DNA of 64,000 nt, taken from NCBI GenBank assembly GCA_965153355.1, contig OZ231126.1, forward strand, positions 20,212,001-20,276,000, in the 5' to 3' direction. The stretch comes from Flaccisagitta enflata. Lineage: Eukaryota. A model generated the notes under the pieces. It was not told the DNA's origin. It made no database searches and was given only the letters and a program-made list of their open reading frames with translations. Position numbers and translations under genes: made by a program. The stretch's first letter is position 1. Every line of letters begins with the position of its first letter. This document shows, piece by piece, positions 1 to 64,000 of the stretch.

Positions 1-219
1 CACACCGCATTTCCCTTTCAATGTTTTTCTTTCTACTATTGTCCCATACGTTTCCATCTAGGAGAAAGACTGACAATCCGTTCACTCGTTCGATTTTCAA
101 CGTGTTTAGAAATCTCCATTCGTGCCCGTGTTGCCATCATCTGGAAAAGGATTGGGTATTACATAAAAGAAGGTCTCCATTGTCATCCAATATGTTCTAT
201 CATTTTCATCAACAGTAAT

Positions 220-354
220 ACAAGGCCAAGTAGGCCAATAAGGTGCGACGTGTGGATCGTCTAACAAATGCGTTACCCGGCCAACTGTCAGACCAACCAG
301 CCCATCCACAGACGGACACAGCCAGTTGTAGAGGTGCTTTGTCGTACCAATAAA
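220..354 (-). mobile_element. HINE/DINE-like (Helentron-associated) element, family 1
   Basis: Close copies at 54038-54156 and 56365-56498, a shorter one at 43725-43835. Sub-TIR GGTGCGAC..GTCGCACC, internal (GTCY)n, 3' GGCC-TACTT-GGCC hairpin, T-rich flanks. Confidence 0.75.
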
Positions 355-358
355 TGGG

Positions 359-1587
359 TTAAGCATATGCAGGGGTCTCACCATCGTCGTTGTCTTTGTC
401 GTTGTCTTCATCATCATCATGACTTTCGGTGTTAAACGAGTACTCGTTTCCTTCATCCTTCGCCTTTTTCCCGTTAACCCCGAAAGGAGTTGGACTCTCC
501 TCAATGATTGCCCGTCGCCTTCTTTTCAATGGACGCAAGTCACCCAGATCTCCTTCACCGCTTGCATCTTCATCGACTGGGGTGAGGTGGACATCATCCC
601 CCATTGGCTGTAGGGTAAAAGGATAGGATCGTCAGGCCAAATTCTTAAGCATGGATGGGAGCAAGGCCAACGAATAGCCCCTATATCCCTACCCTGCACC
701 CCCCCCTCCCGTTCAACGCTTTAAACAATTTTTTTTTAGCGGACACGCGACTACACCTTACCAGTCAGTTGGTCCGTGTGTCGCTCTGTTGGTCTGTCAT
801 ATTTTCTAATTCAAAGGGTTTTTTTTCATTACTGCTCCTGAACAACCGTTTGTGACTGGATGGCCGTGTATCTGTCCTTGTTTTACATACTTGGAGGTTT
901 TCGTTTTCCACCACCTTCAATCGTTTTCGACTTTCAAAAACCGGTTTCTGTTTCTGTTCTTCAAAGTTTTGGGCGCCATCGTTGTCACTCAGTCCGTTTC
1001 CACCCTCCGAGCTGATGAGAAAATCGTCTCCCATAGACTGTGAAGGAAGGGGGAAGTAAATGTTGAAAGGAAACATTTGGGTTGAACAAGTAAAAGAAAT
1101 GGACAATAAAATCGCCAGTTCATACTATCTCCCCACCCCCAACACACTTGGGCTTCAAGAGTTATCAAATCAAACTCACAACGTGGGGTGTTTCCAGGTG
1201 AGTTGGGAACTCAAATGATTCCTCGATCTTTGGGATGGGGCTCAAGTGGTCGAAATCCGAGCCGAATGAGAACAACTGCTCCGAAGATGAGTCGGTCTCC
1301 TCCGAAGATGAGTCGGTCTCCTCGTAACCTTCGTTTTGGCCATCCGCATGGAGTTGGTCGTTGTAAGAGCTGTCGTTGTAAGAGCTGTCGTTGTAAGAGC
1401 TGTAACTAGTATCAGTAAGGAGAGGCTCGATGTCCGAGTGCGGAGAAGAGACGTCCGAAATGGAAGATACACCGGAAATTTGCGACAAATCGATTGTGTC
1501 GTCCTCCGGACCGTAAGAAGAAGAATCGAGCGTGACATCTTGAAGTGTTTTCGACACCGACTCTTCCTCGACTTTCTTTTGTGACAT
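359..1587 (-). CDS. Spliced acidic, Ser/Asp/Glu-rich low-complexity protein (exons 1587-1180, 1037-891, 607-359; may splice further 3')
   Basis: Donors GTGAGT and GTATGT, acceptors cacag and tacag, all phase 0 and frame-preserving. Exons 2 and 3 both begin xMGDD. Internal 15-bp x3 and 21-bp x2 coding repeats. ATG lies 89 nt after the transposase stop. Confidence 0.65.
733..882 (+). mobile_element. HINE-like element, family 2 (intronic)
   Basis: TTTTTAG..ACGCGACT 5' end and GGCCGTGTATC..CCTTGTT 3' end, shared with 23783-23904, 40016-40170 and others. Confidence 0.65.
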
Positions 1588-1676
1588 TGCGATTGAGAGT
1601 TATGGATTTATTTTTTAGGAAAGAGGGTTGGCATGGACCTGAACGACCAAACCAAGAAGTCATGAAAAAGACAAAA

Positions 1677-4600
1677 TCATGGGATTAATGCAACCCATTC
1701 ATTTAGGGGATTTTTCTCATAGTCATATCCGGTATAAAGAGGACGGCGCAAATAATGATAAGAGGAAGTATGATCCTGTTCGTAAAATGTTGACTTGAAT
1801 TCCTCTAAGAGGACTACGTTAAACCTTTTGTTGGGAGTTTTTTGGTCAATCTTTGGAACACGTGTATGGGGATCAATTGTAACAGAAAAAACCTGTCCAA
1901 AGAAGCCCAATTTTGATGAATCCTCTTTTGCTATGAGTAGATTATCGATTCGAACAAACTCGGTGTCTGATTTGAAGTAAAATGTTGTCTTATGAAAGTT
2001 GGTGTTAAGTATAGTTAAGGTTGCGAGTTCTTCAAAGTCCCCTTGACCAAAGGTTTTCCATAAATCCTTTGTTCGCTTTGAAGTTTTATTCCTTTTAATA
2101 CGTATGCGTGACCCTTTCTTCTTCCAACTTCGTAGAGGATTGAGGATGGAAAACCGATTGGAAAAGAAGGCCGCTTTACGTTCATGCATGAGGGCCGGAT
2201 AGTTTACGATCGATTTCCTGTTATTGGCCTTCACAACCGCGGTTTTAAAAATTCGATGACTGTTCTCTCCTCGTCGTGTTGAGCTCCCCACGGGTGCTGG
2301 GCCAAAATCCCTTATTCCCATCGGCGCATGAAGAAGATAATGGTCCTGTACATTTTATGAGGCAATCAAGGCAATAAGCATTAAAAATCAACACGACCCC
2401 GGACAAATTGATGACTCAAAAAACAAATTGCACAAGATGGAGAAAGTAGCTAGTATTTACCTTTGGTTTAAGAGGAGGATTGTACATTGATGGTGGTTTC
2501 AGTCTTGGTTTCTTTTTTGGAGGCGCCTCCTCCTCTTCATCCTCCTGGTTTTCTCCCTCTGGTTCCTCATATTCTTCCTCATCATCCTCACACTCTTGCG
2601 TCTGATCATTCTCAGTCTGAGTAGTAGTTTGACTGCCGCAAGGACCACGCTTCCGTTTTTGACTCGGAGTATTGCCTTTTTCCTGCTCCCTTTTCTTTTT
2701 CTCATCATCATATTTCTTTAGGTCGGAGGCATAACTGGCGTTTCGTGTAAGGTCCATTCTCAGCTTATACATGTTCCAAAGAAGTTTTTCGATTTCCACA
2801 ATATCCCCCTCTGTTACATGGTTTCTGCAAAACAGCTCGTCTAACTTGGCCAATGTGTCCAAGAGTTTGAATTCCTTTGTCAGGCAAATTGCTCGATAAT
2901 CATTGAACGAATGAAAGGCGACTCTTGTCAGTTGAAGGGTTGTTGACAGTTCGGCGAAAGAGCCTTGAAAAACCGGGTGTGGAGTCCCTGTCCAATGTTT
3001 CTTTGAAAAGGGAGGGACCGGATTTTTTTGATGCCTCCCAGTTTTCCGTGGGATGACTCTGTACTTGTCGTCTAATTCTTCAATCGTGAATCTCTTCTTT
3101 GTTAAGAGAGATTTAATGGCAATCCCAAAGCATTCTTTGGCAGCTCCTCCGTGGAAGTTATGCCAAACGTCCCCTGGCAGGTCCCTGCCCACATCAAAAT
3201 CAGTCAATCGCCTCAGTGGTGTGTCCTGGATAACGCCATCGACATTGAATGCGAAATTTTCCCGACGGTCGCCCAAGAAAGAAAGGAATTCATCAGCGTC
3301 TTTTGCAATTTTATATTTCTTCTGTTCGATGTTGCACTGTCTGCAGGGGTGGGTAATGTGAGGGGTAAAGCTTGCTGGTAATCCAGCTAATGGATTCATG
3401 CACAGCGAATCCCCAATGAATTCACCCAAAATAAATTTTACTTTGTCATTCCCAAACTTACAAACTGTTTCCGTGAGGGTGTTCAATTGGTCCACAACTT
3501 TCTCCAAAACAACGTTATAATTGTACTTGGTGATCTGATTGGATTGGCACATGCCTAGTAGCAGGACACATTTTTCAGTGGTGCTATGAGCGGTGAGGTG
3601 TATAAATATGTATATACCCAAGATCTTATTTTTTGAATTATGCTTTGTAAAACCACGATCCAGGGTTAGGTCGTCAGCAAACACAGTAAAGACAATGCCC
3701 TTTTCGTCTGGTTGAAGTTTTTTCAGTTTTTCCTTTATTCGATGGCCGTCGTATATGGATAAATACCTCACCTTGTGGTGTTCATCATTTGCCAAACATT
3801 CCTCATTGTAATTTTTGTTTTCCTCCAGAAATTCTTTGGACTTCTCCCATAACTGGAGCATCCCCTCTGTGTTCAAAAACCGTTGGATAAGCTTTTTGGG
3901 GTCAAACATGAGGATAAAGTCTTTGGGGTTTGTGTCGTTACTCACAAAATAATGGATGTATGGTTGGATGACATTTTCCCTTTCTTGAAATGTTTGTTCA
4001 CGTTTGTATTTGGTTTCAAACTTTGCAGAATGGAAGGGATCAGCCAAATGGTTTTCAAGTTTTTCTCTCATCTCACGAATGGGGGGGTCGTGTAGCTCCA
4101 CTTGGTAGCGATTGAGAGTATCTGTAACGATGGACAGGACTGTTTTTCTTAAGATTTCACCAATATCTGCCAAACTTTTTCCAAGAACATCTAGGGCAGT
4201 ATCTTGCACGCCATAAATATAGCGCAGACTGCCATACATGGTCTGCAGTATGGGGCATATCTCATCAACATGCTCCATATTTTGAGAAGAACAAGTGTTG
4301 TTTTCTGGGGTTGCATTTGGGTTTGGAGCATTGTTTGGATCGCTTGTGCCATCACCTTCATTGTCATCCTCTACATCAGCTTCACCAGGATCCACACCGT
4401 CAACTTCAACTTGATCTCCATCTCCATTATTGTTTTCACAGTTTCGCACATGTATGTTAAAAGGGATGAGCTCGTTTACGTGTTTGTTAAAGCAGGACTG
4501 TGCCCTTTTTTTCACGGCCCAACTCCGAGAACATCCTTCAAAGATACAGAGTACCGGTAGTGGTTGCCGGTAATCATGATCTGGATAATGCGCCAGGTAG

Positions 4601-4929
4601 TGAGATTTTATCTTTAACCGATTTTGAGTTTCAAAGTCATTGGATGGGAATAGGTTGATTTTCTGCTGACAAATGCGGCAACGGTGGTATCGTTCAGCTT
4701 GATTAGGAGGAATCGCCGTTGAATATGTGTGATATTTTTCAAGATGACGGAAAAAACAAGTTTTTTGGCGTTTTTTAAACTTGAACACGGTTGTACAGAA
4801 GATGCAGACGTGACGGTTATCAACCACATGTTGGGTCATATGTCTGTAAGCCTCCTCTAGATTATTTGAAACAACCGTTCGGCACAATCTACACTCCCTG
4901 TTTGGGAGATTAGGAAGAGATGTTGACAT
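1677..4929 (-). CDS. CMC/EnSpm(CACTA)-type DDE transposase with N-terminal C2H2 zinc fingers, ~1045 aa, 2 exons (4929-2461, 2345-1677)
   Basis: Motifs match animal EnSpm-like transposases as I recall them: FADDL..KILGIY; GDSL..LAG...SF...PCRQC; GV..DTPL....FDV...LPGDVWH; and, after splicing the 115-bp GT-AG intron (2460-2346), PK|DHYLLHAPMGIRDFGP...RRGENSHRIFK (cf. PKHH..HY..I..FGP....RFE.KH..FK). Three to four CxxC..H..H fingers at the N-terminus. Confidence 0.88.
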
Positions 4930-5213
4930 TGTCTACCACTTGTTGAAAAAGTCTTTGTTTTTTTGTTCGACAGTGTCACTCATCGTAACCATGTGTTGCC
5001 CAATATCTTTTTCTACATGAATCGAAAACAAGGAAATGTTTTGCGGAAAAAAACCACAGCATTTTAAAACATATACACGCGGGGATTGCCTAAGATGAGG
5101 TCACTTTATGTTATCTGGTGCCAGTGTCCAGAAAATGTCTGGGGGCTCCACCCCTGGGTAAAACCAAAAAAGTCAATGCATTCATGAAAATAAACGCAAA
5201 ATATTACGCGAGA

Positions 5214-5688
5214 TATACATGGGGGTGAGAGTAAAAAAATTTTTTTGAATTTTTTGCATACTTTTCCAAAATTTGGGAAAAGGGGAACCCTGTCGCACTA
5301 AAAAATACGCCGAAAAGTCCCAAAAAAAATTGTAAAGGATTTTTGAAAATTCGTCTTAAAGCCTTGACAATTTTCTCCACCACAAAAAAGGCTAAAATTT
5401 GCAAAAATGTTCAACCATTTTTTTTTATATTCGCAAAACCATACCAAATCCTCCAGATTCTTTTTTATCTCACTTCAGTGACTATGCAAAAATCTTTTTA
5501 AATGTGGTATAATTTTTTCATCTTTGCAGCCTACATGTCTACACGCGACTTGGCCAGCTGTGTATCCGGCCTTGTATAAAGAAAAATTTCCCACCAAAAT
5601 TTTTTTTTTATGTAAATAATTTTTTTCTAAGTTAATGAAACATGCTAAAATATGCATAAAAATTTTTTGCTTTCACCCCTATGGATAT
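5214..5688. mobile_element. Degenerate AT-rich MITE-like insertion
   Basis: Imperfect terminal inverted repeats: tatacatgggggtgagagtaaaaaaattttt versus the reverse complement of the right end, tatccataggggtgaaagcaaaaaattttt. Confidence 0.45.
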
Positions 5689-5807
5689 ATAATCAAAACA
5701 GTCTCCGCTTTCTTTTTTTATACTAGAACATTTATAAGAAAGATGTGAAAAGCAATCCAGGAAACCTGTACCAGTACTCTTCTAGTCAACTGCTTATTGC
5801 ATATTGT

Positions 5808-6842
5808 TCATTCATCGGAGATTTCAATAAGAATTTGGTCTGGATATTCCCCAAAGGTTATGAAATCGTGGTACCCCACATGACGAAGCAAGAAATCTTC
5901 ACGCTCACAATCTTCAGAACAGTACACTGCTGGGTTCGAGATGTGACGATCAACGCACCACTCGCATGGATCAAACATATTAAAGATGGGCTCCGTCTTT
6001 TGGCAACGTTCATTTGAGCACGACCGTCGCAAATCATCTTTACGCCGTTTGTGCATCTCGTGGTGTTCGCGCCAGTCAGCTTTGAAACAGCCCCTCCCGC
6101 AGTAGAAGCTGATATTGAAAAAGGAGAATGGTTAATAGGAAAAAAATAAAACAATCTGTTTTCAGTCGCAGACATGCAACTCCACCTTGTATAATTATTT
6201 ATTTTTTTTTTTACTGCTTCGGCAAAACCCTCCGCGACTGGATTGCCGTGTATCCGGAATCCTTGTAAAAGGGCTTCACCTTATTTTGTGGACCAAACCA
6301 AGTCTTTTCGCATCCTTGAAAACTTTAAAACAAATCGGACAAGCGTGATGTTTTGTTTCCACGTGGATCCCCTCCACGTCGCCGCATTTTTCGCATTTTC
6401 TGGGCTTGCCATTTACATAAATTGGCTCCCCAGGTTTTCCATAGAATTGTTGATCTCGGTCCTCTGGGTATTCCACCTCACACATGTCGTCGTCGGCACC
6501 AGAAACGTCGACGCCAGAAGCCGAAGCGGCGTCAGCGGCGCTCGAAGCGGAACCCCCAACTGCGCCGTTTATGTCAGAAGGGGCGTCAACGCCAGAAGCC
6601 GAAGCGGCGTCAGCGGCACCGACATTGCTCGTAGGGGTAACTCGTGATTCTCCCTGTAGTGTTGAGGTTACAACGTCGTGTTGACCATGCGATTCAGAGT
6701 CCATTACAATAAGATGGTTGACGGACTCCATTATCCCCAGGTATTCGGAAAGAGCGTTTACGCCAGGGTTAGTGTCAGGACGATCTGAAAGGACCTCCCG
6801 ACCATGGCCCTCATGGGAACCATGGTTTCTTTTTCTATCCAT
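5808..6842 (-). CDS. Tandem MYND-like (zf-C6H2) zinc-finger protein A, ~287 aa, 2 exons (6842-6280, 6108-5808)
   Basis: Phase-2 intron joins CEKC...CPIC...HKI|SFYCGRGCFKADWREHHEMHK, which resembles the MetAP1 zf-C6H2/MYND pattern. A second finger follows: CSNERC...CEWC...YCSEDC...H...H. Confidence 0.75.
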
Positions 6843-7150
6843 TAATTTTGACTCGCAATTCTTATTCCACAGTGCACTTTTATGATAGGAGAGTTTTATT
6901 TTAACCAAACATAGCTAAACAAGTAAAGGAAACAAGATGGTTAGGCTACCATGTGTATGTAAAATAAACAACAAATGGAAATGCAAACTGCATGTGAATC
7001 ATAACAGGTTGTGCGATACCCCGGCCCAAACTGCCATGGGCACAAACAAGTAAAGGAAATGGTTTTCCCTTTGTTTACCCATAACCCTATAACCATAAAC
7101 TGGATAATAATGAGGAAGTCGAGAAACGAGAAACAAGAAACTTTGGCGAT

Positions 7151-8816
7151 TTAAATATCCATGACAAGCGGCCATGACAAGAACGTGAGACCAGGAAGGG
7201 TGATATCGTCCTTACAGTACTTTCTCTTCTTTGACGTTGAATCCGTACCGCTACTACCTTCGGTCATGTCACGGCGACAGAGGACGTGGACGTCACGAAT
7301 AACAAAAGACGGTGAATATCTTTTCTCTGGACCACGCGCGATTGTGACAAAGGGCCTTTTTGGCGAGCATTCGTCAAATTTCTCGCGTATCCTTTGCAAG
7401 GATTTTATCCTGGGGTCCTTTTGAGCGTGGCTTGAATAGTGGACTCCAGGGAATGGAGGCTTAGCAAGGCCGAAACGTACATTTTCACACGGTCCAATCG
7501 AACGCGAACGAGGTTTGTTGCGCTCCCATTTTCCTTTACCAGCCAAGGAACGCGAACGCCGTTGACACTCCCTCGCACGTTCACCGATCGCTTTTCCCGA
7601 ATACCTAGGAGTTGCAATAGTTAAGGTTTTTTAATTAACTAGTTAATAGTTAACTAACTAAAAAAGCTAAAATAGTAAAAATTTTCACCCTATTATTGAT
7701 AGAATTTACAAAAAAATTTCATTATTTTTATACAATTTTCAAATCTATCAATAATTTCAGTATTGATTTCACTGTTTCAGGCTAAAAATCATCAAGTTTC
7801 TATGTTGCAATCCAAATATTTTTTCTTTATGTCAAAAAATTTTACCAAAAATCATGTCATATACAGGAAAAAAGGTGATTTACCACCCATTTCTCCTTAA
7901 AAACAGTTAACGGTTAGGGGTTCTCAGAATTTTTACTAGTTAACTAGCTAGTTAAAGTTAACTATTGCGAGTCCTATGAATACCCAAAATACGAGTGAAA
8001 AGGCTTGGGGTGGGAATTGTGACGAAACCGAGATAGGTGGTGGTTCAGTGGAGAAACCTCATTGTCGGTTTTTAGCCCACTATCGTTGTCACTATTGTTG
8101 TCGCTTTGTGATCCACCATCATCAAATAAACCAGCTTTTAAGGTACGGGCAGCGACGCCGGAAGCATCAGGAAGGGCAGTGGCGGCGCAAGAAGCGGTGC
8201 GAGAAACGCAAACATCAACGTCAACGTCATCGTCGACATAACTGGTGACAGTGCATTCCTGGCAGTTGGGAGCATGGTTCCCAAGGCCGAGACAGCGGCG
8301 ATGCTTGTACAGTTCCCGACTACGATTCCAGATTCTTAATGAGTCGGGGTCGCGCGTGCGCGCGCACTGAGTGGTGGGATCAACGCCGGAAGCATGACCA
8401 TAATTAGTGGTTGGAGAAATGTTGACGGCGGCGCTGGAAGCGTAAGCGTCGGAATCGGCGGTGAAGGAAGTGCCGCAAGTAGCTTCGATGGTGGCACACA
8501 TAGCGCTGGCAATGACGCCGGAAGCGTTGGCGGCGGCGGCGCAAGAAGCATCAGCGGCGGAAGCAGCAGCGCAGGGAGCGGGACGTTTTGAGATGGGCGG
8601 TGCGGTAATGTTAACGGCGTTGGCTTCCGTATCAACATCGGGAAAAGTTTCCATGGAATCGGAATCGAGAACCAAATTTTCATCCACGGAAAAATGGGCA
8701 CTTTGGGATAGTGGAGGAAGGCCAGTATCTGAGGTCAGAACCGGGAAAGTGCCAGGAGAATCGCCAATCCGATTGATAATAAGGGATGAGCCTGTATCCA
8801 GGGGTGCACATTGCAT
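7151..8816 (-). pseudogene. ~428-aa orphan ORF interrupted by a hAT-type MITE
   Basis: Removing 7606-7976 plus one TSD copy fuses ...HSYFGYS to GKAIGERARECQRRSRSLAGKGKW... in frame. Ala-rich ASGV repeats and a C/H cluster (RCLGLGNHAPNCQEC). Confidence 0.7.
7606..7976. mobile_element. hAT-type MITE (371 bp)
   Basis: TIRs TAGGAGTTGCAATAGTTAA and TTAACTATTGCGAGTCCTA; 8-bp TSD cgaatacc/tgaatacc; internal TAACTA-rich subterminal repeats. Confidence 0.85.
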
Positions 8817-8927
8817 TTTTAAGTAAAGGAAAATATTCTCTTTAGTTGCGTGCAACGCTACCACACCCCGCTTTGTCAGTGCGTCGGTCGGTTGCTAGGT
8901 TAGTCATCCCTTTTTCCTTTTTATATG

Positions 8928-9329
8928 TTAAGTAAATGTGGAACTCTCACACATGACATGCACGCGATGACCTTTCCCAAAAAAATCCCACCTTACAAAA
9001 TGATTTCTTACACATAACATTGCTATTTTTAGCCAAAGAAGTGCACCTCTGGAAACACCATCATCTTGGACGTTTTTGACATCATCGAGAGTGTCATGTT
9101 CGTCATCATCTTCGTCGTCATCATCTTCGTCGTAACCATCTTCGTCATCAGCGTCATCATCGTCGTCGTCGTCACCATCGTCATCGTCGCCATCCTCATC
9201 GTCGCCATCCTCATCATCAATGCGCATGTCATTTTCAAACTCCCGTAGAAGAAGATTTACAACCACGTCTAAACAGTCGAAACCAGGCTGTGGTGGAGAA
9301 CCAGGCTCTTCCTCTTCCGGAGACTGCAT
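8928..9329 (-). CDS. Acidic (poly-Asp) orphan ORF or first exon
   Basis: ATG at 9329, Asp-rich core, possible donor AG|GTGGGA near 8992; downstream splicing is uncertain. Confidence 0.45.
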   Translation of the reverse strand: MQSPEEEEPGSPPQPGFDCLDVVVNLLLREFENDMRIDDEDGDDEDGDDDDGDDDDDDDADDEDGYDEDDDDEDDDEHDTLDDVKNVQDDGVSRGALLWLKIAMLCVRNHFVRWDFFGKGHRVHVMCESSTFT

Positions 9330-9830
9330 ATTGTATATGTGGCGTTTGTCATGCAGAATCAAGTTTTCTTATAAATGATGTGCAAACTGGTTAAGCAAAA
9401 ATAACCTTTTCTTGAGGCACAAACGAGTAGCTCCTGTACAGACAGCTTTTAAACAAGGTCATTCACAATCGCTCAAAGGAGTATTAACCCAAATTGGGTT
9501 GGAACATAACAACTACTCATAATTAGAAACCATAGGGATTATCAAGGTGAGGAGGTGACACAACACCCAATATCTCATCAATTTCCGCCACCGTGAGTGG
9601 TGTATTCCACCATTCCCGAAAGAGGCTCATGGGTGACCTTTCGCAGGAGAGATCAGAAGAATTCAATTCCCCCGGACGGACCAACTCCCCACCATTGGGC
9701 ATTTTCGTACCGAGCTGTAAATAGACATTTGGGAGATATAAAAGAAGTAATACCCAATTACGCTTGCTCTCTCTCTTTCTCTCTCACTGTCTCTCACTCT
9801 CTCTCCCTCCAACCCTCCAACCCTCCCTCC

Positions 9831-11254
<1,424 letters not shown>

Positions 11255-11301
11255 TCTACTAATTTCTTATTATTTTTCCTTCTGAATGAAAAATGATTTG
11301 A

Positions 11302-11676
11302 ATGACATTTTCCTATTACATCCAACACCAAAATTTTTTTGGGAAGATAAACATGCGTGTGAAACCTATGTTTATGATATTATCAATAGAAAATGAAGAT
11401 ACATCAGGTAACTTTTTTCATCTTGCATATAATTCAACGATGAATTATGAACAGGCCAAATTATATGGCACAATTTCCCAATTTGTGAAAGATAGAAATA
11501 CCGGTAAATTCTTCAAGCCCTTTTGGGCAAACCACAAGGTATACCTAAACGACGGGGTGATCATCAACCTGGAAAACAGCCATGTCACAATTATTAAAAC
11601 AAAAATACCCTTCTTTATTGGTATCCGAACAGGTAAAGCAAAAATCAATATATACCTAAACAGCAAAAGTGAGTAA
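11302..11676 (+). CDS. 124-aa orphan ORF, opposite in orientation to its neighbours
   Basis: Open frame in AT-rich DNA filling the gap between two minus-strand genes without overlap; no motif recognised. Confidence 0.35.
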   Translation: MTFSYYIQHQNFFGKINMRVKPMFMILSIENEDTSGNFFHLAYNSTMNYEQAKLYGTISQFVKDRNTGKFFKPFWANHKVYLNDGVIINLENSHVTIIKTKIPFFIGIRTGKAKINIYLNSKSE

Positions 11677-11725
11677 TGCTCAACATGGAAAAGTAACAGG
11701 TGACCGATAGGTGACGGAGCAGAAA

Positions 11726-12396
11726 CTACTGCCTAGAAAAAAAATGGGGGTGACATTTTCTGAACGCCTTGTCGCACTCACGACTACAAAAGAAATGTTC
11801 AATTTCCGTAGTGTAGTGGAAAATTCTGCCTGCACGACACGAATCGCAGGGGGACCAGAACCCATAACGAGGTTCCCTGATGTTGCAGTTGGAGCATCGA
11901 CGACGGATGTGATCGAGTTTCCGTTTGTGTGTCTGGCGGTGGCGATCCCAATCCAATTGAAAGCACTTCAAGTCGCAGTAGAAGCTGATGAAGGAAAGAT
12001 CAACAGAAGTGAGATTAAGTGTGCAGGAGCTGAATTTATAGGTCTCTTCATCATGTATCCTTGTAACAGGCAACCAAGACGAAAAAATAAGAAGGAAACA
12101 CTGCGACAGGATGAATAAAGAGATATTCACCTGACGGGTGTAGATTCTCGAAGGCCCCATAGATTCAGTCTTTCCACTTCTTCCCGGGACTGATAGCAAA
12201 TGGGGCAGTGTAGGCACGAGTTGTCTTTAACGTCGATGTACTCGTAACAGTACTCGCAAATCTTCGATCCGGGTACGTTACTGTCGCAGGCCCCCAATTT
12301 ATCACTCAAGTCAGGCCCAAAGATGGACATCTCGGTAATAATGTTTCTAAGGGATTCAAGGTTTTCGCCAGAGCGTATGTCATGTCCCATCGCCAT
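11726..12396 (-). CDS. Tandem MYND-like (zf-C6H2) zinc-finger protein B, ~174 aa, 2 exons (12396-12131, 11984-11726)
   Basis: Phase-2 intron joins CEYC...CPIC...TPV|SFYCDLKCFQLDWDRHRQTHK. Second finger CSNC...CDSC...FFCSREC. Same intron position and acceptor (cag|cttctactgc) as protein A. Confidence 0.78.
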
Positions 12397-12801
12397 TACA
12401 ACTGATAAATGTGCTATAGGAGTAAGGAAAGGTCACCTACACATGTGAAAAACATGAAAGTGAACAAACAAGCTTGTAGAGACAGAGAAAGAATGAGAGA
12501 TCAAACTGACAAAGAAAAGCAGTTTTACCCGTAGCACGTGTTTTAAAAGGGAAAAAAAACCGCTGGTATCACAGCCTTGTTACACAGCCTAAGCAAACAA
12601 TGAGAGAGTGATGTTGCACCATGGGGGGGGGGGGGAAATAAAATCTTTTGTTGAATATAACACAGATAAGCTAACGGTATCACATATCAATGTTCAATGA
12701 TCACATATCGCTGATCCAAAGTTTGTTACAACCACAAGTATCATCAGTTTGTTTCGACCACATAACCTCATCACGTAACCTCATCACGTAACTTCATCAT
12801 A

Positions 12802-13777
12802 TCAAACCAAGAGTCCCGAAAAATCTGGGTAATGAGTTGACAATACCTCATTATCTACATCCATTTCTTCACCATTGACATCATGGTTATTTATTATCAC
12901 GATACGAGGGTTTTCATAATCCATGGTCCGTCGAAAAAGTACGACGTCGTCATAATTTAAGCCTGCAGCAAACAATTTTAGGGGATATAGGTCACAAATG
13001 GCCAAACATTTTTCAAGTGTAAAAGACTCCAACCGTCCCAGCCGTGTATGTATTTCAGTCAGTCTCTTTAATTATATGTACGTCCTAAAATTACATTTTT
13101 TATTGAAAGCCTGTTTCAGGGTCACTGCTCCTGCACAATCGTTCTGTTAGTCATCACTGCCCATCCCCACCAACACGCGACTGGGGTAACCTTTTATTTG
13201 CCCCTTTTTTTGGGGGGGGGGTTAAGATTGTCTTTCTGTTGATGAAGCTTCCCTTATGTATGGACATGCACATTTTTTCCTAACATACTGCTGCTGACAT
13301 ACTGCCCACCCACACGCGACTTGACAAGGAAAAAAAAAAATGGTTCTTGCCTATAAAGGTCCCAGTGGTGATGTGATTGATACGATCTTGATTGCCATGG
13401 TGAAATGGGGCTGCACCAAGTTGACTTAGGATGATTGAGACTTCCATAAAAGGATGATAGTTGAAACTGGATGGTATGGCATGAGCACCCAAAAAATCAG
13501 CATATTCCGGTGGCTCAGGATAATTACAAGGCAGAGCGACGGGTAGAATGTTGTTGGTGAGATGTTCCCTTGAATTGGTATACCGATAAAGAAGCCTCCC
13601 TTCCAGTGTTTCGGCGACAAAAACTCCTGCCTTTATTGATATTTTATCCGCTGGATAATCCTGCATTAGCTGTGCTTGGATCTTTCCAAGACGATACCAT
13701 AAATCATTGGATGTGGGTGAGAGGTTGTCACGAGTGGTGCACAGGCCAGGTTGAAGACATGGTGAAGTGGTACCCAT
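12802..13777 (-). CDS. Orphan gene; two ORF segments (13777 to ~13350 and ~13065 to 12802), probably spliced
   Basis: Both segments have complex, protein-like composition and are separated by HINE fragments. The exact junction is not resolved. Confidence 0.45.
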
Positions 13778-14479
13778 ATTATGATTGGGTTCCTGGCCTT
13801 TCTATTTATACAGTGAACAGTTAACAGTTTGTATATCAAATATCAAATATCTTAATTAACAGAAAAGAGCTGGATTGATGTGAAAACAGTTATTGGCTAA
13901 AATCAAGACAAAAAGGGAGAGATGCCAATTACAAAACCTGCCACGTAGATATTGGATTTCTTACATTGTATCTCATTCCAATGGGATACAATTTTGGGTT
14001 TTATTTTCGGTAGTATTTTTAACAACTATTTGGAGTTACATAAAATATATACCCAAAAAAAAAAAAAATTTATGGGGGGGTTTTTCTTTAACTTTAATAA
14101 TTCTTTTTTTAACCTTTTACCAGAAAGATTCGTATTCACATTCCTTACACCCTTATTTGGAAAGCAGCCGCGGAGCATGGGTAAACAAAAGTTGGGATGT
14201 CTCCCTTTTTATGTCGTACTACGAATCCAAAACAAAAATATCACTTTGAGATGTGAAAATTACCTCTGGAGGTTAACAACTTTGAGGTACCACTGTAACT
14301 GTTAAAAAAATTTTTTTTTTAAAATCAACTAAAAACATAAAAGTCAATTCGCCGATGGAGACCAAATCAGGAAAAACGTAAAATGAAATACCATTTCTTC
14401 ATGGTAAACAAAGCAGTACGTAAAGAGACATGCTTTAAAAACTAAAGTTTTTCATACGTAGAGCGAATAATTCTACTGT

Positions 14480-15719
14480 TCATTCACGCACTAAATCGTT
14501 AAGAATTTGCGCGAAACGACGTTTGTCATCTGTGGTTTGGAAAGAAAAGCGTTGACGACCGAGTTGTAACTCCCAGGTTGATGTCGCCTCCAACGTTTCT
14601 CGCAACGCAGAAAAGGCAGAACCGTGACCACGCTCGCCTTCGCGCTTGGGAGGCGACTGCTCACAGGCGATCGAGGCGTCGACCGGGCACTTGGCAGAAG
14701 GGCCCCCAACAGATTCTGTGGGAACCCGTACACCAAACACCTTTTTCTCGCATGGCAAAGGGGACGTGTGAATTTCGTTTTTTATCCCGGGTGACTGTGA
14801 GGATAAAAAAGAAAGGACAGGGACCGGATAACTAGTTGTGACGTGCAAGTTGCACATCAACAAGAAGAGACACTTTGTTTCACAGCAAAAAGGAAAAATC
14901 CTTTTTTTTAACTTACTCCAATTGAGAAATCTTGTTGATTCACCTTGTTTGGCACATCGCCAGGAGCCATTTTACGCGAACCCTTCAAACAACTTCGACC
15001 AATGGGAGGCGAAATGACCGGTTCTTTGTACAAAGCCTTCCTTCCGTAGTCCTGGAGGTGAACATGAGGTGAAAAGGAGATGAGCATGAGGTGAAAAGGA
15101 ATTGGAAACAGCGAAAAAATAGTGGGAACCTAAAGGGAGTAATGAATGTTGACTTTCACCATTGATATTACTTTTTGTATACCTGAATACACCCAGTACG
15201 CGCATTAAATACGCGCAGGGGAGGAATCTGACGTGGAGCGCCCAGAAAGAGCCCGGGAGGAGGGCAACCCGGAATCAATCGAGGCGGGAGCGGTTCCATA
15301 GACGAGCGGGGAGGTTGGTACTGCTCGAGGACCTGCTCAACCTTGCGACGAGTGAACGGGGAAATACGAGACTCGGTTCCCGGAGGATCCGGCTCCGGAG
15401 AGGAGTTGAAGGAAATTTGACGCCGGACTGGGTTGTTCTTTGGCCCATGGGAGGGATTCGGTGAATGAAAGATTTTTCCCAAGATTGGACGAGGGTTGGC
15501 CGGAAACGCTTGCTGGAGTTCCACATCGACCTTTGGATCGTAGTCGATCGATGAAGCATTGGAGGATGCTTGATTCAACGGCGATGGCGATCCTTGATTC
15601 GAGGGCGAACGTGGAGGGGTGGTGACCACACTAAGTGATGACTGGGACGAGAAACTTTCATATTCTACTTCTATTTTCATGGAAGACTCCTGATTTGCCA
15701 GATTCCCAACGTGAGCCAT
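14480..15719 (-). CDS. Pro/Ser-rich orphan protein ~328 aa, 3 exons (15719-15183, 15051-14917, 14794-14480)
   Basis: Donors GTATAC and GTAAGT, acceptors ctccag and cacag, all phase 0, continuous frame. Confidence 0.7.
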
Positions 15720-16321
15720 CTTTTTTGATTTTATGACTATGATGAATTTGACGTGTTCATTAAAAGAGCTTTTTAATTGCACCTGCAAAGGTAACCAACA
15801 AGGCGGGTATAACAAGGCAGGACTGCAAAAAGAAAGGCGGAACGACCGAAACTATCTTGTAAGAAAAGAGAACCCAGTACGGTAAATGATATTTAAAAAT
15901 GGAAATCTAGGGAGTTCATTACAGGATGACAAAATAATTTTTTTTTTTTTTTAAATGTAAGCAAAGTTCTCTTTTTACTTTTTTATTTATGGAGGGAACA
16001 TTTTTACCACAACAATCAAAACACCCATTGGAACAATAAGCCCTTTTTTTTTCTTTTTCACATATATGAAACACTTTAAGTTAGATGTCTTCCTTTAATG
16101 ATTAACCCAAAACTTCCTTTTTTACACAACATTCACTGTAACTGTATAATGTGAGAAAGTAAAACACTTCCTTCAACATTTATGAACATAATCAGCTAAA
16201 CAGGAAAGAAAAATGTCGAAGAGAAACCACTAACAAAAGCTGGAAAAAACTTTGACAAAGAAGGATATCTACAATTACATACTTTAATAAAGAGCGTGTA
16301 ATTCTAATAAGTAGTGAGGCT

Positions 16322-17113
16322 CTACAGATCCTGGAAAAAACCCCTCTCATCATCGCTTGTACGGTCATCGTACCCATGGTCGTCAGCGTCGTCAAATTGA
16401 CTTTCGTCATCAGACTCTTCACCTTCTGACGCAGAAACTGGACCACCGAGTAACCAAGAGTCATTCTCATCAAGAACACTCATTTCTTTGGTCATCTCCA
16501 CCCCAATCCTCTCAAACCATTCACGCATGAGCAGATCTTCATCCTCCTCTTTGGCCATACGCTGACTGCCATCATGTGGAGAAAAACCAATTGCTTCCGT
16601 ATCAGAACCGCCAAATGGGACCTTGTAGGAATCCCTCTTGGCCTCCGTCTCTAAATCGGTCTCGGAATCCGTGTCGGAAACGATGTCATCGTTGAGGTAA
16701 TCTTTGATGAAAAGCGCCGTTTTGTTCCGACCTTCGATACTCAAGTTGTCGTACCATCGCCTCCACTCCGCAAGCGGCGAAATATAAACGTTTTCCGCCA
16801 CGGCGTACTCGGAATCCCAGTCGGAAGCCGTGTCGGACAACCCAATCGGAAGCCCTGTCGCTATGAAGGGAGAATCCATGCCGAAGTAGGAATCTGTAAA
16901 ACAGTCTGTGTCGGCATCACCGTCGTAATCAAGGGCGTCCACTTCATCGGGGGATACATCGACGGGACGTTTTACGTAATCTTCGATGGCTAAGGAAATC
17001 TCGAAACGTTGATCCAGGCTAGTGTGGTCGTACCATTGCCTCCATGACGACAGCGGGGATGGAGAGATGAGATCCGTTTCGCATACATCGCCGTCGCAGC
17101 AAGGGCAGGACAT
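16322..17113 (-). CDS. Acidic orphan protein with a duplicated SPLxxWRxWYD module and N-terminal CPCC
   Basis: Single long ORF, likely start MSCPCC at 17113. Internal repeat SPLSSWRQWYDHTSLDQRFEISLAIEDYV / SPLAEWRRWYDNLSIEGRNKTALFIKDYL. Confidence 0.65.
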   Translation of the reverse strand: MSCPCCDGDVCETDLISPSPLSSWRQWYDHTSLDQRFEISLAIEDYVKRPVDVSPDEVDALDYDGDADTDCFTDSYFGMDSPFIATGLPIGLSDTASDWDSEYAVAENVYISPLAEWRRWYDNLSIEGRNKTALFIKDYLNDDIVSDTDSETDLETEAKRDSYKVPFGGSDTEAIGFSPHDGSQRMAKEEDEDLLMREWFERIGVEMTKEMSVLDENDSWLLGGPVSASEGEESDDESQFDDADDHGYDDRTSDDERGFFQDL

Positions 17114-17765
17114 CGATGAGGGTGCTAGGACCACCTTCCTTTTGTACTTGGTGAGGAAGAGGAAGATGGGATCCAAAACCCAATCACCCTTATGAAGGAG
17201 ATAACCATTGGTTTTTGTGGCACAGCGATACAATTCTCCTTATTTTTAAGGGACAAAGGAGGTACATTCACACATTCCCCCTACATACAACTATCACTCA
17301 CCTCCCAATCATGTGGGGATTCCGAAAGAGACATTGGCGCTTTTTCTTGATTTCTAGGATCTCACTGCCTGTATATTTAAAAAACTGCATGAAAAAAAAA
17401 TGGCAGAGTGAGCAGGAAATAATCAATTAAAAATTTTTTTTTTAATTGATTGATTGATTGATTAAAGATAATAAATCTAAACTCGGTACCAGACATTAGC
17501 TACCAGATAAGTATTGATCTTGAATAGGAAATCGCTGGGGATCAATAAACAGCGAAAAAAGCAACGTTGGTACAGAAAGCATATACAAAAGGAAACACTT
17601 TTGAAATCTAAATCTTGATCAGGCATATAAACCCACCATTTTGTCCAAACTTTTGTAAGTTAGGGCTTATGGCCAAAACATTCATTGAAAATGAGAACGA
17701 TTCATACGACATATTTTAGGGTGAAGGATACGACAAGTTACAATTATAGCGCCTAACAGGTTCCA

Positions 17766-19034
17766 CTAAACAAGATGAAGCGAGTGACTAACAAGGCGGT
17801 GACAGTCACAATTCTGGTGTTCAAAGTGCGAGTGGTCGTTGACGGCAAGATTTAATTCGACATTAACAGCCTTGAAAACGGTGGTGAGGACGATGGTATT
17901 TTTGTCAACTTCAACTTCAAATATCGGACAACCATTTTCCACCCTTAAGAATCCAAGTGCGAAGAAGAAAGGTTTGCGATAAGTGGCACTCCAGACAGCG
18001 AGGCATTTGTTCGTCTCCGGATCCAAGAGGATTGGACTGGATAAGAAAAATGCCATAAAATGACAATTCTTTTTTTTTTTCAAAAGAATGACATCGTTCA
18101 AGGTTATGCAGAAATATTAAGGATTACAATGTACGAAGACTGACCTATCCTCGGGCGGGTGGCTTTGAAATGCAGTCCAGATAGGAACACGCATCCCCGC
18201 TGGCAAGTCAGATCGGCGCAAGCAGCATTTCGTCGGATCGGTGAGGTATTCCCAGCATAAGGGATTGTAATGTTGAGCTGCAATTTGTTGAGAAACACAT
18301 GTTAACAAATAGGGTCTCATTTTACAAACAACAAGGAAACAATAACCGAAGAAACTTACTTGCATTAACTTGCCACAAGCGAGCTTCCTCAGGGGTGAAA
18401 CGTTCGATGAAATTGACCGAGACGCCGTTTTCTGGAACGTTGGCCGGAGGTTCCACTTCAAGCGTCACTGAGCTCCTTGGTCCCGGAATGAAGCGCAAGG
18501 CATATGAAGACTCCGGAGAGGATGGATCCTCACCCATGATACGCACGTTTTGCATTTGAGCCTGAGAGGAGATGACTCCAATATATATTTCACCCCTTTT
18601 TGGGTGTTCCCCGAAAGAAAAGGTCACTAGAATAGGTTATTAACAAAGAAGATTTACATAAATCAAAATGAAGACCACAACTAACCAAAAGGTATCGAAG
18701 ACAAGCGTCATTGTTTATCTCGATAGAGCGTCCAGGTTCACCCAAAACTGATTTCAGCAGTGGAACAGTGATTCCATTCACGACAACAGATTCATGACTT
18801 GAACCACTTGACGAGGAAGAAGACGAAATGGGATCTAGAAGAAATTGAAGGAGAGATATTGTGTTTCTAAAAAGATACCTAAATATGGATACCAAAACAT
18901 GAGAATGACAGTGCAATGCGCACAGTCAGGCCAACCCCACCCCCAACCCTTTAAATAAAAAAAAAAAAAAAAAACGCAGATACCCTGACGAAAAAAAATA
19001 CAGTACCTGATCCAGGACTGACTGAGGTAGACAT
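17766..19034 (-). CDS. Orphan protein ~260 aa, 5 exons (19034-19007, 18834-18686, 18561-18360, 18277-18145, 18036-17766)
   Basis: Four GT-AG introns with compatible phases (1,0,1,2) give a stop-free protein MSTSVSPGSDPISS...HSLHLV. Confidence 0.72.
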
Positions 19035-20519
19035 GATTTCCTAGGGTCCACACCAACCAGGGAAACAGCAGAACCAAAAACGATGTTGTAAAAGGTCCAC
19101 GAACAACGGCCTGGGTCCAAAACGAACATGTTCAACAAACCAATCTTGTACTTAAAATAAAGGAATGCCGAAGTGTCAAACGCTGGCACGATTGCTCTTA
19201 TCGTCACGATTATCTCTCGCGCTTAATCCTCAAATCCGACCAATTACAAACTCTCTTCCAACAAACTCAGAACTTTTATCACGCCTCGCTCGATTCAATT
19301 TCTCTCTTTTTCCGTTATAAGCCATCTGCGCGCACACTGTTTATTTTCTGCCTGCCCCGCATTAATTAACAAAAATACTCTTTTCACACAAATGCTCGTC
19401 CTTCCAGCGGTTGGTCTGTCCGTGGCCTACTTTTTCTCCTTTTAACCTTTTCTCATTTTCTCCTTTGCACAGTGTAAAGAATTCATGTGAAATAAAAAAA
19501 ATTGTGTACACATTGCTTCCTCCGCATCTCCTTGTTTCGTTTCATGGGATTTCCACTGTATTACAACAAACCAATTATACAGCGCTCCAAAAAGTAAGTT
19601 ACAGTGGTATCTGTTATACTGGATCAAGTTTCATCACATTTTTCTCCTTCTTATCTTCTTGCCCAGCTTTTCCCCTCCATCTTTTTTCCTCTCTTTTCGC
19701 TCCCCTTTTCCTATCAAATCCATCATTTCCCTTTTCTCTTTTTTAAATAGAACTTGTAAGCGATTCAACCAAATATCAACGACCACGTACGTTATATTGC
19801 TATGAATCCGCTCGTCAAGAAGGAGCATAGTCAGTCTAGGCATCGAGAAACCACGCAGTCTAGATATCTAGCGTCCGATATCGCGGTCACGTTGGACAAG
19901 AAGAAAATATAACACCAAAGGTACAGCTCAGTTCAAAAGATATAACAGGGTGTTAAAACTGATCACCAATGACTGTTGGGTGTGCTTTTTAAAATAGAAA
20001 AATTCAAACAAGCAGGAGTGAAAAGAGTAAAAAAAGTTCCAAAGATATCAATAGGTGTTAAACCAGAACTGTAGCGTATCCATGTTTTACCACCTTATCT
20101 GTGCTAAGCCTACTTAACATTTTTTTGGCTGACAAATCCCGCTTACAAAGAAACAAAGGCTCAGTTTCTCAAAAGATCCATGACTGGCCCATGTTGGCGT
20201 TTACATCAAATTTCTCAGATTGTTCTCGTTTTCCATAACCGTGACAGCTCTGTTTTACAAATTTATATCTTTACTGCCGGTCAAAAAATATTCTGGTGAC
20301 ATTCCCGTTATTTCTGTAACTGTTAAACTTTCTTTATTTTACATTCTACTTTACCATTATGTTGTGTTTTCAACTTTTTCGCAGAATATCAGATGTATTG
20401 GACAACAGAATCCCTCAGCCACTTCTTACCACCTCAACATTTTCGGGAAATTCAAGTGCGATACTTCATCTACAAAATTACCTTATTTCCTACACAGTGT
20501 GCGTATAATTCATGCCAAT

Positions 20520-20785
20520 TCAAGGCCAGAATTTAGGATGAAATCTTTAGCCTTGAGCTAGATCCCAGAGCCGGGATTTGAGCCACAAGGAGGCGGAGAT
20601 TTGAGATTTCATGTTTGAGGCTAGAATTTGAAATTTGTTGCTGGGATTTCAAACCTAAAATTAAAATCTCAGGGCTGGGAATTGGGCATCAAAGCTATGA
20701 TTTAAGCCTCACGGCTGTGATAGGGCCTCAAGGATGAAGTTCGAGTCTTAAAGATGAGATTTGGAACTCAAGGCTTAGATTTGCA
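20520..20785. repeat. Degenerate ~20-bp minisatellite (gggatttgagcctcaaggct), host repeat family
   Basis: The same unit recurs at 29830-30130 and, inverted, at 42130-42600. Confidence 0.75.
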
Positions 20786-20959
20786 ACAAAGAAGGAGAAA
20801 AAGAAACAAGAACTCTGCTGTATATGAAACTATGAAAGCATAAGGCATGGGCACCTTTGGGACCGCGCTTCTCTAAAACGATATATGCAATCGACCAAAT
20901 TCTTTCCTTCGCTCATATACACGAACGCATAAACAGGAAGGAACACGAAAAATGAGAAA

Positions 20960-20999
<40 letters not shown>

Positions 21000-21049
21000 G
21001 CGGAACTTTCCTAAAAGCACAATTATGACGATGTGGCAGCGTTGGCCAT

Positions 21050-21965
21050 TTATTGGCGTCGAATAAAACCATGGCGTTGCCGTTGGGGTTGAAGTTAGTG
21101 TTGGCGTTGGTGTTGAAGTTAGTGTTGGCGTTGGTGTTGCCATTGGGATTGAAGTTAGTGTTGATGTCGGTGAAGCCGTTGGGACTGGTGTTGGTATTGG
21201 TGATAGCGTTGACCATTGATATAGTGTATCGTCGGCGTTTGTGTTTGGTAATGCCATGACATGACATGGTATTGACGTTGGCGTCGGCGTCGGTGTTCGC
21301 TTTGGTGTTGACATTGGCGTTGGCGTTGGCGTTGGTGTTGGCGTATACTAAAATGATGTTGGTATTGGAGTTGGCATTGATGATAGTGTTGGCGTTGGGG
21401 TTAAGGTTGGCGTTGGCGTTAAGGTTGGCGTTGATATTGGGGTTGGCGTTGGCGTTGGCGTTGGCATACTAAAATGGTTGTATACTGGTATGACGTTGGC
21501 AGTGTTGATAGTGTTGGCGTTGGTGACGGCGTTGGGGTCAAGGTTGGCATTAGCGCTGGCATTTGCGTTGGCATTGGCATCAGCGCTGGCATTTGCGTTG
21601 GCATTGACGTTGGCGTTGGCGTTAGCGTTGACATTGCACTAGCTTTGGCGTTGGCGTTGTATAGTGTATACTAAGATGACTTCGGTAGTAGAGTTGGCAT
21701 TGATCTACAGCTATGATGACTAAGCAGTAAAAAAAATGATAGAAGGGCATTACTAACGTGATGTATACAGTCATTACAGTGTTAAAATGATGTTGGTGTT
21801 AAAGATGGCATTGATGATGGTGTTTGCGTTGGAAGAAGCTGGTGCTATGGCAGAGGCATAAGTAATGGCTTCAAAATTGAAAATGGCGTATGCGTTGGTA
21901 TTGGCATTGGCGTTTGTGCTGTTATTAGGATTGAACTTGGCTATGGCTGTTGCGTTGAAAATACC
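21050..21965. repeat. Degenerate (GGCGTT)n minisatellite with a recurring higher-order block
   Basis: The block (act)aaaatgatgttggtattggagttggcattgatga recurs near 21346, 21468, 21670 and 21783. Confidence 0.85.
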
Positions 21966-22429
21966 AATGAGGTTGGAGTTAACAATTCTGTCACGGCACA
22001 TCTGCCGTAATAACCGTGAAAAATGAAAACAAACACATTGAACAAGTTCATTTCTAGTCCCCGTTTGTCACTGAAAGTTGCACCCGGTAAGCCTTTTTGA
22101 TTAACTGCAGCAACTCACATTGACATAACTGCAGCAACTCGAAATGAAACCCGCCGCGCTGGAGCAGCAGCACAGAATCCATGCTGCGGCACTTAATTCG
22201 TGCTGCAGCACGCTCCTCATTTTCCCTCGGATATTTTTAGCTCTTTGCAGCTCGGCAATCCTCTAATCTCACCGAATTTATTAATGATAGAAGAAAAGAG
22301 AAGAAAAGCTGGGCAAAGAAAAAGGAAAGAAAAGGAATTGACCGAAGCTTGAAGGAGGAAATGAACGCGGAAACGAGAGCCATGAGGAATATGACGACGG
22401 CGACGACGATGACGTCGACGATGATGATG

Positions 22430-22568
22430 AAGATGATGATGGTGATGATGATGGTGGTGGTGGTGGTGGTGGTGGTGGTGGTGGTGGTGGTGGTGGTGGT
22501 GGTGGTGGTGGTGGTGGTGGTGGTGGTGGTGGTGGTGGTGGTGGTGGTGGTGGTGGTGGTGGTGATGG

Positions 22569-22626
<58 letters not shown>

Positions 22627-22697
22627 GGTGGTGGTGGTGGTGGTGGTGGTGGTGGTGATGGTGATGGTGATGGTGATGGTGATGGTGATGGTGATGG

Positions 22698-22732
<35 letters not shown>

Positions 22733-22736
22733 GTGA
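22430..22736. repeat. Compound (GGT)n/(GAT)n microsatellite
   Basis: Directly visible. Confidence 0.95.
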
Positions 22737-24029
22737 CGAACACAGCAATGACGATTGATGATGTCTACGACACGGACGCAGCGTATATAATGTCAAAGAG
22801 TAAAAGACAAGTGAAAAGACAACGAAAGTAGTTGCCAAAAAAGAAATACCGAAATGTAAGCAAACAACAAATTCTTATCATTATACTTTCTTCCTCTCCT
22901 TCTTCTTTTTCTTCCTCTTCTTCTCCTTCTTCTTCTTCTTCTTCTTCTTCTTCTTCTCCTCTTTCTCCTTCTTCTTCTTCTCCTTCTTTCAATTCTTCTT
23001 CCTCTTCTTGCTGCTATTTACCCCTTTCTCCACGACAGGATTTTCCCTTCTTCTTAAATCTTTTCTTCATTTTTTTTCTTTCACCATTTCTTTCTTTTTT
23101 CTACTTCTCTTTCTCCAGCGAACGTCTAGAATTCCACTGACCATCTATTAACCTTGATCTTTGACCCTCATGAATAATCACCCTTGGGATTATTGCTGAA
23201 CCAAACTTTACTTAAAGGTGAGACGGGAGAAGCCTCAACGATGGCAAAGGATAGAAAGTAAGTCAAAGAATGAGAAATTGCTTCACCGACACTGACTTTT
23301 TTCCTTTTTTTCTGTGGGATTATCATGAAGTTATCGAGAGAAAAATCACAGTATAATCAGAGTAAGGTCGCGGCTTTATTTATGGTGAGCAGGGAGGGGG
23401 TCGAATCCCCCCCCTCTCCTCCCCTACAAAATTGGTTATCATACTTTACCAAGTGTCACTTTCAAATTCATGACGAGCAAAGTGCCAATCAAAATTCTAT
23501 CGTGATGGTTCGATTGCTCCTGCCCCGTAGGACAATGGACAATTCGCCCTTGGAGCTATGGGAGGGGATGTAGGTAGGGATGTAGGGATGTAGCTCACTT
23601 AATTGTTACTTACTCTGAAAGCGGTGGGATAGGTTTTCCAATGGGGCCGCAAAGATACCGATTTTTTTATTTTCAAAAAATAGGATCAATATTTTTGATA
23701 TCGATTATTGCCGCGGTTTGTATTATATTTCATACTAACTGGATCTGGACTAATTCGTTCAAAATATCGTTCACCCTCTTCTTTTTAGTCGCGTGCTACG
23801 CGACTCTACATCCCGCTTTGTCGGTCCCTCCATGATCAAGTGACCTCAAAAACAGCCCCTGCCCACCCGCACGCGACTGAGGTAGCCGTGCATCCGGCCT
23901 TGTTTTAATGACTTTCCTCACTACCTTTTACCTTTTTTTCAATTAGGGGACTTCCTCATATTCAAAATCTTATTCTTGACATCACCACTTTTTCCTTGAA
24001 AGTTTGCTTCCCTATCTTTTTTCATCTTT

Positions 24030-24965
24030 CTGACTGGTCCATCCTGTTACCACTTCATTATTAAGAGACTGCATCACTGTCTGTTTCTTCATCTTCTCGA
24101 TACATCCTTCTTCGCCACTTGATAGAACTTCTTCAATACTATTTTGCGTCGCCATCTTCTTCATCTTTTTGACTGGTTCATCCTCATCACTTGTTACCTT
24201 TTCATTATTAGGATACTGCATAACTGTCTGTTTCTTCATCTTCTCAAAACGTCGTTCTTTGAAACTTGATAGCACTTCTTCAATACTATTTTGCATAACC
24301 ATCTTCTTCATCTTTTTGACTGATTCATCGTCATCACTTGTTACTACTTGATTATTAGGAGACTACATCACTGTCTGTTTCTTCATCTTCTCAAAATGTC
24401 GTTCTTCGCCACTTGATAGCACTTCTTCAATTCTATTTTGCATCGCCATCTTCTTCATCTTTTTGACTGGTTCATCCTCATCACTTGTTACCTTTTCATT
24501 ATTAGGAGACTGCATCACTGTCTGTTTCTTCATCTTCTCAAAACGTCGTTCTTTGAAACTTGATAGCACTTCTTCAATACTATTTTGCATCGCCATCTTC
24601 TTCATCTTTTTGACTGGTTCATCCTCATCACTTGTTACCTTTTCATTATTAGGAGACTGCATCACTGTCTGTTTCTTCATCTTCTCAAAACGTCGTTCTT
24701 TGAAACTTGATAGCACTTCTTCAATACTATTTTGCATCGCCATCTTCTTCATCTTTTTGACTGATTCATCGTCATCACTTGTTACCACTTGATTATTAGG
24801 AGACTGCATCACTGTCTGTTTCTTCATCTTCTTGATACGTTCTTCTTTGTCACTTGATAGCACTTCTTCAATACTATTTTGCGTCGCCATCTTCTTTATC
24901 TTCTTCTTGACTTCTTCATGTATACCACTTGTTACAACTTCTTTTTTAGGAGACTGCATCACCAA
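24030..24965 (-). repeat. 147-bp tandem repeat (about 6 copies, two ~73-bp subunits) reading as a 49-aa K/M/E-rich repeat
   Basis: Unit recurs at 24241, 24388, 24535, 24682 and 24829; one copy has CAG>TAG at 24363-24365. Confidence 0.9.
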
Positions 24966-24975
24966 CTTTTTTTTC

Positions 24976-25234
24976 TTTTTAGTTGCGGATACGCAAATCT
25001 ATGAGAGGCTTTGTTCGTCCATATGTCGGTCCGACCGTCGTTGTGTCACGCGAGTTGAGAATGCGAAAAACGTGCATTTATGAATTATGATGCTACAGTT
25101 GTTATTGTAAGTGAGTGTAAGTGTGCGGCCAGTGTGGGTGTGGGAGGGAGATTGGGGTGGAGTTGGGTGTAGCTGGGGGTTGGATGCCCCTACCCACCCG
25201 TCCGCAACGATATTGTGACCCCGCGTCACTTGTT
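24976..25234 (+). mobile_element. HINE-like element inserted in the 147-bp repeat array
   Basis: TTTTTAGTTGCGGA..GCAA start, GTCCGCAAC sub-TIR, GTGAC..GTCAC hairpin and TTGTT end; the repeat sequence resumes on both sides. Confidence 0.75.
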
Positions 25235-25363
25235 GACTCGTCCTCATCACTTGTTACCACTTCTTTATTGAGAGTCTTTGAGATTTCATCAAATTTGCCT
25301 AATGGGCAATTCCATATCCCGTCGGAATCTGGTCGCCCGTAGGTCGGCCCCACCCATTCGTCG

Positions 25364-25452
<89 letters not shown>

Positions 25453-25512
25453 TTCAATTGTCAATTGAAGACGTCCCAGTCTCTGTCTTTCCGTCTTTCT
25501 ATCTACATCTCT

Positions 25513-25620
<108 letters not shown>

Positions 25621-26103
25621 ATCTCATTTTCCTTTTGTATTCCGTTTTTTGCTCCGTCTCATTTATTTCCGGACATTGACCGGATGAGCACAGAGATGAA
25701 GCTAAGGATGAGAATGAGGATGAGAATGAGGATGAGAATGAGCACGAGAATGAGCACGAAAATGAGGATGAGGAGGATGAAGAGGATGAGGTCAACCGAA
25801 GTCACTTTCAACTATTTCTAAATTTGCAGTGTTCTTGCAGCTGTGACCGATTAAGACCACAGTTTGTTGCTAATGATCTTTCTCATTCATAACTATAAGT
25901 CTATAACTGTAAACGATAAGCGTCATTTCAAGTCATTTATGGAGCTTGGTCGGTGTGTCCAAGTGTGTGACGATGTGAGTGTGTGAGTGTGTGTGGAGAG
26001 GGGGGGGGAACTGTAACTATTTGTCTGTATGTTTGCGCCTATTGTCCCGCCCTCTGTGCGACTTTCTTTTTGTCTACTTGTCTTTCTGTCTGTCTATTAT
26101 CTT

Positions 26104-26233
<130 letters not shown>

Positions 26234-28701
26234 CTCCTCACACACACACACACACGCTGCCACGCAGGCGCGCGTGTGTTAGCAGGCACCCAAGTCTGTA
26301 AATCTACGCCGTACGAGGAGAGAATAAATGTTGGAGTGGAATCATTAGTTCGCCGTTTATGACTTTGAAATCAGCATAATTACGCTATTCGTATACTCCA
26401 CAAAAATATATCCGTCAAAATCTTTATTTTCTTTTTTTCATTTTTTCGTTTTCTATTTCTTTTTCGTTCTTTTTTAATCTCTTCTACATCCGTTACTGAG
26501 TAAATCAAAGCTATTTAGTTGAGTATACGATTTTAGGATAACCAACGTCAATCCGTCCGTCTGTTCATCCGTCCGTTGGCAACAGAGTGAGTTAATGAGC
26601 TATTGGTTTGTTTTTCATCATTGTTTTTCCTTCATCACTGTCCCTGGTACCACTGGCATGACTACAGCTGTCTTTGCGACACTGTCACTGCCCATCAGCA
26701 CGCAACTTATAAAACCATGTATTCAGTCTTTTCTTTGTTTATGTATTTCTTTTTCTTTTTTTCCTTTTTTTGGCGCAGCGGGACCAGCGAAAACCGAACT
26801 CAAAAGTTCATTAAGGCGACCTTAAGCTAACCTATGGAGAGATATTAAGGCTTAAATGGGAACTGGGATCAAAGTTAGTTCACCGAGATTACGCAGTAAC
26901 GTCTTGAGAGTATGTCTGATATCTAGGCGCCAATTAACCAGCGCCTCCTGGGTCTCAGAACAAGGTTTCCCACTTTTTCTACGCGTGGGTGCGGAAACGT
27001 CCTTCCCTTTCGATTTCTGTTTTACAGTTTAACTCCACTCCAATGGACCCACGTAACGACGTACTTTCTAGGAAATAAATACACGGACAACTTACCAAGA
27101 TTGTAGTACCTAAACCTTAATATCTGTTAAAAAATGAAATCAGATCAACAAACTATAACAAAAAATCTTCCATTCAAGACCAAGCACAGCTCAGTTGCTC
27201 AATCCGTTTTTCAAATGGCAGCGTTTTAAAGAAGATCTGTCATTTTACATTGGAGGATTTCAGTCCAAATCATGAAAGAACGATCCACATTGAATGAGCT
27301 CTCAAATTTAAATGGATTGACCAAAATCACCCTGCTTGGCCTCATTAGATCACATTTTTCACAAATTCATTGATAATTGAAAAATTTGAAGGCTGATTTT
27401 AAACGTATCGCGTATTGCGTAACATCATAAGAAAACAGTACTGATTTAATGATTTTTAACGTATTGCGTATTGCGTAACATCATAAGAAAACAGTATTGA
27501 TTTAATGATTTTTCTTACTTTAAGAGAAATTGAGCACACGCTTGTTTTAGTTGAAAAATTCTGGACCAATCCCATAAAAAAATCCAAACAGAAGCACATA
27601 ATAGATCAAAATACCATAAAATGGCTAAAAATTGATTCATTTGATCAAATATTTCATTCCGTGAGTAAAAAGGCTAACTTTACTCCAGCTGTCCGTATAT
27701 TTATTTCCTAGATAGTACTTTTTGGGCACATCATAGCCATGGCATCGTTTTTGTTCAAGATTAGCTTAACGATTATCTGGAGGAGATCTTGGAGAAATTT
27801 CTATGTTAGTAGGTATTTGAGAAGTGATTGTAGGATCCTCATTTTTGTCGGTTTTTCTCCATTGTCTCTGTAAGGCCTCTTACATCTCTTTCCCCCTCGC
27901 CTTAATCTCCAACTCCTTTGCCTCTGCTCCTCGTGGCCTCATCCGTTTTTCATTTGCCTTCATGCAGGTCTTAGTATCGGCCTTGGATTACCCGCTTTTT
28001 GCCTTCTCTTCATTGGATGTTTGTGTTGCTGCAAGAAATATTGCTAGTGATAAGAGAACCAAAGCAATACTGTACTCAAAGGCAAAGGCCGGATGCCAAA
28101 GGCCAGAGGTCCAAACCTCGAATCTCAACTCTCAAGATTAACGTCGGACGAAACAATGTCCACAGATCTGCTTTAGCGTCTTCCATACATATTTTTAACC
28201 TGTCTTCCATGTCCAGTTATCACTTAGAATGCACAGAACTAGACTGTAGTTGGGTGTTTGGGGTCCTAAAACCATGATTTTATGATTGAATATTTGATTT
28301 TTGAAAAGATGGATGGGTTCCTTGAATGACTGAATGAATAATTGGTTTAAAGAGTGCATGATCTAATGGACACCGTCAAACTATCTACAAGGAATTACAT
28401 AATTATCATCCAGTTCGAAAGCTTTTGAGCATAAGTTTCCGATTCGTTAGATAATCGTGACTCGCCGTGGGAAATAAGAAAACCGTGTGTATCTGCGTTG
28501 ATAAATAAGTCGGCCATTCTGCCACGATTTTAATCTTTTGCGAAGAACGCTTACAATTGATGATCTTTTTAGCGTCTTTTTATCGATGTTATAGTACCCA
28601 ATCTAATGAATGCATTTTATACTGTTCAAGCATTTTCGTTAATGAAGCGAAAAAAGCTAAGCTAGTCAGATCAGTAGTTAGTGTTAAATATTAAAGTCGA
28701 T

Positions 28702-28800
28702 TTAGAGCTGATAATCCTGACCTTCCGGTGCAGGAGGGAGGCAACAGCAGCCGACGCCTGCCAAATGTTGTTCCAAGTAAACGTGCCTCCATTTACAATA
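28702..28800 (-). pseudogene. Orphan paralogous copy of the Kelch gene terminal exon
   Basis: YCKWRHVYLEQHLAGVGCCCLPPAPEGQDYQL* versus YSEWRHVYLEQDLTGVGCCCLPPAPEGQDYQL* at 46325-46427; its acceptor side abuts a HINE. Confidence 0.8.
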
Positions 28801-29338
28801 TGAACAAGGCCGCATATACGGCTACGGAAGTTGCGTGCGAGTGGGAAGGGGCAGTGATGAAAAGGCTAACCCAAGCTAAAACGCTAATACGCCAAAAAAA
28901 TTTAGTAAGTTTGAACTTAATCACTACGCGGGAGGATAGACAGTCTGGCCGACGTCAAAGTGTGGGAAGACGCATACGATGGCGCCCCCGGTTGTATAAC
29001 TCCAAGTACAGTGGAAATCCGATTTAATGGCCTTCAAGGGACTGGGGAGTTATGGCTGTTTAATCCAAATGTTACTAAATCGAATTACTAATTTTTGTCT
29101 TTTTTTTTTAAGTTTTTTAATGTGTACCACTTCAAAATGTTTTTGTTTTTTTATTTCATTGTACATCTAAGTATGCCTCTGCGTTTTCATTCCATTTTTT
29201 AAATATCAAACATACATGTTGGTTAAATAAAAGATTGACATTAAGATTAACAAGGCCAGATACACGGCTACCCAAGTCGCGCACAGGTGGGCAGGGGCGT
29301 TGAAAAAAGGCCAATCACGCTTTTTGGCAGGAGCAGTA

Positions 29339-29765
29339 CACGCTTTTCTTTTTATAAGAACACTGTTTATAAGAACATCAGCCTCAGATTTAGTAAGAAA
29401 ATAAGAACATCTTAAGAACATGCTGAGCCTCAGTTTTTAACATAAGTACGTTACTTTTTAAAAAAAATTGATGAAATAAGATGAAATATCCTTAAAAAGC
29501 AATATTATATTATTGATTTTTTAAATAATGTTTTATTGTCTTTTAAACAATAATGAAATATTAATGAAAAAACGATTTTTTTCTGATAGTTACCTAGAAA
29601 CAAAAAATTGTTTGAATTATATATAGTAATTGCATAATTATAGAGGAAATATTTAATCAAAAAAATAAGAACATGTTAAGAACGCTTGAGCCTCAAAATA
29701 GGGTTAAAATTAAGAACGCTGAGGCTCACTTCAGAAATACATGTTCTTATAAAATGAAAAGCGTG
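29339..29765. mobile_element. Tc1/mariner-type MITE nested in a HINE
   Basis: TIRs CACGCTTTTC.TTTTATAAGAAC with TA duplication. Confidence 0.8.
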
Positions 29766-30366
29766 TAATGCAGAAGTCGCAAAAGCGTTAGATGGTCAGC
29801 AGTACCCGTTGCCCCTATGTATGTGGATTTGAGTCTAAAGGTTGGGATTTGAGCCTCAACACCGGGATTTGAGCCTCACGGCTGGGATTTAAGCTCTAAG
29901 GCTGGGATTTGAGCCTCAAGGCTAGGATTTGGGCCTCGAGGCTAGAATTTGGGCTTCGAGGCCAGAATTTGGGCCTCAAGATTAGAATTTGGGCCTCAAG
30001 GCTGGGATTTGAGCCTCAAGGCTAGGATATGAGCTTCGAAGGGGGTGGACGGAGGAGAAGGAAGTGGGGCCTCATGGCCGGATTTTGAGCTTTGAGGCTG
30101 GATACTGGGCTTTGAGGCTTGATGTTCGAAGGGGTGGACGGAGGAGGAGAAGGATAAGGAGAAGGAGAGAGTTCTCCTGTGTGAATGCATAGGTCACCGG
30201 CCCCTTTGGGGCCACTGCCCAAAAACCGCCCATAAAAGCCAAAAAAGCTAAGCATTACCAACGGACCGACAGACCGACTGACGGACATAGCGTGCAAACC
30301 TAATGTTAATGATTGAGACCCTACAGGGCTGATTTGAGAATGAATACCATGAGTTTTAATGGCTTA

Positions 30367-30789
30367 CCGTATTTCCTGTAATCAGCACCCCGGGCGCTTT
30401 TGAAATTAAAATGAAATATTCTCATTTTTAACCTGCAATTAGCGCCCTCTCTTTGATTCATGCATCAATGATTTTTTATGAAACTTACTGTTTATGACAA
30501 ATGTTATGTGTTTCAGTGCAATATAGCACTAGAACAGAGAACATTTTTACATTGCATACCATTCATATGTTTTTTGTTTGTTTTTTTTTGCCAAAAGCTT
30601 ATGTTATGTGTTTCAGTGCAATATAGCACTAGAACAGAGAACATTTTTACATTGATACCATTCATATGTTTTTTTTTTTGCCAAAAGCTTTATTTACAAT
30701 AGATTTGATAGGATTTTCTTGAAAATAAAGTTTCGTCATGAGCTCTCTTTTTCTTGAAAGGGGGGGGGCAATAAATGCAGGAAGTACGG
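30367..30789. mobile_element. pogo/Tigger-type MITE
   Basis: TIRs CCGTATTTCCTG and CAGGAAGTACGG, TA flanks, internal ~100-bp direct duplication. Confidence 0.7.
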
Positions 30790-30809
30790 TATGTGACGTT
30801 CATTTATTA

Positions 30810-30917
<108 letters not shown>

Positions 30918-31418
30918 TCTCTCTCTCTTCCTCTCTCACTGTCGCTCTTTTTTTTTTGAGGGGGAAGGGGCAGTGACCTCAAAGGGCCGATGTCCTGAAG
31001 TGCACTGAGTTAGATTTTCAAATGCCCGGCCATCCATCCATCCATCGATACGTCCATCTCCCCATTGGCCATTGGGACTTCTCAACCCTCAAATTAATGT
31101 TCTCAGGCCTGATATTTGCCCTCCCAGCTCTAAAATCATCTGTGTCAGTCTCCAAATCTCAAATTAACTTCCAGACCCATCAGGCTTCAAACACATTGGT
31201 TCTGTGAGGCTGCTACCCTGCTTTCACTCCACTCTCAATTATATTCTGGTAACCCTTTAAGCGGAGCAACGGGTACCTTTGCCATGACCGTGTACAGTCC
31301 TTCGATGGCCGAACATTTTTTTTATCCTCCGCTGCTCTGCGTCGTCTCAGTGACGCATAAGCGCCGCCATCATGGAGAGCAAGCCCAAAAGGGCAACAGT
31401 TGCGTGCTCTATGTTACC

Positions 31419-32751
31419 CAGTGGGCGCCATGCTGATGCTAGAAATCATTTCTATAACAAAATCATTTCTATAAAGGAATCTTTTCTATCTAGAGAAGAA
31501 TTCTATAGCCGAATCTTTTCTTATCATGAATCTCTCAGCTATAGGAGATAAAATGACGTAGATGATGATTCGCTATGGCAGTTGGGCTATTGCTTATAAT
31601 GACTCATTTGGTGTCTCTATTGACAACAATCGCGGTTAATCCCAGGCGTCGCATCGCCTTAAAATCATGAACACATTTTCAATTATTCATTGATATTAAT
31701 CATCTTATGAGAGATTGAGGGGGTGAGCACAGTGAGTTAGTGAGCCAGGGAATGTAAGAATGAAAAGAATGAATAGACAGAATCAAGATTGAACAGATAG
31801 AATTGCGATACGCAATTGAACAGACAGAAATGGGATTAAAGCATCAAAATTGAGATTGAACGGACAAAATTGTTATTAAGCAAACAGAAACAGCAGACAG
31901 AATCATAAGTTAACAGAAAGAACCAGGAGTTAACAGAAGGAATCAGGACTTAACAGACAATCAGGAGTCAACAGACGAAATCGCGAGTCAGACGGAACTG
32001 TGAATCATCAGACGGAATCGCGAGTCTACGGACGGAATCACGAGTCTACGGATGGAATTGCGAGTCTACAGACGGAATCGCGAGTCTACAGACAGAATCG
32101 CGAGTCTACAGACGGAATCGCGAGTCTACAGATGGAATCGCGAGTCTATGCACGGAATCCCGAATCTATGCACGGAATTGCGAGTCTACAGATGGAATCG
32201 CAAGTGTAAAGACGGAACGCGAGTCTACAGACAAAACGCGAGTCTACAGACAGAATTGCGAGTCTACAGACCGAATCGCGAGTCTACAGACCGAATCGCG
32301 AGTCTACAGACGGAATTGCGAGTCTACAGACGGAATCGCGAGTCTACAGATGGAATCGCGAGTCTACAGTTGGAATCGCGAGTGTACAGACGGAATCGCG
32401 AGTCTACAGACGACCCGACAGCCATACTGAATCATCGATGAGTAGCGTGCAGATATTAAGCGTCCTTTACGTAATCTTAGAATATCACCTGCGCTATTGT
32501 TGCATCCTATAAACATGATCATTTCATTTCCGCAACACAATCCTGTGAGCTCCCCCTTCCAACTGAGTCAAGTCAAGCAATAGCCTAACAGCAATAACGA
32601 ATCATTGTCTACATCATTTTATCTCCTACAGCTGAGAGATTCATGATGTGAAGAGATTTGGCCTTAGAAATCTTTCCTAGATAGAAAAGTTTTGTTAATG
32701 GAAGTGATTTCGCTATGGAAAAGATTTCTACCATTAGCATGCCACCCACTG
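31419..32751. mobile_element. Non-autonomous TIR element carrying a 20-bp tandem array
   Basis: ~38-bp imperfect TIRs (CAGTGGG..CATGCT.ATG.TAGAAATC), TACC on both flanks, array (cgagtctacagacggaatcg)n at ~31980-32412. Confidence 0.75.
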
Positions 32752-33104
32752 TACCCCTACACACAAAACTACATAAGTACATTATTACTTTTTTAACACA
32801 ATTAACACAATTGTGCACCGCGTTTGGACTGTGTCTCTGCATGTATTGAATTTGGTACCAAACATGTGACATACAGAGAGACAGATGGATGAACAGACAG
32901 AGAAGCAAATGAGGCTCTCAAAACAAATTACAAATAGTGTTTGGTTTGGCGTGTTTCACATTTTTTCAACTCAATCATCACAGAAGGACGGACCCACCGA
33001 GCCCCGGACGGACCGACGGACCGACCGACCGACCTACCGACCGACACGGCAAGGTGTAGAGTCGCAATGACAATCCGTGTCTTTTGTTTTTAAGCGGGTA
33101 ATGT

Positions 33105-33183
33105 TTTAGGGTTAGGGGTGGGTTTTAGGGTTAGGGATAGAGTAGGGATTAGAGATAGGGTGAGGGTTAGGTGTGGGTTTGGC
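33105..33183 (+). repeat. Degenerate interstitial TTAGGG-like repeat
   Basis: ttagggttagggg...ttagggttaggg visible directly. Confidence 0.6.
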
Positions 33184-34512
33184 TTTATATGTTTAAGCTC
33201 GAGTAAGCTTGAATTATAGATTTGTCCTTGTGGGGAAAAACAAGTGCACTGGATTGAATTACCTAACATGACCCAAAGACTCTTATTGAGTCGTGAGTGC
33301 TCGACTGTAGGGAGAGAGCGAGTGAGACCGAGCGCCGCTACTACAGCAACACTACCACGGTGACGCTCCCAATGTCGTCACTATAATCTCATTAAAAACA
33401 ACAAAAAAGCAAAACACCTTTGGTCGCGTTTTTAGATGCGTCCCCGCGTCTCTATAAGAGAGTCTGTCCATCTGTTGGTCCATCCGTTGGCCCAACCGTC
33501 CATCACACTTAGGTTAAAAAAACATTTTTGGCACTTTCTGGCCGCCGCGGTGTCGTACACCATCTGAAACGATCTTTGAGTTTAAGTGGCTCATTTGATG
33601 GCCCTTTTCAAAATCTGTCTGTCTATCCATCTGTACCTGCATAAGTAGCAAATGTTCAGTGCGAAATTCGGTCAGAATGCCTTGTTGCCCGATTGACCTT
33701 GCTGGTCTTTCAACTGTGACACGCGCAAATTTACAAAAAGTGCTTTTATTGGAATATTCTCTCCAACTGTGTTTGTTTGTTTTCCAAAATCATCTCACCT
33801 TTTAAGCCGCAATGGTTGGTCAGTCCATCAGTTCGTACCTCATAGTCCCTTTTAGTCTCTAATTGGTCTATCGGTTCATTGGTCGATCAGTCGGTTGGTC
33901 GTTCCCCTTTTTACTTTTTCAGCATTTTTGAGCTTTTTGAGCTCACTGCTCCTGCCCAAATGCCCATGTAACTTCTATCACTGCCCCTGCCCACCCGCAC
34001 GCGAATGAGGTAGCCGTGCATCCGGTCTTGTTGATCTTCACTGCCTGCAATAGTACAACTAAACTTAACTTATTCCCATTGAATGATGTGGCTGCGTTGC
34101 AAACACTATATTCACCCCCGTTTGCATCAAGTCTTTTTGATCGTCATTTCTTTATGCATTAACGATGAGGTTCACCTCGTTCATCGGGATGTCAATTTTG
34201 TTCGTCTCTCTCTTTCTCTCTCTCTTTCTCTCTTGTTGGAAGATAGTTTGTAATTGGTCGGATCTGAGGATTAAGCGAGAGAGATAATCGTGAAGATAAG
34301 AGCAATCGTGCGAGCGTTTGACAGTCGGACTGCGCTGCGCATCAGTACGCGATCACCTCCGCCTGGTATCCGGCCTTGTTTTTCTGTTTCCGTTTATCTA
34401 ATAAGTATACGCTTTAGTTATTGAACGGGTTTTCAAATACGTTGATACGCCCTCTTCAGCCTGTGATCACAAAAGTAATTCCTAACTGTCTATTGCAAAA
34501 GTCTATCAGTTC

Positions 34513-34565
<53 letters not shown>

Positions 34566-35067
34566 CATTCCTACATTCATTACAGATGACTACAGATGCC
34601 GACAAATTTGTTTGAACCGCCTGTCATCAAGATCCTTGATGACCGGATTCACTAAATACTTACATTGAGCAAATTGCTTTACAAAGTACAAAATGACAAA
34701 TTTCGTATCTCTCTGGGATTGGATGTATTGGATGTGTATATTTTGCCTGTTACAGAGTAAGTAACTTTGACTATATAGCTACAGTGGGGTTCGTGGAATG
34801 AATGGTATTGTATTCGTCAAAAAAGTTATGACAGTTGCATACTTCAAGCAAACAAAAAACTATAAACTACTTAACGAAAAATAAATCATCCTTCACTTTT
34901 AAGGCGGTGTCTCATTAGGCAACGCACCACCTTGTTATACATCCCACGAATTTTTTCAACAAAGGACTTTTTTCGCGAAAAAAAGATTTCAATGATATAG
35001 GGGAATTTTAGCTCTTTTCGTAGGAACCGCGTGCTTTCCCAACGATTGTAAGAATAGATGAGGCGTA

Positions 35068-35660
35068 ACCATAAGTGCAATAAAAATGGCCGATTTTTCA
35101 ACAGCTTTGTGCACAGGTTTTGGTCAAAAGATTCTTGGGACCATCCTAAAATTCATGCATTGTAGAAACATATCAAAATTATCTTTCATTTGAGTCCATG
35201 CAGCAAATTTTTTCTCAATTCTTTTAGAAAATATGACAGATTAAGGGCTAACAACTAAATTGCCACCTCATGAAAAAAGGGCCGAATTTGTCACTCGGAT
35301 TTTCTGAAATATTTTAGATGAGTAAAAATGATAGAAGATCTTTATCGATTTCGATGAAATTTTAGGTGCTAGTTGACCTGTATTTGCCCCAATATCAATT
35401 CAATTTTTATCAATATCGGGCAACGTCTTCTGTGATTTTTTATGGAACTTTGTAAAGATACCATGGGCAGCTTCAAAATTAAGTGGTTTTGCTAATCTTA
35501 CTCTCATTTGCATATTCATTGAGTTAGTGGTCCCACAAAAGTTTCAAATGAAAGATCTTTTGAAGGGCTTTCAAGGTGTCATGAATTTTGCTATGTTCAG
35601 ATGAATTTTTGATCCTTTACGGACCTTTCAAAAATCGGCCATTTTTATTGCACTTATGGT
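35068..35660. mobile_element. MITE, 593 bp, TA-flanked
   Basis: Perfect ~31-bp TIR ACCATAAGTGCAATAAAAATGGCCGATTTTT. Confidence 0.85.
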
Positions 35661-35662
35661 TA

Positions 35663-38062
35663 TAGAATCATTCAAAGCGACGTTACATTTTTGCATCTCT
35701 ACATTCGTCAATTCTTTAACTTCGGCGCAGTTAGTTAGGCAGGGGACACAATGAGAGTACAAAAAATTCATTTGAACTAATTCATTTTGGATAAGATTTG
35801 ATCTAAGTATTGAATTAGCCGAGCGGTAAAAGGCGCTTAACTCCGAGGCAATGGAAAAAGAGAATTTTGCACCCGAAACGATTGTGCAACCTAGATATTT
35901 CCAAGAGGGGACAAAATCAATAGTTTCATTATTCAGTGAAAGTGGTGTGATAGAAGCCGAATCCGTTTTCCCAAAAACAAGAGACTTAGACTTTTTGACA
36001 TTGAATGATAAACAAAATTCACTACAGTAGTTCGAGCATAATACATAATACATGCTACAAATATGGATAACATATGGCATCCCATACCAGAATTGCGTAA
36101 TCTAACAATAAGATCATCCATGTAGAGAACAAAAAGATTGGGGCTCAAAACACCTCCTTGTTTGGTACCAGTGGATACGTGAAAATAATTACTGTATGCA
36201 TTTTCCCAGCGACAGCGACTTTTCATGTTCAAATACCAATAAATCATTAGTTTCAAAAAACAGACAGGTACGCCGCGATCTATTAATTTTAGAAATATAC
36301 CATAGTGAGAAATGGTATCAAAGGCTTTCGAACAGTCAAGCATTGTTGCAATGACGTTAGATCCGTGATCAGTAAAATATTCTACACAACTCTTTAGTAC
36401 AAAAATTGCATGAGAGGGTGAGTGGGCTTTTTTGTAAGCAAATCGGAGATCATCGCTTTCCAGATAGTGACCAAATTTCCGTAACAGGGCATTTTCAAAG
36501 ATTTGTAAGATTACAGGACCTAATGTACTATCTTGTTCAAATCAAGAGTCCGCGCGATGACATTAAGTCCCCCTTTGGTATCAGATTGATAGAAAACTCT
36601 AATTTTTTGTGATGAATGTTTATTTAAGCATCTTTGGGTATTCAATGTGTTTCATATAACCTTTTCTATGTTATCAGAGAGCTTAATAACTTATTTCAGT
36701 GTTACCTATCAATTAATTTCAGGAGCAATTTTGACCACTTTCTTGTTTTGAGAGGTATGCACTCAATTTGATGTAAAATCTAAACGGCTAAAGCTAGTAA
36801 GCTCTGCTTGGCGGCATTTGAAAGCCCTTTTGAAGCTCTTTACATCGGTCACCGATTTTCCTATGTTTCTGTAACTGATAAGTGCAGAAACATAAAAAAT
36901 ACATGCCTGAATTTCGAAAAGAAATTCTTGTCTAATTCATCAGCATAGTTTAAGGTGAACTCTTTTACTCTTTTTGCTCTAAAATCCAAACGAATTGAGC
37001 TACAATGCTCTGCTTGGTGGCATTTAGAATAGAATAGAATAGAATAGAAGGTTAATCTCCTAGGGTAGGCATTCAGCCCACATATTGGAGACGTCATTGC
37101 ATTTTTGATGCGGTTGTTCAGCCGAATTTTTTCAGTCCCGGTCGTCCATTTTTTCGTTTCTCTCCACTTCATTGCTGAACATCATTTCTTGAGGAATTTT
37201 CCCATGCGTCATAGGCATTCTTAAACGCGTTGATCGATGTCTGCATTTTCACTCGTTCCGGCAGATCATTCCAGGTACGCGTTGCTCTGATACTAAAGAA
37301 ATTTTTTCTTATTTCCAGTCTTGCATTGGCCACTTTCAGTATCTTCTCCTTTTTTACTTGTCCCTGGTTTGTGATCACCAAATTCGCCCGTGTCGGTTGA
37401 AGAGCTTTCTAACGGTCACCGGTTTTCCTAGGGTTTTCTTCACCATTTGGATGAAATATGACAAAAACTACCGGACTCTTGTTTTGAACAAGATAGTAAT
37501 TCCACGATGATTAGATGGACAAGAAGTATCACCGTTACTATCTTTTATGATAGGCGAAATTGTGCCACAAAGAAATTCTTGAGGCATATATGAATGAGAC
37601 AAAAGAGCATTGAACAGTAAGTGTATGTAATAAAGAAATTCTGGGCAGCCCATAAGTATATGTTCTGCTTTTATAAAAGTACTTGTTGATTTACCCGTTT
37701 TCAATTTAAATACAGAATCGAGCATGTCATCCCAAGTGAAAAGATACGGTAAAAGCGAGGATGAGTGATTCACACAATAACATGATAGGTATCCTCAAAT
37801 TGTGTTTTAAGCTTGTCATCAGCATTTGATTTTGTATACACACTTTTAAAATAGCAAAAGTGTTCGGGATGTCATCATGACTAATACATCCATTTATCAT
37901 AGTACTGCTAACGCCGTGACCATCTTTCAGTCTATTCCAATTCTTCCAAAAGCTGTTATTATCTTTTTGAAGTAGGTTATCCGCCAATTCATTGGTAATT
38001 TTACAATCTGTATCACGCTTGGATTTACGCAATAGCAACTTATACTGCGAGTTAGTACGAAT
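35663..38062 (-). pseudogene. Fragmented non-LTR retrotransposon RT (segments 38062-37468 and 36410-35663), broken by nested insertions
   Basis: RT motifs PIIKD...NHRGIT, LDCSKAFD, KQGGVLSP.LF.LYMDDL and KYLG; the YADD region is deleted; frameshifts present. Confidence 0.85.
37025..37410 (-). mobile_element. 5'-truncated CR1-like LINE 3' end
   Basis: RLEIRKNFFSIR...WNDLP......SINAFKN C-terminal motif followed by an (ATTCT)n tail. Confidence 0.8.
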
Positions 38063-38065
38063 TTA

Positions 38066-38604
38066 ACAGCCTAAACTTGAGGAAGGTATTTAACAGTCTT
38101 AATTTCATTTGACAGCTTTGATATTTGAAATATAAGTTGTGCAATTGATGCTTGTGTCCCTGAGTTTTTCAGTCGCCATGGAAACCAAAAATTATTTTGT
38201 TGAACAGTCATAACTGTTAAAATATCAATGTTTTCATCGATATTATAAAGGAACATTGCTCAAAATTAAATTTATAACAACTTTCCCACAGTATGTTTGT
38301 TTAGCTGTTGCTAGGGAGCATCAGTTGCCTGTTGCTATGTGTGATGCTCCCTAGCAACGGCCAAACGAGCAATAATCTTACAGAACATACTGTGGGAAAG
38401 TTGTAGCAAATTCAATGTTTCCTGATTAAATCTGTCAGAATATTGATATCCAAGCAGTTATAAATGCTCAAAAAAATAATTTTTGTTTCCATAGCAACCA
38501 AAAAACTCAGGGACACAAGCATCAATTGAGCAACTTATATTTCAAATATCATGTCTGTCAAATGAAATTAAGACACTTAAATATCTTCCTCCAGTTTAGG
38601 CTGT
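38066..38604. mobile_element. Fold-back (almost fully palindromic) MITE
   Basis: Arms are reverse complements over ~250 bp, centred on gttgctagggagcatca...tgatgctccctagcaac. Confidence 0.85.
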
Positions 38605-40015
38605 TTTTCCATGGACCCCACTGTATGTGCTCTCAGATAGTGCTAAGCGGAATCCTGCATGCGGCCATCTTTCAACCGGTCAAGAAGCCACATGAATGTG
38701 ACAACTACCGAACTTTCCTCCACGAATTGAAAAGAAAGTGATTTTTTTTGTCAAACTTTTTAAAAGAAATGTCGTTAAACAATGAATTAGTCTTCGCTGA
38801 CATCTGTTAAGCATATCCCCGTTAGAGTGCATCAAGATGGATAATGACATAATAGATATTCGAAGCAAGGGGGCCGTGCGCGTCGTCAATTGCGTCAGAC
38901 AAAAAAAAGGGAAACTCAACGAATCATTGTGGCGACTATGGCCAAAGTGATCACGTGATCGCTGTACAACCTACTAGGAATTTGTAAAGGGTTTCGTTGG
39001 TTATTCATGCACAATTTCAGAAAATTTCATTGGATATTTTAGTAGCTGCGCTAATTTGAAATTTTTGGGTTGGTAGGCTGGTTTGGGTGGTTGGACAATC
39101 TGAAATTTCCTGAAACTTTACACATCAGTAGACAAGGTCATATGATGTTACTATACAAAAAATCAAGTCAATCGGGCTATCCATTCACAAAATATGACCT
39201 CTCAAAGTTTTGGCAAAAAAAGTCACGATGATTTCCCCCACTTACAGTAACAAGGCCGGTTACACGGCTATCTCGGTCACATGCGGGTGGGCAGGGACCA
39301 TTTTTTAGGTCACTTGACCATTTCGGCAGGAGCAGTGTGGTCAAAGAATAAAAAACAGAAAAAAGTAGTCATGTAGCACGTGACTAAAAAGTCACGAACA
39401 CGTTTCTTGTGATCAGCACATCTAAGATATTGAAAATATTGAGAAAAAAAAAGATGGACGGAGGGAAAGCTTAAAAGCCAGGGTTTCTAACGATGTAAGA
39501 TTTTATAGTAATATTTCTTTAAATATAGCAACGTCGTCACTTTCTTCAGACCGGCCAGCTTAAAAAGTTGAATCAGTAAATTCCTCTAGACCAGCGAAGA
39601 CAATCTTTTTTGTAGGTCTCCATAATGAAAATAGAATTTCATTCAGAAAAAAAATCAAATATTTTGAGGAAAATGAACTTGGTCGATGGCAAAATACGGA
39701 AAGCTAAGTTCTGCAGGTAAACTTGTTTATCTCACCATGAGCACTAGAAAATGGCCCCCGGCACAAAACTGGGCACATGTACGAGCGATTACACCGAGTT
39801 ATGGAGCTTTTTAGTACATTACAGCGGCCATTACATTACAGTTACATCCCACTAATACGGACCTAAAACAAGAGTATATCGTATGCATATGTGATGGAAG
39901 CAACCATTTAAAAGTGGCAGGCCTGTATATTCTTGAGTTTCCTCCCCCCCCCGGGGGGGGGGGGGAAATCAAAGGGTCTGGAGATGGGGAAGGAAATCAA
40001 AGGGGGAAAAAGGGA

Positions 40016-40170
40016 AACAAGGCCGGATACACGGCCATCAGTTGCGGACGGGTGGGCAGGGGCGGAAATGCGCGTTTTCTCACTTTTCAACTCGAGCGTG
40101 ACGGACCAACGGACCAACCAACCGACGGACGGACAAAGCCTCTTATAGAGTTGCGTGTCCGCAACTAAAA
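40016..40170 (-). mobile_element. HINE-like element, family 2
   Basis: AGTTGCGGAC sub-TIRs, (GTCY)n, GGCCG-TGTATC-CGGCC hairpin. Confidence 0.75.
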
Positions 40171-40192
40171 AAGGAAATTTAAGGAAAATATA

Positions 40193-40786
40193 ACCATGGC
40201 CAAAATAAAAACCGGACAACATGTTTGTCAGTATTTAACACCCAAGCAATGAGAAAAATTAAGGAAAATTGGTGACCGTTTTGAAGCTCTGCAAAAGATC
40301 TTTCAAATGAGACGTTGCTGGTTGTCCTGGCCTTATTCGTTTAGAAATGGCATTGGAATGAAGACAGATAGTCAGGAATTTGAGAATTCACTTCAGAATT
40401 TTCATGTTTTCTGTTTGTTTTAACATAGAAACTAAACGCATTGAGTAAAAAATTCGTTTTTGGCGCCATTTTGAAGGAAATTTGAAGTTCTTTAATTTGC
40501 TCATGGATATCAAGTAGCTGTGACATTTCTGAAATGCATTATCAAGAAAAACATTGAGACAAAAATTACTCATAGAAAAAAAAAATATTTGCCTTTTTTC
40601 CAATCGGTGATATTTTTTTTCAAACCTATGCCATTTCTAAACGAAAAAAGCTACAGATACCAGCAAGGTGGCATTAGAAAGATTTTTTGAAGATCTTTCT
40701 AATGGTCATGAATTTTTTATAGATCAAGCTTTTTGGTTAGCACGAATAAGCAAAACAGGTTGTCCGGTTTTTTTCTTTGCCACTGT
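40193..40786. mobile_element. MITE, 594 bp, TA-flanked
   Basis: Imperfect TIRs AC..TGGC.AAA..AAAACCGGACAAC. Confidence 0.7.
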
Positions 40787-41610
40787 TAAAACTCAATTAG
40801 TAAAACACAATTTAACACTATTTGATCCTTAACTACATAGTTTTACTGCTTTATGGGGAAGATAATCCTAGATATAAAAGCGCGACGCGACGCGACGCGA
40901 CGCGACCCGCGGGGAAGAAAATCAAAGGCAGGGGGGAAAAAAATCAAAAGCGACTCAAGAATATACACCCCTGAAAAGTGGCCAAATAAACAAATACTCC
41001 GGAGGTTAAACAGAGCGTCCATGTCTTGCGTATATCGTCGACTGGAAAAAAGTCACTGACCTGAATTTTCTCTTCAATTTTTTTCTTTTTTTCTAAATAA
41101 GGCTGAAATCCCCGACCGTCATTGTAGATTATGTACATGATTTCCTTGTTTAGGCGCAAGATGCTGGGAGAGAAAATTCTCTGTAACTTTATCCGGGAGA
41201 TATTGCGAAAAAGGCTCGCATTGCGGATTTGATAGAAATAAGTAAATGATAAATCGTCGCATTATTCTGTTTAGTCTGTATGGTTGTAATTTTGATGATT
41301 TTTTTTCTTTTGAAAAAAGCAAAGCTCTTTGTACCAGGCACTCACATATTATCATTCAGCAGGTGCACAAATCTTTTTTGTTATATTTATTTTGTTCTTT
41401 TTAGTTGCGTCCATCAGAAATTGATCTCTCAAAGAGGGTCTGTCCATCCGTCCGTCAGTTCATCTGTCTGTTCGTCCATCTTTCTCTCCATATATGTCAC
41501 ATGATTAGCACCAAATTCAATACACACGAAGACACAGTCCGGACGCATCGTTGCCCGGTCGGGCTGGTTTTTGGTTTCAACTTTCAAGTACTTGAGTATT
41601 TTCCTTTCAG

Positions 41611-44600
41611 ACAGTATCAGTGGTGTTGGGTTGATGAAGCAAATAACGATTGGGACTATTGTTGCTTTCCGGGATCTTCATGCAGAATGAGAAGGGAAAT
41701 ACTGAGTGGATATTACTATCATTCCTGCCGTGCTTGTAAACTTGAGAAAAAAAGTAAGAATGCAGGAGTAGAATCATCTTGCGAAGTCAGATTTAGTGAT
41801 TGAACTAGTCATCCAAAGATCGCACATGGTCAGCGATGTAGTAATTGAAAAAAGACAAAAAATCACGCTTTTTCATCTATTCCATAGTATGTTGCATATT
41901 AAAAGCCATTGCGTTGGTCGGCCGGTCTAAACGACATCTTTAGTAAATAAATCAACCATTAAATCCTCTTTAGACGTGCATGCGCGCACGTGCATCGAAA
42001 TTACGATTTTAGATAAATTATTTTTTTGGGGGGTAGCTGCCCCAAAGGGTTATGTCATGTTGAACACAGGAGCGAATTCCCCTATCTCAGCATGTATGTG
42101 CGTACGTGCATTTCCACCCCCCAGGTCTTCTGAGGCCTGAAATCAGCCCTCTCAGGCTAGAAATCAGCCCTCTTTAGCAATCAGCCTTCTCAAGCCTTGA
42201 ATCTAAAACATTTCTTTAAGGCCTAAATTCATCCCTCTCAGACATGAGATCACCCCCCAGGCCTGATCACCATTCCCAAACCTCAAATAGCCCTCTCAAG
42301 TCAGAGCTAAGAGATGCCTCTTCTAACTAAAAGTCCCCTGAGACCTCTCAGGCCCTAACTAAGCCCTTAAAGATCCTGAATCAGCCCTCTGAGACCCAAA
42401 ATCAGCTCTCTACTCTCTTCGGCCTGATAAGTACCCTGAGAGAACTCAAATTTTCCCTTTCAGACCTCATCTGCTCTCATCCTTGACCTCAAATAATCTC
42501 CCTGAACCATCAAATCAGCCCCTGAATGCCTCATTTCTGGACTCAAGCAATCAAGCCATTGAAGCCCTAAATCAGCTCTCAGACACCCCAAATGTGCCAT
42601 TTTAGAACATTTGGCAATTATTCCGTGTTCTACAGGTTCTTTAGCTGATCATGTCAAGCAAGGCATCGGGTACTGCTGACCATATGCAATCCTTGGATGA
42701 CTAGATGTATTTGTTGTTGTTGTGTTTTTTTTTGTTCTATTTTTTTTAGGCTTTGGCTGACAAGACTGAACTTAGTCAAAGTACATTTACAAACTTAAAT
42801 TTATCTTTAAAGGCTGTGGTGGAAAAGGTTGCACTTGGACTATCTGCAAGGAACGAAATCACCAATGCAGTAACAAACCTCGCATGAGAACAATTCACAA
42901 TTACAAATGCACGAGTCCTTGTCGATCTGATGGTGGTAATGAAAAAGGCTATAGCTGGTGCTGGGTCAAGCCAAATCAAAAGGCGTGGGATTATTGTTGC
43001 TATACGGGTAAGAATAGACATTATGAAATCGGTATTTTTACGGACAACTTTATACGATGGATGAAGAATGAGGGCAAAAATGTAACAGATTCATGAAATA
43101 TTCATATTTCCACTGTTACTCTCCTCTATTTCCACGATTTTTCACCGTTTTTGGGCAGCAGCCCCAAAGGGCCGATGTCCTGTAGGACACACGGGTGAAT
43201 TTCCATACGTCCGTACGTCCATCCATTCGTTCCCCCCCTCTTCCCCCCAAGCTTCTCAAGCCTCAAATTCTCATTGAATAACATGGGAAATTGATTAAAG
43301 GCAAAGTTCCCATTGAATAACATGGAAAATTGATGAAGAATGAAAAAAATGTGAAATTCCCATTGAATAACATGGCAACTGATGAGAAAATGAAAAAAAA
43401 TGAAAAACCCCCATTGAATATCATGGAAAATTGCTCCAAAGGCCTCAAATATGCCCTCTCAGGACGTATGGAAATTCACCCCTGTGTCCTACAGGACATT
43501 GGCCCTTTGGGGCCGCTGCCCTGCTCTCACTCCACTTCTTCAGCTATCCAAGCAGGGCATCGGATACCGCTGACCATGTGCGATAATTGGATGACTTGTT
43601 TTTTCTACATTTATGAGCAACAATTAATGGGTGCAGACGTCATTAAAACGCCATTTAAACGTCATTTAAACGTTGCCTCCGCGTATCATTTGATCTGATC
43701 ATCTACTCTGTTTACCATATTCTTTTTTTAGGTGCGCCTATCCGGTCGTGTCTGTCCGTCAGTCAGTCGGTCTCTCCGTCACGCGGACGTTTGACGATCC
43801 GCAAGGCGCACCTTCTTGGCCTACTTGGCCTTGTTTTTATATTGGAATGCTCTCAATATTTTCTGCCTCAGGTGATAAGTGCGGCGTGGTGAGAAATGCT
43901 GACCGAGAAAGCGGAAAAGACATGTGCTACACCAAAGCTGAACAAAAGTGGCCGATGCAATGCAAAGAGAAAAAGGCGGCAACTCCTTTGCCAGTTGATT
44001 ATGAATCGCCTTCAGCGCCTTGGGAGAAGGGGACAATTTTTCGTCAGTAAATATGAAAATGTTTTTTCCATGACTCTTTAAATTATGTTTCTTAAAAAAA
44101 AAACTAATTTCATTCCTTCATTCATCGATTCATTCATTAATTCATTCATTAATTCATTCATTTATTCATTCATACAGTTGAACCCCGCTCGAACAAACCC
44201 GCTTTTAACAGAATTCCGCCTATAACAGACAAAAATTTGTTGTCCCTTCAATCGGTTTTCTTTTATTTCCTATATTGGCTATAATAGAATTCCGCCTGTA
44301 ACAGGTGAAATTTGTTAGTCCCCTGAAATCCGTTAGAGCGGGGTTCAACTGTACATTCATTGATTCATTCATTTATTCAATCATTTTTTTCTCATTTTTG
44401 AGGGTGAGGGGCTTGTCGAAATCTTTTCATCAACTTCTTTTCGCCAATTCCTTTTACTTTTTCCTACTCACATTGTTGCACTTCTGCCTTCATTCAGGAT
44501 TGAGTCTTGGCCTAGGACTATCCGGTCTCTTCCTTATCATTGTTTATTTTGTTGCAAGAAAGGTTGCTTTTGATAAAAGAAAACCAAATGCGGCTTCGAG

Positions 44601-44739
44601 GCCAAGGCCAAAGGCGAAGCAACAGTCACAGTCAAACTCAAAGCCAAAGGCAAAGCCAGAGCCAAACTCAAAGCCAAGGGCAAAGCCGCAGTCAAACTCA
44701 AAGCCAAGGGCAATATCAAGAATATCAAAATCCACGTAG
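41611..44739 (+). CDS. 5'-partial Cys-rich single-pass membrane protein (exons 41611-41735, 42813-43007, 43872-44042, 44498-44739)
   Basis: Phase-compatible GT-AG introns. Two YxWCWV......WDYCC repeats, hydrophobic LSLGLGLSGLFLIIVYFVA segment, basic repetitive tail (NSKPxAKP). Confidence 0.75.
43148..43600 (+). mobile_element. Interspersed element with GGGCAGC.GCCCCAAAGGG inverted repeats (HINE-like family 3)
   Basis: Related copies at 52430-53055, 42030-42705, 30965-31310 and 29800-30222; variable internal minisatellite. Confidence 0.7.
44175..44351. mobile_element. pogo/Tigger-type MITE inside (ATTC)n
   Basis: 16-bp perfect TIR CAGTTGAACCCCGCTC with TA duplication. Confidence 0.9.
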
Positions 44740-44768
44740 GGGGAAAAAGTGCCAACAAATCTCAACTA

Positions 44769-45363
44769 ACACCTGTCCGGATATCATTGTCCCAAAATCA
44801 AACAACTGTCAAATCAAAACGGGGATATTTAGTTACGACGCAGAGCAGAATCCGGCCGTCAGAGTTCAGTCATCTGAATTCAGGGCCCCTTACCAATGAA
44901 TTTTGCCTGGATTGCTTCATACAAAATCGAATAAGATAAAAAAGAGTAAAAACATTGCCCATGCAAATCATTGCAAAATTACCAGAAAAATCTAATCAAC
45001 TTCAGATACCTACCAGATCTATATAAAGATAGATACTCAGATGCGGATTTCACAGCTAAAAAGCTTTTGAAAAGTTCTTCAATTTGCCCATGGATTTTGA
45101 TGGATTTCCTAGAGGTGAACCCTTTAAAAATTCAAACCAAAGCTATAGAAAAATTTATACCAGGGCGTTGCTGGCTAGTGGTCAAGGGATGATTAAGTTG
45201 ATATGAAGCAACCAAAATGGGATTGAATACAGAAAACAATGTGAAACATACTAGGAAATACTCATCTGATATCAAATAACAAAGATTTATATTGTTCCCC
45301 ACCAGCAATAGTGAGGCATCTAAAGTTGTGACACTAGTGGGACAATAATATCCGGACAGGTGT
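44769..45363. mobile_element. MITE, 595 bp, TA-flanked
   Basis: TIR ACACCTGTCCGGATAT.ATTGTCCCA at both ends. Confidence 0.85.
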
Positions 45364-46324
45364 TAATCAGCGTCTTCCTAAGAAGGAGTCTCTGTATTCA
45401 AAGTGACTCCCATGAACAGAGATGTAGAAGCGGAAGATTTTAAAACCGCTCTCGCTTCCGCTTCCATCACTGACGATTGAAATGTGATAACTTCTGTTTC
45501 CACTTACGCTATCTTCAAAAGTGTATCTTCCATTTCCGCTTCCACCAATTATAAGGCAAAGCTTCTGCTTTCGCTTCCACTTCTCCTTCTGCTTCCACTT
45601 TTGCTTTTGCTTCTGCTTCCGCTTCTGCCTCCACTTCTACTTCCGCTTCCGCTTTCCCTTCCCTTCCACACTGCTGAGTGCGTCATAACAGACTTACCAT
45701 TTTTTCAGCCGATTTTTTTTCCCAGCCATGAAAAGGGAAGGTAGGACAGAAAAAAGAGAAGTAAGGAAGAAGGAAGAAAGCGAAATAAGCAATAATATGC
45801 AATAATAGCAATAATTTTCCTTATAAACAGATTTAATCATTATAAAGGTCCATAAAAAGTTCTGTTATATAGTCTATGGACTGTCGGTCACACTTTACTT
45901 TTTTTATGATTTTTTTTTACCTCACTGCTCCTGCTCAAATGGTCTAGTGACCTCAAACATGGCCCCTGCCTACCCGCACGCGACTTTGTGTATCCGGCCT
46001 TGTTTTTTATTGGACAACATTAAACTATAGACTAGAAAAGAAGAAATATCACTAGTTATGATATCTTGGTTACATTTGCATATATGATGGGTGTATTCTG
46101 ACAGTTATTATCACGCTGACCATGAGCAATCCATGGATGACTGGTTTAATAATGTTTTTTTACGCGCTTTTGTTGTGTTTATTTTCGCTGTGCTAACTAT
46201 GATAGTATAATACTATAGTTAAAAATGAATTTGTTGTGCATGAAATCTTTATTATTAAAGCACTTTCAAGAAAGAGACAGGGAATAGCTATTTAGAACGA
46301 CTGTAAGCAATTGTTCATTCAAAT

Positions 46325-47515
46325 TTAGAGCTGATAGTCTTGGCCTTCAGGTGCAGGAGGAAGGCAACAGCAGCCAACGCCTGTCAAATCTTGCTCCAAG
46401 TAAACATGTCGCCATTCAGAGTACCACCTATACAAAGAAGTATGCCGCGTGATTAAAACTCAAGTATTATGAGTAGAATTGTGACATATGAGAAATTAGG
46501 AAAGGAAGTCAATACTGCGGTCGTCGTTCGTTGTCATTGTCGTTATCGTTGTCGCCATTGTTGTTTTCATTACAGTCATTGTTTTTTCAATGTGAAAATG
46601 TACCTAAAACACTGAGTAGAATCGCTATTTTTTGCTTATTTTCCAAACACAAATCACGAATCATAAGTCATGATGTCAATCGGTCTGTCGCCCGATCATC
46701 ATGACAATCGGTCTGTCGCCCTGAAGCCCCCGACCGTCTTTACCGACTAGGGATGTGGATGCGATACACCGCTTCCAATTTGGAGGATGGGATAGCTACT
46801 AGTATTTGAACTACAAAATGGAAGCGGAAGCGGAAGCGGTGGAAGCGGCATAAAAATCGACCGCTTCCACATCCCTATTACCGACGTTCAAGTGATTTGA
46901 CCTGTTGAAGAAGAAATCATAGACTTCGACTATTGGAATGGTGGTGCCTTCGTAAGTGTTAAATCCACCCACGTAGAAGACACGACCCTCGTGTTCGGCA
47001 GATGCCATATCATGACGAGGGACTGCAGAGAGTGTGTATCGAGCCATGAGCGTTATGTGATTGCCTTCAAATGAGTGCCTGTCTGTGTGTTCTGGCGTTC
47101 GTATTTCAGCTTGTGAGAGTTTGCCTTTTGTTCGTTTAAGCTTGTGTGATTGCGCGTAGCGTGTTAACAAATACGTACCGCAAGGAGGTGCATGGGTGAG
47201 TGTACGTGTAAACGGTGTGCCACATCCAAGCGTCTTTTCTTTCACTTCCTGTCTAACTTTCTTTCTTATCTACTTTCTTTCTTGCTTGCTTGCTTTCTTG
47301 CTTGCTTGCTTGCTCTCTTCTTTCTTTCTTTCTTGCTTGCTTGCTTGCTTGCTTGCTTCTTTTTTTCTTTCTTTCTTTCTTTCTTTCTTTCTTTATTTCT
47401 TTCTGTCTTTCTTTCTTTTTTTCTTTCTTTCTTCCTTTCTTTCTTTCTTGTTTTCTTTCTTTCTTTCTTTCTTCCTTCCTTTCTTTCTTTCTCTCTCTCT
47501 CTTCCGGTCCTTATT

Positions 47516-47599
<84 letters not shown>

Positions 47600-47837
47600 T
47601 TTCTTTCTTTCTGTCTTTCTCTCTTTCTTTCTTTCTTTCTTTCTACTTTTCTTTCTTTCTATCTTTCTTCCCATATCAATTCAACCACGAACGGGCGACG
47701 ATGCACACCTATCATGCTGGCTATCCTGATCCAATGTCCGATGGTAGAGTGATACATGTCCACGTCCGAGGTGGAAACAGGAGTCGGCATTCCAGCGTCT
47801 GAAACTACGCACATCCCACCTGCACAGTAGCAAAGAA

Positions 47838-47911
<74 letters not shown>

Positions 47912-48188
47912 CTGTGTTTGTTTCACGACAATCAACAGGAATGGGCCCATTTTAATGAGGCCAGATGCATAACATACCAGCAAGAATCAGACAATCGTCG
48001 ATGCATTCGAGAGAAGAGTAACTTCGACAGAATCGCAGATCAACGCCTGTCGATAATGAAAGGACTTGATATTATTATCAAAACCCCATTTACAAATACA
48101 GCACCAACAACAACAACAAACCGAGCCACGTCACGAGAGAAACAAACACTAACAGCAACTTGATTAAAAAAAAAATAATTTCAACATC

Positions 48189-48224
<36 letters not shown>

Positions 48225-48252
48225 TACAACAATTACAACAATTACAACAATT

Positions 48253-48328
<76 letters not shown>

Positions 48329-48408
48329 CGACAACAACGACAACAACGACAACAACCACAACAACCACAACAACCACAACAACGACAACAACGACAACAA
48401 CGACAACG

Positions 48409-48450
<42 letters not shown>

Positions 48451-48818
48451 GACACAAAAAAGTAACGACCACAACAAAGGCAACAGCAACGAATCCCACC
48501 AACCTTTACTCCAAACGTCTTTACATGGGTCGTAGACTTCGACTGTCTTCATGTTTTTGCATCCGGAAGCGATTCCTCCCGCTACCACGACGGTGCCTTT
48601 ACAAGCCGCTGCCGCCGCAGCCGCCCGCCGCTCCCGCATCGCGTGCGTGTACAACCAACGATCTTCTGCCGTGCTGTAAATCTCCGCCTCTTTTAAAGGT
48701 TGTCCGTCTGGACCGAAGCCGCCAACAGCGTAAATGTAACCGTCCAGGTGACAGCAAGAAAAGTCTGTGCGCTTGCTTTGGAGGGATTTGAGAATGTAAG
48801 GCGAGGGAGGGAGAGAGA

Positions 48819-48909
<91 letters not shown>

Positions 48910-48958
48910 GCTCAGACAATTCATAATCTTTTTGTTTGCCGAGAAATGATATCGGTTT

Positions 48959-49048
<90 letters not shown>

Positions 49049-50605
49049 GTGTTGTTGGTGGTGGTAGCGGGCTGGTCAGACATACAGAATTTGGAATATG
49101 GAGAAGTAAGAAGCGCCGCTCTCCGGAGGGGCAGAAATATTGTCGGAAAATCTTGGAAGAGAAAGACGGGGTGCGAGAGAGATGAGCAAGGCCATAGACA
49201 CTTCCCTCCCAGTCGCGTTCGCAGTCGCGGTCGCGCGGACAGATGGGCAGGAACGGAATGGAGAAAAAACGTTCACAGTTTGTCATGGTTACGGACGGAA
49301 GGACGGAGGAACCAACCTACAGACACAGCAACTTCTAGCCTCGCGTCTTCTCGACAAGAAATTGGAAAGGATGCCGGATGCAGGACGGGATGAAGAAATT
49401 GGATAAATAACAAGTGACGCTGTGTCACAAAATCGTTGCGGACGCGTGGGCAGGGGTATCCAACCCCCATCCACACCCCATGCCCCCCCACCAACACACA
49501 TACCCAAAAAAACATCTAAACCGCTCGTTTTTCCTTTTTTCGACTTGTGGGTTACGGATGGACGGACGGACGGACAGATGGACAAAACCTCTTATAGAGT
49601 TGCACGTCCGCAACTAAAAAGGGAGTGAGCTGTCCCGAAGGAAAATAATGAAGGGCAGTCAGAAATGATCAAAAAGAACACAAAAAATCAAACGGCTGTG
49701 AGTTGGATAGAAATCGAAGCAATATCAGCATCAATAAACTAATTTGCATAATGCAGTTTTAAGATTTGTTCCTTGAGAAGACAAACATTCGAGTTAAAGG
49801 CCTATGGAAGTGAAGCTTTGTATTGAAAATGTGCTGTTTCAGTGATATATAGCGATATTACCAACATTTAAAAGATGCGAAATACATCACTTTGGTTTTA
49901 TACACTGTGAAGTCTTAAAAAAAGATGATTGCAAAGCATTTTATAGAAAGAGAAAAAAACACCACGCTGAGAAATGTGTCGAGGAGATAGACCTGTCACC
50001 TGATGCTGGACACCAGTGAAAGTAGTTCGTATAATCCTGATATTGAGCTAGGTCGAGTGAATCGGGACTTAACGTCATTTAGAAGTGAATTATGTCTGAA
50101 ACTCTCCGTGGGAAATTCGGGCTCCTCGGTATAGTAGTTTGAATAATCCGTATGACTGGTGGTGGTTAGACAAAGGTCACCAAGATTCCTCGTTCAAATC
50201 CTTACTTCTTCATATTGGCGCAAGAGTGCCAATTTCCGGTGAGCACGTTGAACTTGAAGACTTTGTTGCTGCAGTGAGATTTGGGATCGCAGGGGTCGAC
50301 GCCGCCGATGATGTAAATCTCCGTTTCCACGCGAACGACGCAGCAATGATGGCGAGGCTTGGGCAAGTTAGGGGCTGCCGTCCACTGCTTCAGGCGACCA
50401 TTGAACGCGTTCATGGAACACGCGAACCAATAGTCTTCCGGTCTGTTATGAAGGAATAACAAGGAAAGTATTCTGAAATTATTCATTCAAGGCATCTTCG
50501 TTTTTTCGAACTCGAACAGAGTTGACGGCAGTAACAATATGGACAGCAATGACTACAACAACAACCAAAATGATACCTACGAAAAAAATGCTAAAAGAAA
50601 CTTCG

Positions 50606-50655
<50 letters not shown>

Positions 50656-50662
50656 AACAATG

Positions 50663-50747
<85 letters not shown>

Positions 50748-51503
50748 CGACAACGTGGAAAACAACAACACTACAAAATCAAAAACAACAACGACAACAA
50801 TAACAACAACATCAACAACAACTACCAGAACAACAACGTCGTCATTTCGATTACTTGGACGGTAGATATCCTCCCGCAACAACTAGAAGTGGAAACAGTT
50901 CATCCTCGAAGGTTTCGGCGATCGAATCTGGGATGATCCTCGAAGGGGCGTAAGGAAACACGTGCATGTCACCTTCGCGAAACACTTTGGGAATCTTGGA
51001 GTTCTCATCTTGCCCAGCGCCTTCAGACCCTTCAATGGATTGAAAATGTGTGAATGTGTGTTATTGTAAATGTTCCTTCTTTCTTTGTGTGTCAGTCTGT
51101 CTGTCTTCATGTTTGTCTGACTGTGTACCTGTCTTACTGTCTGTCTGTTTGTGGCTTGGCAGCAATCATCGAGTCTTCCATTTGAGGTGCAACTGCGTTT
51201 TAGACAGTTTGTCGCCATTGGTTAAATAACGACGCTGAAACCTTGTGGTGCTGCTGTCGCCGGATTTTCCTCTTGAGGCGCCACTTCCGCTACGGTCGCC
51301 GGCGTTTGTTCGAAAGCGCGTTTGGTCTCTTTCGTTTCGTGGAATTCGTTGAGCAGTTCGGCGAATCTCATCTCCAAAGCGTCCAACCTTTTGTCCGCTT
51401 CCGAATATCCCGCGTTGGCGGTCGGCTTGGAAACAAGAAAAGAGTCACATCGGTAATAAGAAAAGCGGGCATTCCATTCATCATACACTGACTGATTGAT
51501 TTG

Positions 51504-51541
<38 letters not shown>

Positions 51542-54500
51542 TATCTTAAAGTGTCGTTCAGGCATCCGTTTATCTTTAACTGAGAAAACTCTCTTTTACC
51601 GTGTTTAAGTGCATAGACCCGTGATCGCTCCTCGTCCTCCTGGTTCTAGAAGCGATCATCGGCGACACTTCCTCTTTTCCCGCCACCGCAGCCGCAGCCG
51701 CCGCCGTCGTCCTTATATCCGTCGCGCTTTTACTTCGACGCCGAGGGTTGAAGCTGACAGCCTTCTCCGCGTCTTCCGCTTTCAAAGAATTTCCGTCACC
51801 TGTCTTGCTTCCAGACGACGATGTTCCGTCTGCTGCTCCTGATGCTCCTGCTGCTGCTTTTCCGTTAGCCATTTGTTGCTCCAGTGCTTCCAACTTAAGC
51901 ATAATCAGATTGAATTCAGTTTTGTCCATCGTGGCGACATCTGAAAACCGGAAAAAAGAATTCTCTTATTTTCAAATCAAATTATCATTATTTTACCGTG
52001 TAAAAGATACCACAATATATTTCTTGTATCACGCACTTTTTTTTAAGTTATAGCCCGAGAACAACAAAATTCAATCATTTCTATGATTTTTCCCTAACCT
52101 TTGTTTTCACCCCAAAAAAAAGAATTTTGAATTTTGATCTCCCAATTCAATAACACGTTTCATTTCGAATATAGTAAAGCCCTTGACCTTGTACCTTTTG
52201 TCGGAGATTTCGCTGTTCTCACTGTCAAAAGGGATTGACCACTTTTAGTGCTCTTCCCGCTGTGATCAGAACCCAACTTCTTCACAGGCGTTATTTTTAC
52301 ATCTGGAAAGACAAACATTGATCAGAAAAAAAATCCAGGTTTCATGAACACACAAGCGTTATATCCACTGTTGCCTCACAACCGTCGCTTTGACTAAAAT
52401 GAACCACAAATTACACCTACCGTAATTCTTTTTGGGCAGCGGCCCCAAAGGGGACAAAGTCCTGTGGAACACAGGGAAAATCTGTCCGACCGTACGTACA
52501 TCCGTACATCCGTCCCCCCCCCCGCCTCACCCTCAGGGCTTCGTCTCCTTTGGGGCCTAATCTGACCCAAATTCTGCCAAATAGCCCAAATCCAAGCAAT
52601 ATGGCCCAAATCTAAGTAAAATGGCCCAAATCCAAGTATATTGGCCCAATCTCAAGCAAAATGGCCCAAATCTGGCCAGAAAACCCCAATTCTAGCCCAA
52701 AGTCCACCATTTTGGCCCCATAGACCTGTATTGTGGCCTCTGATACCTAGATTCTGACCAGATTTTAACCGTTTTGCTTGAAATTGGATTTTGGCCATTT
52801 TGCTTAGATTTGGGCCATATTGCTTGGATTTGGGCTATTTGGCAGAATTTGGGTCAGAATAGGCCCCTAAGGAGACAAAGCCCTGAGGGTGAGGCGGGGG
52901 GGACAAATGGACGGACGGATGGATGGACAGATTCCCCCTGTTTTCTACAAGACTTAGTCCCCTTTAGGACCGCTGCCCTGCTCCCCCTCAACTTAAATCA
53001 CACACAACACAAGCAGGGCACGGGCACCGCTGACCACTTACTGCCTTTGGGCTGCAATTTCAAAATACGACACTAAACCACTGACAACAGGAGAAAGAAC
53101 TACGATGTCACAGTGCATTGACATTGAATCGTCACCTGGCACTGCCAACGGGGAATCCGCTCTTCTGTAATAAAAAAACAAGAAATTGTAAATTTTGAAA
53201 TATGATTTTGACAATTATCTTGCGCATTTGTTTCCAAATATATGTTAATCATCGATGAGAAAACTTGCCTCTCCTTTTTCTTCGATTTTGAATCTTCATC
53301 GTCTTCTTACCCAAAATCCTCGTCATTATCTCGATCTTCTTCGTCGTCCTCTGCCTCTACCTCTTCATCTTCCTCCTCTTCATCTTCCTCTTCCTTTTCG
53401 ACGACCGTCTTGGGCGTTCCTCTCCACGGCACCCACCCTTTGTCGGCGCTACCGCCTCCAGTATCCCCATCCTCTTTCGATCGACCATCCTCAAACCGTT
53501 CGTCAGCTTCCGGTTCCAAGTCGACGGGCTCATGCAACGCCTTCGACCCGATGGCGTTTGTCTCACGCGCTTTTTTGTTGAGTTTTGCGATTTGATTGCG
53601 ACGCGTTTGATGCATTTCACTACGAGACGGCTTGCGTGCTGATGGATGGAAGAAAGGATTATGTTTGGGAAAAAGATGATGATGAATAATGGTAAGAAGC
53701 GAGCCTTACAAAATTACCAAAAAAGGCGGCTAATCGCCGTAGGAAAAAAGTTGTAAATGCTGAGAGAAAGAGAGCAAGAGAGATATAAGCCACTTAATCA
53801 TCAAAAACCATGAGCAAGCACAGTAAAATGTGAGTGACTGGAAGGCTAGCATCAAAAAATTAGAGTAAATAAGCGTAATATGTTTAATTTGTTTTTTTCC
53901 GGTTTATAAAGCCTAAAATTAGGATCAATGAAAAACATTAATCATAGAGAAAAAAAATATGAAAAAAAAAAATTCAAAAAATCATAGCTCAAAAACTAAT
54001 GATCGCACAGAATTCTGCTTGGTGCTTTCTAAGAGAAAACAAGGCCAAGTAGGCCAATAAGGTGCGACGTGTGGATCGTCGAACGAATGCGTTACCGACC
54101 AACAGACAGACAGACGGACACAGCCAGTTATAGAGGTGCTTTGTCGCACCTAAAAAACAGTTCTTTCTTAGCTATTAATTTCATGCATAATACCATTTAT
54201 CGATGCTTACCTAATTGTCAATGATTAACAGTTTATTAACCATTAATATAATCATTTATTATCAAAATAGTTAAATAGGATTAACTATTAACTGTTGTCT
54301 TTGTTTTGCTATCACTTCATCATACGATGATGCGAATTTACCAAATTCATAAAAAAAAAGAGAAAAAAAGAAAAAAAGAATTTCATGCATTTGTCTATCA
54401 TCTATGCCTGCTTTGTGCCTGGTTATCAATGACTATGTATGTATCTGTCTTAGATTGCCTGTTATTGCCAATGCGAGTGTATTTTGTGTTTTGTGTGCTG

Positions 54501-57500
54501 GTATGTGGGTGTGTATGTGTGTATATCACTTTTTGTGTATGTATGAGTATTGAGTAAAGAGTGCTTTAAGTGTTCATTTTTTAGTTTATAGGTTCGCAGG
54601 TTTTATCAATAAACTATTCATCGTATTTGACAGTGATCAAATTTGTAAATTTGTATTGGAAAAGCTGAAAAAAAATTTTTTTGTTCTTAACAAAAAGGCA
54701 GAATCATAAAAATTGTTTTCAATCAGAGCATTACATTAAATCATCATTTTCTTTTATAGTTTAAATGTGCGGTATGGCATTGAATTTGTGTATGTCTTCA
54801 GTTTTCAGCAAATTTTCTTTTTTGAGGTGGTGAAATACAAGATTCCTGTATTGTTTGCATGGTACAAAAATTAACAATAAACGGTGATTGATATGAAATT
54901 TTAACTGAGGGTCGATGATTAATGATTTCATTAACTGTTAGCATCGATAATACCATTCAGCCCCAAAAATCAACTTACTTCCTCAAACGCTCATGAGAAA
55001 AAAGGAAATCTAAAAAGTTCTGCAGGTCGCAAAAAGCCGAAAGAACTTCGTTTCTTCGACTTTTTTCCAAATCGACGTTAAACATACGCAAAGGAATCGG
55101 TTCCAATGGCGAAGTCTCGCTGTCGCTCGGGGTCTCCTCGGCGCCCGCTCTTCCTCTCTCTCCTCCTCTCCGCTTCTCTGCTCTTCTCTCGCCTCTCGAC
55201 GATTCCGGCCTTCTTCCTGGACTAAAGCGCTTTTGATCGTGTGACGGCGAGATTTCTCGTGATCTTGGACCAACATCTTTGTACCTGAGTTTGTTAGTAC
55301 CAGTATTATATAGCCGCCCGTATAGGTCAGAATGTTCATCTTAATAAACGTGGACAGATGCCATATGGACCAAAGAGGTGTATACTAGCTCAGGCTAGCA
55401 GATTACTTTACCGTGTTTGAGCGGGGGAAAGTTAGTCAACCGCAACATTTCTTTAAACAAAATTAATGAAATAAATGACTAACACAAGGGAGAAAAACAA
55501 AACTTCGTTATTTTTTATAGTGTATAGATTAAACGCTTTATGGATCAAAAGAGATATTGACAGGAAGCTTGATATTTTTCCGCACACGCAGCTTAGTTGG
55601 TTGGGCTTTCTACAAACAAAAAGTTATTCTACTTATTTTACGAGTTCTGCTTATCATACAAGTGACGCGGGGTCGCGGACGGGTGGGCAGGGGCATCTAA
55701 TACCCAGCCTCACCCTCCCACCTTCCAACCCCCCCCCCACACACACACAAACAACTGCAGCATCATGAATGCGCGTTTTTCCGCGTTTTCAACACGATCG
55801 ATGGACCAATGGATGGACCAACAGGCGGACAAAACCGTTTATAGAATTGCTAATCCGCGACTTAAAAAAGTATCAGTGAAAATTCGAATTATTAAGCAAT
55901 CTGGGTCCAGGCTTGACGCGATAAGTAAGTTGCTCAATGTTATTTTAGTAACAAGAATTCATAAGATGCTGAGGACACAATAAGATTCAGATGAAAAGAA
56001 TACGGTAAGCGATTGTAGCATTCAGGTTTGTTTTGATTGGAGGCCAGCAAACTTATTGCTTTTTCGTCGATATGCATCCATTCACTTGTTCATTCATGCA
56101 TTCATTCTTTCATACATTCATTCATTCATTCATATATTCATTCTTTCAATCATTCGTGCATTCATTAATCCATTCATTCATTGCATTTATTCATTCATTC
56201 AGTCAATTCATTCATTCAGTCATTCAGTTATTCATTCATTCATTCAATAATTGATACATTCATCAATTCATTCATTTGTTCATTTATTCATCATTTATTC
56301 ATTCGATCATTCATTTATTCAATTATTTATTCATTCATTCTTCATTTTTTCATTCATTCACTCATTTTTTGGTGCGACAAAGCACCTCTATAACTGGCTG
56401 TGTCCGTCGGTCGGTCGGTTGGTCGGTCGGTCGGCTGGTCGGTAACGCATTCGTTCGACGATCCACACGTCGCACCTATTGGCCTACTTGGCTTTGTTTC
56501 ATTAAAGCATTCTTAAAGAATATATTTCATTGGGAAGAAACGCCGCATTGTCTTTTGCTTTAAAGGATAAAAGAGAGTGAGTCGGGGTGCAATCGAAGAC
56601 AAAATTTGATCAGTTAACATGGTTTTTTAACAATATCATAGACATTGTTGATTTATATATTTCATCAATGAAAAATGATTATAAGTTTATGTTTAGATTT
56701 TTTTTTTGCATTAAAAACTAAATTTGTATTCAAAGTAACTGTGAAATGTAGGGATAAATGTCCAAAAAAAGGAAGTTTTTTTAAAAAATCTTGTTTTATA
56801 ATCTGACATATCTTTTGGAAAAATTATAAGTTTGGATAGAGATTCAAAAATTATCATTTTCAAAAACATGGCGTCTTTCTAAGTCATGGTGAACGGGAAC
56901 AGGAAATTTTGGTTTCATTTAAATTTTTGCTTGTGATATGGATTTATAATAAAAAAACAATATTAGGATTTAAGTTAAGTATTTTTGATATAATCTATAA
57001 GGTGCTTTACAAATGTTTTTAAACCTAGAATACTGACTACTGTTGTATGACGATCAAAAATAAAAATCCAATGTTAGAAAAATGATAAAGAAAATTTAAA
57101 AACGTTGTTAGGTGAAATTATATCATGGCCTTAGAAAAGAAAATTTTGCATTTCTAAGAACATGGCCCTTTTTCTATATGTTTTTAAAAAAAGGCCATGT
57201 GTTTAGAAAAGCATTTTTCTTTATTTCTATGTAATGATATAATTTCACTTAACAGGAGTGAGATGACAAAGTATAATTTTTTATAAAAATCTTCTTTTTT
57301 CTACCTTTTTTCAATACATTATGTACAACAAATCTGTACATCAAAGATTATCTAAGCAAAAATTTATTGTTCAGCATTCAAAAAATGTTTTTTCAATAAA
57401 AGAAATTAAGAAAAAATAATGTAAAAAATATAAAAAAAATTATAATGACGCATGAAATTTCTTCTTCCCGTACACTGCGTCCTAAAGACTCATGAGATGA

Positions 57501-58051
57501 GGGCCATGTGATTAGAAATGCAAAATTTTGCATCCAGAAGCAGAGTTATAATTTTACTTATTAACTTTCTGAACTTTTCCTCTCATTTTTTAGAATGATT
57601 TTAGAATAATTTTAGAATAATTTTATAATAATTTATTGAATAACTTTGGTCTTTATGAACATACAATAGAAACTGTTCATATCATTATCATTTCTTTTTA
57701 TTCTTAAAAAAATCAGAAATATATATATATTTTTTTTTAATTTTTCCCTACTAGGATAACTATATATATATATCAATTCATTGTGACTGAAAATCAAATT
57801 TTGTCTTCGTTTGCACCCCGACGTAACAACAAACACATATCACCAAAATTATCACCGGTTATACTAACCCCGGTGGTGGTTCTTGTTGTTCGGGGATCAC
57901 AACAATTTTTCCTTCTTCGGTGGTGAAATAGCGCCCCTGTTCACGGGGCGGCCGACCCTCACCACGAACAGGGTGGCAAAACATGCACTCGCAAGGCTGA
58001 GCATCTGCCAAACTCATCAGACCACCTGTTAGGAAATGAAGACACACAGAG

Positions 58052-58127
<76 letters not shown>

Positions 58128-58562
58128 GAGAGAGAGACAGAGAGAGAGAGACAGACAGACAGAGAGACAGAGAGAGAGACAGAGAGAGAGAGACAGAGAG
58201 GTAGAAAGACAGACAGACAGCACACACTCACACCTTTGCTGCCCTCTTTCCTGCACGGGCAGTCTCCACATTTGCACTGTCCCCAACTGGAATTGGGGCG
58301 GTTTGCCGTCGTCTTTGTCTCTTTGTTCGTTTCCGGAAGTGAATTCGCGCCACTTAGCCAGGTGGCAGTGCGGCAAGAAACTCCGTCTCTCGTTGGGCAA
58401 GTCGGCGAACAAAAGTCGTGCGGAACGACGTCGAAATTCAAAGCGGCGCTCTTTTGAAATACGCAAGCGGGGAAAGCCAAAACAAGATAAAGAAAGAAGA
58501 ATGGATGGACAGACAAACGAACGGATCGACAGATTGAGCCTTCATCCAATGCATACAACAAT

Positions 58563-58615
<53 letters not shown>

Positions 58616-58658
58616 CCACAACCACAACCACAACCACAACCACAGCAACAGCAACAGC

Positions 58659-58711
<53 letters not shown>

Positions 58712-59583
58712 CTCCCAAGTTTCCAGCACCTTCTTCGAGTTGCGATTTTCGCCACGTTGACTCTCGTTTGCTTTCGGCTGGCTCTTTCTTTCCTTCCCCT
58801 CTTCCACTTTTCCCCCTCTATCTTCATCCTCCTCTTCCTCTTCCTCTCTGGCCATAAGCTTCCTCCACCCTCCGCTTCCATCCCTCGTCATCTCGCTCCC
58901 TCTTCCTCCATTTCTTCCTCCACTTCGCCTTCTCCCACCTTCGACGTACGGACCGTGGATTCCGTCGTGCTGTATGTCTCTGAAGATTGGAAAATCATCC
59001 CTTTTCCAATGGACGCCTGAAGACGGAAGGTTGACAATTAATTTTAATTCACGTGCTCCCTTGAGCACGTCGCGGATACTGAACATTGATTGTTCAAACA
59101 AACCTGCATCCACATCCGACGATACTCGGTTTAAGTTTGCCTCACTCTGACTTGACGTCACGTCCCTGTAATGGATGATAGCGCAGGATCGTGGCGGTTG
59201 AAACGTATTTTGTCAGCCTCTGCATGACTCAAAGTCAAACTCCATGCAAGCGCTTAAAGTTTTTAGTTGCGGGAACTTTGTCTGTCCGTCCGTCCGTCGG
59301 TCTGTCCCTTTTTCAGTGCGTGGAAACGCGCATTTAAGTGCCAGTCGGAAATGCGTATGCGCGCGTGTTAAACGAGTGTATGAGGCGGGGGTTGTAACCA
59401 CGGGTCACTTAATCAATAATTACTTGGCTCAAGTATCGTTTTGTTTATTTCACCTGTGCTTCCTTTCGAATCTTCTCAGATTTGGATGAGATCGAGATCT
59501 TCCACTTAGTCTTAAAAAGAGTCAAAACATGTGTCAAACTGTCAATGAGTAGAAAATTGGTTCCCTCTTCTCTTTCATTCTTC

Positions 59584-59646
<63 letters not shown>

Positions 59647-60288
59647 GCTTTCTTTCTTTCTTTCTTTCTTTCTTCTCCACCCTGCTTTCTTTGGTCATGA
59701 GTCTTTTTTCTCCTCTCCCACTTTTCGTCTCACCGAGCTCTCCTCTTGTTCGGGCCCTCAGATGATACGTCATCATCATCATCCTCATCTTGTGAGGAGG
59801 TCGTCGTGGTTGTCGCCGCTGAACTCAGATTCCGTCCACGGTGTCCTCTTTTCTTGACTTCTACGCGTCCACTCTTCCGAAGGCGACTTTTCCTCTTGGA
59901 GTTGTTTGAAGCGGACTTCGATTTGTCGCGATTGTTTGGAGGTGGATCAAAACAACCTGCGATATGGGAAGACGCAACTTATTCGATACTTACACTCAAT
60001 ATTTGACTTTTTTCATGTGTCCTGTCTGTATGCCTGTCTTTCTGCCTCCTCATCTGTCAACGTGATCGTTCTGTAGATGCAACAGACAGACAGACGGACA
60101 AAGCCTTTTATAGGGTTGCGTGCCCGCAACTAAAAAGTTGTGTTCGGTCAGTTGAAGACCTTTTTTCTTAGCAAATTCCGTCAGTTGTTTGACTAAATTT
60201 AAGTCGAAGGTGGGAATTCGTTGAGTCAATTTTTCTGTCTCGAATTTCCGGGCTTCGCAAAACGGCGTGCAAGGCTCGTGTGTCGGGT

Positions 60289-60355
<67 letters not shown>

Positions 60356-63300
60356 GTTTGACGTTTGACGTTTATAATTGCTCAATAATGCGCATTAAAC
60401 ACACAAACAATAATTGTTTTTGAGCTGTACAGTGTACAATGATTACATCATTTTTCATGAAATAAATAAGTAAATAAATTACATGGGTAATTCTAAGTCA
60501 GATTAAATATAATCATGGGGAAATGAAAAGGTACAGTAAGATTAAATCATTTCTCGCACTGTGCCATTTGCATTATGGGTGTTCCATACTTTTTCAATAT
60601 TGGTTAGTACATTTCTTACGCGGGTAACATCCTGGGTGAATACTTCATTGAAATTTGTCTCAGGTCGCGGTTCGTCCTGTGTCTTGTAAAGAGGACATTT
60701 GTTCAGTCTATGTTCCTCATCATCAAGTACATTGCAGGATTTACAAGTTTCACCCAGGCTTCCTTTGTAATTTCTACCACAGTGGAGCATTCCATAACGG
60801 GCTATGACTAAAGATTTGCATTCCTGTTTTGATAAATGTTTGAATGAAGGATTCATTTCTCTATTGTAATAGGGGTCTGAGATGGCGTCAATTATGCTGA
60901 CAGTCTTTGTCTTTGGTATCTCGACTCCTTCTTGCGTTTTATGGCAGTCAGAGTAAAGGCGTTTTTTGTTGGCTTGTTCCATTTTGTCTTTGACTATCTT
61001 AGCCCATGTGCGTCGCGGGATAGATGTGATAGTCGCCAGGTCTGTGGGCATTTCATGCTCGTTTAGAGTCTCCATTATGGTCTTGTACCAACCCATATTT
61101 TTTGATTGTAGAACCATCAGTGTTTGCTTCGTCCAATGACTGTACCTTTTTAGAATCTTATGGAGGTACAATAATTGTTTCTGGTGGATTCTAAATCTTG
61201 TGTACAGTAGTCCAAATGTAAAGATAATGGCCGGGGTGGGAGTGTGTACAGGGAGGTTAAACAATTGCTTGATAGCTTGAAGTTCAATCCGTTCTAGATT
61301 ATCCATTTCCCCTTTATTCAGGTTCCAAGATTCTGCGTTGGTAAGGAGACTGGGAATGTTGATTTTCTCATGCAGTTCTAGTAGAACATATGCCTCCATC
61401 AAACACATGACGTCGCTTGCCGCAATAGAATTTATATTCATTGTTGTTATTTTCAGTTTATTTTTCCTGGATTCTATGTTCTCTGCATTTTTTCCGTCGC
61501 AAGTAACATAGTCTCCCAGATATTTGTACGATGTACATTCATCAATGGTGAGGTCACCAAGTTTCCATTCTATGTCTTTTTGTTCATGCCGGCCAACTCT
61601 CATGACTTTACATTTCGCTTGGCCCCATTTTATCTTGTGTCTCGTGGCAAACTCATCAATTTTCTTCAGGATTATTTGCTGTTCTTCTTCGCCTACTGCA
61701 AAGGTTAACACGTCGTCAACCCACAAGAGAACAGCGATGACAAGATCCATTGAAAGGTTAAATCCCATTCCGGTCTCATTTAGCTCCTCTGAGAGGGTAT
61801 CCATGAGTTTGGAGAATAGTCTGCCTGTGAGACTGGACCCTTGGCGACCTCCAATTTCCATGTCAAAGGTTCTAGTCATGCCAAATCTGGTTTTTGCAGT
61901 TGCTTTTAATTCTTTAGTTAGATTCCGTAAGATTCGCCATGACTTACCACGGAATCCGCTTTTCCATAGTACGGCTAACATGTGGTCATTTTCAATGTTG
62001 TCGTACGCCTTTTGGACATCATAGAAGGTCAAGAAGGTTGGTTTCTTTTCCTTTATTGATATTTCTATGATAGACCTTGTGAGGAAGAGGTGATCACAGG
62101 TTGATGCTCCTCTACGTCCTCCTCCTTGAGCTTGTGTGAAGCGGACCACACTTTCTATCCTTCTATCAATCAGTTGGTCCATGATTGTACCAATTGACGA
62201 TGAGGTAGTAATTGGTCTATAATTACTCAGGTCCTCGCGATCGCCTTTACCTTTATGCACACTGGTTATATGACCAGTGTTCCAGTCAGATGCTGCTTGT
62301 TCATCATTAAAAGAAGTTTGTATAAGTGGCGCAATTATTGGGATCATTGCATCACCGGGTCTTTTCAACATTTCATTTTTTATGTCAGTCATAGACTTGC
62401 CATTCTTTTTGTTGTTTATGATCTCGGTGATTTCTTCCACGGTAGGAGTTTCATTTATCCGAAGAGACTCATAGTCTCTGTTTTCTTCAAATTCCTTTAT
62501 TTCAGTCTCAAGTTGTTGGTGATACGGATGAGACTTAGTGGGTTTCTTTTTATATAAGGTTTCATAGTGGGTTGCTGTTGATTCTTTGATTGCATGAGGT
62601 GAGTATTGTCTGATACCATTTTTGTCTTTTACAACCATGGCTTCGGTTGTTGGGTCTCTTGTGAGTTGTTTTTTCAAGTGCCAGAATGAATCTTGTGTTG
62701 TATCCTGTAGAATCCTGTCGAGTTTCTTTTTTGTTTGTTCTTTTTTCTCTTTTCTGATCTGGTCATTTATACTATCTTCGATGGCCTTATATTCGGTTAT
62801 AAGGCCCTTTCTTACTTCTTTGTCTGCTTCTTTTTTAATCTTTTTCTTTAGTTCTCTTTTCTTTTTTCTTAGTTTTCGTACTTCTTTTGATGGTTTGAAT
62901 GGTGCGCCAAGTTTGATTGTAGTTTTGCCTATGGTTTTTCGAGCGGCATTTTGAATTACATCAGAGACACGTTTGTATTTCTGGTTAAATGTTAGCCCTC
63001 TGTTTGCTAGTATGGACTGTGTGAGTCGATGGCGTCTCTTTAATTGATTTTTATATTCCTCCCACTTTGTAGATGACGCTCTGAGATTCCAGTTAGTGGT
63101 CTTTTTCACTTTAGGTTTCTCAATGCTTTCAATTTCGAGGGAGACTGTTATAGTATTATGGTCCGTTTCATTCCGTCCCTTTATCTTGTGTAGCCCTTCT
63201 TCGTCAATGGTCATATTAGTCACCCAATTTGCCATCTCTTGGTTACACAAGACAAAGTCTATGGCAGAAAATTCGTTTTCGTTTTTTGTATTGACCCTGG

Positions 63301-63378
63301 TTACGGCACCTTTGCATTTTTCATTTTGGTTGAGTAGGGACAGATTATTTTCTTTAAATAAATCTATCTATCTATCTA

Positions 63379-63410
<32 letters not shown>

Positions 63411-63802
63411 CGATTAAACAAAAGCCTTGATAGACAGACACATTTGTTGAATATTGGTTAACTAGGTAACAATCATTTGCCCTTACTACTTTTGGTAAGC
63501 TGTTTGCATTTGGGGTAGATGAGAGTGGTTGCTTTTCAGATTAAGTTTTATGGAAAACTAGTAGTGGTGCGCCCATTAACTAGTCAGTGAGAGTTCACAA
63601 GGCTCTCTTCCATTAATTTCAGCTTGGGTATAGTGAGGGATATTGTTCCACCTATCATACAGACGCAAGAGAAAGAGAAATACAATCAAGCTGATGGGTC
63701 AGATTGCCGATTGAAACATAGGATGAATAGATAGACGTAGATGAAGAAGAAGAAGAAGAAGAAGAAGAAGAAGAAGAAGAAGAAGAAGAAGAAGAAGAAG
63801 AA

Positions 63803-63834
<32 letters not shown>

Positions 63835-63900
63835 AGAAGAAGAGCAAAGGCGGAGTAAAAGAAGGCGATCATAAATCTCGGTACCGCGAGTGGTCATCAT
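46325..63900 (-). CDS. Kelch-repeat protein ~1180 aa, 19 exons, long low-complexity N-terminus, no visible BTB
   Basis: Exons 63900-63885, 60288-60160, 59956-59734, 59165-58730, 58450-58234, 58025-57869, 55284-54979, 53619-53311, 53164-53136, 52302-52195, 51940-51600, 51425-51242, 51029-50855, 50442-50206, 48775-48504, 48046-47978, 47819-47709, 47022-46902 and 46427-46325 join in frame with GT-AG introns. Six GG..Y/F..W Kelch motifs (VVAGGY, IYIIGG, IYAVGG, VVAGG, ILAGG, FYVGG). The N-terminal exons are less certain. Confidence 0.8.
46748..46877. mobile_element. hAT-type MITE (130 bp), intronic
   Basis: TIR TAGGGATGTGGA.GCG and perfect 8-bp TSD ttaccgac. Confidence 0.92.
47255..47670. repeat. 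(CTTT)n microsatellite
   Basis: Directly visible; intronic. Confidence 0.95.
48182..48452. repeat. (AAC)n microsatellite
   Basis: Directly visible; similar runs at 48961-49046, 50607-50835 and 58555-58712. Confidence 0.95.
54038..54156 (-). mobile_element. HINE/DINE-like element, family 1
   Basis: Complete copy with sub-TIRs and 3' hairpin. Confidence 0.8.
56075..56364. repeat. Degenerate (ATTC)n microsatellite
   Basis: Directly visible. Confidence 0.9.
60354..63362 (-). mobile_element. 5'-truncated non-LTR retrotransposon (LINE) in Kelch-gene intron 1
   Basis: Open frame from the APE C-terminus (SAIDFVL, TDHN) through RT to a CCHC motif; 3' tail (AAACGTC)n; (GA)n on both sides. Confidence 0.92.
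60542..63250 (-). CDS. LINE ORF2 (endonuclease C-terminus, reverse transcriptase, CCHC knuckle), 5'-truncated
   Basis: KGKGD...NYRPIT, FYDVQKAYD, RQGSSL, WVDD, YKYLG, CKSC...DEEH....C; no internal stops; the frame stays open upstream to ~63360. Confidence 0.93.
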   Translation of the reverse strand: MCNQEMANWVTNMTIDEEGLHKIKGRNETDHNTITVSLEIESIEKPKVKKTTNWNLRASSTKWEEYKNQLKRRHRLTQSILANRGLTFNQKYKRVSDVIQNAARKTIGKTTIKLGAPFKPSKEVRKLRKKKRELKKKIKKEADKEVRKGLITEYKAIEDSINDQIRKEKKEQTKKKLDRILQDTTQDSFWHLKKQLTRDPTTEAMVVKDKNGIRQYSPHAIKESTATHYETLYKKKPTKSHPYHQQLETEIKEFEENRDYESLRINETPTVEEITEIINNKKNGKSMTDIKNEMLKRPGDAMIPIIAPLIQTSFNDEQAASDWNTGHITSVHKGKGDREDLSNYRPITTSSSIGTIMDQLIDRRIESVVRFTQAQGGGRRGASTCDHLFLTRSIIEISIKEKKPTFLTFYDVQKAYDNIENDHMLAVLWKSGFRGKSWRILRNLTKELKATAKTRFGMTRTFDMEIGGRQGSSLTGRLFSKLMDTLSEELNETGMGFNLSMDLVIAVLLWVDDVLTFAVGEEEQQIILKKIDEFATRHKIKWGQAKCKVMRVGRHEQKDIEWKLGDLTIDECTSYKYLGDYVTCDGKNAENIESRKNKLKITTMNINSIAASDVMCLMEAYVLLELHEKINIPSLLTNAESWNLNKGEMDNLERIELQAIKQLFNLPVHTPTPAIIFTFGLLYTRFRIHQKQLLYLHKILKRYSHWTKQTLMVLQSKNMGWYKTIMETLNEHEMPTDLATITSIPRRTWAKIVKDKMEQANKKRLYSDCHKTQEGVEIPKTKTVSIIDAISDPYYNREMNPSFKHLSKQECKSLVIARYGMLHCGRNYKGSLGETCKSCNVLDDEEHRLNKCPLYKTQDEPRPETNFNEVFTQDVTRVRNVLTNIEKVWNTHNANGTVREMI

Positions 63901-64000
63901 AGTTCCGGGCAAGATTTGCAGCCTCAGGAGGAAAGGCCGTCAGCAGTGAGACGGTCAACAATCACCTTGAATAGGCAAATAGAGCATTGCATATCTACTG

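What the first reader, a model, noticed from the sequence alone, without database searches (positions are those of the whole stretch)
5808..12396. Two paralogous double MYND-like/zf-C6H2 zinc-finger genes beside the transposase
Neither gene shows in the ORF track until spliced. Both have CxxC..CPIC..|SFYC...CF..DW..H...HK, a second finger, and the same phase-2 intron (GTGAA donor; cag|cttctactgc acceptor), yet they are very diverged elsewhere, which implies old duplication with retention. Known: MYND fingers are protein-binding modules, often for chromatin co-repressors. Inference: they could be element-encoded anti-silencing or host-modulating factors, analogous in role to VANC proteins of plant VANDAL transposons.
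Basis: partly seen in the sequence, partly recalled or inferred. Interest (0 to 1): 0.75.

Follow-up and report, generated by a model that had tools for sequence, protein, structure and literature searches.

The report
Paralogous MetAP1-type double zinc-finger genes
Two real, spliced sister genes in an unidentified marine eukaryote each encode a small protein with two MYND-like (MetAP1-type) zinc fingers, but nothing shows that they travel with the transposase-like gene next door, so this is a modest new gene family and not a demonstrated transposon accessory factor.

Summary
Gene A (5808-6842) and gene B (11726-12396), both on the minus strand, are two-exon genes. A phase-2 intron (GTGAAG/GTGAAT ... 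ATCAG|CTTCTACTGC) splits a first Cys6His2 finger, and a second, more divergent finger follows. They are true paralogues (exon 2: 37% identity, E 5e-15). Their exon-2 family profile finds the N-terminal C6H2 finger of methionine aminopeptidase 1 as the nearest solved structure (E 8e-4). Exon 2 of A passes Pfam's zf-MYND cut-off; B does not. Relatives are few (7 in 1.84 billion representatives), and unspliced ORF calls from other assemblies end or begin at the same splice sites.

The transposon reading is not supported. The neighbouring 1045-codon gene resembles a CACTA/Plavaka-type transposase only by predicted structure and has no Pfam hit. I found no terminal inverted repeats or target duplications. 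Other assemblies carry the whole co-oriented gene block in the same order, with 98-99% identical transposase variants, which points to one locus and not independent insertions. More distant family members sit on contigs up to 29 kb that hold no member of the two transposase clusters found here. No RNA evidence and no genome were available.

Verdict: a new member of a known domain kind, with mobility unproven.

The parts
6280..6842 (-). Gene A exon 1 (ATG at 6842). Encodes an N-terminal tail with a variable Ala/Ser/Gly/Asp repeat and the first half of finger 1 (C-x2-C ... C-P-x-C).
   Evidence: The 188-aa unspliced ORF call is in the protein collection at 100% identity (P0039). All 7 aligned relatives end at the same ...LVHKIR + stop, which is the read-through of the AG|GTGA donor.
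6109..6279 (-). Gene A intron, 171 nt, phase 2, GTGAAG ... ATCAG. Contains a copy of a short dispersed repeat (about 6225-6270).
5808..6108 (-). Gene A exon 2 with its stop codon. Encodes the second half of finger 1, a basic linker, finger 2 and a C-terminal tail.
   Evidence: P0003 93% and P0004 61% identical; both ORF calls keep the translated acceptor ...FFNIS before FYC.
6051..6395 (-). Gene A finger 1 (residues 150-207, spans the intron): C-x2-C-x13-C-P-x-C-x17-[F]YC-x3-C-x7-H-x3-H, a Cys6His2 pattern.
5868..6020 (-). Gene A finger 2 (residues 218-268): C-x4-C-x12-C-x2-C-x10-YC-x3-C-x9-H-x4-H.
   Evidence: The Pfam zf-MYND match is below the cut-off but covers profile positions 3-35 of 39 (14.5 bits).
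12131..12396 (-). Gene B exon 1 (ATG at 12396). Encodes a short N-terminal tail and the first half of finger 1.
11985..12130 (-). Gene B intron, 146 nt, phase 2, GTGAAT ... ATCAG.
11726..11984 (-). Gene B exon 2 with its stop codon. Encodes the second half of finger 1, the basic linker and finger 2.
11927..12258 (-). Gene B finger 1 (residues 47-108, spans the intron). Same ligand order as in A, with 22 residues between the second and third ligand pairs.
11744..11896 (-). Gene B finger 2 (residues 119-169). Shortened before the last ligands (ends C-H-P-H). No Pfam hit on its own.
1677..4929 (-). Context, not shown to be one unit with A or B: the transposase-like gene. Exon 1 2461-4929, intron 2346-2460 (GTAAAT...CAG, phase 0), exon 2 1680-2345, stop 1677-1679; 1045 codons.
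   Evidence: P0002 runs across the junction. The ESM Atlas structure search gives Plavaka and Transposase_21 clusters at TM 0.71-0.73 and unnamed clusters at 0.77-0.78. No Pfam hit.

Best explanation
A and B are functional, spliced, anciently duplicated members of a small lineage-specific family of proteins built from two cross-brace, MYND-like Cys6His2 zinc fingers. The first finger is nearest to the N-terminal finger of methionine aminopeptidase 1 (MetAP1). They are most simply read as resident chromosomal genes in a conserved block of co-oriented orphan genes. That block also holds one CACTA/Plavaka-like transposase-derived gene.

Likely mechanism (inferred). Each finger holds two zinc ions through eight Cys/His ligands. 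Like the MetAP1 finger and classical MYND fingers, each would dock a short Pro/Leu-containing linear motif of a partner protein. A protein with two such fingers would then act as a bivalent adaptor or as a competitor for such motifs. The basic linker between the fingers (H-K-R-[RK]-x-D-x-x-R-R) may serve as a nuclear signal.

Shown: gene structure, paralogy, ligand pattern, family similarity and conserved synteny. Inferred: zinc binding, peptide docking, localisation and the absence of mobility.
For: - **Gene structure and paralogy:**
- **Splice sites kept in relatives:** 7 of 7 aligned A-like exon-1 ORF calls, including the 62%-identical P0044, stop at the donor read-through (7 of the 23 cluster members listed were aligned). 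P0003 and P0004 keep the translated acceptor. The 626-aa relative P0006 ends in a first half-finger at the same point.
- **Junction supported by an uninterrupted finger:** alignments to an unbroken tandem MYND protein (P0007) run across the exon junction.
- **Domain:** Pfam results. The profile of exon-2 relatives finds MetAP1 chains 4iu6, 8p2k and 9fq0 at E 8e-4, and the ZNG1-MetAP1 finger fusion 7sek at E 2e-3. The nearest ESM Atlas clusters are all zf-MYND, at 0.84, which is only a lead.
- **Function of the MetAP1 finger:** it binds a CPxLxP-type motif of ZNG1 and the beta-NAC C-terminus (PMC11672702, passages read).
- **Residency:** contigs of identical length tie the transposase, gene A and the acidic ORF together (18308 bp), and the transposase and gene A (6797 bp). 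The four genes at 10.9-17.2 kb are tied together on contigs of 8197 bp, and three of the four on 9187 bp. Six of the 13 transposase variants were compared: all are 98-99% identical and fall into a few haplotypes that share six differences from the window. Neighbouring genes have as many variants as the transposase or more (5-37 against 13).
- **No element ends:** no TIR or TSD was found.
Against: - Gene A lies only 876 bp upstream of the transposase-like gene, on the same strand.
- Both genes have a diverged counterpart in the databases: for A, P0044 (62%) and P0004 (61%); for the transposase, P0002 (48%). That could mean a two-gene unit has diverged as a unit.
- Copy number could not be measured because no genome is held.
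- The left end of any element could lie outside the window.
- The complete spliced finger 1 could not be scored against Pfam. Only its exon-2 half was scored, and for zf-C6H2 that half stays just under the cut-off (29.0 against 30).
- Gene B has no counterpart at all in the protein collection, so its conservation is untested.
- Zinc binding and peptide docking rest on analogy only.
Confidence: 0.6

Rival explanations
1. Element cargo. Gene A, and possibly the whole co-oriented block including B, belongs to a low-copy CACTA/Plavaka-type (CMCT clade) DNA transposon. Its MYND-like proteins would bind host chromatin or silencing factors to protect the element, in the manner of VANC proteins of VANDAL elements or TET/JBP cargo of fungal transposons.
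For: Gene A and the transposase-like gene are adjacent and co-oriented. They stay linked on two further contigs. Both have one diverged counterpart in the databases. No gene of the block at 1.7-17.2 kb has a Pfam family apart from the fingers. CMCT and KDZ transposons are known to carry anti-silencing cargo (PMC12730594, passages read). VANC precedent: PMC5735166 and PMC10398659 (search listing and start of abstracts only).
Against: No TIRs with CA..TG ends and a 2-5 bp TSD were found. The best candidate is an 11-nt poly-T match with a 4-bp flank repeat at 726/5332; it encloses only the transposase-like gene, and the two sides diverge immediately inside. The linked contigs are the same locus and not new insertions. 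The transposase has no more variants or contigs than its neighbours. P0006-bearing contigs of 26-29 kb, and the P0005 contigs, match no contig length of either transposase cluster. Neither gene has a second copy anywhere in the 64-kb window.
Confidence: 0.2
2. Domesticated pair. The transposase-like gene is a host-recruited, immobile CMCT transposase, and gene A is its functional partner. The MYND-like fingers would tether it to other proteins.
For: The 1045-codon frame is intact and has its own intron. Variants across assemblies are 98-99% identical. Neither ends nor extra copies were detected. Linkage with A is conserved.
Against: There is no evidence that the two proteins interact. The conserved linkage extends equally to unrelated neighbours. 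Without the DNA of the variants, selection could not be measured.
Confidence: 0.12
3. One or both genes are decaying or non-functional copies, and the finger pattern is a relic.
For: Finger 2 of B is shortened before its last ligands and has no Pfam hit. No B-like protein exists in the collection. The next gene upstream of A on the minus strand, gene C (7151-8816), is interrupted by a MITE-like insertion.
Against: Both reading frames are open through both exons, and the splice signals are intact and identical. All eight ligand positions of finger 1 are kept in A and B at 37% overall identity. The finger half of A is better conserved than the rest of the protein in the 62%-identical P0044.
Confidence: 0.06

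Closest known systems
N-terminal Cys6His2 zinc finger of methionine aminopeptidase 1 (Pfam PF15801 zf-C6H2; PDB 4iu6, 8p2k, 9fq0, 7sek)
   Same: The second half of finger 1 ([FY]C-x3-C-F-x2-x-W-x2-H-x3-H-K plus a basic tail) aligns to MetAP1 residues 33-65. The ligand order is the same: three Cys pairs and then His-x3-His. The MetAP1 finger is a cross-brace, peptide-docking module (PMC11672702).
   Different: There is no aminopeptidase domain. There are two fingers in tandem. The loop between the second and third ligand pairs is much longer (17-22 residues) and carries an intron. The Pfam score of the exon-2 half is just under the cut-off (29.0 against 30 for A, 23.2 for B).
Classical MYND fingers (Pfam PF01753), here represented by the tandem MYND protein P0007; the known partners of MYND fingers in co-repressor complexes are recalled from memory, not from a call
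   Same: Same cross-brace ligand layout. Exon 2 of A passes the Pfam cut-off (28.6 against 22.7). Finger 2 of A, P0008 and P0009 align over nearly the whole profile, but below the cut-off.
   Different: The last ligand is His, not Cys. The spacing between ligand pairs is longer. B scores below the cut-off (15.1). In the alignment to P0007, the C-P-x-C pair of A and B lines up with the first Cys pair of the canonical finger, not the second.
Accessory anti-silencing genes of DNA transposons: VANC of VANDAL (PMC5735166, PMC10398659) and TET/JBP dioxygenases carried by CMCT and KDZ transposons in fungi (PMC12730594)
   Same: A small non-transposase gene lies next to, and co-oriented with, a CMCT-like transposase gene.
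   Different: Those cargo genes lie inside elements with defined TIRs and TSDs and occur in many copies. Here no ends, no extra copies and no independent insertions were found. There is no sequence relation to VANC or TET/JBP.
CMCT clade of DDE transposases (EnSpm/CACTA, Mirage, Chapaev, Transib, Plavaka) - for the neighbouring gene only
   Same: Predicted-structure likeness to Plavaka and Transposase_21 clusters, and language-model feature likeness to RAG1 clusters. A C-x2-C motif follows the conserved G-D-S-L-C-M-N-P-L-A-G stretch, and an H-x2-H lies in the invariant P-G-D-V-W-H-N-F-H-G-G stretch. This is comparable to the C(2)C and H(3-4)H motifs described in PMC12730594.
   Different: No Pfam hit at E up to 10. 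The histidine motif is H-x2-H, not H(3-4)H. No CA..TG termini or TSD. Apparently a single locus.

Membership tests
zf-C6H2 (PF15801, MetAP1-type MYND-like finger) | Eight zinc ligands in the order Cys pair, Cys pair, Cys pair, His-x3-His | tested here: met
   Finger 1 of A (residues 150-207) and of B (47-108) match the pattern in the spliced products.
zf-C6H2 (PF15801, MetAP1-type MYND-like finger) | Pfam profile score at or above the gathering cut-off (30 bits) | tested here: inconclusive
   Only the exon-2 half could be submitted: A 29.0 bits and B 23.2 bits, covering profile positions 24-46 of 47. The spliced whole finger was not scored.
zf-C6H2 (PF15801, MetAP1-type MYND-like finger) | Sequence similarity to the solved MetAP1 finger | tested here: met
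   The profile of 5 exon-2 sequences (A4) hits MetAP1 chains at E 8e-4 and 22.6 bits, and 7sek at E 2e-3. The match is weak and covers the second half of the finger only.
zf-C6H2 (PF15801, MetAP1-type MYND-like finger) | Cross-brace fold binding two zinc ions | not testable with these tools
   The AlphaFold2 model of exon 2 has mean pLDDT 48.5, too poor for a fold search. Zinc binding needs an experiment.
zf-MYND (PF01753) | Pfam profile score at or above the gathering cut-off (22.7 bits) | tested here: inconclusive
   Exon 2 of A scores 28.6 bits in two stretches (met). Exon 2 of B scores 15.1 bits (not met). Finger 2 alone: A 14.5 bits, B no hit.
zf-MYND (PF01753) | C4-C2HC ligand set with Cys as the last ligand and a short loop between ligand pairs 2 and 3 (as recalled for the family; spacing compared with P0007) | tested here: not met
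   The last ligand is His in finger 1 of both genes. The loop is 17-22 residues, against about 4-5 in the P0007 fingers.
CMCT-clade DDE transposase (neighbouring gene 1677-4929) | Match to a curated transposase profile (Transposase_21, Plavaka, DUF4218) | tested here: not met
   No such Pfam hit at E up to 1 or up to 10.
CMCT-clade DDE transposase (neighbouring gene 1677-4929) | RNase-H-like transposase core resembling known members | tested here: inconclusive
   The ESM Atlas's own model (pLDDT 0.61) aligns residues 384-731 to Plavaka and Transposase_21 clusters at TM 0.71-0.73, and to unnamed clusters at 0.77-0.78. My own AlphaFold2 model was unusable (pLDDT 31.6). PDB sequence searches found nothing relevant.
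CMCT-clade DDE transposase (neighbouring gene 1677-4929) | [quoted passage not shown] | tested here: inconclusive
   C-x2-C is present and invariant between P0001 and P0002. The histidine motif is H-x2-H. The catalytic residues were assigned by eye only.
CMCT-clade DDE transposase (neighbouring gene 1677-4929) | Terminal inverted repeats (usually CA..TG) flanked by 2-5 bp target duplications | tested here: not met
   Four searches gave only chance-level or low-complexity pairs. The left end may lie outside the window.
Transposon-encoded accessory (cargo) gene | Lies within the element's ends and is found with the transposase at independent insertion sites | tested here: not met
   No ends were found. 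The two other contigs that link gene A to the transposase carry the same locus. Copy number in the genome could not be tested.

The most novel reading that the evidence does not exclude
Gene A together with the transposase-like gene (perhaps the whole co-oriented block including B) is a low-copy, divergent CACTA/Plavaka-type transposon of a marine eukaryote. Its cargo would be MetAP1/MYND-type double fingers that dock onto Pro-Leu motifs of host silencing or chromatin factors. That would make it the first MYND-like anti-silencing cargo in a DNA transposon. I found no paper describing such a case: searches gave one, no and 57 papers, and none of the listed ones reports it.
Probability: 0.12. 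Interest if true: 0.7.

Novelty: new member of a known kind. Interest (0 to 1): 0.3.

Why it matters
The result adds a small, rapidly diverging family of tandem MetAP1-type (Cys6His2, MYND-like) zinc-finger proteins from a poorly sampled marine eukaryote. The family has a conserved intron inside the finger, which prokaryote-style gene callers miss: every database relative is an unspliced half. If the fingers dock Pro/Leu motifs as the MetAP1 finger does, such free-standing double fingers could act as adaptors or decoys for those motifs. The proposed link to a transposon would be notable, because no MYND-like transposon cargo turned up in the literature searches. At present, though, the evidence favours ordinary conserved synteny.

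Tried and rejected
- **Whole genome:** none is held for this window, so copies could not be counted.
- **RNA evidence:** no RNA holder was listed. Laying the four offered runs on 1500-9050 placed 0 reads of the polyA RNA-seq run, and only 31-45-nt unitigs on a dispersed repeat at 6226-6257 and on the MITE edge. This is no test of splicing or expression.
- **Structure:** both AlphaFold2 models were too poor to use (exon 2 of A pLDDT 48.5; transposase pLDDT 31.6), so I ran no fold search.
- **Gene B relatives:** 0 hits among 2 candidates. The exact look-up of the B exon-1 ORF found nothing.
- **Metagenome scans (JGI):** the transposase alignment gave 169 pattern matches but no relative. Exon 2 of gene A gave 53 pattern matches but no relative.
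- **Viral contig scans:** none of four returned a locus. One search reported 2 relatives by tblastn but returned no locus, so this could not be followed up.
- **TIR/TSD searches:** only chance-level pairs.
- **PDB sequence searches with the transposase:** nothing relevant.
- **Rfam and tRNA scans of the window:** nothing.
- **Earlier findings of this scan:** nothing on this genome or these sequences. The word search returned only unrelated transposon notes.
- **Spliced finger 1 against Pfam:** not done, because only contiguous references could be submitted.

Full report
**What is there.** The window is eukaryotic. It has GT-AG introns, reverse-transcriptase ORFs and long microsatellites, and it has no tRNA or Rfam hits. 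No whole genome is held for it. On the minus strand between 5808 and 12396 lie two genes that appear only when spliced.
- Gene A: exon 1 6280-6842, a 171-nt intron at 6109-6279, exon 2 5811-6108; 287 codons.
- Gene B: exon 1 12131-12396, a 146-nt intron at 11985-12130, exon 2 11729-11984; 174 codons.

Both introns are phase 2, start GTGAA and end ATCAG. tblastn of the spliced products finds no third copy in the 64 kb.

**Paralogy and reality of the genes.**
- The exon-2 products share 37% identity over 75 residues (E 5e-15). The finger halves of exon 1 share 31% over 36 residues (E 2e-4).
- A HMMER search of exon 2 of A against 1,835,955,588 representative proteins found only 7 with E up to 0.001.
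- The close hits are prokaryote-style ORF calls over single exons. P0003 (93%) and P0004 (61%) both carry the translated polypyrimidine tract and acceptor just before the first coding residues.
- A search with exon 1 of A found 6 proteins among 5235 candidates. I aligned 7 of the 23 members of their clusters, and all 7 end at the same read-through of the donor. This includes P0044, which is only 62% identical and whose finger half is better kept than the rest of the protein.
- The 626-aa relative P0006 has four copies of the second-finger type and ends in a first half-finger at the same point.
- Alignments of spliced A and B to an uninterrupted tandem MYND protein (P0007) run straight across the exon junction.

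Together these results support the splice models without RNA data. Direct RNA evidence could not be obtained.

**What kind of finger.**
- In the spliced products, each protein matches an eight-ligand pattern twice. Finger 1 is Cys pair, C-P-x-C, [FY]C-x3-C, H-x3-H, which is a Cys6His2 set. Its loop between the second and third pairs is unusually long, at 17 residues in A and 22 in B, and holds the intron. Finger 2 follows a conserved basic linker.
- Pfam on exon 2 alone gives, for A, zf-MYND 28.6 bits (cut-off 22.7) and zf-C6H2 29.0 (cut-off 30). For B it gives zf-C6H2 23.2 and zf-MYND 15.1.
- Finger 2 alone gives only a match below the cut-off for A, though it spans nearly the whole profile (14.5 bits). 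B gives none. P0008 and P0009 give 17-19 bits.
- A profile of five exon-2 sequences finds, among all PDB chains, the N-terminal finger of methionine aminopeptidase 1 (4iu6, 8p2k, 9fq0; E 8e-4) and the ZNG1-MetAP1 finger fusion 7sek (E 2e-3).
- The nearest ESM Atlas clusters are all zf-MYND at 0.84, which is only a lead.

The family is therefore best filed as MYND-like, MetAP1-type Cys6His2 fingers. It is not a classical MYND finger, because the last ligand is His and the spacing differs. The AlphaFold2 model of exon 2 was too poor for a fold comparison (pLDDT 48.5).

**Likely mechanism.** According to passages read in PMC11672702, the MetAP1 finger is a cross-brace double-zinc module. It binds a CPxLxP-type motif of ZNG1 by strand addition and is needed for docking to the C-terminus of beta-NAC. 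Classical MYND fingers likewise bind PxLxP motifs; that point is recalled from memory, not from a call. By analogy, A and B would be small bivalent adaptors or decoys for such linear motifs. Their N-terminal tail is variable and acidic or low in complexity. The repeat at 6506-6617 varies by insertions and deletions among database variants. Zinc binding, peptide docking and localisation are all inferences.

**The neighbouring 'transposase'.**
- The 838-codon frame at 2416-4932 continues, after a 115-nt intron (2346-2460), into 1680-2345, giving 1045 codons. The relative P0002 runs across that junction.
- It has no Pfam transposase hit, even at E up to 10, and no relevant PDB sequence match.
- The word-based search scored 7999 candidates and found only two clusters, at 99% and 48% identity.
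- The ESM Atlas's own model aligns residues 384-731 to Plavaka and Transposase_21 clusters (TM 0.71-0.73) and to unnamed arthropod and chordate clusters (0.77-0.78). RAG1 clusters appear by language-model features at 0.91-0.92.
- A C-x2-C and an H-x2-H lie in stretches that are invariant between the two clusters. This resembles, but does not equal, the C(2)C and H(3-4)H signature of the CMCT clade (PMC12730594, passages read).

I accept 'CMCT-like, transposase-derived' as probable, but not as shown.

**Is it one mobile unit?** Four searches for inverted repeats with flanking duplications gave only chance-level or low-complexity pairs. They covered the region around the transposase-like gene alone, around transposase plus A, and out to 30 kb. 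The best candidate is an 11-nt poly-T match with a 4-bp flank repeat at 726/5332, and the two sides diverge at once inside it. Apart from A's 34-nt internal coding repeat (6506/6584), nothing between 400 and 19,000 is repeated elsewhere in the window.

Because contigs could not be fetched, I used contig lengths as fingerprints.
- One 18308-bp contig carries a transposase variant (P0010), exon 1 of A (P0045) and the acidic ORF (P0079).
- One 6797-bp contig carries P0013 and P0058.
- The ORFs at 10.9, 13.3, 15.2 and 16.3 kb share a contig of 8197 bp, and three of the four (all but the one at 15.2 kb) a contig of 9187 bp.

So the whole co-oriented block recurs in the same order in other assemblies.
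- I compared six of the 13 transposase variants. They are 98-99% identical to the window's and fall into a few haplotypes that share six differences from it. The 807-aa forms differ from the 837-aa forms only in lacking the first 30 residues.
- The transposase cluster has no more variants than its neighbours (13 against 5-37).
- More distant finger relatives (P0006 on 26-29 kb contigs; P0005 on up to 6 kb) share no contig length with either transposase cluster.

All of this fits a single resident locus seen in many samples.

It does not exclude a low-copy element. No genome is available, the left end may lie outside the window, and both A and the transposase have one diverged counterpart whose linkage could not be checked. 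Scans of JGI metagenome contigs and viral contigs found no relatives to test.

**Comparison with known cases and novelty.** Accessory anti-silencing genes are documented for VANDAL elements (VANC; PMC5735166 and PMC10398659, listing and start of abstracts only). They are also documented for fungal CMCT and KDZ transposons carrying TET/JBP genes (PMC12730594). Three literature searches for MYND fingers as transposon cargo returned nothing on the point.

The defining features of cargo were tested here and not met: position inside defined ends, and co-occurrence with the transposase at independent insertions. The finding is therefore a new, small subfamily of a known finger type, with a neat conserved intron, sitting next to a divergent transposase-like gene. 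The transposon-cargo reading keeps a probability of roughly one in eight to one in five.

**Verdict.** Interest is low to moderate.

Noticed in passing
window 7151-8816 (-), insertion at 7605-7977: The ORFs 7974-8894 and 7151-7630 are one gene ('gene C'). Removing 7605-7983 restores a single 428-codon frame from the ATG at 8816. The removed piece is a 373-bp MITE-like insertion with imperfect 20-nt inverted ends (17 of 20) plus one copy of the direct repeat GAATAC. Database variants of its first part are 280-305 aa, so the interruption may be widespread.
   Followed up: partly
window 863-882, 5530-5580, 6225-6270 (inside the gene A intron), 29249-29268, 40016-40035: A short dispersed repeat, about 50 nt, beginning ACAAGGCC.GATACACGGCC. 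Metatranscriptome unitigs of 31-45 nt with depths up to 1100 lie on the copy at 6226-6257. Its nature is unknown (repeat-derived RNA, or a very abundant repeat).
   Followed up: partly
window 217-362, 43789-43837, 54036-54156, 56357-56497: A second dispersed repeat of about 140 bp, 80-88% identical between copies. It has an internal (GACC/GACA)n tract and an inverted GGTGCGAC/GTCGCACC pair. The ORF at 106-525 overlaps it and is probably not a gene.
   Followed up: partly
window 6506-6617 (gene A exon 1); similar units at 8150-8582 in gene C: A coding repeat rich in Ala, Ser, Gly and Asp, with two 34-nt units 97% identical. Database variants of gene A differ mainly by insertions and deletions here (188 to 237 aa). 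Relatives P0005, P0008 and P0009 also carry Ala/Gly/Val/Asp-rich stretches next to the finger (upstream of it in P0008 and P0009, downstream in P0005).
   Followed up: partly
window 1677-17239 (-): Nine or more ORF-bearing genes all lie on the minus strand with short spacers. Apart from the fingers, none has a Pfam family, and all were found only in unnamed ENA or Logan assemblies. The ORFs 10901-11266 and 9831-10355 look like exons joined across the (CT)n array (GTAAGT donor near 10946, CAG acceptor near 10338); the frame was not checked.
   Followed up: partly
protein P0006 (626 aa; unnamed ENA contigs up to 29344 bp): A larger family member with four second-finger-type repeats. Its C-terminus is a first half-finger that stops where the intron of A and B begins, so the true protein is probably longer and spliced.
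   Followed up: partly
window 11711-12118 (+): A 135-codon ORF runs antisense to gene B exon 2. It may explain why gene callers produced no B-like protein in the collection.
   Followed up: no
window 60542-63367 (-), 35628-36541 (-), 48599-49272 (-): A 941-codon reverse-transcriptase ORF (RVT_1, E 7e-20), a broken reverse-transcriptase fragment, and a Kelch-motif exon embedded in long homopolymeric codon repeats.
   Followed up: no
Viral-contig scan: The scan with exon 2 of gene A reported 3 pattern matches, 2 of them relatives by tblastn, but returned 0 loci. A DNA pattern scan and a degenerate alignment scan found nothing. Unexplained.
   Followed up: partly
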